Shown in pieces: positions 1 to 64,000 of a stretch of 64,000 nt of DNA. The stretch is from Geosiphon pyriformis uo1. Taxonomy: Eukaryota; Fungi; Glomeromycota. A model generated the notes under the pieces. The model was not told the origin of the DNA. It saw only the letters and a list, made by a program, of their open reading frames with translations, and ran no database searches. The stretch is from the NCBI GenBank assembly GCA_016748015.1, contig JAAOMT010000529.1, positions 252,848 to 316,847 of the forward strand, read 5' to 3'. A program made the translations under genes and the position numbers. How positions within the stretch are numbered: position 1 is the first letter of the stretch; each line of letters begins with the position of its first letter.

Positions 1-1266
1 AGCAAGCTGAAAATGAAATTCCTCTGAAGCACTCTTTTTGTATAATCCTTTAGATGACAGCAACATAATTGTATTTGGTGTATTACATTCAAGAGCTGAA
101 TATCCAAAATGCCCACACTTCTCACAACGAATCAAATTTATTCTAGCCCAAGAGAGTTTCACTCCATTAAAGATAGGCTTCATGCGAAAAGCAGATTCAA
201 GATCATTATCAAAGGCAAAACTAACTACTGCACAGCAAATCTTATTACCAGTTTTCATTGATCTGTTTATAATGCATGTTTTTCCACCAGCTCTTTCCAA
301 AAGAATATCCAAATCATGAGCTGTTGTTCCCATAAGTAGAGTAAACAAAAGCACTCTGAACTGATCCCTAGATGCCCAAGTCTCACAATTCCCCACTGTT
401 TTGGCTACATGCACAGAGTTCTTACCAATCAGGAAAGACCATTTTGAGGCCAATGACTCAGCTTGATCCAATTTAGCAAACTCCACCACAGCCTTTTGCC
501 ACATTCCAATTAATTGAATTTTGATCGACTTAATTTCCCCAAATTCAGATACTGTGGTGATGATCATATCCTTAGACATATTTATGGGAATTTCCTTGAT
601 TATCACAGCCCAATCTGATCTTATTTTTTGTCTCTTAAGATCGCTGTTTACATTAATCCCTTTTTTTTTAGCCAATAATGTGGCCAAATCCATGCTTTTT
701 TCTGAAATAAAGGTAGATTTGATGATCCCTTCAAATTTTGAGGGGGTAGTGGCCCCCCCCCCAAAACCATTAACTGAAGAAAATAATTTCCTGATGAATT
801 GAGTTTTGGCTGTTGCAGATTTCTCTTCCACAGCTGATAGATTAATGTCCAATGCAAAAGACTTTCTGACCAACACTTTCACAAAGGTTTTAGTGATTTT
901 TGGATCAATTCACTTTTTTTCCAGAGAGATAAACAAGCAAGGGGGAAGCACAATTTTATCATCATCTATAGTAAAATCAGGAGAGCCAAGTATTGTATTA
1001 GTATCAATACATTTTGCCTTGAGAGTAGTTACAGCCAAATCCAAAAGAGACTTTCCATCCACACCAGTTATGTCAACATCCTCATCATCATCAGACAGAC
1101 TATCCACATCAGAATATGTACTACCACTAGGCCCAGACTTACTCAAAGAGATATCTTTCTCATCACCAGAGTGTTTAATATTCCTTAGAATCACCCTTTT
1201 CTTTTGAGTGAAAGAACCATCAGTAGGACTATGGAAAGCACCTTTGAGCACCTTCTTTTTTGACAT
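1..1266 (-). mobile_element. Non-LTR retrotransposon (LINE-like) ORF1 relic with RRM-like region and CCHC knuckle, running off the window start
   Basis: Minus-strand reading from ATG at 1266 (MSKKKVLKG...) continues through frameshifts into an RRM-like block (AVIIKEIP...EFGEIKSIKIQLIGMWQKAVVEF) and a degenerate knuckle CEKCGHFGYSALEC at ~84-126 (CX2CX4HX4C with H->Y). Same layout as the ORF1 at 28.9-30.9 kb. Confidence 0.7.
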
Positions 1267-1499
1267 ATCACCATTCGAAGCAGTCTTCAAATCTACGACA
1301 AAAGGGTTATTGTTTAAAGAAATGTTAAAAAAACTAACAAGCAAAAATAAAAAACTTTTTTTTCAAAAAATGTGCTTTTTGAGGATTTTTGGAGGTAAGA
1401 GAGAAAGAAGTTTTTTTTTTTTGGATATTATATTTAATAAGTAAGATCTATAAGCTATCTATTGGATTCAGTAGTGTTGTCAGCTTTTAAGCCTCAAGA

Positions 1500-4150
1500 A
1501 CAACTATTTAATTCTTTAGTAAAAACTTTTTTGATACTAACAATGTTTTTTAAGACACTGTCTCTTTTTTTTTTCTTGATAATACAAATTTGGTATCTAT
1601 ATTTAGACCAAAATTCTTAATAGACTTTTTTAAAATAGCAATACTAAGACCAACAGTAACCTAGTAATTAAACAAAAATAGTTTAAATTTATCATACTAA
1701 ATGATTAAAAACTTTTTTTTGGAAATTTGAGATAAAAGAGAGAAAAAAAGTTTTTTATAATAATTTATAAAAATAAATTACAAAAAACAAAAACAACAAT
1801 AATAAAAACAAAATTAAATCTAAATATTAAAAAAAATTAAAAATAGTAAAAAACAATAATTTAATAAGTTTAATTTATATAATAATATTTAAAAAACTTT
1901 AATATTGTTTTTAATAACAAATTTTGTATTAAAAAAATCATGTAAAAATTGAAATATAGTTTAATTTAAATTATTTTAATTTTTACAGTTTTATTAAATA
2001 TTAAGTAAAAATTACTTATCAATAAAACTTTTTATAATTAGTAAATATCTTTTAACTATTATTAAAAACAATATTTTTAGAATATAAAAAATAAAAGTGT
2101 TTTAGTTTTATTTAATTAATTTAATTCTTAAAATTAAATAACTTAATAAGTTAATTAATTAAAATTGTAATTTTTTTTGTTTTTAAACTATTAATAATAA
2201 ACAAAAATTTAACATATTAAACAATTCAATTATATATTTATTAAAATTAAATTTGACAAATATATTGTTATTATTATTTAAATTAAAAAATAATTATTAT
2301 TTGCAATTAGATTAAAATTAAATATCATAATAAATATTATTACAATAAATTAATGTAAATATTAAAAAAATCAAGTAAAGTTAATGTTTTATTTTTTATA
2401 AAAAAAGAAACAAGCTTTAAAGTAAAAATAATGTTTTAAAAGATATTAAAAAAAATAATTTCTTTAAACATTTTAAAAAAAGTTTGTTGCTTTAAATTAA
2501 AGAATAAAAAAAATTTGCTTTTTTGTTTCTTTGGCTTTTTTGGATATTTAAACAAAAATAAAAAAAGTTCTAAAAAAGAAAAATAATTTTATTATTGATT
2601 TGTTGTTGAAAATTTTAGAACTTTTTATAATAATAACAATTATATTAAGATTGGTTTTAGTTAATTACTTAAAAAAAACTTTGAATAGAAAAAAACTCTA
2701 ACTTAAAGCCAAAAATAATGTTTTAATAACAGTTAAAAACTGTTTTGTTTTTATGTTACTTAAAAACCCATTCCAAAAAGTGCTGTTTGGTTGTTTCTAC
2801 TTCAAAAAAGTTTTTTTAATATTAAAACATGTAGAAGCAATACTAAAAATAGAAACTACTACTATTTTACTTTTTATTTTGAATGTAATCATGAAAATAT
2901 AAAAAAAAGAGGTTGAATTATTTTTTACAATGTTCAATTTAATTTTTTATTGCTATTAATTAAAACATATTAATTTTTATTATTTATTGTAATTAATAAA
3001 TTATTTTAATTATTACTATATTTTAAGATATTTACAAATAAAACAATAATATTTTAATTAAATTCTACATAAATTAAAAATCAATTGTAATTATTAGATA
3101 AAATCAATTAATTATGATATTTTAATATCTTAAAATTTTAAAAATAATGAAAAATAGCATTTTCGAACTTTTATTAATTGTAACTTAAGAGAAATTTTTT
3201 TAAAATAAAAGATTTTTAAAAAAGATTATTTAACAATTTATTTGATTTAACAAGCGCTTTTTATACGTGACCGGCCACCCAGTTTTAAAAATTAAACAAA
3301 AATTCAATAAAGATTGTTAATAACAAAAAGATCAATTATTAAAATATTTAAGAATTTATAATTAGATTTTTTAATATTAAACATAAATGCAAAAATTCAT
3401 AAAAAATTTTATTTTCAAAAATAAACTATTTAATTTTATTATTATTAAATATATGTTACATTGTTAATTTTCTTAGGTTGCTTAAATAAATTTTGTTATA
3501 TATATATACATAAATTTTAATATTAAATTTTTTTTAATTTGTGTTTTTGTAATTTATACTTTTTACATAAAATTTTAATTTTTAATACTATTATTTTGTG
3601 TTTAATACTATTGATTTTATTTTTGCAAAATTTTTTTAAATTGTTTATATTTTTAATTTTAAAAGTTTAATTTTAATTGTAATTAAACTAATGAGCGCAT
3701 GACGTCTTATATATGTATGTTGTAATATTGTAAGACCACCCTCAATAAAGCATATTCAATAAAATAAAAACTCAAGTATTTATTAATAAGTAACAACAAT
3801 AAAATTATTTTTATTTTAAATATTTAATACGTACAAGGATTTTAATAAAAAACAATAATGTATTATTATTATCATTTTTTAAATATGATTACCAATTTTT
3901 ATAATTGTTTCAAAATAAGTCGAATAAAAAATAATACAACAAAATATTTTTATTTAAAGCTCAAGAAACTTTAATTTTTTTCTTTATAATTAAGTTGACA
4001 AAGATCGAAATATAGAACAATAATTTTTCTAATTTTTTGGTGCCACATTCACTAGAGAATAAGATTTTCAATTTTAACTTTCTGCTTAGCTTAGGATCGA
4101 ACCAAATTCATGACCATATGAAACTTAATCTCAAGATTTAAATGCCAAAT
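1500..4150. other. Extremely AT-rich non-coding tract, probably fully decayed repeat DNA
   Basis: No ORF in the track, almost no CpG, long A/T runs; flanked by a LINE relic and the 3' end of a gene. Confidence 0.55.
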
Positions 4151-4202
4151 GCCAAAAAATAAGGACATAAGTTTATTGAAAGTGTTTAGCGAGTGGTACC
4201 TT

Positions 4203-7200
4203 TTACATGGCATCATATCCTCCACCACGTAAATTGCGTTTTTTCTTTCCCGCTGAATTACTAGTATTAGCAGTTCGCCGGATATTTATGGCAGCTGCAT
4301 TAGAACTTTGCCTTTTAAATGCTGCTTTCTGTAAAAATGTAAATAAGGCAAATTTAGTGAATCTGTCCCTAATTTTGAAATTCAAAAAATTCAATTACCT
4401 GTAAATGTAGCCTTATCAATTGGTAAGCTGCGTGGCAATGCTCAATAAGTAGAAATTCGGGGAAAAGTTCATCAACCAAGTCGTAGTTAATAGTGGACGG
4501 CCAACAGTTAAGTGAAGTTTCAGTAAGGTAGAGTGACAATGGTTCCTTGGGGCGAAGAGATTCAGCCGAAAGATATCGTAATATAAATCTTTTTAACGCA
4601 GTAGAAAATGCTTCAGCCGGCAATTTCTTCTTACTGTGTAGGTAATCTTTTCGAGTTTGCAGCTGTTGTGTTTCAAAATCTAAGATCTCGATTAGTCTAG
4701 ATTCAAGTTCATTTGGAAGTGGCTCCTTGTATTGGCTTTCGATACATTCGACCGCTACATCAGCCACTTGATCCTCTACTAATTCGTATAATGCCACAAT
4801 GTGTTTCAATTGAAGTCCAACTTGAAGCATCCGACTGATCCCGTCATTTTCAATGATCAATAATTGGATCCATTGGTGAACGTAGTCTGTAATTAGCATA
4901 TCACCGTCACCAATTGCAGTACGTTTGACGAAACATAAGAGAATTTCCAAGGAAGAAAGAAGTTCTGATCCGTTTTCCAATGCAAAAGAATCCTCAACCA
5001 TCAAATAACCACTGGTGTAAGAGCTTGAAGAAGAGATGGAGCTATTTCTGAGAACCAAAAGTTTCTCGTGTGGAATATTTTCTTGTGGCAAAAGAGCTTT
5101 GACCTCGTTTAATAAAGTCCAGGATCCATGAAATAATTCCATGTGAAATAGGAATTTATCAAGATAAATATTCTCTTCAATGGGTTCAATATAGACCTTG
5201 TCAAACATTAACAAACGTGCAAGTTCAATCTCAATCTTGTATAAATCATAATCAATTTCTTGTCCATGGCCAACTTCCAATTTCCGTTGGCTGAATTTAA
5301 GAATTTCATTATTCCATTCGTATCCGATAATATTAGAAGATCTTGTATCTTCAACCCGCATTGAACGAAGGAGATAAAGTTGTTGTTGGTTATTCACAGC
5401 CTGAACCTGAGTTAAAGAAGCGCTAGAACCAAGCTCTGAGGTGTTATCTTGTTCGAGGAATCTAAGAGAACGACAACCAGGTGAAATGTTGATTACTTCT
5501 TGCAAAAACTTATTTTGCAGGGTAACTAAAAAGTGCAAAATTGCACAAAGATATAATGAATTATCTTTAGCTTCTATTAATCCAAAAATAATAGGAAGAT
5601 CATCTTTAATTATAGGCCTTAAGGCTGGTAGCTCATGACATTGAAATCGGGTTACATGAGGGATTACAATGTTCCAGGCTTCCGCAAATTCCATAAACGT
5701 TGTGCTCAAATAATGGGACATTTCTTCAGATTCTGCAGCTTCTTTGTTGATAAAATCACGAAAAGACATTTCTTGAGCTTGCTTACGGCTTATACGAAGG
5801 GTAAGGCGTGTGGATAGAATCTTAACAAATTTCACAATGGGCTTTATATATTTAATTAGAGGCAACGTTTGTTCATGCTTGAAAAATACTGCCAAAAATG
5901 GGAATTTCGTCATATTTTGATAATCGGCCGAAAAATAAGCACGCAGATTTTCACGATTTGTGTCCCCAATTTGACGCCAAAGTCGTGGCAAATGATTTTG
6001 ACAATATTTTTCATCCATTTTGATTGTTTCGTCAATTTCTGTTTCAAAAACACCGTTGCCTTTTTTTGCAGCAGTAGCCGCTGTCTCCAATTTTGTCCGA
6101 AAATCAATTACAGTTGCATTGAGGTTTTTAACAAAAGGTCTAACATATCTTTCAGTAAAATCACGCTCCCATTCTTCACGCTCAGCTGCTGTGTTGACAG
6201 CGATAGGATTTGTCTCGTAGCCTTTAATCATTTCTGAAAGGATTGCATGGATCACTAACGCTAAATGCTCATCTTGACAATCAAAAATATTCTTTAAGAC
6301 ATCCCAATCTTTGGTAATATGATCGAGACAATAAGCAGCCGGGTCTGGTACATTTTGTAGAAAGGCGTCGACCGTTGGTGAAGGTGTGGATATTCCAATT
6401 ATAGCGTGAACAAATAAATGTAAAATTCGATAAGATGCTGGAGTCATGGAGCGGACAGATTGATAAATGTCTAAGCTCCCTGCCTCAATAATATAGCCAG
6501 GCTGATCTCTTTGGGGGCCTTGTGTAACTGGGGCAGTATCAATTTTAGTTTGCCCCTCAGCTGGTCGCCCATAACCCTTTGGCTCAAATGATTTTTTGCA
6601 TTCAGGGCATACGATATTAATCCCAAGCTGTACGACATTCCCACAATCGCCAATCATGTATCGATATCCACATACACATTGATAACTACGAAGGATTTAA
6701 TGGTTTTAATATTATATATGATATCAAATGTATAAAAAGAGTACTTGGGAATCAAAAAACATACCGAGTGTGACCATCTGCACGCCCAGCGTTTAGAGCG
6801 TTCATAATGATTGCTTCTATATCCGATGGGCATGTTAGAATAAAGGAATTTTGAGAAGCTTGTAATTGATGGAGGTATGAGCACAACGGCGAATAGTTGG
6901 GTGGTAAAGATGCGTGTATTGAAACGATGTGAATGATAACCGAAATCAAAAGCATCTTCGGATTGGTTGTCTGTTGATTGAAGCGAATAAATGGGTGTTG
7001 GTTTTCAAAAATTTTCTCAATTATTTGCCTATATTGAATAGGAATCTTCATTAATTTTATTTTGTTACGCAGAAATTCATATACTCGCAACTCTCCATGA
7101 TTAAATTCCTGAGTAGCAATTCGAGTAGAATGTAGGCGAGCTGTTATAAGCCCCACTAAAGCAATACGTGCACCGACATCATTTTTCAATAATTTATCAA

Positions 7201-10200
7201 GAAATTGATCAAGAGGCCCATCGTTCAATATATAATATAAATTATCAAAAGCACTTTCTGCTTCAGAATAAGGTTTCAAAGACCAATACGGATTTACTGG
7301 AAGTTTGATTCGATTCTTTTCGTTGTCCCATGGCAAATCTCCAAGCCATGGTAAAATTTTTTGCTGAACTTCACAAAACTTTTTGATATTTTCAATAGAA
7401 AATTGTCGTGATCGCAAATCCTTCAGAAAATGTACTTTCAAGGAGTGAACTAAGGCGTTTGGGAATCGCAACGAATTGTTGATGTCTTCAATCCAATTAT
7501 CCATTTCCATAAAATTAAAGCCCACAACTTGAGCTAGCGAATCTTGTAACGACTCAGCGGATTCCCAGAATTGATGAACAAACTCTTTCAAAAATACAAT
7601 TGAAGTTATAACTTGCAAAGGCTCTGAATTATTTAAAGCTTTTAAAGTTTCTATTGCTGGATTGAAGAAAGGTACCAAATCACAAAGTTGATTATTTGAA
7701 AAATATTGTTTTTGTATAATATCGCCGCATAATGCAGCCATTGGAGAATCTAAGGCATCTTTTGCTAGGCATTCGTTGATAAGATTTAATCTCGGCGAAA
7801 AGCGCAAATACTCTTGGGGTGATTCAATAAGACCAAAAAATAAATTCTGCTGTTGCTCTTCTTCAGCAAGGAAGATACGCAAGATAATAGATGCAGTAAG
7901 TGGGAATGGATTCCGAGAGAAAATTTTCTCATAGAGATGTTCGCGCAATGGTGACTCTAGTTCAATAATTTCCAAGAAGCGCGTTAGGAAAGACTGTCGT
8001 GCAGTCATAATAGATTCATTGGGCTCCAAATTATCCAAGATTTCCATAATACTATCAATTGTTTCTATTGAGAAGATTTGTTGATATTTGTTTTGTTGAG
8101 CAAAATGAATCATTCTACTTATCTCAATAAGAGGAATTGCTTTTGTATTAACTAAATCATTGCAAATTCGCAAAAGACAAAGCGACTGTACATTTGAAGA
8201 TTCCGAGAGCTTGGCACAAACTGGAAGTATGTTATTAACTTGACGTTGCCATTGCTCTATTTTCACCACTTCTTCAGTCTGATCAGCTCCTTTCTGAAGA
8301 GAAAAATCATGAATATATCCTAGCATCATTTCCGTTACTTCCCGAATCAGATATCTTTCAAAAGTATCATCGTTATCGTCATCATCGTAATTATAGTCGT
8401 CGTCGTTGTTGATTTCATCATCAGAATCCATTAAAATGCCTTTGCCCTTTGTATTGTGATTTTTAACATTAATCCCTTTCCAAGATTTATCAACTAACAC
8501 CATTTCCACGATCTTCGGACAAAGTTTTGCCAAATTGAGTTTCGCAATAATGACTCCGGAGTTATCCCACCAGTATGCGTGTAACTTAATTGGGTTGAAA
8601 CTCTCTTTAGGGAGGTCCTGTCTTATGATATAACTCAATAGCTTTCCATTGTTATTTCCACTAATTCCTGATGACAATACCATAATAAAATCTTCATAAT
8701 AAAGATCCATTGCATGTTCCAAAAGTGGTGAGCGAAGAGCAGGCAAAGCAGTCAAAATATTGGTGGTAAAACGATCTTGAAGTTCTTCAATAATATGATT
8801 TAGAAGCTGTCCATTATCATCAATATTTTCATCGTCCTCAAAGAGTCTTTCCGATTCTTCTTGATATAGCTTTTTAAAATGATTTATCCGATTCATAAAA
8901 TGTAATGAAAATGGAAATCGGAGTGTATGTTGAGCATTTGGCATCGCATATCCATCAGGTTTTGGGTTGGGCAAATCTTCAATGTTTAGTATTTTCTTGT
9001 CCAAAAACATTTCGTTCCAAAAGAGATGAAGATTGTTTTCTTCACTGTCGCCGTCTGATATTGAGGTGTTAAAGAACGTTTCTAGAGCTGACAGTCTTTC
9101 GAGAACGCATAGGATTTTTGCAATAGGTTGCCGAATATATACCCGAATATAAGATTGAAGGGCGGCTGAGAAGGATGAGAACAAATATAACGATTTTTTG
9201 TCAGATGCTACTTGTAATTGCCAGTCATCGGAGCGGTGCTCTAATAACCATTCTTCTGTTCGCTTTTGTAAAATTGGCAGTAATTTGGAATTCGGAATTT
9301 TCTGTAGCAAGGTTCTAAAATAAAATTATGATAAGAATGGAAAATAAAGAAATCTGATTTCGAATTTAAAGCTTTCGGAAATTTTATTGATCAACTTACT
9401 TCACACGAACAATTTGCTTTGGCGAGGAGGGATACTTATTACAGAGTAGGCACCATAAAAGTTCTTTTTCTATGATTTCCTTAAATGGATATGATGAATT
9501 GAGGATATCATAAAGGTTATACTCCAGCAAGGTCGACAAGGGTTTGTCCGTAGGTGTCAGTGTCTCAATAGTAACCTGATTCCAACCACACATAAAATTA
9601 AAAAATCCCGAATTGTCCTCGTTTCCACGATGAATATGAAGAATTATGCATGCATGTTTTGATGGCACTTGATTTTCCTCTTGCTGGTCTAATCTCATTA
9701 AATATTCTCCACGGAATTGCTCGATAAGGAATTTCGCCAATTTTATACATCCTGAATTTACAGTAGATAGGTCACATTGTAGAATTAACAATTCATCTTT
9801 AGATTCTAACCAAAATCTTTTTATTCGATTTTGCAGTTTTGCTTCGGTTTTGAAGGTTGACAGCTTGTCAATTTGACATGATATAAATCCTTCCAAGATT
9901 AATTTTATATCTGTGTTGATATTTGAGAAAGTATTAATGATAACCTGATGACTTTCTGGAATGGTATCGGTGCGAGTGCTTTCGAAGAACGTCTTAAAGT
10001 AGGCCAAGACATCATCGTGGTATCGATTACCAAAATAGAATTCTTTCCAAAAAACTATTTCATTTCGATTTGTGCTTGCTAAAGCAGATTTCTCGGAGCG
10101 TATAATACCATCCGAAGAAGCAATCATAATGAGAGATTCTTTACACTAAAATTTTGGGAGTAGCAAAAGAATTCATTTAGAAATTTTGGTTATGAAGCGA

Positions 10201-13200
10201 AACGAAAATAAGAAGCAAACAAGTAAAACTGATTTTAATCTGACCTTGGTGATTATTGAGTCTTCATCCATCGTTGGGTTTTTTTTACAATGATCAATGA
10301 CTAAGCTTTGGACAGTTTCTACAGGATTAAATCCTATAAACATATCCTTTTGGGAAAAAGGATTGTTGGGATGTTTGGCTTCCAATTCCACTAGGGTTGA
10401 TATTTGATGTGCCCAATCCAAAAGATAATTTACAAATTTCTTTTGATATTCCTCGAGCGTATCATTGATGCTTACTCTTTGCTTTTCAAACCGGTTTAGG
10501 AGAGGAGGATCTGCATATTTTAAGTTTTTCTCGTCCATAATTAAAATGCACCGGAAATTTTCATGAACAAAGCACATTGGATTAGAGTAGGCGCCTAGAG
10601 CAACTCGTGTGTAGTGTTTCAGATTTTCTTGACTACCAACTAAAATAATTTTTAGACAAAAAAGTAGATTAGAGCAACAGGATTAAAATTTGAACCATGC
10701 AACTCGGAAAAAATAGAAAAATAGCAACTATTTCAAATCTATAAGCACCTGTTATATAGTTTTGGTTCCACAAGTCGTAAAGGCTTCCTGAGATGAGGGA
10801 GAAAGTATTTAAACAAAAAGAACCAATAAAACGCAAAGAGACTTCAAATTTTGAATATTTAACCATAAATTATTTCCAAGTCAGTTAAAATTAGGGGACG
10901 GCCGGCTTCAACGCACATCTAATGAATGTTTGGATAGTGTTCAGAAACGATGATTTTTAAAGCACTCAAACTTCAAAGTCCACTTCAAATTGTAATGAGT
11001 ATTTACCATTATCCGACTTAGAACAGCGTATGAATAATCTTCTTGATCATCTGAAAATTGGGAGCCACAAATTACCTAAAGAGTGATGTAATAAAGCTTA
11101 ATATTTCAGATATGCAAGAAAATTTTTTATTGTAGATATTCACCACTGGGTCTAAGTCTCTTTGACGCAACTGATATGTCAGTATATCGACAATTGAGTC
11201 ACTCTTGCCAATCACCATTAAGTGTCGGGCCTCTTTATCATCAAGGTTTGTGCTAATTAATTCCTCTACCGGAATCGAACTGTATTCATATGGTTTTCCT
11301 GGAAATTTTTATATAAAATAAATTTTTTAATCTTCAAAATATTACAAGATGAAATTCGATGTTGGATTTACCATTATTAAGGCTTGTGAAAACTTGTCCA
11401 AAGTATTGCTCACATACGTCTTTAGTTTGTTCAGTTCCTCCGAAATTTCGCGCTAATGCCACTTGCAAGGAGTCCGCTAGAAAGATTCTATGATAAGATA
11501 CACATAATTTCTAGATTACCTAGGAGTATTTAATAAATTTTTAATTACCTGATAAGTCAGCTCCGCTCAAACTCTTGACTAAAGCATAATAATCTCGTAA
11601 ACCTAAAAAACAGAATAAATAAACATTCACAAAATACATCTAGTTAAATGAACATTTAATTTTAGCGTACCATGAAAATTTGAAAATTTTTGATTCTTCT
11701 CATATTCTAGATATGCATCAGCTAGCAGACCGTATTTTCTTTTATAGTAATCACTGAATCGATAAACATAACCCTCTTTTTTTTCTAACAGGCGAGTACT
11801 TGTTTCTATTAAGTCTTCACGATCGAAGTTAGGCCGTTGAACAAGAAGAGCTCTACTTGATTTGCTATTGTCCAGACGCCAATTGCTGATACCGATCACA
11901 GAAATCTTAGGACCATCGTTCGGATAGCTCGGTTCGAGAAGTGAGTGTAAAACTTTTAGGGGATTGAATGGGCTAGTTTCGGCTAAACCAACTGCAAACC
12001 CAGAAGTTAAAAGAAAGAACAGTTAGCTGAACACAATAATTGTTGGTATTATTGGTATTATGGGTTATGATGAGTCTTTTGTTCCCACCTTCGTCAAGAA
12101 GAACAACAGCATTTAATGGAAATTCCTCAGAACTGGTTTTCTGATAATTATGCGCTTTTTCAAAAACTTTGAGTATACCATCAGAAGTTGATGAGGAAGA
12201 ACCTTGATGTGGGATAACATAAATCTAAATTGGAAATCGTGTTAATCACCAAATATAAAATACTGAAATACTTTTCAATCATTATATAAAGTTTAATCAC
12301 TTGTGGCAATTTTTGAAAATAACCATCATCAGAATCCGTTCCACGAAGATTCTGACTTATGATGCGTATTGCTAATGATTTGGAACTTGAAAAAGGATCG
12401 AAAAAAAAATTTGAAATTTTTAGAGTTTCATAGATAATTATAATGTTAGCCAAATTTTTTACCTTCCTGGAGCCCCAATTATAAAAACTGGAATACGAGT
12501 TAATATACAAACAACCATTACAAGTATATTTTCGAGCAGGGCAGAGTTCGCGGCAATTGATGGCCCTGTGTTCATACGGTCAAAATAATCTTTTTGTTCT
12601 TCTTTGTTTATATCTAAAAATCCTTCTGGGTCCATATTAATTCCGTTCATTGCAAAAATAGCACACATTCTTTGTCGATATATTAGTCGGTCCTTTTTAT
12701 CGTACATTCTGGCCTATTATGTTATATATTTTTACAACAAAATTGAGAAACTAGTTAGTGTGATTCCATCACCAAGTGTAATACATATATAGACATGCCT
12801 GATAACACAATCCTAATGCCAAACAAATGGAACGTGTCAAAATAGACCACCGATCATTCGGGTACTTGTAGTATCGGAAAATATTTTTAGAAATTTTGGG
12901 TCCCGGACGATTTCGAAAACTCTTTTGAAAAAAGTCAACGAGTTTTATAGCACGTTTACAATCACGAAGGCTGACACTGTTTGGCTGTAAAACCAATATA
13001 AGGTCATTAATGTCAAGATTTGATGATAGAGTGTGAAACAATTAGAAATTGTGGCTTATCCTAACCTCCTCCTTTTCTCGAATAAATTGTTGCGAGGCAA
13101 ATAATAAATCAGCAAACCCATTCTTAAGAGCCTCTGGTCCGAGGAACTTGTCTACCATAATCTGTATATATTTTTTCTCATCTTTTGGCTGAAGAACACC

Positions 13201-16200
13201 ATAATCCCAAACGTAATCCAAAATTTGATCGGGTAGTGGATGCACCTGATAAACCAATCTACTTCGCTCTTCATAACGTTTTTGTACTACCAGGCCAGCG
13301 CTAGTTTGACCTTTAGTTCGTAATCGATAACTTGAAGAAATTTTTTATAGTTAAATTTCAAACAAAATTTCTCGGATGGAGCCAGATTTATTTTAATCAT
13401 ACTCACGGATTAGCCGCAGCGAAAAGGCGAATGTTGTGGTGGATGAGTCTTCCGTTGAGCATTCTGTGTGATATGAGGTCGGCGAGCAATCCAATATGAT
13501 TGCAAGTATTTATTTCATCAAAGAATAACCAGGTCTCGCCTAATTGCGCTGCGTTGGTAGCTTCTTCCATAAATTTAAGGATATCGTGATCACGTATTCC
13601 AGCATGTAAATTCAAGGCCTTAAATTGTACTTCAATCACCAATGATAAAAAATTAAGAAGACTGGTCTGTAATAAAAATTAATCATTCTTAGCAAAAATT
13701 CTTGAGCTTGCAATTGAACATAAAGGTTTGAAATAATTATTACTTTGCCACACCCAGCTTCTCCACAAACAATTACAGGAATATTAGCACGAGCTCGCAA
13801 TAATATTAACGCCATTTTTAATATATTGTCACCAGATAATGCGTACGAGGGTAGGTCGAGTTTATGAACTGATTTTCGGGCGAGTGATTCTAATTTCAGG
13901 AGCAATACCTCAGCAGGCATTTCGTGGTAATCATCTAATGCCCACTCTTTACTGTTGGCACATATCCGGAGATCAGCTTGTTGACCTTTTAACAAGCTTT
14001 GAACGTTAACGGGAACTTGGGCCTTATCTCGATAGAATGCAGCGATCGAATCTGGTGCCTGGGACAAAAATACGACCAATAAATGATTTGATTCTTCCCA
14101 AGCTACAAAAATTGAAATAAAGATTAATTACAAGAAATGACTTTTGAGTCGCATCTAAATTATGAAAAAAATTGATAAATTACGTAAGATGGCGCCCAAA
14201 CGTGCATTGTCCGCTTCAAAAGTATTTTCCAATTGTGCGAATTTAGAAGATATTCCTCGCGTGGCAAAATCTTTTCCCGAGGCAATAAATTGTTCGACCA
14301 ATATAGAGCGAATATCACGTGCTTTGACCATGAGCGAAAGATTTTCCACGCGGAAATATGAGCTTGCTGACATACGGATCAATTGATCAGCAAATACGTT
14401 AACAAATATTTGAACGAAACGATGAGATAATATATTTTCAGTGTTCTCTTCAAAGAAATATTGGCGTATCAAAGTTTGACAACGATCGGTGGAAACAGGA
14501 GGACCAGGGTGGAAAGAAATATTTGTATTGTCGAGAATTCTTCTATCATAAGCATCCAAATAACGAGCTACAACTTGGATGGGACTGGTGAGCTCTTGTG
14601 ATACAATCATATTTTCGATATTCCAGGTTATATGATGTGATAAAAGATAGCCAGTAAATGGAAGAGAATTAAGTAGATATTGCTCGACAGTAGATGCAAT
14701 CTCTATATAGACATGGGTATCAGGAAGTTCTGCGATATCAACTTCATTAGAAATCATGCCCAACGTCAAAAGCTCAAATAAGAACATGTTGACATCACCA
14801 GAATGATCCACAGAGAGTATGTTGAGATGCAAGCTTTCGAATTTCCGAAGATTACAGTTTTTTAATTGGCACGTCAATCTTTCAAACTGAACACAATCAC
14901 TGATGAGAAAACTTCGTGGTATCAAACCGTTTTTCATACTAGCTTGTTGAATCCATTCAGTTTTTCCTTGACCAGATAAAGCTGAAGAAACACATGTAAC
15001 ATTGGGACAAATTTCTGCATAAATTTTTGTCATGGAAGAGGCATTGAGGCCGTTTGTTATATGGACATTATCAGGAAATTGGTCGATTATGTGGTGATGC
15101 ACTCCTGGCTCATGACAACAAACTAACGCCAAATTATAAGATGTCTCTATTTCACGAAGTGTCCGTATATCTTTGACCAGATTGTATTGTATGTCGTAAT
15201 CAAGCACCTCTAAGTTTGCGATGCAGAACAATTGTTCTTCTAAACCGTTGATAAATATAGCAATTATGAAAAGTCAGGATCAAACGAAGAGGAATAGTTT
15301 GGAAATTTCTTTGACAAGACCAATAAAATCAAGCTTACTATATCCATTTCTAGAAGCAAAAAAACACCTTTTGATGAAGAGAGAAAGTTCCTCGGCTGTG
15401 GTTGAAGATCTACATATGAGAATTTCCCATGGTTCAGGATATGCTCCATGATTTGCGAAAATTGACATTATGGTATTAGCTAAACGTGTTTTATCACAAG
15501 CCGCAATAAATAATTGGCCAGGTTGAACCACATCAGTCATTATCAGCTCAATTTGCGCAAAACCTTTTCGCGTTCTTTTTGGTAACCTTTCAAATATATC
15601 AAAGAGCTGTGATCCAATTTCACTCAATATTCTATCAAAAGATTCTGATCGGTAATCAAAAGCCTGAAGGTCCATTGGAGATGGTAGTTGGGCTTGTTTG
15701 TGTACATATCTCAAAAGTATTTCACAATTGGCTTGATTTTGAGATTTATCAGTTGCATTTCCCATAAAATAATCATAGAATGTCAAAATATGACGCGCTG
15801 TGAAAAAATTCAAATAATAATGATCTTCTTGTGATTTGTTGACTATGTCCTTCCTTTGTGTGTAAGATAATTAGTTCGTGATGTATTTAAGAAAATAAAA
15901 GCTAAACACAAAAATAATTACCACTTTTCCAAGTCAATTTTGAGAATTTCAAATAAGTCGATCATTTCTTCAAGATTCATTGCACTCTCGTTAAAGTCAC
16001 GATATGCAAAATGTCCTAATTCCATCAACGTTGATGCGAGAGCTACGATCTGTTGACTCATATCAACATGACGCACAAATGTCGTCATATAATCATTCTC
16101 ATCTTCCAAGTCAGAGCCATTTTCTTTTTCAACTAACATGGGATTAATTGATTTCGCTGACTTGGAAATTAGTAGAGCACGCCCACGCAAATCTTGCAAT

Positions 16201-19200
16201 TCACTAAGACTATATTCGGTCACTTTCACTTTGGAGCGGTATGCCAATGATACGGTACATTTATATTCGTTTGGAGGACGTTTAAAGGTATAAGTTCCAA
16301 TTGTGACTGCATTTTTGATGCGCTCTTTGGTCACCTCGCCACGGTTTGAAATATTTTTGTACATATTTTGTAATGCGAGATTATGTGCATTACATAGCGC
16401 AATTTTTGTTGAAAGAGATGAATTTTTCACAAAGACTGAATTCAATTCCCTCACAAAATCATCAAATTTTGAAGTTCCTAAATAATATTATAAAATTGCA
16501 AATGAATTAAGTAGACCAGAAAGTTCAATAGAAAGGCTAAAACACTGAAATTACTTGATACCTGCAAAACCCATCACTGGCAGAAGGAACTGTTTGACTT
16601 CAATTAAAGACGATACTGTGTCTTCTTGGATTAATCTCTCGTCCGAATGGTCATCAACCCCATTAATCAGATTTTTAATATCATGTTCAGCGACAGATCG
16701 TAAAAAGCCAAGGAATTCACCGGAAATTGAAAGTTCCTTAATCAACAACCAACAATCCGGATTTACATCACGAAAACAAGATTTGAGTTTTCGCCAAATC
16801 TCTGATAATTGTCCTAGTAACATTTCCTCGCTGTTGAGATCATTTGAGAGCGAGAGCAGCCAGCTTTTTGAAGTAACAGTTACCTCAAAAATTTCGGCTG
16901 TTATTTGTCTAATTTATTCAAAGGTCGTAAGACATAAAAATTATGAAAAATAATAATTAATACTTGTTTAATAAGAAACTTACAATTGGTCAAGCTGCTC
17001 AATCCAAGTTGGAATCATGGAGAGATAGCTAACTACATCTTCCAAGTCCTTTGTTACACGCCACGTCATACCAGATGTCATTAATTGCAGTTCTGTTTTA
17101 ACGTCATTAACATTAACATTTCTCCAGAGTAAGAGGGCCTTAGAGCATTTGAGCATTCTCCAATTGGCATATTGACTACGTAATTTATTATATTGTTCAA
17201 ATGTGGTTGGCAAAACCTCTTGTGCCAGTTTCAAGACGGATAACTTTTCGGGCTCTTGATTCAAGCAATCCTCGAAAACATTTGCAAAGGTTTTTGATTT
17301 GACATAAATATTTGAACGTTTTGCGATCTCCAAAATAGGTTGATGAAACATCCAATAATCTAAAACAAGTTTAAATTAATTAATTTAGGCTTTCCATTTT
17401 TGTAGGAATTAATTTTACTAACCAGGCAATAGAGCCTCATTCAAGGTGGTTTTGTCAAATAATTTCATACGCTGACGAACATCCTCAATATACTCTTGAG
17501 CATCAATTAATTTAGGACCGCTACAAAAGCGAGTATAAAATTCGTTCAAATACTTAACCTTTTGTTCATATATTTTGCACTCATCACGAAGTATTTGAAG
17601 CCTTTTGTTAGTAATATTAAAAGCAATGGTATGAGATGATTGACGTCCAGCTTCAAAATAACGAATCAGCTGATCATTCGAATATTTTATCAAAGTTTGG
17701 AGCATGCTTATTTGTATAGTGTTTTTTTCGATCATCTCTGCTAACTGAATGACAGCATGACGAACACTTTCTACATGACAATGAGCGCCTAACCGATTCA
17801 CCGAGCCTGAAGCCATTAAGATGGTAGCCCAAAAGTCGGAGCTCGAGAGCAAATTGACATGAAAGACATTTAAAATGATGCCGGTGCCCGATTTCGGAGA
17901 ATGAGCTTGCAAACGAGTCATGATATAAAATAAAATTTCCTCGCATAATCTAAAAAATAGTAGAGGATTCACACAATTTACAACATATTTTATCGAGTAT
18001 CAATCATTGCTTATTACTAAAAATAGCACTTACTTATTTGGAACGATCAGCTGGCTTTCATTATTGCTGCAGCCACATATATTCCTTATATATACCATGA
18101 GTTTTTTATCAGTATATTTAACAAATTCTAGACGCTTTTTCAATATTTCTTCAAAGCATTTAGAAACCTCAGCTCTCAATTTTTGACCAATCAACGACGT
18201 TGATTTGAACAAGAGCTCATCAGAGAAAATCTCTACTCGTTCAAGAGCAATTTGGTACAATTCGTTGAAAAGTGTTTTGCTTTTGACGATGACCGGGTAA
18301 ATGTTCGAGAGTTGCAAAAATATATGAAATACAATGTTGAAGTTTTCTTTTTTACGATCATTGCGACTGCAAATGTGCCCAATTATTTGTCGATACCATT
18401 GAAGACAAATGGGGTGAGCTTTTTTGGAGATTTTTTGGAGATTTTTTGAGGATTCGAAAAAGGAACTCAATAATTGGGGAAAGATTTCCAACAGATCTGG
18501 GACCTCGGATGTAGAAACAATGTCCAAAGATTGCATAGAATCCTCTGGAGTCCAATAAAGCCTTCTTTCATCAAGGAGCACTAAGATACACTGAATATTC
18601 TGTGAAGTCCAATTGAATTTCTGAGAACTCCGGTTTAAAAATTCCATAACTTTAGAACGAAATTTTGACGCTAAAAACTTTTGGACGTCTTCTGGGATTT
18701 CTTCAAGACGATTAAGTAAAATTATAGCATCATCAGCGGTGGTTAGATGCAAAAAATGATTACCCACGTGAACGTGAATTTGGCCAAAAAGAAAAGAGTC
18801 TGTTCTGGCTTTGTCATTAAGGATATCTTTCCATAAAAAGGTCATTAAATCGATGCTAGTCGTTAAAGAAATCAAGGACTGATGTTGAAGTAAAATATAA
18901 ATAGATGTGTTAAATGGTTATCATTTTACAGGTTTGCAAAAATATAAAAATCGAACCTTAAAGATCTTTGAATAGAGAGATGGCGATGAAATCTTGTCGA
19001 TGGCAGGTTTGACGATTTGAGATAATGAAGTTTTGAGACGTCTCAGGGTTTCCCCTTCATATTTCCAATTTTGAACAAGTTTCAAAAATTTATATTCGGG
19101 ATCGATTTCTGGAGCTGCAATAAATGCTTTCATCCATTCAAACTCGGTGGATATTGACGAGTTTTGTTGAACTAAGGCTGAAATTACTGGCAAGAGCAAT

Positions 19201-21107
19201 TTTAAAGTATTTGAAGGAAGATTTCCAGACTGAATGACATCAAGGCCTTCCAGCAAAGGTACAGAAGGAAATGAGTCGTGGAGGCGATAAGTAGTCAAAC
19301 TCTTTTTGCGTTCCTGTTCCATCACATAACCTAAAAGAACATACAAGAATATTTTCTGGTGGTCGTGTATCTCATCTTCTAGCAAACAGTCTTTAATGAA
19401 ATTGATATTTGTCACAGCTGTAATCTGGGATGGGTACGCTTTTCGTAAGGCTTGATATTCCATAATTTTGTCCTTTGTATTTTTCCCATCCAATGATTGG
19501 TAGATATCACAAACAAAATGCCATTCATTGAAATTTTTTATCCAAAGATTTGCATTATTACTCCATATGTCGTAATGAATTTCCTCCATTTTTAACTCCC
19601 GATTCTGTTGTGCTGTATAACCTTCAAAGAGGGTGTCATTTGGCCACCTTTTAAAAGGAATTCTTTCCGAAATAGTTGGTGAAGGATTCCAAATTCCATA
19701 CTTGTAATGGATTCTTAGTGTTGAGGTGAATGAAGACATTGGAATCTTCACTGGATCTGAACTCCAATAACTTGCGTTACTGCTCCATTTATAAAGTTTA
19801 ACTTTGGGTATTTTCCATTCACCGAGTTCCGGGATGCTGCCGAGAACAACAGGTTTCCAGTGACTGGGCATATTCGTTGGGAGATGAACCCGAAATGAAA
19901 TCAGCTTGAACTCTTCCAAACTTGGTGATTCTTTTTTCTCGCGAATATTGTCCATAGAATCCTCATTTCGCTGATTTTCCCATATATTTTGATGAGCATC
20001 TTGCTTTTTATTCGTAGTAGAAGGCGAATCAAAATTTTGATTCGCCGCAGTGACTTGTTTGTAATTTGGATTTTTCGTTTTTGCATTATTTTCACTGTGA
20101 GAAAAGGCCGAATTTGTTGCTTCGTCGAGAGTTTTACCAAGATCGGAACCTTGTGTTATTGGAGGCAAAGTATTAGCACTTGAAGTTTGTGAAGAGGGTG
20201 AAGATCCATTGTCGGCAATTTCAGGAGATTCTTCGGATTTTGTTTCCTTCTTTTTCTTTTTCGTTTCTGCATTTTTTTCACTGTGAGAAAAGGCCAAATT
20301 TGTTGCTTCACTGAAAGTTTTACTAAAATCGGAAACTTGTGTTATTGGAGGCAAAGTATTAGCACTTGAAGTTTGTGAAAAGGGTGAAGATCCGTTGTCG
20401 GCAATTTCAGGAGATTCTTCGGATTTTGTTTCCTTCTTTTTCTTTTTCGTTTCTGCATTTTTTTCACTGTGAGAAAAGGCCAAATTTGTTGCTTCACTGA
20501 AAGTTTTACTAAAATCGGAAACTTGTGTTATTGGAGGCAAAGTATTAGTACTTGAAGTTTGTGAAGAGGGTGAAGATCCGTTGTCGGCAATTTCAGGAGA
20601 TTCTTCGGATTTTGTTTTCTTTTTCTTTTTCTTTTCTGCATTATTTTCACTGTGAGAAAAGGCCAAATTTGTTGCTTCGTCGAAAGTTTTACCAAGATCG
20701 GAACCTTGTGTTATTGGAGGCAAAGTATTACCACTTGAGGTTTGTGCAGAGGGTGAAGATCCATTGTCGGCAATTTCAGGAGATTCTTCGGATTTTGGTT
20801 TCTTTTTTTTTCCCTCACTACTGTTGGGTAATGAACCTTCATCTTGGTCGGATCTGCCTAGATGTGCAAATAATTATTCAGAGAAGATAGAATTTCAGTA
20901 TTAACTCATACTTTGATATTTATTTATCCATTGGCCAGGAATTTATGTTATAATCTCGTTTAAAGTACCAATAAAATCAGAGTTGACTTGATTAACGGTG
21001 CTTCTCAAAGTTTCAGAGTCTTCTGGGCTGCGGCTTCCACTTTTATCTAGTTGGATAGTAAAGTTGGTAGGGAGCTTTTGATCTTTGGGTTCACTATCAC
21101 TACTCAT
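4203..21107 (-). CDS. RNF213: RNF213/mysterin-like giant AAA+ ATPase and RZ-finger E3 ubiquitin ligase, 28 exons, ~4,901 aa, apparently intact
   Basis: Hand-built exons: 21107-20969, 20857-18957, 18878-18034, 17949-17423, 17359-16984, 16908-16562, 16477-15922, 15853-15339, 15239-14184, 14102-13744, 13666-13407, 13330-13066, 12984-12799, 12713-12463, 12385-12301, 12224-12089, 11991-11671, 11602-11549, 11476-11372, 11298-11144, 11075-11007, 10918-10864, 10787-10749, 10639-10245, 10145-9400, 9314-6765, 6685-4399, 4328-4203. Total 14,706 nt with all 27 intron phases consistent. RNF213-type motifs in order: SALSGQGKT; IPVIVCGEAGCGKTS with WLFFDEIN; LVYQVHPLP; SVSLRD; IPVFIIGAPGSSKSL with VVLLDEVGLAE; GISNWRLD; FHGLRDYYALVK; RNFGG; LYDLWNQNY; PPLLNRFEK; RZ-like CVCGYRYMIGDCG...CPEC. 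The symbol denotes family homology, not proven orthology. Confidence 0.93.
20075..20812 (-). repeat. Coding tandem repeat, four units of 183-186 bp (61-62 aa), in exon 2 of the RNF213-like gene
   Basis: Anchor ctgtgagaaaaggcc recurs at 20095, 20281, 20467 and 20650 (spacings 186, 186, 183). Unit approx. KKKKKETKSEESPEIADNGSSPSSQTSSANTLPPITQxSDxxKTFxEATNLAFSHSE. Confidence 0.97.
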
Positions 21108-21530
21108 AATTAGTTTTTCAATAATTTAAGGACTTTGGACTTTTACTTCAGGCTCACCCTTTGCGTTTTTTGGTGAGCAAGGAAACGCAGTAATATCCAC
21201 CCACAATTTTGAACAGGACCCATTATTAAAAAGATCAAACGCCACCTGATAATCAATTTAATCAATCAACCATGCATTTCTTTGTTGGCAAACAAAATCC
21301 CATTGTTAAAAGAAAAACTTTAAATCCTGTTTTCTGGTAATATTTGTCCAAGGGAGTTTTGGCTCTCTTTGTTGGAGGGAAGGAACTTACCAAAATAAGA
21401 TTAATTGATGCATGCACGAATTTTTGTGATCGACATAACTGAAAAGTTTAGCATAGCTATTGATTAAAAGCATTTGCAAAAAGTCTTGCCAAAAAAATTT
21501 CGTACTTTTTTGATTTGAATTTTTTGAATC
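21108..21530. promoter_or_regulatory. 423-bp intergenic region between two divergent start codons, candidate bidirectional promoter
   Basis: Predicted ATG of the RNF213-like gene at 21107 (minus) and of the RING-Ubl-TerD gene at 21531 (plus). No specific element identified. Confidence 0.65.
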
Positions 21531-21927
21531 ATGATATGCTCAGAGTGCCAAATCGACAAGCTATCAAATGAATACCCAACATCTATAACTATAAATTGTG
21601 AACATATTTCATCATTATGTTTACGGGTAAAACATAAATAGTTGTTCATATTAAAAAATCTTTGATTATTTGAAATAATTTCGACTTTGTTTAGTGCCTT
21701 CTTTCCGAACTTGCAGCCCAAAAAAGTGAACCAAATGAAGACCGTGAATTACCTTTCTTCTCCGCGTCTTCCTCCTCGTCCTCCTCTTCCTCCTCTTCCT
21801 CTCATTCAACTCCTGAACCCACAGAATACTCTAAATTTCATTGCCCTGAATGTGAGGTCCCAATGACCATCGAGGAAGTTCAATACCTTTTTTCTGTATG
21901 GGAAAACGCTCTTTTCAAGCTTAATAT

Positions 21928-21967
<40 letters not shown>

Positions 21968-23055
21968 AATAATGATGATAATGATGATAAACCAGATATT
22001 AATTCAAATGAAAATGGGGAAGGAACTATTGCTGGAGGACAATTTTATGTGGTTATGTTAAACGGTCATAAGATTGCATTAGATGTAGACAGAGTTCCTT
22101 CAATAATTGCCTTAAGGGGACAAATTCAAAATCGGCTTGGAATCCCAACATCAAAACAAAAGTTACTTTTCAATCGGAAAGAATTACTTGTAAGCTTTTA
22201 TATTTGCCAGAATTTTTATTGATTTTTTTTCAAGTTTAATAATACTATTAAAAAAATTAAAGGATACACAACCTGATCGACAAGCGAGTACACTTGCTCA
22301 TTATGGAATTCGTCATAATAGCAATGTACAACTTATTATAGTTTTGTATTCAATAACCAATGCTGAAACTATAAAAACATTAGTTTTTGAATTGAGTTGG
22401 GGATTTCCCATCAAGGGAGTAGACTATCTAGACGGAACATGTATGGTCTATTGTGGTGATATTCTAATACGCAAGGTAAATAAAAGTTATCGATTTATGT
22501 GAATCTCAGTTAATTATTTACTGCAGTCATTGTCTATTTGAAGTATGACTACATGTCTGTATATTATCCAAGCTTCCCGCATATGAGACATTCTGGTGAC
22601 GTTATGGACACAGCAAACAAAAGAGGTTAGAATAAAATTATGCTTAAATTCATTTTCTAAAAAATTTTTCATCGACATTATCTCGAAAAATATTAATTTT
22701 GTAATTCGATTGTGTTGGAAAAAAAGGTAGTCATCGCATCACAGCAAATCTCGATAGGCTTCCAGAAACGGTTACTCAACTTTACTTTATCCTGAGCGCA
22801 TTTAATGCTGGGACTATCGGTGAATATCCTAAACCAAATTTTGAGATGTATGATGAAGCGAAACCAAACAAGCCATTGTGCACTTATACCATTCAGAATG
22901 CTGCTGAATCACAAGCGGTGATCATGTGCTGCGTGTCACGAGCAGGAAGGGATGGTATATGGCAAGTGATAGAAGTGGGTAAATTGACGCCTGGTAATGC
23001 TAACGATTATGATCCGATAGAAATTGCTATAAGTGAATTTGGCTTGTTAGCCTAA
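21531..23055 (+). CDS. RING finger - acidic linker - ubiquitin-like - TerD-like domain protein, 5 exons, 404 aa
   Basis: Exons 21531-21626, 21695-22189, 22263-22475, 22544-22625, 22727-23055 (1,215 nt, phases consistent). RING: MICSECQIDKLSNEYPTSITINCEHISSLCLR|C-x48-CPEC. Ubl: FYVVMLNGHKIAL...LGIPTSKQKLLFNRKELL|...TLAHYGIRHNSNVQLII. TerD-like: FELSWG...DYLDGTC...HSGD...ITANLDRLPETVTQLYFILS...LCTYTI...QAVIMCCVSR...WQVIEVG. Confidence 0.85.
21929..21967 (+). repeat. (GAT)13 coding microsatellite, poly-Asp linker
   Basis: Perfect GAT run inside exon 2, followed by NNDDNDD. Confidence 0.95.
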
Positions 23056-23828
23056 GTCATGACCTGTGAATTTTACGATCATTCGAATGGATTAAATCGA
23101 TCATCAATATACAAATACTATAAAAAGAATTAGAATATTCCTCAGGCGCCATCAAAAATTTAACCACATTCATTATATTTAAATCACTCAAGTTGTGTTT
23201 GATAGATCTCCATTAGTTGTATAAAAGCAAAACTTGGAGAACCAGCTATAAGAAATTCATTAATTAGGTTTAAATCCAACATTTTAAACAGACTTATTAA
23301 AGTTAAAATAAAATAAAAAATTGGCTAACATTCTGGATAATAAGCAATGTAAAATATGTTGATTAAAAAAAATTTTTGAAAGTTTGTTTTTTATTAAGTT
23401 TCAAATTTCTTTGATTAATATTTTATTTTTATTTATTTTGCTATCTCAATTTATTTTTTATAAATATAAGTTTTTAAATTAAAAAATTTAAAAGCTTAAC
23501 AAATTTCTTAATAATTTAAAATGATTTAATTTTTATTTTTATTTATAGCATATTTTTTTAATTTTAATTTATTGTTTTTTATTAATATTATTATCATTTA
23601 AGTATAATTATTTTATCGAATTTAAATAACAATAATTATTATTATTATTATTTAATAAATTAATTTTATTATAATCAATTAATAATTGTGTTTTAAATAA
23701 TTTTATTTATTATTAAAATAATATTTTAATAAAACTTTCAAAACTAATAATGTTGCCAAAACGCCGAGTGATAAAGAAGTGCTTTAGTTGTGGTTTTTCC
23801 TGATTAAAAAATTCGAAATTGTACGAGC

Positions 23829-23878
23829 ACGCGTGATTTGGATAATATTGCAATCAAAAATTCAAACAAGAAACGCGA
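23829..23878 (+). promoter_or_regulatory. MCB-like cell-cycle boxes upstream of UNG
   Basis: ACGCGT at 23829-23834 and ACGCGA at 23873-23878, about 200-245 bp upstream of the ATG, next to CpG-poor AT-rich DNA. Confidence 0.5.
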
Positions 23879-24073
23879 CTCTTTGACTGGAAGGCGTTAA
23901 AATATTTACAAGTCGAAAGTATATAGAAACTTCTATTCCTGAAGTTTTCAGTAGAATCTTGGATAAAAGTATTAGGATACCTAATTTAACTGGTAGTCTC
24001 ACTTATTATAATTTTTAAACTTTAAAGGCTTTCACTAAAACACCTATCCAGATTTTTTCACTGCTCGATAACC

Positions 24074-25687
24074 ATGATTAAACGAAAAGGAACCCAAGTT
24101 GGTGGTGGTGACAATGAAACTTCCAAAAAAGCGAAACTCACACCGACAAAGAGTACTCAAACCTTCTTAACTAGTTGGGTGAAAACTCCAACTTCTGAAA
24201 CGGATAACGCGTCTTCAGAAAACAAAACCTCTGATATTAGTCCCGTCAAAAGCGTTGCATTAAGTTTTGAGGAGGTGACCAAAAGTTTAGCAGCTGATAA
24301 AAAAGGATTGTTAAGTTTAGAGGTTGAGACTATGAACCCTGAGTGGTTACGAGTGCTGAGCGGTGAATTGATTAAGCCTTATTTTCTTAAGGTAACATTT
24401 GAAGCTGCTAGAAAAAAGTGACACGTGGGGGTTTTCTAGTCGAGCGGTCCGAAATCTAATATGCTTTTTATAATTTCTAGTTAAAGGAATATTTGCAAGC
24501 TGAAAAACAAAATAAGAAAGTAATATTTCCTCCCGGTAAATACAGATTCATCCAAAAGAGGATTAGATTTCTTACCAAAAATATGGTTCCCTAACAAAAA
24601 TTAATCATTATTATAGAAAAGGACATTTACAGTTGGTCGCGATATACCCCGTTGTCAGGCGTCAAAGTTGTCGTTGTCGGTCAAGGTATAAACTTAGCTC
24701 GTTTTACATTGCCCATCATCTATGTGATCTGCCTTCAAATTTCCTAATCATATTTTCAGACCCATATCATGATAATGGACAAGCCCATGGTAAGAGTGGA
24801 TTCTTCAAAATTGTTTTAAGAGAACTTAATTTAATTGCATCAGTTTGAATTCCAAAAAAGGTTTATGCTTCAGTGTCCAGAATGGCATAAGAGTACCACC
24901 ATCTCTCATAAATATCTATAAAGCATTGCAGCATGATATACCTACTTTTCAAGTACCTAATCATGGGTAAGTTTCAAATTTTTGCTCTAAAAAACTTAAC
25001 TCACTAACAGAACATTTCTAGACACCTTGAAAATTGGGCAAAGGAAGGGGTTTTATTGTTGAACGCATCGTTGACAGTTCAAGCTCATCAAGCGGCTAGT
25101 CATAGTGGAAAAGGCTGGGAGCAATTTACCGGTAATTTCCTTTAGTCACACATCTGGCGTTTTTGATCCTTATACTCAACCTATAATTTTTAAAATCTTT
25201 AATCTGATTTCTTCTAGACGCCATAATCCAATATCTCAACCAAAAGAAGAGTGGCCTTGTTTTTATGTTATGGGGATCACACGCCCAGAAGAAGGGGAAG
25301 AATATAAATAAGGTCAGTGAAATCCAATTTAAGTAGTTGAATTTAGTCAATTGGAGCAAAACTAAATATTCCCGCTTTGGATCCAAGACGCGGCATTGTG
25401 TACTTCAAGCTGTACATCCATCACCCTTATCATTCCGCCACGGATTTTTAGAATGTCGTCATTGGTCCAAAGCCAATGAATACCTGAAAAGCCAAGGCAA
25501 GGAACCTATTAATTGGAATTGCCTTGTAGAACGTGATCCGATCCAAGATCTGGACATCCCCAGCACAACGTCGAATGAAGATGAAACAGTTTCTATTGAG
25601 GATGTTTCTCGTATCACCACTACCCTTGAGGAAAAGCCTATTGCCACTCAAGACCAAGTGTTGGATGATCCGGTTGTTTTGCCTTGA
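24074..25687 (+). CDS. UNG1: Uracil-DNA glycosylase, family 1, 8 exons, 360 aa
   Basis: Exons 24074-24391, 24481-24535, 24617-24685, 24760-24789, 24861-24966, 25022-25131, 25218-25312, 25388-25687 (1,083 nt). Motifs [52 protein letters not shown]. Confidence 0.97.
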
Positions 25688-26185
25688 ATTCATTAACGTT
25701 TTTATAATGTTTAACGTCCTCGGGATGTTTAGAAATGTAAGAATGGTAAAATTAATAGCTTTTTAATAATATAAATTCTCCAAATTAAGAAATTAGTTTG
25801 TAGATAATTCTGTTATTTTTTTCAAGGAGTGCTTATTAACCAAACATACTAATCAACAACACAATATCAACCCAAAAATTGTAATACCTATGAAATGACT
25901 TGAGATAATCTGTTATTTAAATTGACCTAGGAAAATGAGGGAACATAAGATGCATGATACGATGGAGGCATTTATGTCGAAGAAGGTTTTTTAACGTGGG
26001 TGATTCACCGAGATAATTTGATTATTTTTTCGGCTTTAACCCTTACTGATCGATTAGGATTAGAAGGATGTTTTTTACAAGGCTTACTCATTTTTATATA
26101 GTCAGTGATGCGTGTACTTTGTCTCTCCTGCTTGGAGAAATCAAATGATGCTTAGATATCAAGAGCAAACCTATAAACCAATTAA

Positions 26186-27725
26186 TTAATTACCCACCAA
26201 ACTATCTCCAGAGTTCACTTCTGAATTATCTTCACTCGAGTTAAATGATTCCTGGTCCAAAGAATCATAGTCTTGTTCTAAACTAAATCAAACCACATTT
26301 TAATGAGTTTCGTCATATTAAAAGAAGCTATTAATATAAAAAATGATCAATCAAAAACCTATAAGCGTTCTCATTACTTTGAGCAGATACAAATTGGTTG
26401 GAAATTATCGTCTCACTTTGTGACACTCCCTTATCTAATAGTCTTGAATCCTTTTCTTTCTCCTCAAGAAATCTACCCAAAAGATTTCTCGGCTGAGCCA
26501 TCGAAGGACTAACAATAAAAAAACACCTTTTAAATCTATGTACAAAATATAATTTGATTCATATTGAGATTTTGAAATTCGAGACGATATTTACCTATAT
26601 GGATAATCATAGAAGTCGGATCGAACAGGAAAACGTATTCCCCGCCTAAAAATCTTATTTCATAAATTTAGAATTACTTTGATTCCAAATATTGATTGAA
26701 TACTCACGATATAAGTCCAAGATTTTGTTTTGCTTCAAGAGCCCGGCTTCTTTGAGCCATAAGGTTACTCCGAGTTTGCAAAGTTGGTAAAACATCCGAA
26801 GAAGCTTCATCAATAAATGGATTACAAGGGGAGTCTCGAATCATAATGACTCCAGAAGTTGATGAGGTATCAACTCCGTGAATTTCAGGAACAGTCGCAA
26901 CTGAAAAAGTAGGTCTTTTCTGGTTTTTTGATAAACTATAGTCACCATCAGTTCGGGTCTTTTTAGAGAGCAGATTCTCGACGTTTTCTTGAGGCACGGT
27001 TTTGCGTTTTTGACCGCTTAGGAGACCAGCGTCAATATGATCACGATCTTTGAAATATCCAGAAGCATTAACAGACAGAGGAAGGGCATAAAATTTTAGC
27101 AGATTTTTGACAAATGATCAATACCTCTAAATAAATAAACAAACCCGAAAGTAAGAAATTTAGGATCACAAATCAAATTAGAGACAATTTTAGATCTAAT
27201 TCGGTAACTTACTCTTCGTGTTCAGGTTTTTTAGCCACCATTTTCCCATTTCTTTACATTCATCGGTTGAATTAATTGATGAAGAGAATAATGATTAGGA
27301 CGATCAATCATTTTCTCCCATCAAAATATCTAATTTCAATTGATTCTGAGCAAACCCAACAATCATAATGCCTACACTACATAGAATATCGATTCTTTTC
27401 CATCAAATGCTTGACGCACTTTTTTATTATTCGACGTAGAACACATGGTTTTTTGAGATATTTCGTTTGCGACTGCAATAGGACCTAAAAGGTTGTTAGG
27501 AGAGTCGCGAATTACATCGTCTTGAGGGTTTTCTGAAGCTCGAGACAAAAAAGATGCTTTAGATGTGGCCTTAATTTTATTTCTAGACGAACAAGTTGGC
27601 TCTAGAGACCCGGTCAACTTGGGACGCTTAATTTCAGGGAGTAAATTGTTGATAGAATCTTGTTCTCGCCTTGAACCTTGTCTTTCAGAGCTCGCCTCTG
27701 AAGAAACCAACTTTTGTATTTCCAT
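26186..27725 (-). CDS. Low-complexity Ser/Pro-rich hypothetical protein, possibly Sic1/Rum1-like CDK inhibitor; 5' exon structure uncertain
   Basis: ORFs 27372-27725 and 26704-26997 plus three downstream exons with consistent GT-AG phases (...LGLIS|RGIRFPVRSDFYDYPYS|PSMAQPRNLLGRF...AYS|LEQDYDS...GN*, stop at 26186). CpG retained as in the other genes. Confidence 0.6.
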
Positions 27726-27892
27726 TTTTACATTGACGTTTGGAGCCAGATATTAGCAAAAAACGTGTTCCAAGATGCCACAAGGAACGAGTTTCAAATG
27801 AATGTGAGTTCTAATACAGCGCTTGGGTGAATATAACTTTAAGAAAAACTAATAATCTCACGAGATAATAAACACTATACAATAATGATATA

Positions 27893-27914
27893 ATATATAT
27901 ATATATATATATAT
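27893..27914. repeat. (AT)11 microsatellite
   Basis: Direct reading. Confidence 0.9.
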
Positions 27915-28723
27915 TAAATTTTGGTTTATTATAAATGATTTAAGTCGTGTTAGTTTATCCAAAGAAAAGATTAACAAACGCGCGTTTTGCAAAACAAAAT
28001 AGTCAAAAAAAAAGTCTTGGAAACCAGTTTCAACTAAACATCATTTTATACAGATTCGGAAGCTGGCAGATAAAGCTTTTAAGAATTCTAGGGTGATGTA
28101 TTTGTGTCTTTTTGTGTTTTTTGTACAGGCTTGAGCAAAGTTGGTATGCTTCCTCTGCGTTCATCCTCTGATTTGAGTTCAGGGAAAGATCCTCTGCTTT
28201 CGCTTGGGCGTATTATCCTCATATTTCACGGAATTCTGTCCTCTGTTAGGCCATCCTCTGTTTTGGTACCACAGCTGACTGGGTTCCTTGGATTTATACT
28301 TTTTCATTTTTTAAGGCTATTGCAAAATATTAATGACTTATGGAAAAAAAGAAAAGCTTGGTATCTATTTTCTATCTAGTTTAAAGGATTTAAATTAATA
28401 ATTTGTGTTAAGTTCAGATTAGAAAATATAATTCAAAAGTGAAATTAATGATTTTTGCAATTTAATATTTATTAATGTTGTTAATAAAACAAATTTTTAT
28501 TTTGTATTATTAAAAAATGGTTTTTTATTATTTTTGTATTAATAAACCATTTTGTATTATTAAAAATAGCTTAAAAAAAACTGATATTATAAATAAAAAA
28601 GTTATTTTGAAAATTATATTTATATTTGTAAAATTTTAAATAATTTGTATATATTATTAATATAATTTATTTATTTTATTTAATGAGTACAATTCAATCA
28701 TTAACTATTACAATACAATTATA

Positions 28724-30955
28724 TTTTTTTTTTATTAAAGTTTAACAAGTAAGGCCCAACTACTATCTAATACAATATGACTACATAGAGTCTTAAATTA
28801 AATGTGGTTTATGTGTTTTTTAGCTACTCGAACCAGTTCAGATTATACTACGTTGAAGCTCTTAAAGAAAACTTACCCAAAGCCAATATTTTTTGAACAA
28901 CAGAAAACAAGATAACACTACAAGGAACCAATCCAACCAGCCACTTAACTGTCTTCAAGCTATTAGATTTAACATCAACAAGTTTATGTTCCCAAGGAAC
29001 ATTAGATTAGAGAACACTTCATCATCCAGACCAACTGGGTGCTCTGAATCACCAGACATGTCTATATCTTCTATACAACACACTTTTTTCAAAGAAACCA
29101 CTTCTCTCTCCAACTTACTAACAACTTTACTAAAAAAACCCATATGCACCATAATCTCATTGATTTTAAAACCAAGTTTGCTGCTTAAAACCAGATCACC
29201 ATTAATAAATTGTTTGAACAATTTGACCAAAGAACCAACCAGCTTAACAATAGACTTAACCAAAGCAGAAAGCTTAGTTAAATCAGATTCCAAAGAAGAT
29301 AATTGAGACAGCACTGTGAGATTACCAACAACAACTGGAAGAGAGACAAAAGGTAACAGAGGTGGAAATCTAGATGAGCTCAAAGAAGCAGAAGCCTTGG
29401 CATAAGACTGAGAGCCAACAAAGCATGATATAAACACCATGGAAAGCTTGAGAGGAGAAGATGGAAAAACCTTACAGTCTGCAACCAAATGATCTATTTC
29501 TTGATACTTGAAACAATGCCGACAACCAGAAGTTTCTCACCAAATATGGCATTTTCTCAATATACCAGTCTTGACAATAACGGAGTCCAAATCAGCTTGG
29601 GAACCAAATGTAACCAGAGCAAACTGGGACTGACAACTGGACTCAGGAGAATGAAGAATAAAACATGTCCGACTACCAACTTAAAAAATCATATTACTGA
29701 TTTCGAAAGCTGTGCATCCAGAAGAAAAATTGACCAACTTGGCCTTAAACTTATTACAAGACAAAATGATCTCATTTTGATTCACTAAAGGAAGATCTTA
29801 ACACTATCTTTGCTCACCAAAACTGACCAATGATTTAAAGCAGACACAACAGAGTTTAACTTTTTAAAATAAACCACTACATACTGCCAAACACCAATAG
29901 GCTTCAGCACAACATGAATGATACTATTAAACACATTGAAAGCTGTCTTAATGTCAACAGCAGACACACCCAAGGACACATTACACAGTGCAACAGCAGC
30001 AGAAGAAGAACCAGACTCAGAAATTACCAAAGACTTGGCAATTTTGAAGGTGGCCAAATATACAGAGCTTGTAAGCTCAACTAAAAATGCAGCTTCTAAA
30101 GACATTTGAAAAGCAAACTCCATACAAAACAGATTTACATTGTCTTTTGATACTGACTTTGCATCCAAAAGACCATATACTGACTGAAAAACAGTCTTAA
30201 CATGAGCCAACTTGATCTTGAAAGTAGCACCAGACATCAGAGTAGAGGTCACCCACTCAACAAATCTTTGATGACTAGTAATAGTTTCCCAAACACTACC
30301 AAAAGTAGCACCAGAAACTAGAGAAGGAGATAATTCAGTTTTTATTTGATCAGCCCAGTTCTCAAAAACAGGTGACCCAACAGAAGAAGATTGTTTTGCT
30401 TTTAAAACCAGCAATGATCTGCACATTTGGCAATACAACCAGTAGTTGATCTTGGCTCATCTTGGACAATGTGCTGGATAATACTACAGAGATCTCATCT
30501 AAGATCTCATTGGGAACCACAAAAGAATTTAGTATAACAATAGCAGAGGCAAGTGACTGCCCCCACTTTTCTGAACTTTTGGTCTTTTTGACCATTTTCT
30601 TTAAAGAGGTAGTGTTAGAAACACCAGATGTTGAATCTATAGAGAAGAAAACCAGCTTATTTACTGGTCTATTATTAAAAACTTTTGGGCTCTTAGTCAG
30701 AGTGGAGACAACACTGAGACTAACCCAAGTGTGTCTCTTTAAGAGAACTTTGACTGGTAAAAAACCAGCCAAAAATGAGAAAGTTGCTTCAGTGGCTACC
30801 AAAGACAGCTTTTCATGATTATTGAGTAAAGGAAAGGCTTCTAAAACATTCTGTCTAGTTGCTTCTACAACAGAGAAAGCTCCTCTAGTTAAAATTTTGT
30901 AAGATATCTCAGGACAGATATTAGGTGTAGCTTTTTTACTCTTTGCTTTGGTCAT
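28724..30955 (-). mobile_element. ORF1-only non-LTR retroelement (RRM-like, CCHC knuckle, coiled coil, poly-A tail), decayed
   Basis: ATG at 30955; RRM-like block (AAVALCNVSLGV...VWQYVVVYF); degenerate knuckle CFKYQEIDHLVADC at ~29473-29515; heptad region LSSLESDLTKLSALVKSIVK; A10 tail at 28724-28733. No endonuclease or RT between ORF1 and tail. Confidence 0.7.
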
Positions 30956-31177
30956 GGTTATAAAATTAAAGAAACAAAGAATTTAGTATTTTTTATAGAT
31001 AATCTAATTATATAAAATTCTAAAATAAGTATAACATTAATATAATATTATATAAAAATTAAATAACAGTATTTTTTGTTTTAATAATTTATATTTAAAA
31101 ACATGAATATAATTTAATAAATAATTGTTTTTTTTGTATTTTATATTTATTTTATTTAAAAAATAAAATTTAAAAAA

Positions 31178-31180
<3 letters not shown>

Positions 31181-31211
<31 letters not shown>

Positions 31212-31921
31212 TAACAAGTAAGATCCAAATGTCACTTAGCACAATATATTAAATTAAATAATCTAAACTAACCACAAAATATGTATTTTCTACACATGAT
31301 TAGCCATTTAAGTTAGTCAAAATAATACTACAAATCTATTTTAACAAACATTATATTATCAATATCAGAAAAAAAACTCCAAAGTTTATAAAAACCAAAA
31401 CTAATATCATATATCTTTACAATTTTAAGCAACTTAATACCATTATTAAAAAACAGAAATAATAAACCATGGATCTTAGAAAACACTAAACTATCATGTA
31501 TAATCAAGTCTTTTTTCTTTATTATTGCCTTATACTTAGCTTTTACTATTCAAATTTTAACATAATAAGCTGTTCTTAAGCCCTATACTAAATCAACAAT
31601 CTTTCTATTGGCAACTTTAACATTATTAAAAATAGATGCAGTCTTTAAGCATTGTTTCTTAAATACAAAACTTTTATACAAAACAGTATATATAGCATTA
31701 TTGGAATTACACAAAAAAAGCATTTGCAAAACATAAAACAATGGCAAATTCAAATCCAATGCAACATTTCATTGAATTGAGCATGATTCAAACAGATTAA
31801 TATAAACAACAGAACTTATTAAACACACAAAAAAATGTTTAAAAGTTTCTATTTTTCCATAATAAAAACACAATATACTAGAATATTTTTTATTTTACAA
31901 ATGCTTACAGATAATAACTGG
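31181..31921 (-). mobile_element. 3' segment of a decayed LINE ORF2 with (TAA)n tail, split off by Gypsy-1 insertion
   Basis: Minus-strand remnant ...KKYSSILCFYYGKIETFKHFFVC (degenerate C-terminal CCHC of LINE ORF2), terminal CTTACTTGTTAAA, then ~10 TAA units at 31181-31210. The reading joins the segment starting at 41993. Confidence 0.7.
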
Positions 31922-32799
31922 TGTTACTTATAAAAAAAAACAGATATATAAAAAAATAGTAGACCAATAAGCGAGTAGTAGTTAGCACGTAAGCACATTG
32001 CTCAGTGATGTGGAACAATATCAGAAATCATGGCACATTGCTCAGCAATATGGAGCAATATCAGAAATCATAGCACATCACTCAACAATATGGAGTGATG
32101 TCAAGAAAAGACGGCACATTGCTCAGCAATGTGAGCATTGCTTGAAAAATTATAGCACATTACTCGAGAATGTAAGCAATCTTATAGAACCCAAATTATG
32201 TATATATAGTGGTAGCATTAGAAGTAGAAAAGACAGACCTCTCAGTTTAGATTTAATCTAAGCAACTTTTCATTAAAAAATATCAAATAAATAATTATTC
32301 ACCATCTCAATTCACCCTCCACTATCAACACTTCATGTTGATAGTAATTGATACTTAATCATACTGGAACAATAGCTCTTGATCATGGCTATTGACAGGA
32401 TATTAACTTGCAATTGCTTTTGTTTATTTTCTTTATTTTTCTTCTATTTCTTTTATTATTTCTTTGGTTTTACTAAATTGATTAAGGATTAAGTGCTGAG
32501 ATACAGATGTTATAGGAACTGGTAAAAGACCCATGAAACAAGGGTAGAACACTCATAGATTTGAGAATAGCTTATTAGGAGGATTACTGGCTACCACACT
32601 GAGAAAAAAATTCAACAGAATTGCAATTTCAGGAGGCTACTAAAAACAACTATTCAATCTCTGTCTATTATACAAAGAACTCCACAACAAAACCTTCAGA
32701 TCAACACAAAACCTTTAGATATCAACATCAGAGTACCAACCACACACCAAGTTATGGATTTGTTATTTGACTTGAGACCTCAAATAATCATCTGTAACA
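31922..32799 (+). repeat. Gypsy-1 5' LTR (878 bp)
   Basis: TGTTAC...GTAACA termini; aligns with 41193-41992; five 40/41-bp internal repeats at 31993, 32033, 32073, 32114, 32155. Confidence 0.95.
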
Positions 32800-32801
32800 T
32801 T

Positions 32802-32818
32802 TGGTGCTCCTTGTGAGG
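32802..32818 (+). other. Primer binding site, elongator tRNA-Met-like
   Basis: TGGTGCTCCTTGTGAGG two bases after the LTR; similar site on the minus strand at ~52337-52353 in Gypsy-2. Confidence 0.75.
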
Positions 32819-32859
32819 TATAATCTTACAGAAAACCAGCACCAACAAATAAATCAACA

Positions 32860-35800
32860 GTGGCAGAATCAGAAAGTATAGGAGCAAACCATTTAGGATT
32901 TGCCAAATTCTTGTTCCAACAGTACAGCCAACAATTAGGATTGAACAGTAATTATTTCCCAGCAGAATCAGCATTTAACTTTTATGTCAATAATAAAATC
33001 ACAGACTGCTTAGGAGGAACAGTTAACATTGAAGCTGCAAGGGAAAATTTCTATACAAAATTATTTCAACACACCAGCTTACCAAGAAATTACAGTTTCA
33101 TACCAATTATTAAAAAAATCAACCAAACCATTAAAAGATATACATAACAACAATTTTCTATTACCTATGCAGACAAAGACAAAAGAAGGTTGTAAACACC
33201 AGCAGTAACACCAAAACAAATACAACCACCCACTTAGAAGAAAACCAGAGTTGAATTACCAACAAACCCATCATACCACTATACACCTGAAAGTGCCATT
33301 AACATTACTTCAACAGGCGCGTCCACATCACACGCAACACCAATCTTTGAACAATTCCCATTTCAGAGTAAACCAAGGAAAAAAGATCTTCTAAAACCAT
33401 ATGGCGCATATTTTGAAGAATTTAAGTCACAATTACCAATGCTATCAGAACTTTGATCTCTGCCACCCCAACCAAATTTCAGAACCATGAGTTTCTGGGA
33501 AGTAACAGATTTGAAAGAAGAAAAAGAATCTAAATATTAAGAATTTACTTACCAGAACCCAATCCTAAAAAACCTGAACATTAAAACCCCGAACTTTCAG
33601 ACTCAGCAAAATTTAAATTTAGAAAATCCAGAAATCAGAACTCCGAATTTCCAAATGCAGCACAATCAGAATGATCAAAACCCTAACATCAATAATCAAC
33701 AACACTTACCTCCAGTAATTGTGATTAATCCAGTTCCACCAATTGACGAACAGCAACAGCAGCTACTTCAACCACCTCAACAACCATAGCAGTCACTTCA
33801 ACAGTTGCAACAACAACTACAACAACCAAACGTTAATCCAATGGCCTACACTCTGATAGCAAAACTTGAGAAATTCACTGGCAAAGAAAACAATGCCCAA
33901 ATGTGGCTAAACAATATGGAAAAAGCCATTACAGCCAATGGCTGAAATGATGCCAGAGCCATGCAGGCCATTCCTTATTTTCTCCAAAATACCACCAATT
34001 CATGGTATTAAAGCTTGGTTAACAAACCCTAAGATTTTGCTGCATTCAAGCTTGCATTTCTACAATACTTTAGCAACAATAATAGTATTAATTGGCTAGT
34101 AAACACTTTCATCACTATCAAACAAGGGGAAAATGAAGCAGTCACTACTTACCTAAGATGCTTCCATAGAAATCTGCACCAGATTCAAGCAATCCAGGCT
34201 GACTATTTTACAGTGCTACAAATTCTAAACCAATTTATTAGAGGTCTGTACAATAGTATTCTCTAATGCGTACGTTCAATGTATCTAGCAGACCTTCAAG
34301 TTGCAGTTACCAACGCCTGAGATTTTGAAGCAGCTGAACTCAAAGCTAACCATGCCCAAGCCATTAACCTAGTGATGAATGAATCATCTGAATTGGATTC
34401 CATATTAAAACAATTCAGTAATTCCATCAATCAGAAATTGGAAGGATACTTAGCTGACAATCATGCAATTTATCAACCACCCCAATAATGCAATAATTTA
34501 GGAATCACAAATCGCTTACAAAATTAATCACATTCCTCATCATTATCCAATCAGCCATGGCTGCAAGAAACACATATCTGCTACTATTATGGTAAACAAG
34601 GACATTTAAAACTCAATTGTCAGTTAAGAATAGATAACCAATAATCAGGAAATCAATATCAAAAACCTGATTGCAGGTTTCCAACTCCAAGTTATCAATC
34701 AAGCTCAGCAACATATCAACCGACTAACCTGCCAATGATGCAACAGCCAATATATCAACCACCTATATATTAACCTCCAGTTTATTAACCACAGCCACCA
34801 ATAATATATCAACCACCACAGCCACAAATAATTTATCAGACTCCTGCAGTTCAAACACCACCATCAAACTCAGTTCAAATAACATCAGGAAACCCTAGAT
34901 CGAGAGTTATTCAAAACTGGAGATTGGTAATGGTTGTTTACCAACCAATTTTCAGTTTATTTAACCAGCCATTAGGACCACAACAGCAGAGTTTGGGAAC
35001 TGGATATACTTAAAACCTGAATTCCCAGAACTATTTAAGTCTTCTGGTTACCCCAAAAGATGTTCAACCCAATAATCCGGAAACCAACCAAAAACAATCA
35101 CTTACCAACAACATACCTCCAGCCATCATTACCAACAACGAATTACTAACAGCAATCTTCCCATTTGAACTTGAGAAAACCACATCAGTCCCATTATTCA
35201 GTGGAGCCGCTTTTGATACCAAACCAATCACTGCCATGTACACTAACACGAAAGTTGATGGCCATGCCCTCAAACTGATCCTAGATAGTGGATTAGCTGG
35301 CAGCATCATCACAAAACAACTCATGGACCAATTAGGTCACTGAGTTGATCAAGCTGTCAGTGCACAAATCATCACGGCTGATAGAGCAACAAAAACTCTG
35401 ATCAGCAAAATTAATGACTTCCCTATAGAAGTCAATGGCATTATTATACTGATCAAGGTATTAGTCATGAAAGCCACTCAGTACCAAGCACTTATTGGCA
35501 ATAACTGGCTGTCCAAAACTCATGCGATGCTCAATTGGAACACCCAAAAGCTTCAGCTTAGTCAAAACGGTCAATACACACATGTACCAGCCATGTGTGG
35601 CCACTTCAAGCCCATCATTATGTCATCAGCACCACTTATCGAGTTTGAAGAAAAAAAAGAGAAACCTATTTGGAAAGTATACCAAGTCTCCTGGACTAAC
35701 AAAGACCACAATGAGTTGCTGCTAATACTCTCCTGGGACAACAACAACAAAGGAAAACAGAAGAAAGAACTTATCTGGAATAACAACCAAGCCTGGGAAA

Positions 35801-38800
35801 CTGATAATGACCAAGACAAATCAACAAACTGGGAATGGAAAGAAACGGACAAGAGAAAGGGAAAGGAGAAGGAAAAAGAAACCACCCTTATCAGTAGCAC
35901 TTATAGTTCATATGCTTACACTTCATTACAACCATCCAATTATCATCGACCAAAATTAGAATGTGTTGATTGTGGCAAGAAGTTGTTGTTAATGGATGCA
36001 TGCTGTGGCAATGATAAGGAATACTCCATGGCAACAAAATTCTATTGCTGCCCATGCATTATAGAATGCTTTGGATGACTGAAACAACAAGGAAAATGGG
36101 ACAACCAACTATGTCTCACATGTGGAACCATTTTGCCTGATAAAAAAATGTGGAATGACATTCCTGGATGTGGAAGAACATGCGATGAGATGTGTCAATA
36201 CATAATTCTAATCAATAACTGGGTATGCAAGAGAACACCAATTGACAACGCCTGAAAATGAGCATTGCAATAATTAGAAGAATATCCTCACAATGAAGAT
36301 AAACTCTGGAGAATGGCAAGTGTGAAAGCAGAAGGTGCAACAACCAGCAAACTACTGGAAATCAAAAACAACCCTCTATCTTTTTTTGAACCTGAATATG
36401 TCCAAACTTTCAACATCTTTGGCAATATTGAAGATAATTCAGAGGAATTCCACAAACATTACCAGCAATTAACACCCATCAGAGAAGAGCAGGAACAATG
36501 CTTGGAAGAAATAAACATCCAATTATGTGACCACTGTTTAATTCCATGTGATTTCTAGTATTGCAATGAGTGTGACCTTATTTACAATTCACTATCACAC
36601 ATAATCTACATGATCCCAGAAGAAAACAAACCAATGAGCAACTACATATTGGAATTGGAATCAGTTTTCAATCTTAATTCAAACTCTGACAATAATGACG
36701 ATAAAAACACTGGTTCTAGCTCTGCTTAAAATGGCAACAAAAATAACAACAATTTAGACCCTGATTCAAACTCCAAAATATATATTGCCCTCCCTGATCT
36801 TACTAAGGAGCAAGAACTGAAATAGTTCAGTGATAATAATGAAGGTATTATGCCTGAATGTGTGCATGATACTAATGCAGGATTTGATCTGAAATATCTG
36901 GGAAAAGATTTTATCAAATTGGAACCTCATTTGTGTATTTGCATCGATCTGAAAATAGCACTGGAAATTCTAACAACAACAATAGTTCAATTAGCATTCA
37001 GGAGTAGTTTAGCAAAAAGGGGAATCAACATCAGAGGAGGAATAATTAATGCAGAATACATAAGAAATATCATTGTTATGCTACAAAATAACTCAGAAAA
37101 AGTATATACCATAGATCTAAATAAAAAGATAGCACAAGCAATATTCCTACCTCTGATGAAAGTAGCCCAGCTAGTGTTAGTGGGAAACAGAGAAGAATTA
37201 GGGATTACAGCTAGAGGAATATAAAGATTCAGATCAATGGGTAGAATAGATATATTAGTTAATATGGCAGAGGAAAATATTGTTAACAAAGGAGAAATTA
37301 TCTCAAACCATCAAACAATTTCCATTCTACCATATGACCAGTATATGTTAGTTATAAAAAGAGAAGTAAAGAATCAAGCTCAGTTGTTTGAAGCAGAAAC
37401 TACCATTTGAAAATCAGAAGAAATTGGACTCACCAATCTCTACATATTAGTCAATAGCCCCAAGAATATCAAAATTCCCATCTACAATACAATAGAACGT
37501 GTTATTGAAATACCAAAAAGAACCATCATTGGATATTTAACCACCGAAGTTGAAGACCAATCACCAAACCATATTCCAAATTTTTCACAGTTTTGTGAAT
37601 ATGTGGACATCACATCACAAACCATCTATGAACAAAGTGAATGTTATCTGCTCCAACTAGAACAATTGGAACAGATAAACATGGGAAATCTAGACCCACT
37701 CCAACAAATGCAATTAAAAACATTACTCAGCAACTTTAATGACATCTTTGCCAGTGAAAACGAATTTGGCAGAACCAACATCATATAGCATCAAATCAAA
37801 ACTGGAGATGTAATACCAATTAAACAAAGAGCATACAGAGTATCACTAGCTAGCCATGAGATCATTTGTCAAGAAATTAACTGAATGCTTAACAATGGGC
37901 TAATTCAGCCATCAATAAGCCTATGGTCATCACCAGTGGTACTAATCCAGAAGAAAAATAGGAAAATTTGCTTTTGTGTAGATTACTGGAAACTGAATAA
38001 AGTAACCAAAAGAGATAGCTATCCAATACCCAAAATTCAAAAGCTGTTCAATGCTTTTGAAGGAAATAAATGGTTCTTGACACTAGATTTAGATAGTGAT
38101 TACTGGCAAGTAGCCATGGATCCAGCCAACAAAAAGAAAACAGCATTTACTACAAGAGAAGGAAATTTTGAATTTGAAGTCATGTTATTTGGATTGATGA
38201 ATGCACCAGCCACATTCCAATGGCTAATGGAAATTGTATACACTGGACTACTATGGAAGTCAGTAGTCATATACTTGGATGATACCAATGTGTTCTCAAA
38301 AACATTTGATGATCATTTGCATCATCTTCAACAAGTGTTTGAAAAGTTAAAAAGAGCCGGACTGAAATTAAATGCAACCAAATGTTTCTTTGGAAAAACT
38401 GAACTCAAGTTTTTGGGACATGTGGTGAGCAAAGATAGAATTAAAACAGATCCAGACAAAATTGAAATTGTTAAAAACTTTTTAGTACCATATAATCTCA
38501 CAAAATTGAGAGCATTCTTGGGATTTGCCGGATACTACCACCACTTTATCAAGGACTTTTCCAAAATAGCTCAACCACTACATCAACTCCAAACAAAGAA
38601 TGTGAAGTACAAATAGACAGAAACTCAACAAAAAGCTTTTAACATATTAAGAAGAAAGCTTATTCAAGCTCCAGTATTGATGTATCCAGATTACAACAAA
38701 CCATTTATTATTACTACCAATGCATCCAGCCAAGCATTGGGAGCAGTACTATCACAAAAAAGACTGGATAGAAGAGAGCATTCAGTAGCATACACCAGTA

Positions 38801-39075
38801 AAAGCCTAAGTCCAGCTGAAAAAAACTATGGAATGCCAACACTAGAACACTTAGCTATCTATTGGGCTGTCATCAAGTGGAGAAAATACTTGAGCCAAAA
38901 GTTTGATGTATATACTAATCACAAAAAATTAACATCAATTCAGAAACAAAAATTTGCAGACAATTGCCATGTTAGATAGAAGATAAAACTTTCACTTTTT
39001 AATTATACAGTACATTATAAAAAAGAAAAAAACAACAGAAATGCTGATGGATTGTCACAAATGAGACAAATCTAA
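32860..39075 (+). pseudogene. Gypsy-1 gag-PR-(Cys-rich)-dUTPase-RT-RNase H polyprotein, single frame with many nonsense mutations
   Basis: ORF fragments at 32860, 33841, 35467, 36313, 36850, 37885 and 38677 share one frame. Capsid-like KLEKFTGKE, degenerate knuckle near 34575-34620, protease LILDSG (~35275), dUTPase AGFDL/RSSLA/IAQAIF (36850-37245), RT WSSPVVL and YLDD (38272-38283), RNase H ending NADGLSQMRQI*. Confidence 0.92.
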
Positions 39076-39106
39076 AAAAAATTTCAACCCAAAAATATAA
39101 CAAAAA

Positions 39107-40370
39107 ATGAATATACAAAAATACCAACAACTTCAATATTATATAAACACCTAATTGTTCAAGGAGAAATTATCTCAAAAAGAACAAAGAAACATAAAAC
39201 AACAATCAAAATATTTTATCAATTATCAAAATATACTTTACTAAAAGAACAGAAAAAATTCAGATTAACCAACTAGAGTAATCACAAAACCAGAAAAAGA
39301 GACAATATTATTCAACATACACTCAGACCTAACAGCAGGACATTTTTATAAAAAAGCAACCATAGAAAGAATCAGAAAGAGATATTATTAGCCATCAATG
39401 TATCCAGACATCATTTAATATGTTCAGAATTGTGATGCTTGTCAGAGAAGAGGTAAAATAAGACCAAGTGAACCATTAAAACCAATCAAAGTGGAACAAC
39501 CATTCGATCGCATTGGAATTGACTTAATTGGACCATTAACAATCACCAGCAGAGGCAACAGATATATTGCAGTAGCCATGGACTATCTCACTAAATAGCC
39601 AGAAGCAAAAGCCATTCAAAGAGCAGATGCAGAATTTGTTGCCGAATTCATTCACCAAGACTTGATTTGTCAACATGAATGTTCAAAAAAACTACTATCA
39701 GATCAAAAAACTCACTTTGTGAACAGAACATTAACAAAATTAAGTCAGAGATTTGAAATCAAAAGACCATTATTATTATTATACCATTCACAAACAAATG
39801 GGTTAGTTGAGAGATTTAACAAAACATTGTGTGAAGCAATTGCCAAAATCAGTCAGAAAAACCAGGACAAATAGGATTTGTTTATACCATCAGTACTATT
39901 TGCTTATCAGACAATGAAGCAAGACACTACACAAGCAACATCATTTGAATTAGTATATGGTAGAACAGCAACATTACTAGTTGAGATAGAAGTCAATACA
40001 TATCCAACTAAACCAATAACAGAAGCCAATTTTCAAGAAACATTGTTGAAAAGAACATATGACTTAATAGAAACACTAGAAAACAGATGATGAAAAGCAG
40101 CTAATAACATTCAAAAGTCACAAGAAAGACAAAAAAAAGACATGATAACCAACTATCAGATAAACCAGTTGAATTCAAGATTGAAGACAAAGTACTTTTA
40201 CATTGTACCAAAGTGGAAAAACAATGGAGTGGAAAATTTGATCCCAAATGAGACAGACCATTTCACATAGAAGAAATTCTTGAAAATGGAGCTTATAAAT
40301 TAGATAGAACAACAAAATTTTAGCCAAAGCAGTACATGGTGATCGACTGAAACCATATCATCAGATAGCA
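39107..40370 (+). pseudogene. Gypsy-1 integrase (HHCC, DDE, GPF), in a different frame from RT-RNase H
   Basis: ATG at 39107; HSDLTAGH...CDAC; IGIDLIGPL, SDQKTHF, NGLVERFN; degenerate GPF/AYKL near 40255-40300. Confidence 0.9.
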
Positions 40371-40464
40371 TTATTATTCACCAATAACATTCCACAACTA
40401 GGAGTACAAAGAATATTAGTTTAACCAGATAAGATTCCATGAGATCTGAAACCAATCATAGTTA

Positions 40465-41178
40465 TTGAACCAAACACGTCAAATTAAACAACCCAAAAGA
40501 GTATATAAAGACACAATACACATGACAAAAGCAACCAAAAAAATAAAAATACCAGAGCATATTTACACTATAGCTCAACAACTGTTTCAGGCCTTAAGTC
40601 AACAACAATTAGACATAGAAATTATTGTTAACAACCAAACAATTTGCTATTAAAACACCAAAAAAAAGACAAAAAACACTTCATATCAACAGTTACCAAA
40701 GAATGATAAAAACTGATCAGATAACATAATAGAAAAAGTAAAGAACACTTTTGGGAAAATACCTATTATGGCACCAACAAAAGAACTTACAAAAGAGAAT
40801 TAAAAACAATAAACAAAACAACTTCCAATATCATACTGTTACTACCAGTTAGGTCGGAAGTTGAATATTCAGGAGTTGTATACTGACAAATCCAAGAGAA
40901 TATTCAACCAAGACATAATACAACAAATTGAAGAATTTATCAGAAAGAAAACGAATTCAACACTACATGTTAAAACAATGTACCAACTACACAACATATT
41001 TCGAAACTATCCAGAAATACTGTTACACTCTGACATGGAAACCATAACTATTAACCAATGGGGAAGGATGAACAATACACAAGTAGAAAACGTGAGAAAC
41101 AGAGTCGAACAAACAATACTTAAAAAAGAAATATTAGAACTAATTCAAAATAAAAATTTCAACAGAGCTCAATATTAA
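40465..41178 (+). pseudogene. Gypsy-1 ORF3 of unknown function between integrase and PPT
   Basis: ORFs 40465-40653 and 40861-41178 in the same frame; homologous readings in all four Gypsy copies; ends RAQY* directly at the PPT. Confidence 0.75.
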
Positions 41179-41192
41179 AAAAGAGGAGATAA

Positions 41193-41992
41193 TATTACTC
41201 ATAAAAAGAAAACAGATATATAAAAAAAATAGTAGACCAATAAGTGAGTAGTAGTTAGTCCGTAAGTATATTGCTCAGCGATGTGGAATGATGTCAAGAA
41301 AAGATGGCACATTGCTCAGCAATGTGAGTATTGCTTGAGAAATTATAGCACATCACTCAAAAATGTAAGCAATCTCATAAAACCCAAATTATGTATATAT
41401 AGTGGTAGCATTAAAAGTAGAAAAAACAGACCTTTCAATTTAGATTTAATCTAAGCAACCTTCTATTAAAAAATATCAAATAAATAATTATTCACCATCT
41501 CAATTCACCTTCCACTATTAATACTTCATGTTGATAGTAATTGATACTTAACCATACTGAAACAATAGCTCTTGATCACGGCTATTGATGGGATACTAAT
41601 TTGCAATTGCTTTCATTTATTTTCTTTATTTTTTTTCTATTTCTTTTATTATTTCTTTGGTTTTACTAAATTGATTAAAAATTAAGTACTGAGATACAAA
41701 TGTTATAAGGACTAGTAAAAAACCTGTAAAACAAGGATAGAACATTCATAGATTTGAGGATAGCTTACCAGAAAGATTACTGGCCACTATGCTGAGAAAG
41801 AAATTTGATGAAATTGCAATTCCAGGAGGCTACTGAAAACAACTATTCAATCTTTGTCTATTATACAAAGAACTTCACAACAAAACCTTCAGATCAACAC
41901 AAAATCTTTAGATATTAACACCAAAGTACCAACCATGCACCAAGTTACAGATTTGTTATTTAACTTAAGACTCTAAATAATCATCTATAACA
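41193..41992 (+). repeat. Gypsy-1 3' LTR (800 bp), preceded by PPT at 41177-41189
   Basis: TATTAC...ATAACA (mutated TG...CA termini); PPT AAAAAAGAGGAGA; only three 40-bp repeat units. Confidence 0.95.
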
Positions 41993-43768
41993 CTGATAAG
42001 TAATTGTACAAAGCTTTTATAAAATATAAATATAAACTAGCAATAAATTTATTTGTAAAATCAGTTACTATATGTAAGTCAAAATACCAGATTGAGAAAG
42101 TTCAAATTAAATACATATATTTTGCCATATTTATATTAATAATGTCAAATCCAAGCCCAATCTTCTAGTGTGTACAATAAACAGCCCTAAAAATTTTATG
42201 AATAAAATAACAAATATTCTTAGATATTATCATCCTACTAATCTTAATATATTTTTTATTAATAATAACAGAAAGCATTAAATTCGAATATGAAGTTAAA
42301 TTGGCTAGCTTATCAGCATACTTATTGCCCAATACACCCAAATGTCTCTTAACTTTATTTTAAAAGACATTAAGTCTTTTACTTCTAACAGAATTTATAA
42401 CACAATGTTTTTTTAACCAGCAACTATTATAAAAGTTTGGTAAATTCATGTTTAATTTCATAACACAAGTATTTAAAGCAGTTTAACTGTCTGAATACAT
42501 TATAACAGTACTGTAAGTTAGAACATACTTCAAAACCAGAACAATTGCTTAGAATTCTACTATTGTAAAAGATACCAAACCACCAATTTTAATACCAACA
42601 TTAATATTTAAATCAAGAAAATACAGTCATACTATATCTTATTTTATATATATCCAAGTTTTTTAAAGACTTATCTGTATAAACATTAACAACATCTAAA
42701 TTAGTATTAGAAAGACACAATTTGATTTCAGAAAAGCCACCAATATCAAAAATATTTGAAGGCCAGAAGCTATTAATAAGCAACTGAATATTAAGATAAA
42801 ATACAGAACTGGCCAAAAAATTATGTGCTATCCCAAATTAAACAGAAACCAGACCCTTAAGATCAAGTTTTTTTTAATAATAAAAGCTCTTTTAGTCAAA
42901 AACCAACTCTTTCTTATTATACAATTATTCAACAAAGGCAATACCAAATCTTCTAAATAAACAAAAAATATTATAGAACACCAAATCTCTTAAAACAAAA
43001 AACATTAGAATGTTACCAAAAAAATGGAATACAAAGAAAAGATTATTATTAAGAAACATGTTATAATCCAAAAATATCTTTACTATATTAGCCAAAAGTT
43101 GTTAACTAGACTGACTCTTAGCTTCATAAAACAATACAAAGAGTAAATAGAAAATTAATCCAAAATTTGCAAATCCAAAGACCTATAATCAAACAGATAA
43201 CCAAAAATCTTACTAATATTTAAAAAACTCAATACAGAAGCTGCTTTATTCTTAGCTTGTATTTGCTTAAACAATTTCAAGTTATATAATAATAAATGAT
43301 AAAGAGTTTTATTAGGAAAATTTTTCAGCAAACCAGCTTTTATTCTCAAACTCTTCTTAATTAGTGTATCTTACTTATTACACATACTTTTAGAGATAAA
43401 ATTAAACTAAGTTCTGTAACCAACTATAGACTACAGCACAACTGAAACCAAATAAAAAAACTGTTTGTCTAAGATGGCTTTTTTCAAGACCAAATTAACA
43501 AAAAATCTGATGTTAGAGTAAGTTTTTACTAAACTAGGTCTTAATAAACTCTCAGAAAACAAAAAAATACCAAGATATCTGTAAAACTCCCTTTTCTAAA
43601 TAATAGATATTGGCAGACCACTTATTATTAATGAGACATTTCTTATTTTCTGATTAATAAAAATGGCTACCATCTTTTCATTGTTTATTGAAATGTTATT
43701 TATTTTAAAAAAATTACTTGCAATATTTAAAATATGTTAAGTAGCAACTTGACTACTTCTTATCTAAA
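41993..43768 (-). mobile_element. Decayed LINE ORF2 segment (C-terminal RT, RNase H), 5'-truncated
   Basis: Remnant motifs YRYLGIF, RIKAGLLKNFPNKTLYH, RNase H VNVYTDKSL...MYSDS...KVKRHLGVLGNKYADKLA, and YFIKAL at the Gypsy-1 junction. Confidence 0.75.
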
Positions 43769-46700
43769 TTGAATGGTGTTGGTATTATCTAAAAAGTTAA
43801 GTATCTGAAGATTTTAATTAAGTTTTTTGTATAATGAACAGATATTTAAGTGTTGTTTTTCCTGTAGTTTCTTGGAATTGCAATTTCATTGAATTTTTTC
43901 CTTAATATAGTAGTTGACAATCTTCCTGATAAGCTATCCTTAATAATGAATGTTCTATCCTTGTTCTTGGGTTTTTTACCAGTATTATATCTTGATGTCA
44001 ATACTTTCGCATATTAATTAATTAGTAAACAAACAAACAGAAAAAAAAATAAATAAATAAATAAAAAAAATAATAAAAAGAGAAAATAAAATAAGCCAAG
44101 ACAAGAAAAAGTTAGTATCTTATTAATAGCTGTGATCAAGAGTTATTGGTCCAATATAATTAAGTATTAGATACTATTAATATAAGGTATTAATAGTAAG
44201 AAGATGAATTTAGATAGTGAATATTTATTTTATTAATATTAATGATTATTTAACTAAAGATTCTTGGATTTTATTTTAACTAAGATGTTTTCATTGCTAG
44301 ATTTGTTTTTTCTGCTTTTAATGCTCTCGTTATATATACATAATTTGGGTTTTATGAGATCACTCATATTTTTAAGCAATGTGCTATTATTTCTTGAGTA
44401 ATGTTTACATTGTTAAGCAATATTTTATAATTCCTAACAATGTTTTACATTGCTAAGCAATATGCTTATGTGTTAACTACTAGTTTTCTATTGGTCTATT
44501 TGTTTTTTCTACTATTTTTTTGTATGCTTTTTTTATAAGTAACATTATTTTCTCTTTTTAATATTGAGCTTTATCGAAATCTTCATTTTGAATTAGTTCT
44601 ATAACTTCTTTTTTTAGTACCATTTGTTCAATTCTGTTTCTTATATCTTTGATTTACAAATTGTTCATTCTTTTCTATTGGTTAATGGTGATTGTTTCCA
44701 TGTCTAGATGTAACAATATTTCTGGGTAGTTTTGAAAGATTATGTATAGTTAATAGATTGTTTTAATGTGTAGTGTCAGATTTGTTTTCTTTCTAATAGT
44801 GTTTTCAATGTTTTGTATTATTTCTTGATTGAATATTCTTTTAGATTTATTAAAATATAACTTCTAAATATCCAACTTTTGTCTTAATTAATAATAGTAG
44901 TATAGTATTGGAAGTTGTTCTATCTATTGTTTCCAATTTTCTTTTGAGAGTTCTTCTGTTGGAGTTATGATGGGTATTTTTCCAAAAGTGTTCTTTACTT
45001 TTTTAATTATCTTATTCAACTAGTGTTTTGTTTGGTTCTGAAGTTGTTAATATAGTGTATTCTTTGTTTTTCTTTTTTGTTTGGTGTTTTAATAGCAGAT
45101 TGTTTGATGGTTGATAACAATTTTTATGTTTAATTGTTGTTAATTTAAGGCCTAAAATAATTGTTAAGCTAAAGTGTAGATATGATCTGGTATTTCTATT
45201 TTCTTTGTTGCTTTTATTACATATATTATGTTTTTATATACTCTTTTGGTTGATCAACTTGATGTGTTTGAATCAATGATTATAATTGGTTCCAGATTTT
45301 ATGGAATTTTATCTGGTTGAACTAGTATTTGTTGTACTTTCAGTTATGAAATATTACTGATAAATAATGCTGCTGTATTGTAATATGGTTTTAGTTAATT
45401 TCCATGTGCTGCTTTAGCTAAGATTTTGTTGTCTCATCTTAATTTATAAGCTCTATTTCCTAAAAATTTTTCAATGTGAAATGGTTTATTCTATTTAAGG
45501 TCAAATTTTCTATTTTATTGTTTTTTTACTTTGGTATAATGTAAGAGTACTTTGTCTTCAATCTTGAATTCAACTAGTTTATTTGATAATTGGTTATTAT
45601 GTTATTCTTTTTGTTTTTCTTGTGATTTTTGAATGTTATTAGCTGTTCTCTATCTTTTGTTTTCCAACATTTTTATTAGTTTATATGTTTTTCTTAACAA
45701 TGTTTTTTGTAAGTTGGCTTCTGTTATTGGTTCTGTTGGATATGTATTAATGTTTATCTCCATTAGTAATATTGCTGTTCTACTATAAACAAGTTTAAAT
45801 GGTGTTGCTTGTATAGTATCTTGCTTCATTGTCTGATAAGCAAATAATACTAATAATATAAACAAATCTTATTTGTCCTGGTTTTTTTGACTGATTTTGG
45901 CAATTGCTTTACACAATATTCTGTTGAACCTTTCAATTAAACCATTTGTTTATGGATGATATAATGATGATAATGGTCTCTTAATTCCAAATCTTTGGCT
46001 TAATTTTACTAATGTTCTGTTTATAAAGTGAGTTTCTTGATCTAATAACAATTTTTTTGGACATCCATATTAACAAATCAAATTTTGATAAATGAATTTG
46101 GCTATGAATTTTGTATCTGCTCTTTGAATTGCTTTTACCTCTGGCCATTTTATGAGATAATTTATGGCAACTGCTATATAATGATTGTTTCTGCTAGTTA
46201 TTGTTAATAGTCCTACTAAGTCAATTCCAATTCTATTAAATAGTTGTCCCATTTTAATTGGTCTTAATGGTTTGTTAGGTCATGTTCCTCCTCTTTTCTG
46301 ACAAGCATCACAATTTTGAACATATTAGATAATATCTGGATATATTGATGACTAATAATATTTTTTTCTGGTTCTTTCCATAGTTGCTTTTTTATGAAAA
46401 TGTTTTGTGGTTGAATCTAAGTGCATGTTGTATAATATTGTTTCTTTTTCTGGTTCTGTAATTACTCTAAGTGGTTAATCTGGATCTTTTCTGTTTTTTC
46501 AATATAATATATTTTAATAAATGATAAAATATTTGAATTGTTGTTTGATGTTGTTTTGTTCCTCTTGAGATAATTTTTTCTGAAACTGTTGAATATTAAT
46601 ATAATATTGGAGTTGTTGATATTTTTGTGTGTTCATCTTTTGTTATATTTTTGGATTGAAAATATTTTTTAGATTTGTCTTATTTGCAACAAACCATCAG

Positions 46701-49700
46701 CATTTCCATTTTTTTTTCCCTTTTTATAATGTACTATATATTTGAATAGTGAAAGTTTTATTTTCTATCTAACATGACAGTTATCTCTAAATTTTTGCTT
46801 CTGAATTGATGTCAATTCTTTGTGATCAGTATATATGTTGAATTTCTGGCTTAAATATTCTTTCTATTTTATAACTGCCTAATAGATAGCTAAGTGTTCT
46901 AGTGCTGGTGTTTCATAGTTTTTTTTGGTTGGATTCAAACTTTGGCTGATATATATAACTGGATATTCTTGTTTATTCAGTCTTCTCTGAGATAGTATTG
47001 CTCTCAATGCTTGATTAGATGTATTGGTAGTAATAATGAATGACTTATTATAATCTGGATAAATTAGTACTAGAGTTTGAATAAGTTTTTTTTTTAATAT
47101 ATTGAAAGCTTGCTAAATTTCAATTCATTTATATTTCATATTTTTGGCTTGAAGTTGGTAGAATAGTTAAACCAGTTTGGAGAAGTTCTGGATAAAGTGG
47201 CAATAATATCTAGCAAATCTTAAAAATGCTCTTAATTTGGTAAGATTTATTGGTACTGAAAAGTTTTTGACAATTTCAATTTTGTCTGAATCTGTTTTGA
47301 TATCATTTTTGCTTACAACATATCCCAAAAATTTCAGTTTTGTTTTGCCAAAGAAGTATTTGTTTGCATTCAGTTTCAATTCAGTTTTTTTTAGTCTTTC
47401 AAACACTTGCTGTAGATAATGAAGATGTTCATCAAATGTTTTTGAGAATACATTGGTATCATTCAAGTAGACAATTACTGATTTCTATAGTAGTCCAGTA
47501 TAAACAATTTCTATTAGCTGTTGGAAGATGACTGGCATATTGGTTAAACCAAATAACATAACTTTAAATTCAAAATTTTTTTCTTTGGTAGTGAATACAG
47601 TTTTTTATTTATTAGCTGAATTTATGATTATTTGCCAGTAACCACTATTTAGATCCAATGTTGAGAACCATTTTTTTTCTTCAAATACATTAAATAATTT
47701 CTGAATCCATGGTGTTGAGTAGCTGTCTTCACAAATTATACTGTTGAGTTTTCTATAATCTACACAAATGCAAATTTTCCTATTCTTTTTCCAGACTAGT
47801 ACCACTAATAATAATCATGAACTCATTAATAGTTGAATTAATCTGTTGTCTAACATTTGGTTGATTTCTTGTCAGATGATTTCATGGCTTGCTGGTGGTA
47901 CTTTGTATGTTCTTTGTTTAATTGACATTGTATTTCCAGTTTTAATCTGGTACTGGATAATGTTAGTTCTGCTAAATTCATTTTCATTGGCAAAGATGTC
48001 AATGAAATTGTTAAACAACATCTTGAGTTATATTCATTGAAGTGAATTTAAGTTTTCCAAATTTATTTGTTCCAATTGTTCTGATTAGAGCAAATAACAT
48101 TCTTTTTGTCTGTATATTGTTTGTGATGTAATATCCACATATCCACAAAGTTGTAAAAAATCCGAAATAGTGCTTAGTAGTTGGTTCTCAACTTCAGTGC
48201 TTAAATATCTGATGGTAGTTTTGCTTGGTATTTTTATGGTGTCTTCAGTTGTGTTGTGGATGGGAATCTTAATATTTTTGTCATTTTTAGCCAATATGTA
48301 AAGATTGGTAATAGCAATCTCTCTTGATTCACAAATTGTAACTTTTGCTTCAAAAATCTGGAGCTGATCTCTTACTTTTCTTTCTATAATTACTAAATAC
48401 TGGTTATATAATAAGATGAAAATTGATTGACAGATGAAAATAATTTCTTCTTTGTTAATAACTTTTTTTTCTGCCATATTAATTAGTATGTCTATTCTAT
48501 CTGTGAATCTAAATTCACTTATTTCTCTTGCTGTTATCCTTAATTCTTCTTTTTTTCTTACTAATATTAACTAAGCTATTTTAACCAAAGACAGGAATAT
48601 TGTCTGTGCTATCTTTTCATTTGGCTCAATAATGTAAGTCTTTTCTGAGTTGTTTTGTAGTATTGCAATAATATTTCTTACATATTCTGCATTAATTATT
48701 TCTCCTCTTATATTAATCTCCTTTTTCACTAAACTATTCCTAGATGCTAATTAAACTATTTTTGTTACTAGAATTTTCAGTGCTACTTTCAGATCAATAC
48801 AGATGCATAAATGTGATTCCAATTTGATCACATTTTTTCTTGGATATCTTAAATTAAATCCTGTATTAGTATTATGTGCTTGTTTTGGCATAATATCTTC
48901 ATTATTATTATTAAACCATTTAAGTTTTTGCTCTTTGAACAAATCAGGGAATGTAATATATTGTTTTGGGTTTAAATCAAAGTCTGACTAGTTGTTGTTA
49001 TTGGTGTTGCCATTTTGGATTGAGCTAGAACTATTGTTTTTATTATTATCATTAGAGTTTGAATTCGATTCTAATTTCAATACACAATTGCTAATTGGTT
49101 CTTCTTTTTCTTCTGAGGTTGTGTAAATCATGTGTAGTGATGGATTGTAAATAAGATTACACTTATTACAATATTGAAAATCACATGAAATCAAACAATA
49201 GTCACATAGTCAGGTGTTTAGTTGTTCTAAATATTGCTTTTGCTCTTTTTTGGTAAGTGCTAAGTCTTAATAATGTTTGTAGAATTGTTTTGAATTCATA
49301 GTATCAAAGACAATATTAGAGTTTAGAATCCAATTGAGTTTTATGAGTTCTGGTGAGTTATTTTTAATTTCTCTTATTTTTTCAATTAACACACCTTCAA
49401 TTTTGGTAAAAGCTATTTGCCAGATTTTGTTGTCATTGTGTAAACAACCATCTAGATATTTTATAGCTCTTCTCCAGACAGTGTCTATGGACATGTTTTT
49501 TCTTATCCAATTACTAATTAGAATTGTGTATTGATACAATTTGTTACATGTTTTTCTACAACCAGAAATGTTGTTCCATATTTTTTTACCTAAAAAAGTT
49601 TCCTTACATATAAGACATGGTTTGTTGTTATTTTTCTTGTTTTTTTGGTTATTTAAAGTATTCAAAGACATATAGGCAGCAGTAGTATTTGGTGGCCATT

Positions 49701-52700
49701 GGCCATTTTTTATTATTACTACAACATACATCTATTGTAGACAATTTTTTGCCACAATTAACACAGATCAGTTTGGGTCTATGATAGTAAGTTTGAGATA
49801 TGACAATATATGGTGTGTATATAGATATGGTAACTTATATAAGATCTTCTTCTTTTTTTTTCTCTTTTTTTTTTTTCTCCCAAGTCAATATTGATAATAA
49901 TTTGTTGTGTTCTTTTTTGTCAGTCTATAAGACTTGATAGGCTTTTTAGGTAAGTTTTTTTTCTTTTTCCTTGAACTCAATTAATAGTGCTGGTATATTG
50001 GTAGTCTTGAAGTAATTGCAGGTTGCTAGTACTTGAATATGTTGACTATTGACTGTTAACTGAAGTTCTTGAGTGTTTTAGTCAAGGATAACATTGGTTT
50101 TAGACAGCCAGTCATTACCAATAAGGGCTTGGTATTGAGTGGCTTCTATTACTAATATCTTAATCATAATAATAATACTGTTGACTTTAAATAGAAAATC
50201 ATTAATCTTGCCAATAAGAGTTTTCATTGCTCTATTGGCTGTAATAATTCAGACATTGGCAGTATGATCAACTTGATAACCTAATTGGTTCATAAGTTGT
50301 TAGATAATAATGCTGTCTGCTGAATCAGTTTAATAGACTGACTATTAACTTTAGCATTAGTGTATATTGCAGTAATTAGTTTCATGTGAAAAGTAACTTC
50401 ACTAAATAAAAGAGTTTCTGATAGTTTTTTAAGTTCAAAGAAAAAGATGGCAGCCAATAATTCATCCTTAGTAATAGTAGCTAGAAATATGTTGTTAGAA
50501 AGTAGTTAGAGTTGATTGAATTCTTGTTTGCTAAATTCAGCATCTTCTGCAATAACCAAAAGACTTAAGTAGTTCTGGGAATTTGGGTTTTGGTTGTACC
50601 CAGTTCCTGAACTCCATTGATGAGATCCTGATGGCTGACTTAATAAACTGGAGATTGGTTGATATATTACTATTGCCAATCTCCAGTTTTGATATATATG
50701 TGTATTTCTCAGTCTTTGGTTTCTAAATAACATCTGAGCTATGTTTTATGGTGGTGTTAGAATAGATTGGAGTTGATAAAATACTGGTGGCTGCAGTTGA
50801 TAAATAATTGGGACTGGAGTTTGATAGATTGAAAGTATATATAGTGGTTGTAGCATTATTTGCAAGTAATAGAGTTAATATTAATCTTAATTTGGTAAAT
50901 AATTCAGAGTTTGGAACTGGCAATCAGAGTTTTGATATTGATTTTCCGATTGTTGATGAGTTAATCTTAATCAACAGTCTATTTTTATGTGTTTTTGTTT
51001 ACCACAGTAATGGCAAATGCATGTCTTTTGCTGTCACTACTAATTTGATAAAGATTAACATAACTAATTTTGGAGTCAATTAGAACTTTCTTGATTATTA
51101 TGTTATTGTAAAGGTTGATAAATGATCTGGTTGTTAACTAAGTATTCTTTCAATTTCTGGTTGATTAAATTACTGAATTGTTTCAATTTGAAATTCAATT
51201 CAGATGATCTGTTCATTACTAGATTTACAGCTTGGACATAATTGGCTTTGAGTTTAGCTGATTCAAAGTCTTTAGCATGTGTGACTGTGGCTTGAAAATT
51301 GCCTAGATGTAATAGACATATGTATTGTAAGATACTACTACACAGATCATGAATAAACTGGTTCAAAATCTGCAGTTCTGTAAAGTAGGCTGCATTAATT
51401 ACTTGAATTTGGCACAAAGTTCAGTAGAAGCATTTCAAGTAAATAATAACTGCTTCAGTATCTTCTTGTTTAATAATAGTGAAAGTATTGGCTAAGTAGT
51501 TGATGCTGTTATTATTACTAAAATATCTTAGGAACTTAAGTTTAAACATGTTGAAATCTTGGGATTTATTTACCAAGCTTTGATATTACAAATTAACAGT
51601 ATCTTGAAGAAAGTATAAGATAACTTGCAGTACTCTGGCATCATTCCATTTATTGGCTTCAATGGCTTTTTCTACATCATTTAGTCATGTTTGCATATTA
51701 TCCTCTTTACCAGTAATTTTTCTAATTTGGTAATTGATACATAGGCTATTAGTGCTACAATCAGTTGTTGTGGTGGGTTTGGTTGTTGTTGAGGTTGTGG
51801 CAGCAGCTGAAGTTGTGTGACAATTGGTATAATTGGGGGGGGAGAGGGATTAATAACAATTTCTGGAGGTAAGTTTGGTTGATTAATAATGGCAGAGTTT
51901 GGATTGTTCTGATTTTGCTGGATTAGAACAGTCAGAGTTTAAATTTCTGGGTTTTCTGAGATTGGATTTTGATAATTAAATTCTTAATTGTTGTTTTTCT
52001 CTTCCTCTAATTCCATTAATTCCCAAAGGCTAATAGTTCTGAAATCAGGTTGATGTGACAGGAATTGAAATCCTGATGGTGTAGATAATTAATTTGTTGT
52101 AGAAATTTTCTCTTGTGAATTTAGTATTTACTGATTTTCCTAAGTATAATAAAATTCTTTTATTAATGTAGAAATTAAAGACTAATTCTGCTAATAAGTG
52201 ATTACTGGTTAGTTCTAAGCATTGACAATAGTATTGAAATAAAAATTTAGTGAATCCTAAATGATTTGTCTTTATTTTTTCTGATTTTGCCACTTTTGAA
52301 TAGTTGTTACTAGTACTAGTTTTCTGTAAAATTATACCTTACAGAGAGCACCAAATGTTATTGGTGATTATTTGGGAATATAGAAACAAATAACAAACTT
52401 ATAACTTGGTGCTTAATAGTTTAATAGTGTTGGTATTATTTGAAGGGTTTAATATCTGAAGATTTTGGTTGAGTTTTTTGTATAATAAACAGAAATTTAA
52501 GTGTTGTTTTTCTCATAGCTTTCCAAAATTGCAATTCCATCAAATTTTTTTCTCAGTGTGGTGACCAACAATTCTCTTAGTAAGTTATTTTTAATAATGA
52601 GTATTCTACTTTTGTTTCTGGGTCTTTTATCAGTATTATATCCTGATATCAGTACTTCCATATATTAATCAATCAGTAAACAAACAAACAAAAAAAAATA

Positions 52701-53235
52701 AAAAATAAAAATAAAAAAAATAATGAAAAAAAAAAACAAAATAAGCCAAGACAAGAAAAAATTAGTATCCTATCAATAGCTGTAATTAAGAGCTATTGGT
52801 CCAATGTGATTAAATATTAGATACTATTAATATCTTATGTTAATAGTGAGGAGATAGATTTAGATAGTGAATATTTATTTTATTAATATTGATGATTATT
52901 TAACTAAAGATTCTTGGGTTTTATTCTAACTAAGATGTCTTTACTGCTAGATCTGTCTTTTTTGCTTCTAATACTCTTACTATATATACATAATTTGGGT
53001 TTTATGAAATTGTTCACATTTTCAAGTAATGTGTTATCATTTCTCGAACAATGCTTACATTGCTGAGCAATATGCCATAATTCCTGACAATGTTCCATAT
53101 TGTTAAACAATATGCCATAATTCTTAACAATGCTTTACATTGCTAAGCAATATGCTCACATGTTAACTACTAGTTTTCTATTGGTTTATCTGTTTTTTTC
53201 TACTATTTTTTTGTATGCTTTTTTTATAAATAATA
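43769..53235 (-). mobile_element. Gypsy-2: near full-length, more decayed copy of the same family, minus strand
   Basis: 5' LTR 52356-53235, PBS ~52337-52353, gag/PR/Cys-rich/dUTPase/RT/RH/IN/ORF3 remnants (ORFs at 51103, 49267, 48751, 47605, 47167, 46070, 45650), PPT ~44548-44559, 3' LTR 43769-44544 missing about 65 terminal bp. Confidence 0.93.
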
Positions 53236-56200
53236 CTGTTCCAAAGTAAACAGAAGAAAACAAAATTATTAGAAACATACAGCAATTATTTTGAGGAATT
53301 TAAATTGAAATCTTTAACACTATAAGAAATCCAATTACTGCCATTACAACCAGATTTTGAAGCTGGTAGTTCTTGAGAAATAACTGACTTCAAGAAAGAA
53401 GAAAACAATGATCAGAGAATTAATAATCAATCTCAGAAAACCCAGAAATACAAACTCTGATTATTCTAACTCTGCAAAATCAGAACAATCTAAATACTGC
53501 TCCTATTGTTCTCCAAAATTTATCTTTAGTAATCATAATCAATTTACCACCAAATGCACCAATTACCAAACATCAATAATAACAGTCACAACTATCATTC
53601 TAACAGCAACTACAATAAGAACTACAATTACAACAACTACTAATAGCATTGATCGCATATGCACCAATTGTCAAACTTGAGAAATTTATCAGTAAGGAGG
53701 ACAATATGCAAGTATAACTCAATAACATAGAAAAAACCATCAAGGCCAATAGATAGAATAATGCCAAGCATTATAAACAATTTCATATTTTCTTCAGAAT
53801 ACCACTAATTCCTAATATCAAAGTCTGATTCAGAAATCCCAAGATTTTAACACATTTAAAGTTGAATTTTTAAGATATTTTAGTAATAATAATAGCATCA
53901 ATTAATTAGCCAATACTTTCACAACTATTAAACAAGAAGATACTAAAGCTGTTACTACTTACTTAGGATGCTTTTACAGAAATCTGTGCCAAATTCAAGT
54001 CATTGATGCCAATTATTTTACAGTAGCCCAAATCTTGAATCAGTTTATTTGTGAAATACACAGCAGCATCCTGTAATACATATGTCTATTACATTCAGTC
54101 ATACTTCAAACTACAGTTAATTATGCCAAAGACTTTGAATTAGCTGAACTAGAAACTAATTATGCTTAAGCTGTAAACTTAGTAATAAACAGATCATTTG
54201 ATCTGGATTCCAAATTGAAACAATTCAATGACTCAATTAACTAAAAGCTTGAAAGATACTTAGCTAACAACTAGGCAATTTATTAACCTCCACAATGGTG
54301 AAATAATTAAAAAAACTCCAATTATTTTTAAAATCAGTCATGTCTATTATTATTGATGAATCAATTATAACAACCAAAGACATGTATTTGTTACAACTAT
54401 AGAAGACAAAACTATCTTAGAATAGATTGCTGTATCAAATTTGATAACCAATAATCAGAAAATCAATATAAAAACCCCAATTACCAGTTCTAAACTCCGA
54501 ATTACAACTCAAATCAAGATTAATATTAGCCCTATTACTCACCTATAATGCAATAAATATACTCACTTTTAATATATTAAACTCTGGTACTTGTAATATA
54601 TCAACTACAGTCACAAATTATCTATTAACCACAACAACTTCAAACACCACCACAAAACTCAGTTCCAATAACACACAGAAATCAAAGACTAAGAATCACA
54701 CACATCCAACAAAATTGAAAATTGGTAATAGTAATATATTAACTAATCTTTAGTTCATTGAACCAGTCATTAGAACCCTGCCAGCAAAGTTCAAAAACTG
54801 AATATAGCCAAAACCCAAATTTCCAGAACTATTTAAGTTTCTTGGTGACCTCAGAAAACATCTTATTCTACAATCAAAAAACCAACCAAATGCCACTTAC
54901 TAATAATATACCTTCAGCAATTATTGTTACAAGTGATTATTTAAGATCTCAAAGCAAATAACAAACCTGTAATTTGGTGCTTAATTAATATAAGTGGTTG
55001 GTACTATCTAAAAATATTGTTGATCTGAAGGTTTTGTAGTAGAGTTTTTTGTATAATGGACAGAGATTCAGTGGTGATTGTAGTAGTTTTCTGGAATTGC
55101 AATTTTTGCCCAATTTCTTTCTCAGCTTGGTGGCCAGATTTATTTTGGCAGTTGTGCCCTTTTGGTAAGTTATCTGTTAATATATATATAATTCTACTCT
55201 TATTTTTGGGTCTTTTATCAGGCTATCTTTGACATCAATAATTCAGCACTTAATTCTCAATTAATTAGCAAACACAACAAAATAAAGAAAATAAAAAAGA
55301 TAAAGAAAAGATAAAAAAAATAAGCCAAGACAATTTGCATATTAGTATCCTATCAATAGCTATAATCAAGAGCTATTGTTCTAGTGTGGTTAAGTATCAA
55401 TTACCATTAACATGAAATGTTGATAGTGAGGAATAGATTAAGATAGTGAATAATTATTTATTGATATTTGTGAATGAAAACTGTGACATCTGTCTTTTCT
55501 GCTTTTAATGCTATCACTATATATACTTAATTTATGTTCTATGAGATTGCTTACACTTCTGAACAATGTGCTATAATTTCTTGAACAATGTTTATATTGC
55601 TAAACAATGTGCCTTAATTTTTTAATATTACTCCACATTGTTGAGTAATGTGTCATAATTTCTAACATTGTTCCATATTGCTGAGCAATGTGCTCATGTG
55701 TTAACTACTACTCTCCTTATTGGTCTACTGTTTTTCTATATCTGTTTTTTTTTATGAGTAACATTATTACCAACAATGAATTATTGGCTGCTATCTTTTC
55801 CTTTGAACTTGAAGAACTGACAGCAAAACCCTTATTTAGTAGAGCTACTTTTGATACAAAGTTCATCACAGCAATGTACACTAATGCCAAAGTTGATGGT
55901 CACTTCATTAAACTAATTTTAGATAGTGGTTTAGCAGACAGCATTATCACTAAGCAACTTATAGACCAATTAGGTCACTGAGTTAATTGTGCTATCAGTG
56001 CCAAAATAATAATGGCTAATAGAGCAACAAAAACTCCAATCAGCAAAATTGATGACTTTTCATTTGAAGTTAGTGGCATCATCATGCTTATAAAGATTCT
56101 TGTTATGGACATCACACAGTACCAAGTACTAGCTACCTGTGGTCACTTCAAAACCACCATAATAACACCATTAATAAAATTTGAGAAAAAAGAGAGAAAA

Positions 56201-59200
56201 TCTATTTGGGAAGTCTACCAAGTCTTATGGACTAATACTGATCACAATAAATTACCACCAATATTCTCTTGAAATAACAAAGGAAAAAAAAAAAAGAAAA
56301 TGAGCTATCAACAAACACTACCAATTGCAATACCACTAGTGACTAAAAAAAATTATACTTAACTAATACTAGACTAGAACCTCTACATATACCATTAAAA
56401 TATAAGGACTGTAGAAAAAAGCTTTTATCTATGGGAGTCTGAATTTCATCCAACAAAAACTATTGAATACAAACACATTATTATTGTAAGCCATATTATA
56501 AAAAATGCTATGGTTACTCTAAGCAACAAGACAAGTGGGACAACAAACCATGTTTTGTTTGTGGCAAACAGTTATTTGATGAAGGAATATGAAATAACAT
56601 TCCTGGTTAAGGAAAAACATATGACACTTCATGTCAATACACAATTCTCATAAACAATTGGATAAGTTATGATACATCCATCAATGCAGCATGGCATTGA
56701 ATAATTTTTTGCTTGAATGGCTATTCACATGATAAAAACAAAATTTAGCAAATAGCCAATGCCAAAGTTGAAGGCACTTTGCCCAGTAAAATATTAAAGA
56801 TCAAAAACAACCCACCAGAACCAGTTGAAACAGTTCTTATTCCCAACTCTGATGCTTTTTTAGACATTAAAATAGGCCCAAAAAAATTCCACAAGCATTA
56901 TTAAAACTTAGCACCAACCAGAGAAAGAGCAAAAACAACAGCTAAAATAATTAAATACTCAACTATGCAGATATTGTTTAATTTCCAGTGATTTTAAATA
57001 TTGTAATAATTGTAATGTTGTTTACAATCCACTACTATGCATGATCTACACAATCCCAGAAAAAAAAAACTTATCAGCAATTGTGTATCAGAATCAGAAT
57101 CAAAATTTAATTCTGATTCAAACTCTGACAATGACAACAAAAACAATGGTTTCAGTTCAGTCCAAAATGGCAATACTAACAACAATAATTTAAACTTCAA
57201 TTCAAACCTCAAATAATAGATCATGCTCCAATCTGTCAAAGGAACAAGAACTCAAATGGTTCAGTAATAATAATAAAGATATTATGTCAGAACAAGCACA
57301 TGATACCAATACAAAGTTTGATTTAAAATATTCAGAAAAAAATGCCATCAAATTGAAACCACATTTATGCATTTGTATTGATCTGAAAGTAACACTGAAA
57401 ATTCTAGCAACAACAATGATTCAACTAGCATCTAGAAATAGTTTAGCAAAAAAAGAAATTAATATAAGAAGAAGAATAATTGATGCAAAATATATAGAAA
57501 ATATTATTACAATACTATAAAATGATTCAAAAAAACCATATATTATTGAACTAAATAAAAAAATAGCACAGACAATATTTCTATTTTTGGTTAAAATAGC
57601 TTAGTTAGTATTAGTAGGAAATAGAAAAGAATTAGGAATGACAGCAAAAGGGATAAATGAATTCAGATTTATGGATAAAATAGATATACCAGTTAATATG
57701 ACAAAGGAAAAAGTTATTAACAAGAGAGAAATTATCTCCATTTGTCAATTAATTTCTATTCCATTATATGACCAGTATTTAGTAGTTATAGAAAGAAAAA
57801 TAGAAGATTATTCTCAAATTTTTGAAGCAGAAGCTACCATTTGTAAATCAGAAGAAATTACTATCACCAATCTCTAAATACCAGCTAAAAATAACAAACA
57901 CATCAAAATTCTGATTTACAACACAATTAAAGACACCATCAAAATACCAAGTAAAACTATTATCAGATATTTAAGCATTGAAGTTGAAGACCAACTACCA
58001 AGCACCATTCCAAATTTTTCACAACTATACAGATATGTGAATATTACATCACAAGCAATATATAAGCAAGAAGAATGTTATTTGCTCCAACCAAAACAAC
58101 CAAAACAAATAAACTTGAGATATCTAAACCCATTTTAACAGATGCAACTTAAGATGTTGCTTAATAATTTTACTGACATTTTCACCAGCAAAAACAAATT
58201 TGGCAGAACTGACATCATCTAACACCAAATCAAAACTGAAGAGACAATGCTGATTAAACAAAGAGCATACAAAATATTACCAGCAAGTTATGAAATCATT
58301 CAACAGAAAATCAACCAGATGTTAAACAATGGATTAATTTAACTATTAATAAGTCTATAATTATTACCAGTAGTACTAGTTCAGAAAAAGAATGGAAAAA
58401 TTTGCTTTTGTGTGAATTACAGAAAACTTAACAGTGTTACTTATGAAGACAGCTATTCAACTCCACAGATTCAAAAATTATTCAATGCTTTTAAAAGGAA
58501 AAAATAGTTCTCAACATTAGATTTGGACAGTGGTTACTGACAAGTAGCCATAAAACTGGAAAACAAAGAAAAAACCACTTTTACAATCAAAGAAAAAAAT
58601 TTTGAATTTGAAATAATGTCATTTAATTTGACCAATGTACCAGTCATTTTTTAATGGCTTATAGAAATTGTTTATATTGGACTACTATGAAAATTAGTAG
58701 TTATATACTTGGACAATACAAACATATTTTCAAGAACATTTAATGACCATCTTCACCATTTTTAACAAGTGTTCAAAAGATTAAGGAGAGCTGGATTAAA
58801 GTTGAATGCAAACAAATGCTTTTTTGACAAAACAAAACTGAAATTTTTGAGACATGTTGTAAGCAAAGACAGCATTAAGACAGATTCAGACAAGATTAAA
58901 ATCGTCAAAAACTTTCCAGTACTAACATATCTTATCAAATTAAGAGCATTTCTAAAATTTGTGAAATATTACTACCACTTTATCCAGAACTTTTCTAAAC
59001 TGGCCCAACCACTTTACCAACTTCAAACTAAAAATGTAAAATACAAATAAACTAAAGCTCAACAAAAAGCTTTCAATATTCTAAGAAAAAAGCTTATTTA
59101 AGCACCAGTATTAATCTATTCAAATTATAGCAAGCCATTTATCATTACTACTGATACATATGGTCAAGTATTAAGAACTGTACTATCTTAGAAAAGACTA

Positions 59201-62154
59201 AATAAACAAGAACATCCAGTAATATATGTCAGCCAAAGCTTAAGTTTAGTAAAAAAAAACTATAGTACATTAGCATTAGAACACTTAGCTATCTATTAGG
59301 CAGTTATGAAATGAAAAGAATATTTAAACCAGAAATTTAAAATATACACTGATTACAAAGAATTAACATTAATCCAGAAGCAAGAATTTGGAGATGACTG
59401 CCATGTCAAATAAAAAATAGAATTTTCATTATTTAAATATATTGTACATTACAAAAAGAGAAAAAAAAACAGAAATGCTAATGGTTTGTCACAAATAAGA
59501 CAAATCTAAGAACATTTTAACCCAAAAATATAACAAAAGATAAATACACAAAAATATCAACAACTTCAATATTATATTAATACCCAATAATTCAAGAAGA
59601 AATTATCTCAAAAAAAACAAAACAACATAAAACAACAATTAAAATATTTTATTACTTACCAAAATATATTATATCAAAAAAATAGAAAGAATTCAGATCA
59701 ACCACTTAGAATAATCACAAAACCAAAGAAAAAAACAATACTATATAACATGCATTCAAATCCAATAGCAAGACATTTTCATAAAAAAGCAACCATGAAA
59801 AAAACCAGAAAAAGATATTATTAGCCATTAATATATTGAGACATCATCTATTATGTTCAAAATTGTGATGCTTATTAAAGAAAAAAAGGAACAAAACCCA
59901 ATAAACCATTAAAACCAATTAGAATAGAATAATTATTTAATAAAATTGAAATTAACTTAATTAAATTATTAACAATAACCAGTAAAGGCAATTATTATAT
60001 AACAGTTATCATAGATTATTTCACAAAATAACCAGAGGTAAAAGCAATTCAAAGAGCAGGTGCAAAATTTGTAACTGAATTTGTTTACCAAAATTTGATT
60101 TATTAACATAAATGTTCAAAAAAATTACTATTAGATCAAAAACTCACTTTGTAAACAGAACATTAACAGAATTAAGCCAAAGATTTAGAATTAAGAGACC
60201 ATTATTATCACTATATCATCCATAAACAAACAGTTTGGTTGAAAGATTCAACAAAATATTGTGTAAAGCAATCACCAAAATCAGTCAAAAAAATCAGGAT
60301 GAATGGAATTTGTTTATACTATTAATACTATTTGTTTATTAAACAATAAAACAAGATACTATATAAGCAACATCATTTAAATTAGTATATAGTAGAACAG
60401 CAACATTACCAGTTAAAATAGTTGTTAATACATATCTAACTGAACCAATAACAGAAGACAATTTTTAAAACACATTGTTGAAAAAAACATATAAATTAAT
60501 AGAAACTCTAGAATACAAATAAAAAAGAACAGTTGATAATATTCAAAAGTCACAAAAAAAACAAAAAGAATGACATGATAACCAATTACCAAATAAACCA
60601 GTTGAATTCAGGATTGAAAACAAAGTATTCTTACATCATACCAAAGTGGAAAAACAATGGAATAAAAAATTTGATCTCAAATAGAACAGACTATTTCACA
60701 TTAAAAAAATTCTAGGAAATGAAGCTTACAAACTAAGATAAGACAATAAAATCTTAGTTAAAGCAGCACATAAAAATTAACTAAAATTATATCACAATAT
60801 AATGTTATTATTTATCAGTAATATTTTATAACTGAGAGTACAACAAATACTAGTCCAACCAGATAAAATTTCACAAAATCTGGAACCAATTATAGTTATT
60901 AATACAAACATATCAAATTGATCAACCAAAATAATATATAAAAACACAGTATATGTGACCAAAAGCAACAATAAAAGATAGAAATTACTGATGACATCCA
61001 TTTATTTACACAACAACTATTTCAATTGATTTAATAAACAAACCTGAAAATCACCATTAACCAATAAATCATTTGGTATAAAGATAATCAAAAGAAAACC
61101 CAATGTAAGATGCACAAAAAATTGGAAAATACTATAGACAAGATAATAGCAAAAGTAAAGTTGTTAATAAAAACATTAGAAACAGTTATACTATACCAAA
61201 AAGTAACCAAAAAAACTTAAAATTGGTGATTACAACAATTTTTAAGAAACTTTTATTATTATTACTTAGAACAAAAACTAAATATTCAAAACTTATACAT
61301 AAACAAAACAAAACAGTTATTCAATACAACAATACTACAACAATTAAAACAATTTGTTTACATAAACATGAGCCATATATTGGCTATATGTAAGATTTCA
61401 AAATCAACCAGCCATACTACTTTATTCAACAATGAACACAGTTACAATTAATCAATGGGGAAAAATGATCAATACCCAATTTAAAGAATTACAGATCAAA
61501 ATAACTCAAGTAATTCTTGAAAAAAAAGTCCAGAAATTAATCAAAGAAAGAAAATTAGAAGATATAAAAGATCTTGACAGAGCTTAATATTAAAAAAAGA
61601 AGATAATATTACTCATAAAATATAGAAATTATATATTAATACACAAAGTAGCCAATCAGAATAAGACATAGTAAAAGTGGAATTCCAGGATTTTTCTTAA
61701 AGAAATTACAGAATTCCAAAATTACAAGATTCCAGAATTTCAGAAATCTTGTATACTGAAATTTATGTATATATAGCAATAGCATTAGAAACAAAAAGAG
61801 CAGAATACCCAGTTAAAAATTCTTAGTTTAGAACTTTTAATTTCAATTCCCTATCTATCTCTTCATATGATAGTATTCTATGACTTGAAATAGAAACATC
61901 AATTATTAATAAAATACTTGTTATCATCACAATTTATTTTTTTACTATTAACAACTCATATTGATAGCATCTAATACTTAATCACATTAGACCAATAGCT
62001 TTTAATTACAGTTATTAACAGAATACAAATTTTTTTTGTCTTGACTTATTTCATTTTTTCTTTTCATTATTTTCTTTATCTCTTTTCATTATTTTCTTTT
62101 CTTTTGCTTTGTTTTATTGTGAATTTACTAATTGCTTAAAAGATTAATGCACAG
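53236..62154 (+). mobile_element. Gypsy-3: 5'-truncated, heavily decayed copy interrupted by a solo LTR and by Gypsy-4
   Basis: Starts in gag sequence homologous to Gypsy-1 ~33357; PR LILDSG (~55915), dUTPase (57284), RT (58320-59050), IN, ORF3; PPT 61592-61603; 3' LTR begins at 61607 and is cut at 62154. Confidence 0.9.
54925..55763 (-). mobile_element. Solo LTR (839 bp) inserted in Gypsy-3
   Basis: TGTTAC...GTAACA termini, perfect TSD TTAT at 54921-54924 and 55764-55767. Removing it restores PSAIITNNE, matching Gypsy-1 at ~35115-35141. Confidence 0.95.
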
Positions 62155-64000
62155 TGTTATAGGTAATTATTTGGGGTCTTAAAGCAAATAACAAACTCAT
62201 AACTTGGTGCTTAATTGATTTAATAATATTGATAATATTAGTATGTCAGTTGTATCTAAAAGTTTTTTTGTTAGAGTTTTTTGTATAATAAACAGAGAGT
62301 TAATTAATTGTTTTATCTGTAGCTTTCCAAAACTACAGTTTTGTTAATTTTTTTCTCAGTGTAATGACCAGTAATCCTTCTGGTAAGATATCCTTAATTC
62401 TGAGTGTCTATTCTTATTTCTGGGTCATTTACCAGTATTATATCTTGACATTAGTACCCCCATGTGTTAATTCTCTTAATTGAATTAGTAGTAAAAGAAA
62501 TCAAAAGAAAATAAAAGAAATAAAAGAAGAAAATAAAGAAAATTAAAGAAATAAGCTAAAACAGTTTTGTAAGTTAGTATCCTGTCAATAGTTGTGATTA
62601 AGAGCTATTGTTCCAGTGTGTTTAAGTATTAACTACTATTAACATGAAGTGTTAATAGTGGAGAGTAGATTGAGATAGTGAATAATTTATTTATTGATAT
62701 TTGTGGATGGAAAATTGCTTAGATCAAATCTAAATGGAAAGGTCTATCTTTTCTGCTTCTAAAACTACTACTATATATACATAATTGAAATTCCTTAATT
62801 CCTCAATTTTTTACACCAGGAATTCTGCAATTTCTTATATGAGAATTCTGAAATTCTTGGAATTCTGCAATTTCTCTTGAGAGGAATCTTAGAATTCCAT
62901 ATTTACTATGGCTACTTTTGATTAGCTAATTTATATGCTAATTATATGTTTTATATTCCATAAGTAACATTATTCTCTCCTTTTAATATTGAGCTCCATC
63001 GAAATTTTCCAAATTTTCTAATTCTAATTCTCTATTTTTGAGTATTTCCCGAACTTTTTTTTCAAAAATTACTTGTGCTATCTTGTTTTGTAAGTCTTTA
63101 AATTGGGCATTGGTTATTTTTTCTATTTGGTTAATAGTAATAGAGTTCATTTCTGAATTGAGTAAAATTTCTGGTTGATTTTGAAATCTAGTATATAGCT
63201 AATAAATGGCTCTTGCTTGTGTAGTCAAATTGTTCTCTCTCACAAATTGTTTCAGTTATTGCAGTATTGTTGTGTCAAATAATTGTTTTGTTTTATCTAT
63301 GTACAAATTCTGAATGTTCAAGTGTCATTCTAAGTAGAAGTAACAAAAGTTCTTTGGAAATTCACGTATCCACCATTTCCATATTTTTTTGGTCAATTCT
63401 TAATATGTGGTGATATTTATTGGTTCTTCTATTGCTAATTTTATTTTCAGAACCATTTTATTAATAGTGTTTTCTGTTTTTTTTTGAATTTTATATTTAG
63501 ATATCTTTTTGGTATTTTGGTATTAAATAGTTTATTGGTTGATAGTAATTTTCATATTCTGTTGTTAAATCAATTGGAATAGTTGTTGTGCTAGTGAGTG
63601 GATATCATTAGTGATTTTCATTTTTCTGAAGTCTTCCGTCACATTTATCATGTCTTTATATACTCTTTTATTGTTCAATTTTACATGTTTGATTCAATAA
63701 TTATGATTGGTTTCAGATCTCATGAAATCTCACCTGGTTGGATTAGTATTCACTATACTTTCAGTTGTGAAATATTACTTATGGATAGTACCACTATATA
63801 GTAATATGGTTTCAGTCAATCACTATGTGCTGCTTTGATTAAAATTTTGTTGTTCAATCTTAATTTATAAGCTCCATTTTTAAGAATTTCTTTTATGTGA
63901 AATAGTCTGTCCCATTTAAGGTCAAATTTTTCACTCCATTGTTTTTTTGCTTTAGTACAATGTAAAAGTACTTTGTCTCCAATCTTGAATTCAACTGGTT
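62155..64000 (-). mobile_element. Gypsy-4: 3' end (integrase C-terminus, ORF3, PPT, 3' LTR 62155-62969), continues beyond window
   Basis: LTR with TG...CA termini at 62155 and 62969, purine tract at ~62973-62984 on the minus strand, ORF3 and integrase tail homologous to Gypsy-1 40165-41178. Confidence 0.92.

What the first reader, a model, noticed from the sequence alone, without database searches (positions are those of the whole stretch)
4203..23055. Candidate two-gene system: RING-less RNF213-like ligase head-to-head with a RING-Ubl-TerD gene
Seen: an intact ~4,901-aa RNF213-like gene and a 404-aa RING + ubiquitin-like + TerD-like gene diverge from start codons 423 bp apart. The giant protein shows no RING, and the small neighbour begins with one. 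Known: animal RNF213 carries both RING and RZ modules and ubiquitylates LPS on cytosolic bacteria; TerD domains belong to bacterial stress and anti-phage Ter systems; Glomeromycotina host endobacteria. Inference: the two genes are co-regulated and form a fungal cell-autonomous immunity module, with the small protein acting as adaptor, sensor or RING partner in trans. I know of no description of this pairing, but could not search the literature.
Basis: partly seen in the sequence, partly recalled or inferred. Interest (0 to 1): 0.9.

Follow-up and report, generated by a model that had tools for sequence, protein, structure and literature searches.

The report
RNF213-like ligase with conserved RING-Ubl-TerD neighbour
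A fungal relative of the human immune and moyamoya-disease ligase RNF213 lacks its own RING domain and lies start-to-start with a small RING + ubiquitin-like + TerD gene; the same pairing is found in other mycorrhizal-type fungi and in an amoeba, which points to an unrecognised partner of the RNF213 family.

Summary
The minus-strand gene 21107-4203 is an intact RNF213 homologue of about 28 exons. Family profiles hit solved RNF213 structures at E 8e-41 (AAA3) and E 1e-37 (RZ finger plus C-terminal domain). It also has an N-terminal CBM20, two Walker A/B pairs and no RING. The plus-strand gene 21531-23055 encodes 404 aa. All four introns and a poly(A) end are seen in spliced public contigs. Its domains are a C3HC4 RING, a ubiquitin fold and a TerD fold. 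Both genes are single-copy here, and the start codons are 423 bp apart.

The pair is also head-to-head in Ambispora gerdemannii, Ambispora leptoticha and the amoebozoan Planoprotostelium fungivorum. In Gigaspora rosea it is adjacent in tandem. An oyster locus may show it too, but that is unverified. No shared flanking genes were found. In Rhizophagus irregularis the giant gene has no such neighbour, and most paralogues examined lie elsewhere.

A functional link is therefore well supported. RING-in-trans, Ca2+ sensing and an immune role remain inference. The one complex prediction gave no answer. No searched paper links RNF213 with TerD or with mycorrhizal fungi. First-stage notes on this same stretch made the same observations.

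The parts
4203..21107 (-). RNF213-family giant gene, about 28 exons and about 4,700-4,900 aa, stop codon at 4203-4205
   Evidence: Stop-free segments. Collinear with the Ambispora orthologue. Last exon carries a basic tail as in homologues. Profile hits to RNF213 structures.
20071..20812 (-). Four tandem 186-bp repeats in exon 2, encoding 62-aa Ser/Lys/Glu-rich repeats at the N-terminus
   Evidence: Tandem Repeats Finder: period 186, 4.0 copies, 93% matches. Translation.
19690..19850 (-). CBM20-like carbohydrate-binding module, matching residues about 52-106 of window:18924-20003:-
   Evidence: Pfam CBM_20 at 19.9 bits, E 6.6e-4, in the window. It matched all 5 orthologous N-terminal pieces, best E 2e-5. 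The conserved motif is visible in alignment A8.
13406..14127 (-). AAA3-type module. The Walker A motif (GEAGCGK) is split by an intron. The Walker B motif is FFDEINT.
   Evidence: Motifs read. Profile A7 hits RNF213 AAA3 at E 8e-41, against midasin at 3e-10.
11630..12713 (-). AAA4-type module. Walker A (GAPG|SSKS) and Walker B (VVLLDE..GLAE) lie across small exons.
   Evidence: Motifs read. The exons match the Ambispora orthologue at 64-90% identity.
6755..9325 (-). Large exon at the position of the RNF213 E3 module; it has no RING
   Evidence: No Pfam family. No zinc-finger-like Cys/His cluster and no RING pattern. A three-sequence profile of this exon gave no RNF213 hit, so its homology to the E3 module rests on collinearity alone.
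6571..6685 (-). Variant RZ finger. The Cys equivalent to C4516 is kept. The H4509 and H4537 equivalents are both Tyr. An extra Cys gives a CxC...CxxC pattern.
   Evidence: Pfam PF20173 at 27.6 bits against a cut-off of 27. Aligned to the RNF213 RZ finger. Family comparison. Residue roles taken from PMC11549300.
4372..6570 (-). RNF213 C-terminal domain homologue
   Evidence: Profile A1 aligns collinearly with positions 4454-5158 of the solved human RNF213 chain 8s24_A, E 1e-37. The ESM Atlas's nearest clusters are RNF213 fragments.
21108..21530 (.). 423-bp divergent intergenic region. RNA contigs reach 21144 for the giant gene and start at 21502 for the small gene.
   Evidence: Table 8. Short blocks shared with the two Ambispora intergenic regions.
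21531..23055 (+). RING-Ubl-TerD gene, 5 exons, 404 aa
   Evidence: Model. Four spliced joints and a poly(A) end. Single copy in the genome.
21531..21850 (+). C3HC4 RING (C3, C6, C23, H25, C30, C33, C82, C85), split by intron 1 and carrying a lineage-specific poly-Ser insert
   Evidence: The eight ligands are invariant or nearly so across the family. The N-terminal profile hits the RINGs of RNF4, BRCA1, RING1B, BRE1B and RNF213, E 3e-4 to 0.13.
22040..22330 (+). Ubiquitin-like domain, split by intron 2
   Evidence: Pfam ubiquitin at 22.7 bits on exon 2 alone, and in 45 of 48 family members. The orthologue model matches ubiquitin at TMt about 0.65.
22350..23052 (+). TerD-like domain across exons 3-5
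   Evidence: Pfam TerD at 23.1 bits on exon 5 alone, and in 47 of 48 members. The orthologue model matches TerD structures 2qng, 3ibz, 2qz7 and 2kxt at TMt 0.74-0.79.

Best explanation
This is a conserved, divergently transcribed gene pair whose products most likely act in one ubiquitylation pathway.

Shown. The giant gene is a true RNF213-family protein. It has an N-terminal CBM20, a dynein-like AAA core with two intact Walker A/B modules, a cysteine-bearing RZ finger, the RNF213 C-terminal domain, and no RING. The neighbour encodes a RING, a ubiquitin-like fold and a TerD-fold domain, an architecture conserved end to end from amoebae and fungi to invertebrate animals. Both genes are transcribed. 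Their adjacency recurs in distant lineages with no shared flanking genes found.

Inferred. The AAA/RZ protein binds a glycan- or lipid-bearing surface through its N-arm and transfers ubiquitin by way of the RZ cysteine. The small protein is its partner. Its RING could recruit an E2~Ub to prime, extend or regulate that reaction. Its Ubl could dock on the giant protein. Its TerD domain could sense Ca2+ or a small ligand. A role in surveillance of intracellular microbes or damaged membranes rests only on analogy with animal RNF213.
For: RNF213 membership: profiles hit RNF213 structures at E 1e-37 (RZ finger plus C-terminal domain) and E 8e-41 (AAA3). Pfam RZ scores 27.6 bits. CBM_20 matches all 5 orthologous N-terminal pieces. 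Walker motifs are read.

Partner domains.

Adjacency. In the window the start codons are 423 bp apart. Ambispora gerdemannii is head-to-head. Ambispora leptoticha is head-to-head, and a second paralogue lies 220 bp past the giant gene's 3' end. In Gigaspora rosea a paralogue from another clade lies 941 bp upstream in tandem. Planoprotostelium fungivorum is head-to-head with 112 bp between the genes; that locus has 49.5% GC, and its giant gene matches at 25-30% identity, E 4e-97. In Crassostrea virginica a 5,057-aa gene with faint AAA_5 and AAA_7 matches lies divergent, 5.8 kb away.

Other points. No flanking ORF of those loci matches the 64-kb window. Both genes are single-copy here. Spliced, polyadenylated RNA of the small gene and a 5' exon contig of the giant gene occur in the same run.
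Against: In Rhizophagus irregularis the giant gene has no small-family gene within about 3 kb upstream or 8.5 kb downstream. The small-family copies examined in R. irregularis, R. clarus, Diversispora epigaea and Paraglomus have no giant gene within 10 kb.

The small family has many paralogues, which also pair with each other. No fusion of the two families was found among long TerD proteins.

The complex prediction gave no answer. In this genome the RZ finger has lost both histidines and the IGG motif, so its activity is uncertain. The oyster neighbour could not be verified as RNF213-like. Contig depth cannot show co-regulation.
Confidence: 0.6

Rival explanations
1. The adjacency is neutral. 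The two unrelated genes merely share a compact divergent promoter that happened to persist, and the small protein is a general RING E3 with its own substrates.
For: The R. irregularis giant gene lacks the neighbour. Most paralogues examined are dispersed or paired with each other. No fusion proteins were found. There is no support from complex prediction.
Against: The head-to-head pair is seen in an amoebozoan and in Archaeosporales at 25-30% protein identity, with no shared flanking genes found. A different paralogue in a different orientation sits next to the giant gene in Gigaspora. Paralogues lie at both ends of the giant gene in A. leptoticha. By my own rough estimate, chance immediate adjacency of a given small family to one gene is of the order of 1e-4 to 1e-3 per genome.
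Confidence: 0.17
2. The two are functionally linked, but the small protein is an antagonist or turnover factor. On this view it is a RING E3 that ubiquitylates and limits the giant ligase, or a Ubl decoy that occupies its ubiquitin-binding site, rather than a co-ligase supplying a RING in trans.
For: The RNF213 RING is dispensable for RZ-dependent ubiquitylation in animals (PMC11549300), so a trans RING need not be catalytically required. About half of one molluscan cluster of RZ-finger proteins carry a cis RING family, and a bivalve also has the small gene. Word depth of the small-gene contigs is much higher than that of the giant-gene contigs in run X3, which is only weakly informative.
Against: There is no direct evidence either way. 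The giant genes confirmed next to the small gene in fungi and the amoeba are all RING-less on record, which fits complementation at least as well.
Confidence: 0.15
3. In this genome the giant protein is no longer a ligase, because both RZ histidines and the IGG motif are lost, and the pair is a relic or has taken on a non-catalytic AAA or scaffold function.
For: In the window both the H4509 and H4537 equivalents are Tyr, and IGG has become FEP. Ambispora and Rhizophagus keep IGG and the second His.
Against: The nucleophile Cys and four Cys ligands are kept. The whole 4,700-aa frame is intact and conserved, and it is transcribed. The H4509 equivalent is non-His in every glomeromycotan sequence read (Tyr in five, Ala in Ambispora), always with a compensating extra Cys. 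A Tyr at the H4537 position also occurs in Racocetra and Paraglomus.
Confidence: 0.08

Closest known systems
Animal RNF213 (mysterin), the dynein-like AAA+ / RZ-finger E3 ligase
   Same: The order of parts is collinear: CBM20, AAA core with two active modules, RZ finger with the nucleophile cysteine, then the C-terminal domain. Profile E-values against solved RNF213 are 1e-37 and 8e-41.
   Different: There is no RING in the E3 module. The RZ zinc site is CxC...CxxC rather than C, H, C, C. In this genome the proposed general-base His is Tyr. The N-terminus carries tandem acidic repeats. The gene is paired with a RING-Ubl-TerD gene, a pairing the paper searches did not find described for animal RNF213.
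Bacterial TerD / TerZ / TerE proteins of ter operons (PF02342)
   Same: The same beta-sandwich fold, with TMt 0.74-0.79 to 2qng, 3ibz, 2qz7 and 2kxt. The HSGD motif and neighbouring Asp residues are conserved.
   Different: This is a eukaryotic, intron-containing gene. The domain is fused behind a RING and a Ubl. The acidic GDGDDE-type stretch that I recall from bacterial TerD is not conserved in the family consensus. There is no ter operon context.
RING plus Ubl E3 ligases, for example the Ubl-bearing RBR ligases Parkin and HOIL-1L
   Same: An E2-recruiting zinc domain is combined with an internal ubiquitin-like fold that cannot be conjugated. HOIL-1L appears among the weak fold matches.
   Different: There is a single C3HC4 RING with an unusual H-x4-C spacing at the extreme N-terminus. 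No IBR or RING2 domain was detected. The C-terminal domain is TerD.
ZNFX1, the other RZ-finger protein
   Same: It shares the RZ finger family PF20173.
   Different: ZNFX1 is an SF1 helicase with NFX1-type fingers. Here the RZ finger follows a dynein-like AAA core and is followed by the RNF213 C-terminal domain.

Membership tests
RNF213 family | Dynein-like AAA+ core in which two modules (AAA3, AAA4) carry Walker A and B motifs | tested here: met
   GEAGCGK with FFDEINT, and GAPG-SSKS with VVLLDE. The AAA3 profile hits RNF213 at E 8e-41 against midasin at 3e-10.
RNF213 family | RZ finger (PF20173) with the nucleophile cysteine equivalent to C4516 | tested here: met
   27.6 bits against a cut-off of 27. 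The GDCG cysteine is aligned to C4516. The zinc-ligand His and the general-base His are replaced.
RNF213 family | RNF213-specific C-terminal domain after the RZ finger | tested here: met
   Profile A1 is collinear with positions 4454-5158 of the solved human RNF213 chain 8s24_A, E 1e-37.
RNF213 family | CBM20 module in the N-arm | tested here: met
   CBM_20 matches 5 of 5 orthologous pieces, best E 2e-5. The window alone scores 19.9 bits, below the 23.3 cut-off.
RNF213 family | RING finger inside the E3 module | tested here: not met
   A RING pattern matches none of the three minus-strand frames. No RING family is on record for the orthologous products.
RNF213 family | E3 activity by transthiolation, ubiquitylation of lipid A or other substrates | not testable with these tools
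   Needs biochemistry.
RING finger (C3HC4) | Eight Zn ligands with cross-brace spacing | tested here: met
   C3, C6, C23, H25, C30, C33, C82 and C85 are invariant or nearly so in 32-70 sequences. The H-x4-C spacing is unusual.
RING finger (C3HC4) | Sequence-profile similarity to known RINGs | tested here: met
   Hits to the RINGs of RNF4, BRCA1, RING1B, BRE1B and RNF213, E 3e-4 to 0.13. Pfam RING models match only 3-5 of 48 members.
RING finger (C3HC4) | E2 binding and ligase activity | not testable with these tools
   Needs biochemistry.
Ubiquitin-like fold | Beta-grasp fold | tested here: met
   Pfam ubiquitin in 45 of 48 members. The model matches ubiquitin at TMt about 0.65 and 26-28% identity.
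Ubiquitin-like fold | Exposed C-terminal di-glycine for conjugation | tested here: not met
   The domain is internal and runs on into the TerD domain without Gly-Gly (translation).
TerD (PF02342) | TerD beta-sandwich fold and profile match | tested here: met
   TerD in 47 of 48 members. TMt 0.74-0.79 to four TerD structures. Window exon 5 alone scores 23.1 bits.
TerD (PF02342) | Ca2+-binding acidic motifs | tested here: inconclusive
   HSGD and several Asp residues are nearly invariant. The acidic run that I recall from bacterial TerD is not conserved. No bacterial sequence was aligned here.
TerD (PF02342) | Membership of a bacterial ter operon (TerA/B/C/Z neighbours) | not tested
   This is a eukaryotic spliced gene. 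Its neighbours are the RNF213-like gene and a gene that looks like a uracil-DNA glycosylase, which was not checked.

The most novel reading that the evidence does not exclude
The ancestral RNF213 machine was a two-component system: a RING-less AAA/RZ ligase encoded head-to-head with a RING-Ubl-TerD partner. The pair is retained in Amoebozoa and Glomeromycotina. The partner gene, and possibly the pairing, also persists in invertebrate animals (bivalves, gastropods, echinoderms, amphioxus). Animal RNF213 later acquired an internal RING, and vertebrates appear to have lost the partner. On this reading the partner is a missing regulator or co-ligase of a protein central to cell-autonomous immunity and moyamoya disease.
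Probability: 0.3. Interest if true: 0.9.

Novelty: new variant of a known kind. Interest (0 to 1): 0.8.

Why it matters
RNF213 is a heavily studied human protein. It is the main moyamoya susceptibility gene, it ubiquitylates LPS, and it forms coats on bacteria, parasites and lipid droplets. Its regulation, its partners and the purpose of its RING domain are still unclear: PMC11549300 states that no bona fide RING substrate is known.

A small protein whose gene sits beside RNF213 homologues in lineages as far apart as an amoebozoan and glomeromycotan fungi gives a concrete candidate partner that can be tested at the bench. It also suggests an evolutionary reason why the RING of animal RNF213 is dispensable.

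The result shows in addition that RNF213-type machines are not confined to animals. One is present in a fungus that is probably Geosiphon pyriformis. That identification is my inference from genome size, contig number and the sister position to Ambispora. Geosiphon houses intracellular cyanobacteria, so the handling of endosymbionts by such a ligase becomes a testable question.

Tried and rejected
Single-exon phmmer searches against solved structures gave no RNF213 hit; profiles were needed.

A three-sequence profile of the E3-module exon gave no RNF213 hit. Homology of that part rests on collinearity only, and the site where a RING would sit could not be mapped.

Complex prediction was run with window RZ finger plus C-terminal domain residues 1-660 and Ambispora partner P0218. 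The verdict was no answer. This is not evidence for or against binding, and only one of many possible domain pairs was tried.

A search for fusion proteins found none. Long TerD proteins carry EF-hand, ankyrin, FN3 and chitobiase-C domains, and none carries RNF213 parts.

The metagenome scan for more loci returned 41 loci of 1-9 kb, many apparently transcripts. None contained a giant-gene fragment, so it is uninformative.

The oyster neighbour could not be verified. There was no tblastn hit, and no recognisable exon lies in the 4.2 kb of that gene within the locus. The genome search cannot reach eukaryotic loci.

The bacterial promoter and terminator scan is irrelevant to a eukaryote.

The joined (spliced) proteins of the two window genes were built only inside scripts, for local tblastn, blastp and a tree. 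They were not sent to any database, fold or complex tool. Those searches used single exons by reference, or orthologues' protein ids. The joined-model database search was left out.

Full report
WHAT IS THERE

The window is AT-rich eukaryotic DNA. It comes from a 128.3-Mb assembly of 792 contigs. Those figures are close to the 129 Mb and 795 scaffolds tabulated for Geosiphon pyriformis in PMC9453076. The small protein is also sister to Ambispora in a tree. The genome is therefore probably an Archaeosporales fungus, likely Geosiphon. This is an inference.

THE GIANT GENE

Long stop-free minus-strand segments run from the ATG at 21107 to the stop at 4203-4205. Translated pieces of the Ambispora leptoticha orthologue match the window collinearly from 20123 to 4384. 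The in-frame HSPs have no stops and cover about 4,636 residues in about 28 exons. The gene is therefore intact. My automatic splice model gave 4,748 aa and is imperfect between about 10.6 and 13.7 kb.

Single exons gave nothing by phmmer against solved structures. Two family profiles then settled the identity.
- A profile of the last large exon with 11 glomeromycotan homologues hits every RNF213 structure at about E 1e-37. The match is collinear over the RZ finger and the C-terminal domain.
- A profile of the AAA3 region hits RNF213 at E 8e-41, with midasin far behind at 3e-10.

Further evidence agrees:
- Pfam finds the RZ finger at 27.6 bits against a cut-off of 27.
- Two Walker A/B pairs can be read in the sequence.
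- A CBM20 module matches all five orthologous N-terminal pieces. This corresponds to the CBM20 described for human RNF213 in PMC11549300.
- The ESM Atlas's nearest clusters are RNF213 fragments.

A RING pattern matches none of the three minus-strand reading frames, and the only zinc-finger-like Cys/His cluster in real coding sequence is the RZ finger. No RING family is on record for the Ambispora, Gigaspora or Planoprotostelium products.

The RZ finger is a variant. The Cys equivalent to the nucleophile C4516 is kept. The zinc-ligand His (H4509) is non-His in every glomeromycotan sequence read: Tyr in five and Ala in Ambispora. An extra Cys gives a CxC...CxxC pattern. In this genome alone among those read, the IGG motif is also lost. 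The proposed general base H4537 is Tyr here, as it also is in Racocetra and Paraglomus (residue roles from PMC11549300).

THE SMALL GENE

The exons are 21531-21626, 21695-22189, 22263-22475, 22544-22625 and 22727-23055, giving 404 aa. Public run X3 is labelled as a doubtful RNA run. Its contigs nevertheless carry all four GT-AG joints and a poly(A) end after 23115. A further X3 contig covers the giant gene's first exon as far as 21144. Both genes are therefore transcribed, and the untranscribed gap is at most about 360 bp. The tool warns that contig depth cannot rank expression.

Domain evidence:
- TerD. Pfam scores exon 5 alone at 23.1 bits and matches 47 of 48 family members. An AlphaFold model of the Ambispora orthologue (pLDDT 85.6) matches four TerD structures at TMt 0.74-0.79.
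- Ubiquitin-like domain. Pfam matches 45 of 48 members. The model matches ubiquitin at TMt about 0.65.
- RING. Eight Cys/His ligands are invariant or nearly so across the family. The N-terminal profile hits the RINGs of RNF4, BRCA1, RING1B, BRE1B and RNF213 at E 3e-4 to 0.13. Pfam RING models match only a few members, so this is a divergent RING with an unusual H-x4-C spacing.

Both genes are single-copy in this genome.

THE FAMILY OF THE SMALL PROTEIN

An exhaustive HMMER search with exon 5 found 383 representatives. Proteins of about 350 aa with the same end-to-end architecture occur in the following:
- many Glomeromycotina, often as several paralogues
- Jimgerdemannia (Endogonales)
- Planoprotostelium (Amoebozoa)
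- Pterocystis (a centrohelid)
- the bivalves Mytilus and Crassostrea
- the gastropod Gigantopelta
- the sea star Patiria
- amphioxus (Branchiostoma)

IS THE PAIRING MORE THAN CHANCE?

Loci where the two families are adjacent:
- Ambispora gerdemannii. The giant gene is head-to-head with the orthologue, about 270 bp apart, and a second paralogue follows.
- Ambispora leptoticha. The giant gene is head-to-head with one paralogue, and another paralogue lies 220 bp beyond its 3' end.
- Gigaspora rosea. A paralogue from a different clade lies 941 bp upstream on the same strand.
- Planoprotostelium fungivorum. A 4,084-aa AAA/RZ gene is head-to-head with the small gene, 112 bp apart. tblastn confirms the homology at 25-30% identity, E 4e-97. 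The locus has 49.5% GC against 25-37% in the fungi, so it is not a fungal contaminant.
- Crassostrea virginica. A 5,057-aa gene with faint AAA_5 and AAA_7 matches lies divergent, 5.8 kb away. I could not verify that it is RNF213-like.

None of the flanking ORFs of the Ambispora, Gigaspora and Planoprotostelium loci matches anything else in the 64-kb window. The flanks compared reach about 10 kb.

Counter-examples:
- The R. irregularis giant gene has no small-family gene within about 3 kb upstream or 8.5 kb downstream.
- The copies examined in R. irregularis, R. clarus, D. epigaea and Paraglomus have no giant gene within 10 kb. Some of them pair with each other.
- In Jimgerdemannia the small gene lies at the start of its contig, so the upstream side is unknown.

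The link is thus strong but neither universal nor necessarily exclusive.

MECHANISM

Shown: domain content, conservation, transcription and recurrent adjacency.

Inferred:
- The giant protein acts as in animals. ATP-dependent engagement of a surface would be followed by ubiquitin transfer through the RZ cysteine.
- The neighbour is its partner. Its RING could bring an E2~Ub. This is attractive because every giant gene confirmed beside it in fungi and the amoeba lacks a RING on record.
- The Ubl could be a docking handle.
- The TerD domain could be a Ca2+ or ligand sensor.

An antagonist or turnover role for the small protein fits the data about as well. An immune or symbiont-control role is analogy only. 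The single complex prediction gave no answer and is not evidence either way.

WHAT IS KNOWN

Paper searches found no work linking RNF213 with TerD, or describing RNF213 in mycorrhizal fungi. The library is incomplete, so an earlier description cannot be excluded.

RNF213-type AAA modules are in fact widespread. They turn up in Mytilus, Symbiodinium, Amoebophrya, Reticulomyxa, Orpinomyces and Chlorokybus. The fungal gene in itself is therefore a new member of a known family. What is new is the conserved partner gene and the RING-less, Cys4-type RZ variant.

Three first-stage notes on this same window described the same stretch. I tested their claims here.

LIMITS

Spliced proteins of the window were used only inside scripts.

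Noticed in passing
window 20071-20812: Four tandem 186-bp repeats inside exon 2 of the giant gene encode 62-aa Ser/Lys/Glu-rich units. The R. irregularis and A. gerdemannii orthologues also start with long low-complexity repeats of unrelated sequence, so a repetitive acidic N-terminus looks like a family trait.
   Followed up: partly
window 21767-21801 and 21928-21988: A 9-bp repeat encodes poly-Ser and a trinucleotide run of about 20 copies encodes poly-Asp in the small protein. One lies between RING ligands 6 and 7 and the other before the Ubl. These columns are gaps in about 99% of the family, so the inserts are specific to this lineage.
   Followed up: partly
window 6571-6685: The RZ finger in this genome lacks both conserved histidines (both are Tyr) and the IGG motif. 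Ambispora and Rhizophagus keep IGG and the second His. Every glomeromycotan sequence read replaces the first His and adds a Cys, giving CxC.
   Followed up: yes
window 21108-21530; L009 9729-10000; L013 9719-10000: The divergent intergenic regions of the window and the two Ambispora species share only short blocks, TAACTGA and a block of the form AAAA(C/G)..TTTGC. These may be promoter elements or chance matches.
   Followed up: no
L011 8268-11328 (R. irregularis); L005 10001-20917 (R. clarus); L009 10001-12955; L004 10001-12442: Small-family paralogues often lie next to each other. They are head-to-head in R. irregularis, 8 kb apart and convergent in R. clarus, and in tandem in A. gerdemannii. 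The D. epigaea gene P0013 carries an internal duplication of the TerD domain.
   Followed up: partly
L012 3042-4472 (R. irregularis): The N-terminal CBM20 region of the R. irregularis giant gene appears twice, with a masked run between the copies. This is either an assembly duplication or a real tandem duplication.
   Followed up: no
proteins P0277, P0310, P0315, P0334, P0344, P0346-P0350: RNF213-type AAA3 modules are found in Mytilus, Amoebophrya, Orpinomyces, Symbiodinium, Chlorokybus and Reticulomyxa. The family is much wider than animals.
   Followed up: no
window 24074-24421: The next plus-strand ORF after the small gene begins with a Lys-rich tail followed by a block that looks to me like a uracil-DNA glycosylase N-terminus. 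It was not checked with any tool. In Ambispora the corresponding neighbour is instead a BRWD1-like WD40 gene.
   Followed up: no
window 2001-4000: An extremely AT-rich stretch (13.7% GC) lies just beyond the 3' end of the giant gene.
   Followed up: no
proteins P0049, P0069, P0075, P0078, P0103, P0119: Large eukaryotic proteins of 1,000-2,800 aa combine TerD domains with EF-hands, ankyrin repeats, FN3 and chitobiase C-terminal domains. This is a second, unexplored set of eukaryotic uses of the TerD fold.
   Followed up: partly

Follow-up and report, generated by a model that had tools for sequence, protein, structure and literature searches.

Calcium is the reported ligand of TerD in bacteria, and cAMP that of a homologue from Dictyostelium (PMC8779313 and PMC8123226); the Ca1 site of Klebsiella-type TerD is made up of residues 40, 41, 42, 78, 79 and 89 (PMC8779313). 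PMC7824862 presents the domain as the likely ligand sensor of the anti-phage Ter system. The TerD fold also occurs in eukaryotes, namely in Dictyostelium CapA/B (CABP1), which PMC3188802 lists as a bacterial transfer, and in the radial-spoke chain 7jtk_A. For these two no RING or ubiquitin-like (Ubl) domain is reported in the literature searched. Mammalian RNF213 (mysterin), an immune ubiquitin ligase, coats and ubiquitylates bacteria without its RING (PMC11549300).

The window (the whole 64,000-nucleotide stretch of Geosiphon pyriformis DNA that was analysed) contains one copy of a gene in which a RING finger, a Ubl and a TerD-fold domain are joined in a single chain of 404 aa. The gene is expressed and spliced, and it belongs to an ancient RING-Ubl-TerD family of eukaryotes, well conserved and uncharacterised, that links a TerD pocket with the ubiquitin system. 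The original prediction had called the architecture unusual; it is real, but it is shared by a family found across several eukaryotic supergroups and is not a one-off. Conservation is given below as counts over an alignment of this family: 268 rows match the family profile, 129 cover it end to end, and 118, the window protein included, are left below 95% identity. Since about 40% of the 118 rows are glomeromycete, the counts lean towards that group. The features of the gene and of its upstream neighbour are the following.

4204..21107, minus strand: divergent giant RNF213/mysterin-like gene of about 17 kb, both ends predicted, last exon included
21108..21530, no strand: intergenic gap, 423 bases between the divergent start codons (ATG at 21107 on the minus strand and at 21531 on the plus strand)
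21531..21626, plus strand: exon 1, 96 nt, with the ATG and zinc ligands C3 to C30 (from the sequence and a contig joint)
21558-21578, plus strand: K-L-S-x-E-[FY]-P loop in exon 1 (K10 in 112/118 rows, E14 in 112/118, F15 in 114/118)
21695..22189, plus strand: exon 2, with the remainder of the RING (to 21853), helices and the first part of the Ubl (from 22040)
21767-21802, plus strand: poly-Ser insert in exon 2, aa 57-68
21929-21967, plus strand: poly-Asp insert in exon 2, aa 111-123
22263..22475, plus strand: exon 3, with the end of the Ubl (to 22349; I-I-V-L-Y, without di-Gly) and the start of the TerD fold (from 22368; W243, D251-Y-L-D254)
22544..22625, plus strand: exon 4, with D270 and the H284-S-G-D287 loop
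22727..23055, plus strand: exon 5, with G296-S-H298, the remaining TerD-fold domain and the stop
23056..23115, plus strand: 3' UTR with a poly(A) addition site at its end (one contig carries a loose tail of 20 A after 23115)

The five-exon model on the plus strand is the single open frame among five splice models tried; each of the four alternatives contains internal stops and was rejected. Contigs from a public sequencing run (X1) skip exactly 68, 73, 68 and 101 bases at the four introns, with GT..AG ends. Because these contigs skip the 68-base intron, exon 1 is spliced to exon 2, which together with the sole open 404-aa frame bears out the 96-nt first exon that had been proposed. The transcript evidence comes from this one run of one study, possibly made from the source sample and labelled 'RNA? 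(probably DNA)' in its listing; the intron-free joints and the poly(A) end indicate that the contigs are derived from RNA. The poly-Asp repeat in exon 2 interrupts the contigs, so that no one of them spans the coding sequence. Two genomic homologs (L004 and L006) have introns 1, 2 and 4 at identical codons. A metagenome contig without introns (L001) encodes the full architecture in a single frame, at 45% identity to the window protein, and over 357 codons the identity between the two genes is 63%, 74% and 40% at codon positions 1, 2 and 3, a pattern such as would be expected for a constrained coding gene. A scan for sigma-70 promoters, a bacterial pattern applied to a eukaryotic host, gave matches at chance level.

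A search with exon 5 found 13 longer glomeromycete proteins. A profile built from 11 of these matched 145 proteins (120 listed) and, at E <= 1e-30, 169 representatives (150 listed, some of them polyubiquitins). Among the matches listed, full-length members come from Glomeromycotina, Jimgerdemannia, Branchiostoma, Lingula, Montipora, Porites, Oculina, Dendronephthya, Actinia, Mytilus, Pinctada, Planoprotostelium, Arcella, Mastigella, Naegleria, Choanoeca, Pterocystis and Picozoa, with organism names looked up for 20 representatives. The family spans Glomeromycota, Endogonales, cnidarians (corals among them), molluscs, Lingula, amphioxus, a choanoflagellate, amoebozoans, Naegleria, a centrohelid and Picozoa; among the matches listed this range is patchy, with lineage expansions. 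Two clusters in the ESM Atlas, of 81 and 149 members, contain eukaryotic proteins throughout, most of them from molluscs. In databases, automatic annotation already names family members as ubiquitin-like or TerD domain proteins. No published description of the RING-Ubl-TerD family was found in the literature searched, and a 2012 survey of Ter systems may already draw the architecture. NCBIfam returned no family at cut-off for four of four relatives.

In a family tree of 112 rows, with 17 partial or near-duplicate rows dropped, the fungi form one clade (support 97), and a second clade holds the animal-containing rows (99). Ambispora is the sister of the window protein (99), within an orthologue group that follows the glomeromycete phylogeny and that, judged from this tree, is conserved and vertically inherited. 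By this placement the host is likely a fungus of Archaeosporales type. An AU test on 37 of the 129 rows did not reject fungi and animals as one clade, nor does it show them to be one (p-AU 0.85). The best bacterial and phage matches are TerZ-like and 23-28% identical, the closest known bacterial proteins being those of the TerD/TerZ family (PF02342; PDB 3ibz, 2kxt, 2qz7, 2qng). The fungal copies make up one clade and the animal copies another, and with bacterial TerD this distant the acquisition of the domain is ancient; its bacterial ancestry is plausible. A bacterial-type domain had been proposed, together with a phylogeny to trace its origin. Of this the TerD fold and a plausible bacterial ancestor stand, but a recent transfer was rejected on the low identity, the four introns (three of them common to L004 and L006) and the range across supergroups. 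Unlike its bacterial counterparts the window gene is spliced, fused to a RING and a Ubl, and without a ter operon. Elsewhere, a GTDB scan with one narrow pattern gave no confirmed relative, 378 pattern matches in IMG/VR yielded no confirmed viral copy, and BFVD held only separate TerD or ubiquitin matches and no fusion.

Some related proteins differ in their overall layout. P0226, P0240, P0241 and P0242 are giants of 1,900-2,560 aa with Fn3 matches (and an EF-hand in one), which carry tandem TerD domains of the same calcium-site-less subtype without a RING pattern; P0226 and P0241 are from dinoflagellates. P0171 (649 aa) consists of tandem TerD only. Extra N-terminal parts are seen in family members as well: a vWA domain in P0136 of the animal clade, and long extensions in P0227 (Picozoa) and P0155.

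The RING finger has the zinc-ligand spacing read from the sequence in the original prediction, C-x2-C-x16-C-x-H-x4-C-x2-C-x48-C-x2-C, with an exact match at C3, C6, C23, H25, C30, C33, C82 and C85. Of the 118 non-redundant full-length rows, 113 carry the complete set of eight ligands. A profile of 19 N-termini matches RNF4, BMI1/RING2, BRCA1, COP1 and MAT1, from E 1e-4 for single RINGs, and on ligand set, spacing and similarity to these solved structures the finger can be assigned to the RING-HC (C3HC4) class. Single-sequence Pfam matches to RING are weak (5-6 of 104 members per family). The C3HC4 ligand set is common to RING-HC E3s and their partners (RNF4, BRCA1, BMI1/PCGF-RING1B, MAT1), but compared with these the window family has two extra residues between the His and the fifth ligand (H-x4-C spacing in 105 of 114 matched rows) and a mostly polar E2-face. 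Three positions, namely loop-1 position 5, position 84 and the linchpin Arg, we take to be the E2-contact features of canonical RING E3 ligases. A hydrophobic residue is found at the first in 25/118 and at the second in 21/118 rows, and the linchpin Arg in 4/118 (Arg or Lys in 25/118). Pro83 is kept in 89/118 rows, and the best-conserved RING surface is K-L-S-x-E-F-P. With E2-binding loop residues and linchpin Arg mostly missing, E3 activity is less likely.

The first structure model (11 sequences, pLDDT 59) did not resolve the RING, which the second did. For residues 1-70 the nearest outside models in the ESM Atlas are fungal RBR-type proteins, at their RING1 (TM 0.69, in rows below the tool's naming bar); in a search with the whole model the rows listed were filled by ubiquitin and the RING fold was not among them. 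The likeness to RBR RING1 (fungal Dorfin-like RBRs, and parkin with its Ubl and RING1) lies in this fold, in the missing linchpin and in the Ubl within the chain. In contrast to RBR ligases, the window protein has no IBR or RING2/Rcat, its order is RING-Ubl rather than Ubl-RING, and TerD replaces the catalytic half. No IBR was found among the 25 of 38 Pfam families listed for 104 members, and the predicted structure contains only RING, helices, Ubl and TerD, without a RING2 that would supply the catalytic Cys of an RBR. RING1 of RBR ligases does not activate E2~Ub by itself. The mostly polar E2-face, the rare linchpin Arg, the likeness to RBR RING1 and the lack of a following IBR/RING2 suggest that stand-alone E3 activity is possible but not the default; active RINGs without the linchpin Arg do exist, for example BRCA1.

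The other two domains had also been anticipated, and both hold up on relatives by Pfam (100 of 104 members each) and by structure comparison. On the single exons the Pfam matches lie below the curated cut-offs (ubiquitin on exon 2, E 8.5e-5; TerD on exon 5, E 5.8e-5). The Ubl is of the integral (type II) kind, a beta-grasp fold without a free C-terminal di-Gly, and is 25-31% identical to ubiquitin and close Ubls. A RING together with a ubiquitin-fold domain (RAWUL) is known from PCGF and RING1B too, but compared with that domain the Ubl here is much closer to ubiquitin itself. Its L8/I44/V70 patch is intact, and in the predicted structure one continuous strand joins it to the TerD domain. No UBA domain was detected by Pfam among the families listed for 104 members. 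The poly-Ser run in the last RING loop and the poly-Asp run are present as described earlier, yet they are local inserts (S5+ in 3/129 rows, [DE]6+ in 2/129) and carry no weight.

The C-terminal domain belongs to the TerD family (PF02342) by its beta-sandwich fold and profile match. Differences to bacterial TerD are most pronounced at the calcium sites. At Ca1, D42 and D78 remain acidic (111/118 and 101/118 rows), while D40 is acidic in 1/118, N79 is N/D in 3/118 and E89 is acidic in 1/118, its position being His or Gln in 113/118. At Ca2 (residues 29, 82, 84 and 88), W29 is kept, G82 and G84 are not, and D88 is acidic in 3/118. D251 and D270 are new. Read across the alignment, the calcium sites are thus remodelled throughout the family, with two Asp ligands kept and the others lost or changed to His/Gln. 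A changed ligand site had been suspected for this one protein and is seen family-wide, the two loop positions that were lost being acidic in 3/118 and 1/118 rows. In detail, the HSGD part of what had been taken for a replacement of the acidic loop is the conserved H-x-G-D of TerD domains; the loss concerns D-D-E, downstream of it, and the first Asp in D-L-D. With calcium ligands swapped for His and Asp across supergroups, the family offers a direct test case for TerD binding beyond calcium. Position 298 is Gln in 28/118 rows and position 297 varies. Hypervariability of the pocket loops among 27 coral-type TerD domains was considered and rejected: the pocket end, assigned by reading strand topology rather than from coordinates, scored 0.76 bits against 0.74 for the opposite end (p 0.46). 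The loops at the pocket end thus vary no more than those opposite, and nothing here points to diversification of a receptor kind at the pocket.

Upstream, the RING-Ubl-TerD gene stands head to head with the RNF213-like giant, the two starts being 424 bp apart. This neighbour matches RNF213 chains at E 3e-9 and 3e-5 (2e-28 by family profile), with Pfam ZnF_RZ at E 2.2e-6 and CBM_20 at E 0.005, and is collinear with Rhizophagus proteins of 5,400-5,600 aa. Its modules are a weak CBM20, AAA modules, an E3 region, an RZ finger and a C-terminal domain. Roughly four imperfect repeats rich in Ser and Lys lie at its N-terminus. It shares the AAA modules, the position of the RZ catalytic Cys, the C-terminal domain and the weak CBM20 with mammalian RNF213/mysterin (6tax, 7oik, 8s24), but in contrast to the latter it has no RING pattern: C-x-H-x(2-4)-[CH]-x2-C is absent from every minus frame of 4001-21000. 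Its RZ zinc site reads C-x-C-G-Y against C-x3-H, with Tyr at the position of His4509 and no His at that of His4537 (residue roles as given in PMC11549300). The X1 contigs extend over 20968-21144 and again from 21502 onward, with no coverage of the 357 bases in between, and the first of these contigs stops at the predicted first donor of the RNF213-like gene. This indicates that transcription of both genes starts from an interval no longer than about 360 bases, and positions 21108..21530 are likely a shared two-way promoter; regulation may then be shared as well. Among 14 RNF213-like hits and 10 clusters compared by locus tag or accession, a set confined to proteins of up to 4,285 aa and so short of the full-length ligases, none adjoins a RING-Ubl-TerD gene. 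On the short contig L006 (2-449, minus strand) an acidic, low-complexity ORF starts about 490 bp upstream of, and divergent from, a Paraglomus-like RING-Ubl-TerD gene. The layout is the same as in the window; against long RNF213-like proteins and N-termini this ORF reaches a best E of 0.63.

As the three-part protein is widespread and here stands head to head with an RNF213 relative, it may well be a target-recognition part of the ubiquitin system. Our preferred reading, held tentatively and at somewhat less than even chances, is that of a target-recognition adaptor or co-E3. Its setting would probably be cell-autonomous defence, where it might work with the adjoining RNF213-like ligase. The mechanism that we infer beyond the anatomy would run as follows. 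The TerD sandwich would bind a small ligand, a glycan or a protein surface through the conserved residues W243, D251, D254, D270, Y271, H284, D287, H298, S319, W/F321, N386 and Y390, which by strand topology would cluster at the old Ca1 end and might hold at most one non-calcium metal. The Ubl, not conjugatable, could use its L8/I44/V70 patch for ubiquitin receptors or the E2 backside, or else fold back on the RING as in parkin. The RING1-like finger would recruit E2~Ub or a partner ligase and be a poor activator alone; since such a finger does not activate E2~Ub well by itself, transfer would need a partner with a catalytic cysteine. Several observations speak against the adaptor or co-E3 reading. 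Active RINGs that lack the linchpin exist, BRCA1 among them, the loops at the pocket end are not more variable, and a conserved orthologue group that follows the species tree also fits a housekeeping role. Moreover, the head-to-head pairing was not seen in other genomes within the set compared, the divergent ORF on L006 gave no significant match to RNF213-like N-termini, and mammalian RNF213 needs no outside RING according to PMC11549300. A bolder version, to which we give little probability, sees the protein as the half otherwise missing from an RBR-like immune ligase that has been split: the RING1-type finger would bring E2~Ub in trans, the TerD pocket would recognise a microbial ligand, and the RZ cysteine of the RING-less giant behind the same promoter would carry out the transfer. 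If true, the family would be an adaptor that eukaryotes have used for pattern recognition since ancient times, derived from a bacterial sensor domain of anti-phage defence, and it would have been kept in endobacteria-carrying fungi and marine invertebrates and lost in vertebrates.

There are three rivals. The protein might be a stand-alone, ligand-gated RING E3, with TerD binding the ligand or substrate, the Ubl priming or gating the E2, and direct transfer of ubiquitin by the RING. The near-universal zinc ligands, Pro83 and the sequence matches to the active E3s RNF4 and BRCA1 fit this, as does the combination of RING and Ubl in one chain known from UHRF1 and RING1B/PCGF. Nevertheless, the counts at loop-1 position 5, position 84 and the linchpin, together with a spacing and Atlas structure matches that point to RBR RING1, no activator of E2~Ub alone, and with no IBR or RING2 downstream, make it unlikely, if worth serious consideration. 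The ligand-sensing E3 originally predicted falls under the same judgement: its zinc ligands are kept, but its E2-contact residues are rare and its nearest outside models are RBR RING1. A housekeeping sensor of metal or stress homeostasis seems rather unlikely too. Here D254, D287, H298, D251 and D270 would bind Zn, Mn, Fe or a nucleotide and tune protein turnover, the RNF213-like neighbour being incidental. The two retained Ca1 Asp ligands, the exchange of Glu89 for His/Gln, the calcium and cAMP binding described for other TerD proteins, the vertical inheritance and the absence of pocket hypervariability are all in its favour, but the Gln at position 298 in part of the rows and the variable position 297 are poor for a strict metal site, and the patchy range with lineage expansions fits badly as well. 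We regard as improbable, finally, a non-catalytic shuttle or scaffold, with TerD capturing a client, the Ubl docking on the proteasome or p97 cofactors (as in Rad23 and BAG6) and the RING being structural (as in MAT1). Its Ubl is internal and tied to TerD by the continuous strand, unlike the free N-terminal Ubl of shuttles, and no UBA domain was detected among the families listed.

If the link between the adaptor and the RING-less RNF213-like ligase holds, the protein would provide a small, tractable handle on ubiquitin aimed at microbes, of use in fungi hosting intracellular bacteria and in invertebrates such as corals and bivalves. If it fails, this is still a new RING-Ubl architecture that merits a Pfam-level description.

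Further downstream, a multi-exon gene at about 24060-25700 on the plus strand presumably encodes a uracil-DNA glycosylase-like protein, judged by its motifs; Pfam on two of its exon pieces gave no match at E 0.01. The ORFs at about 28900-30460 and onward resemble a non-LTR retroelement region. From 30 kb to 64 kb the window shows strong switches in AT and GC skew.
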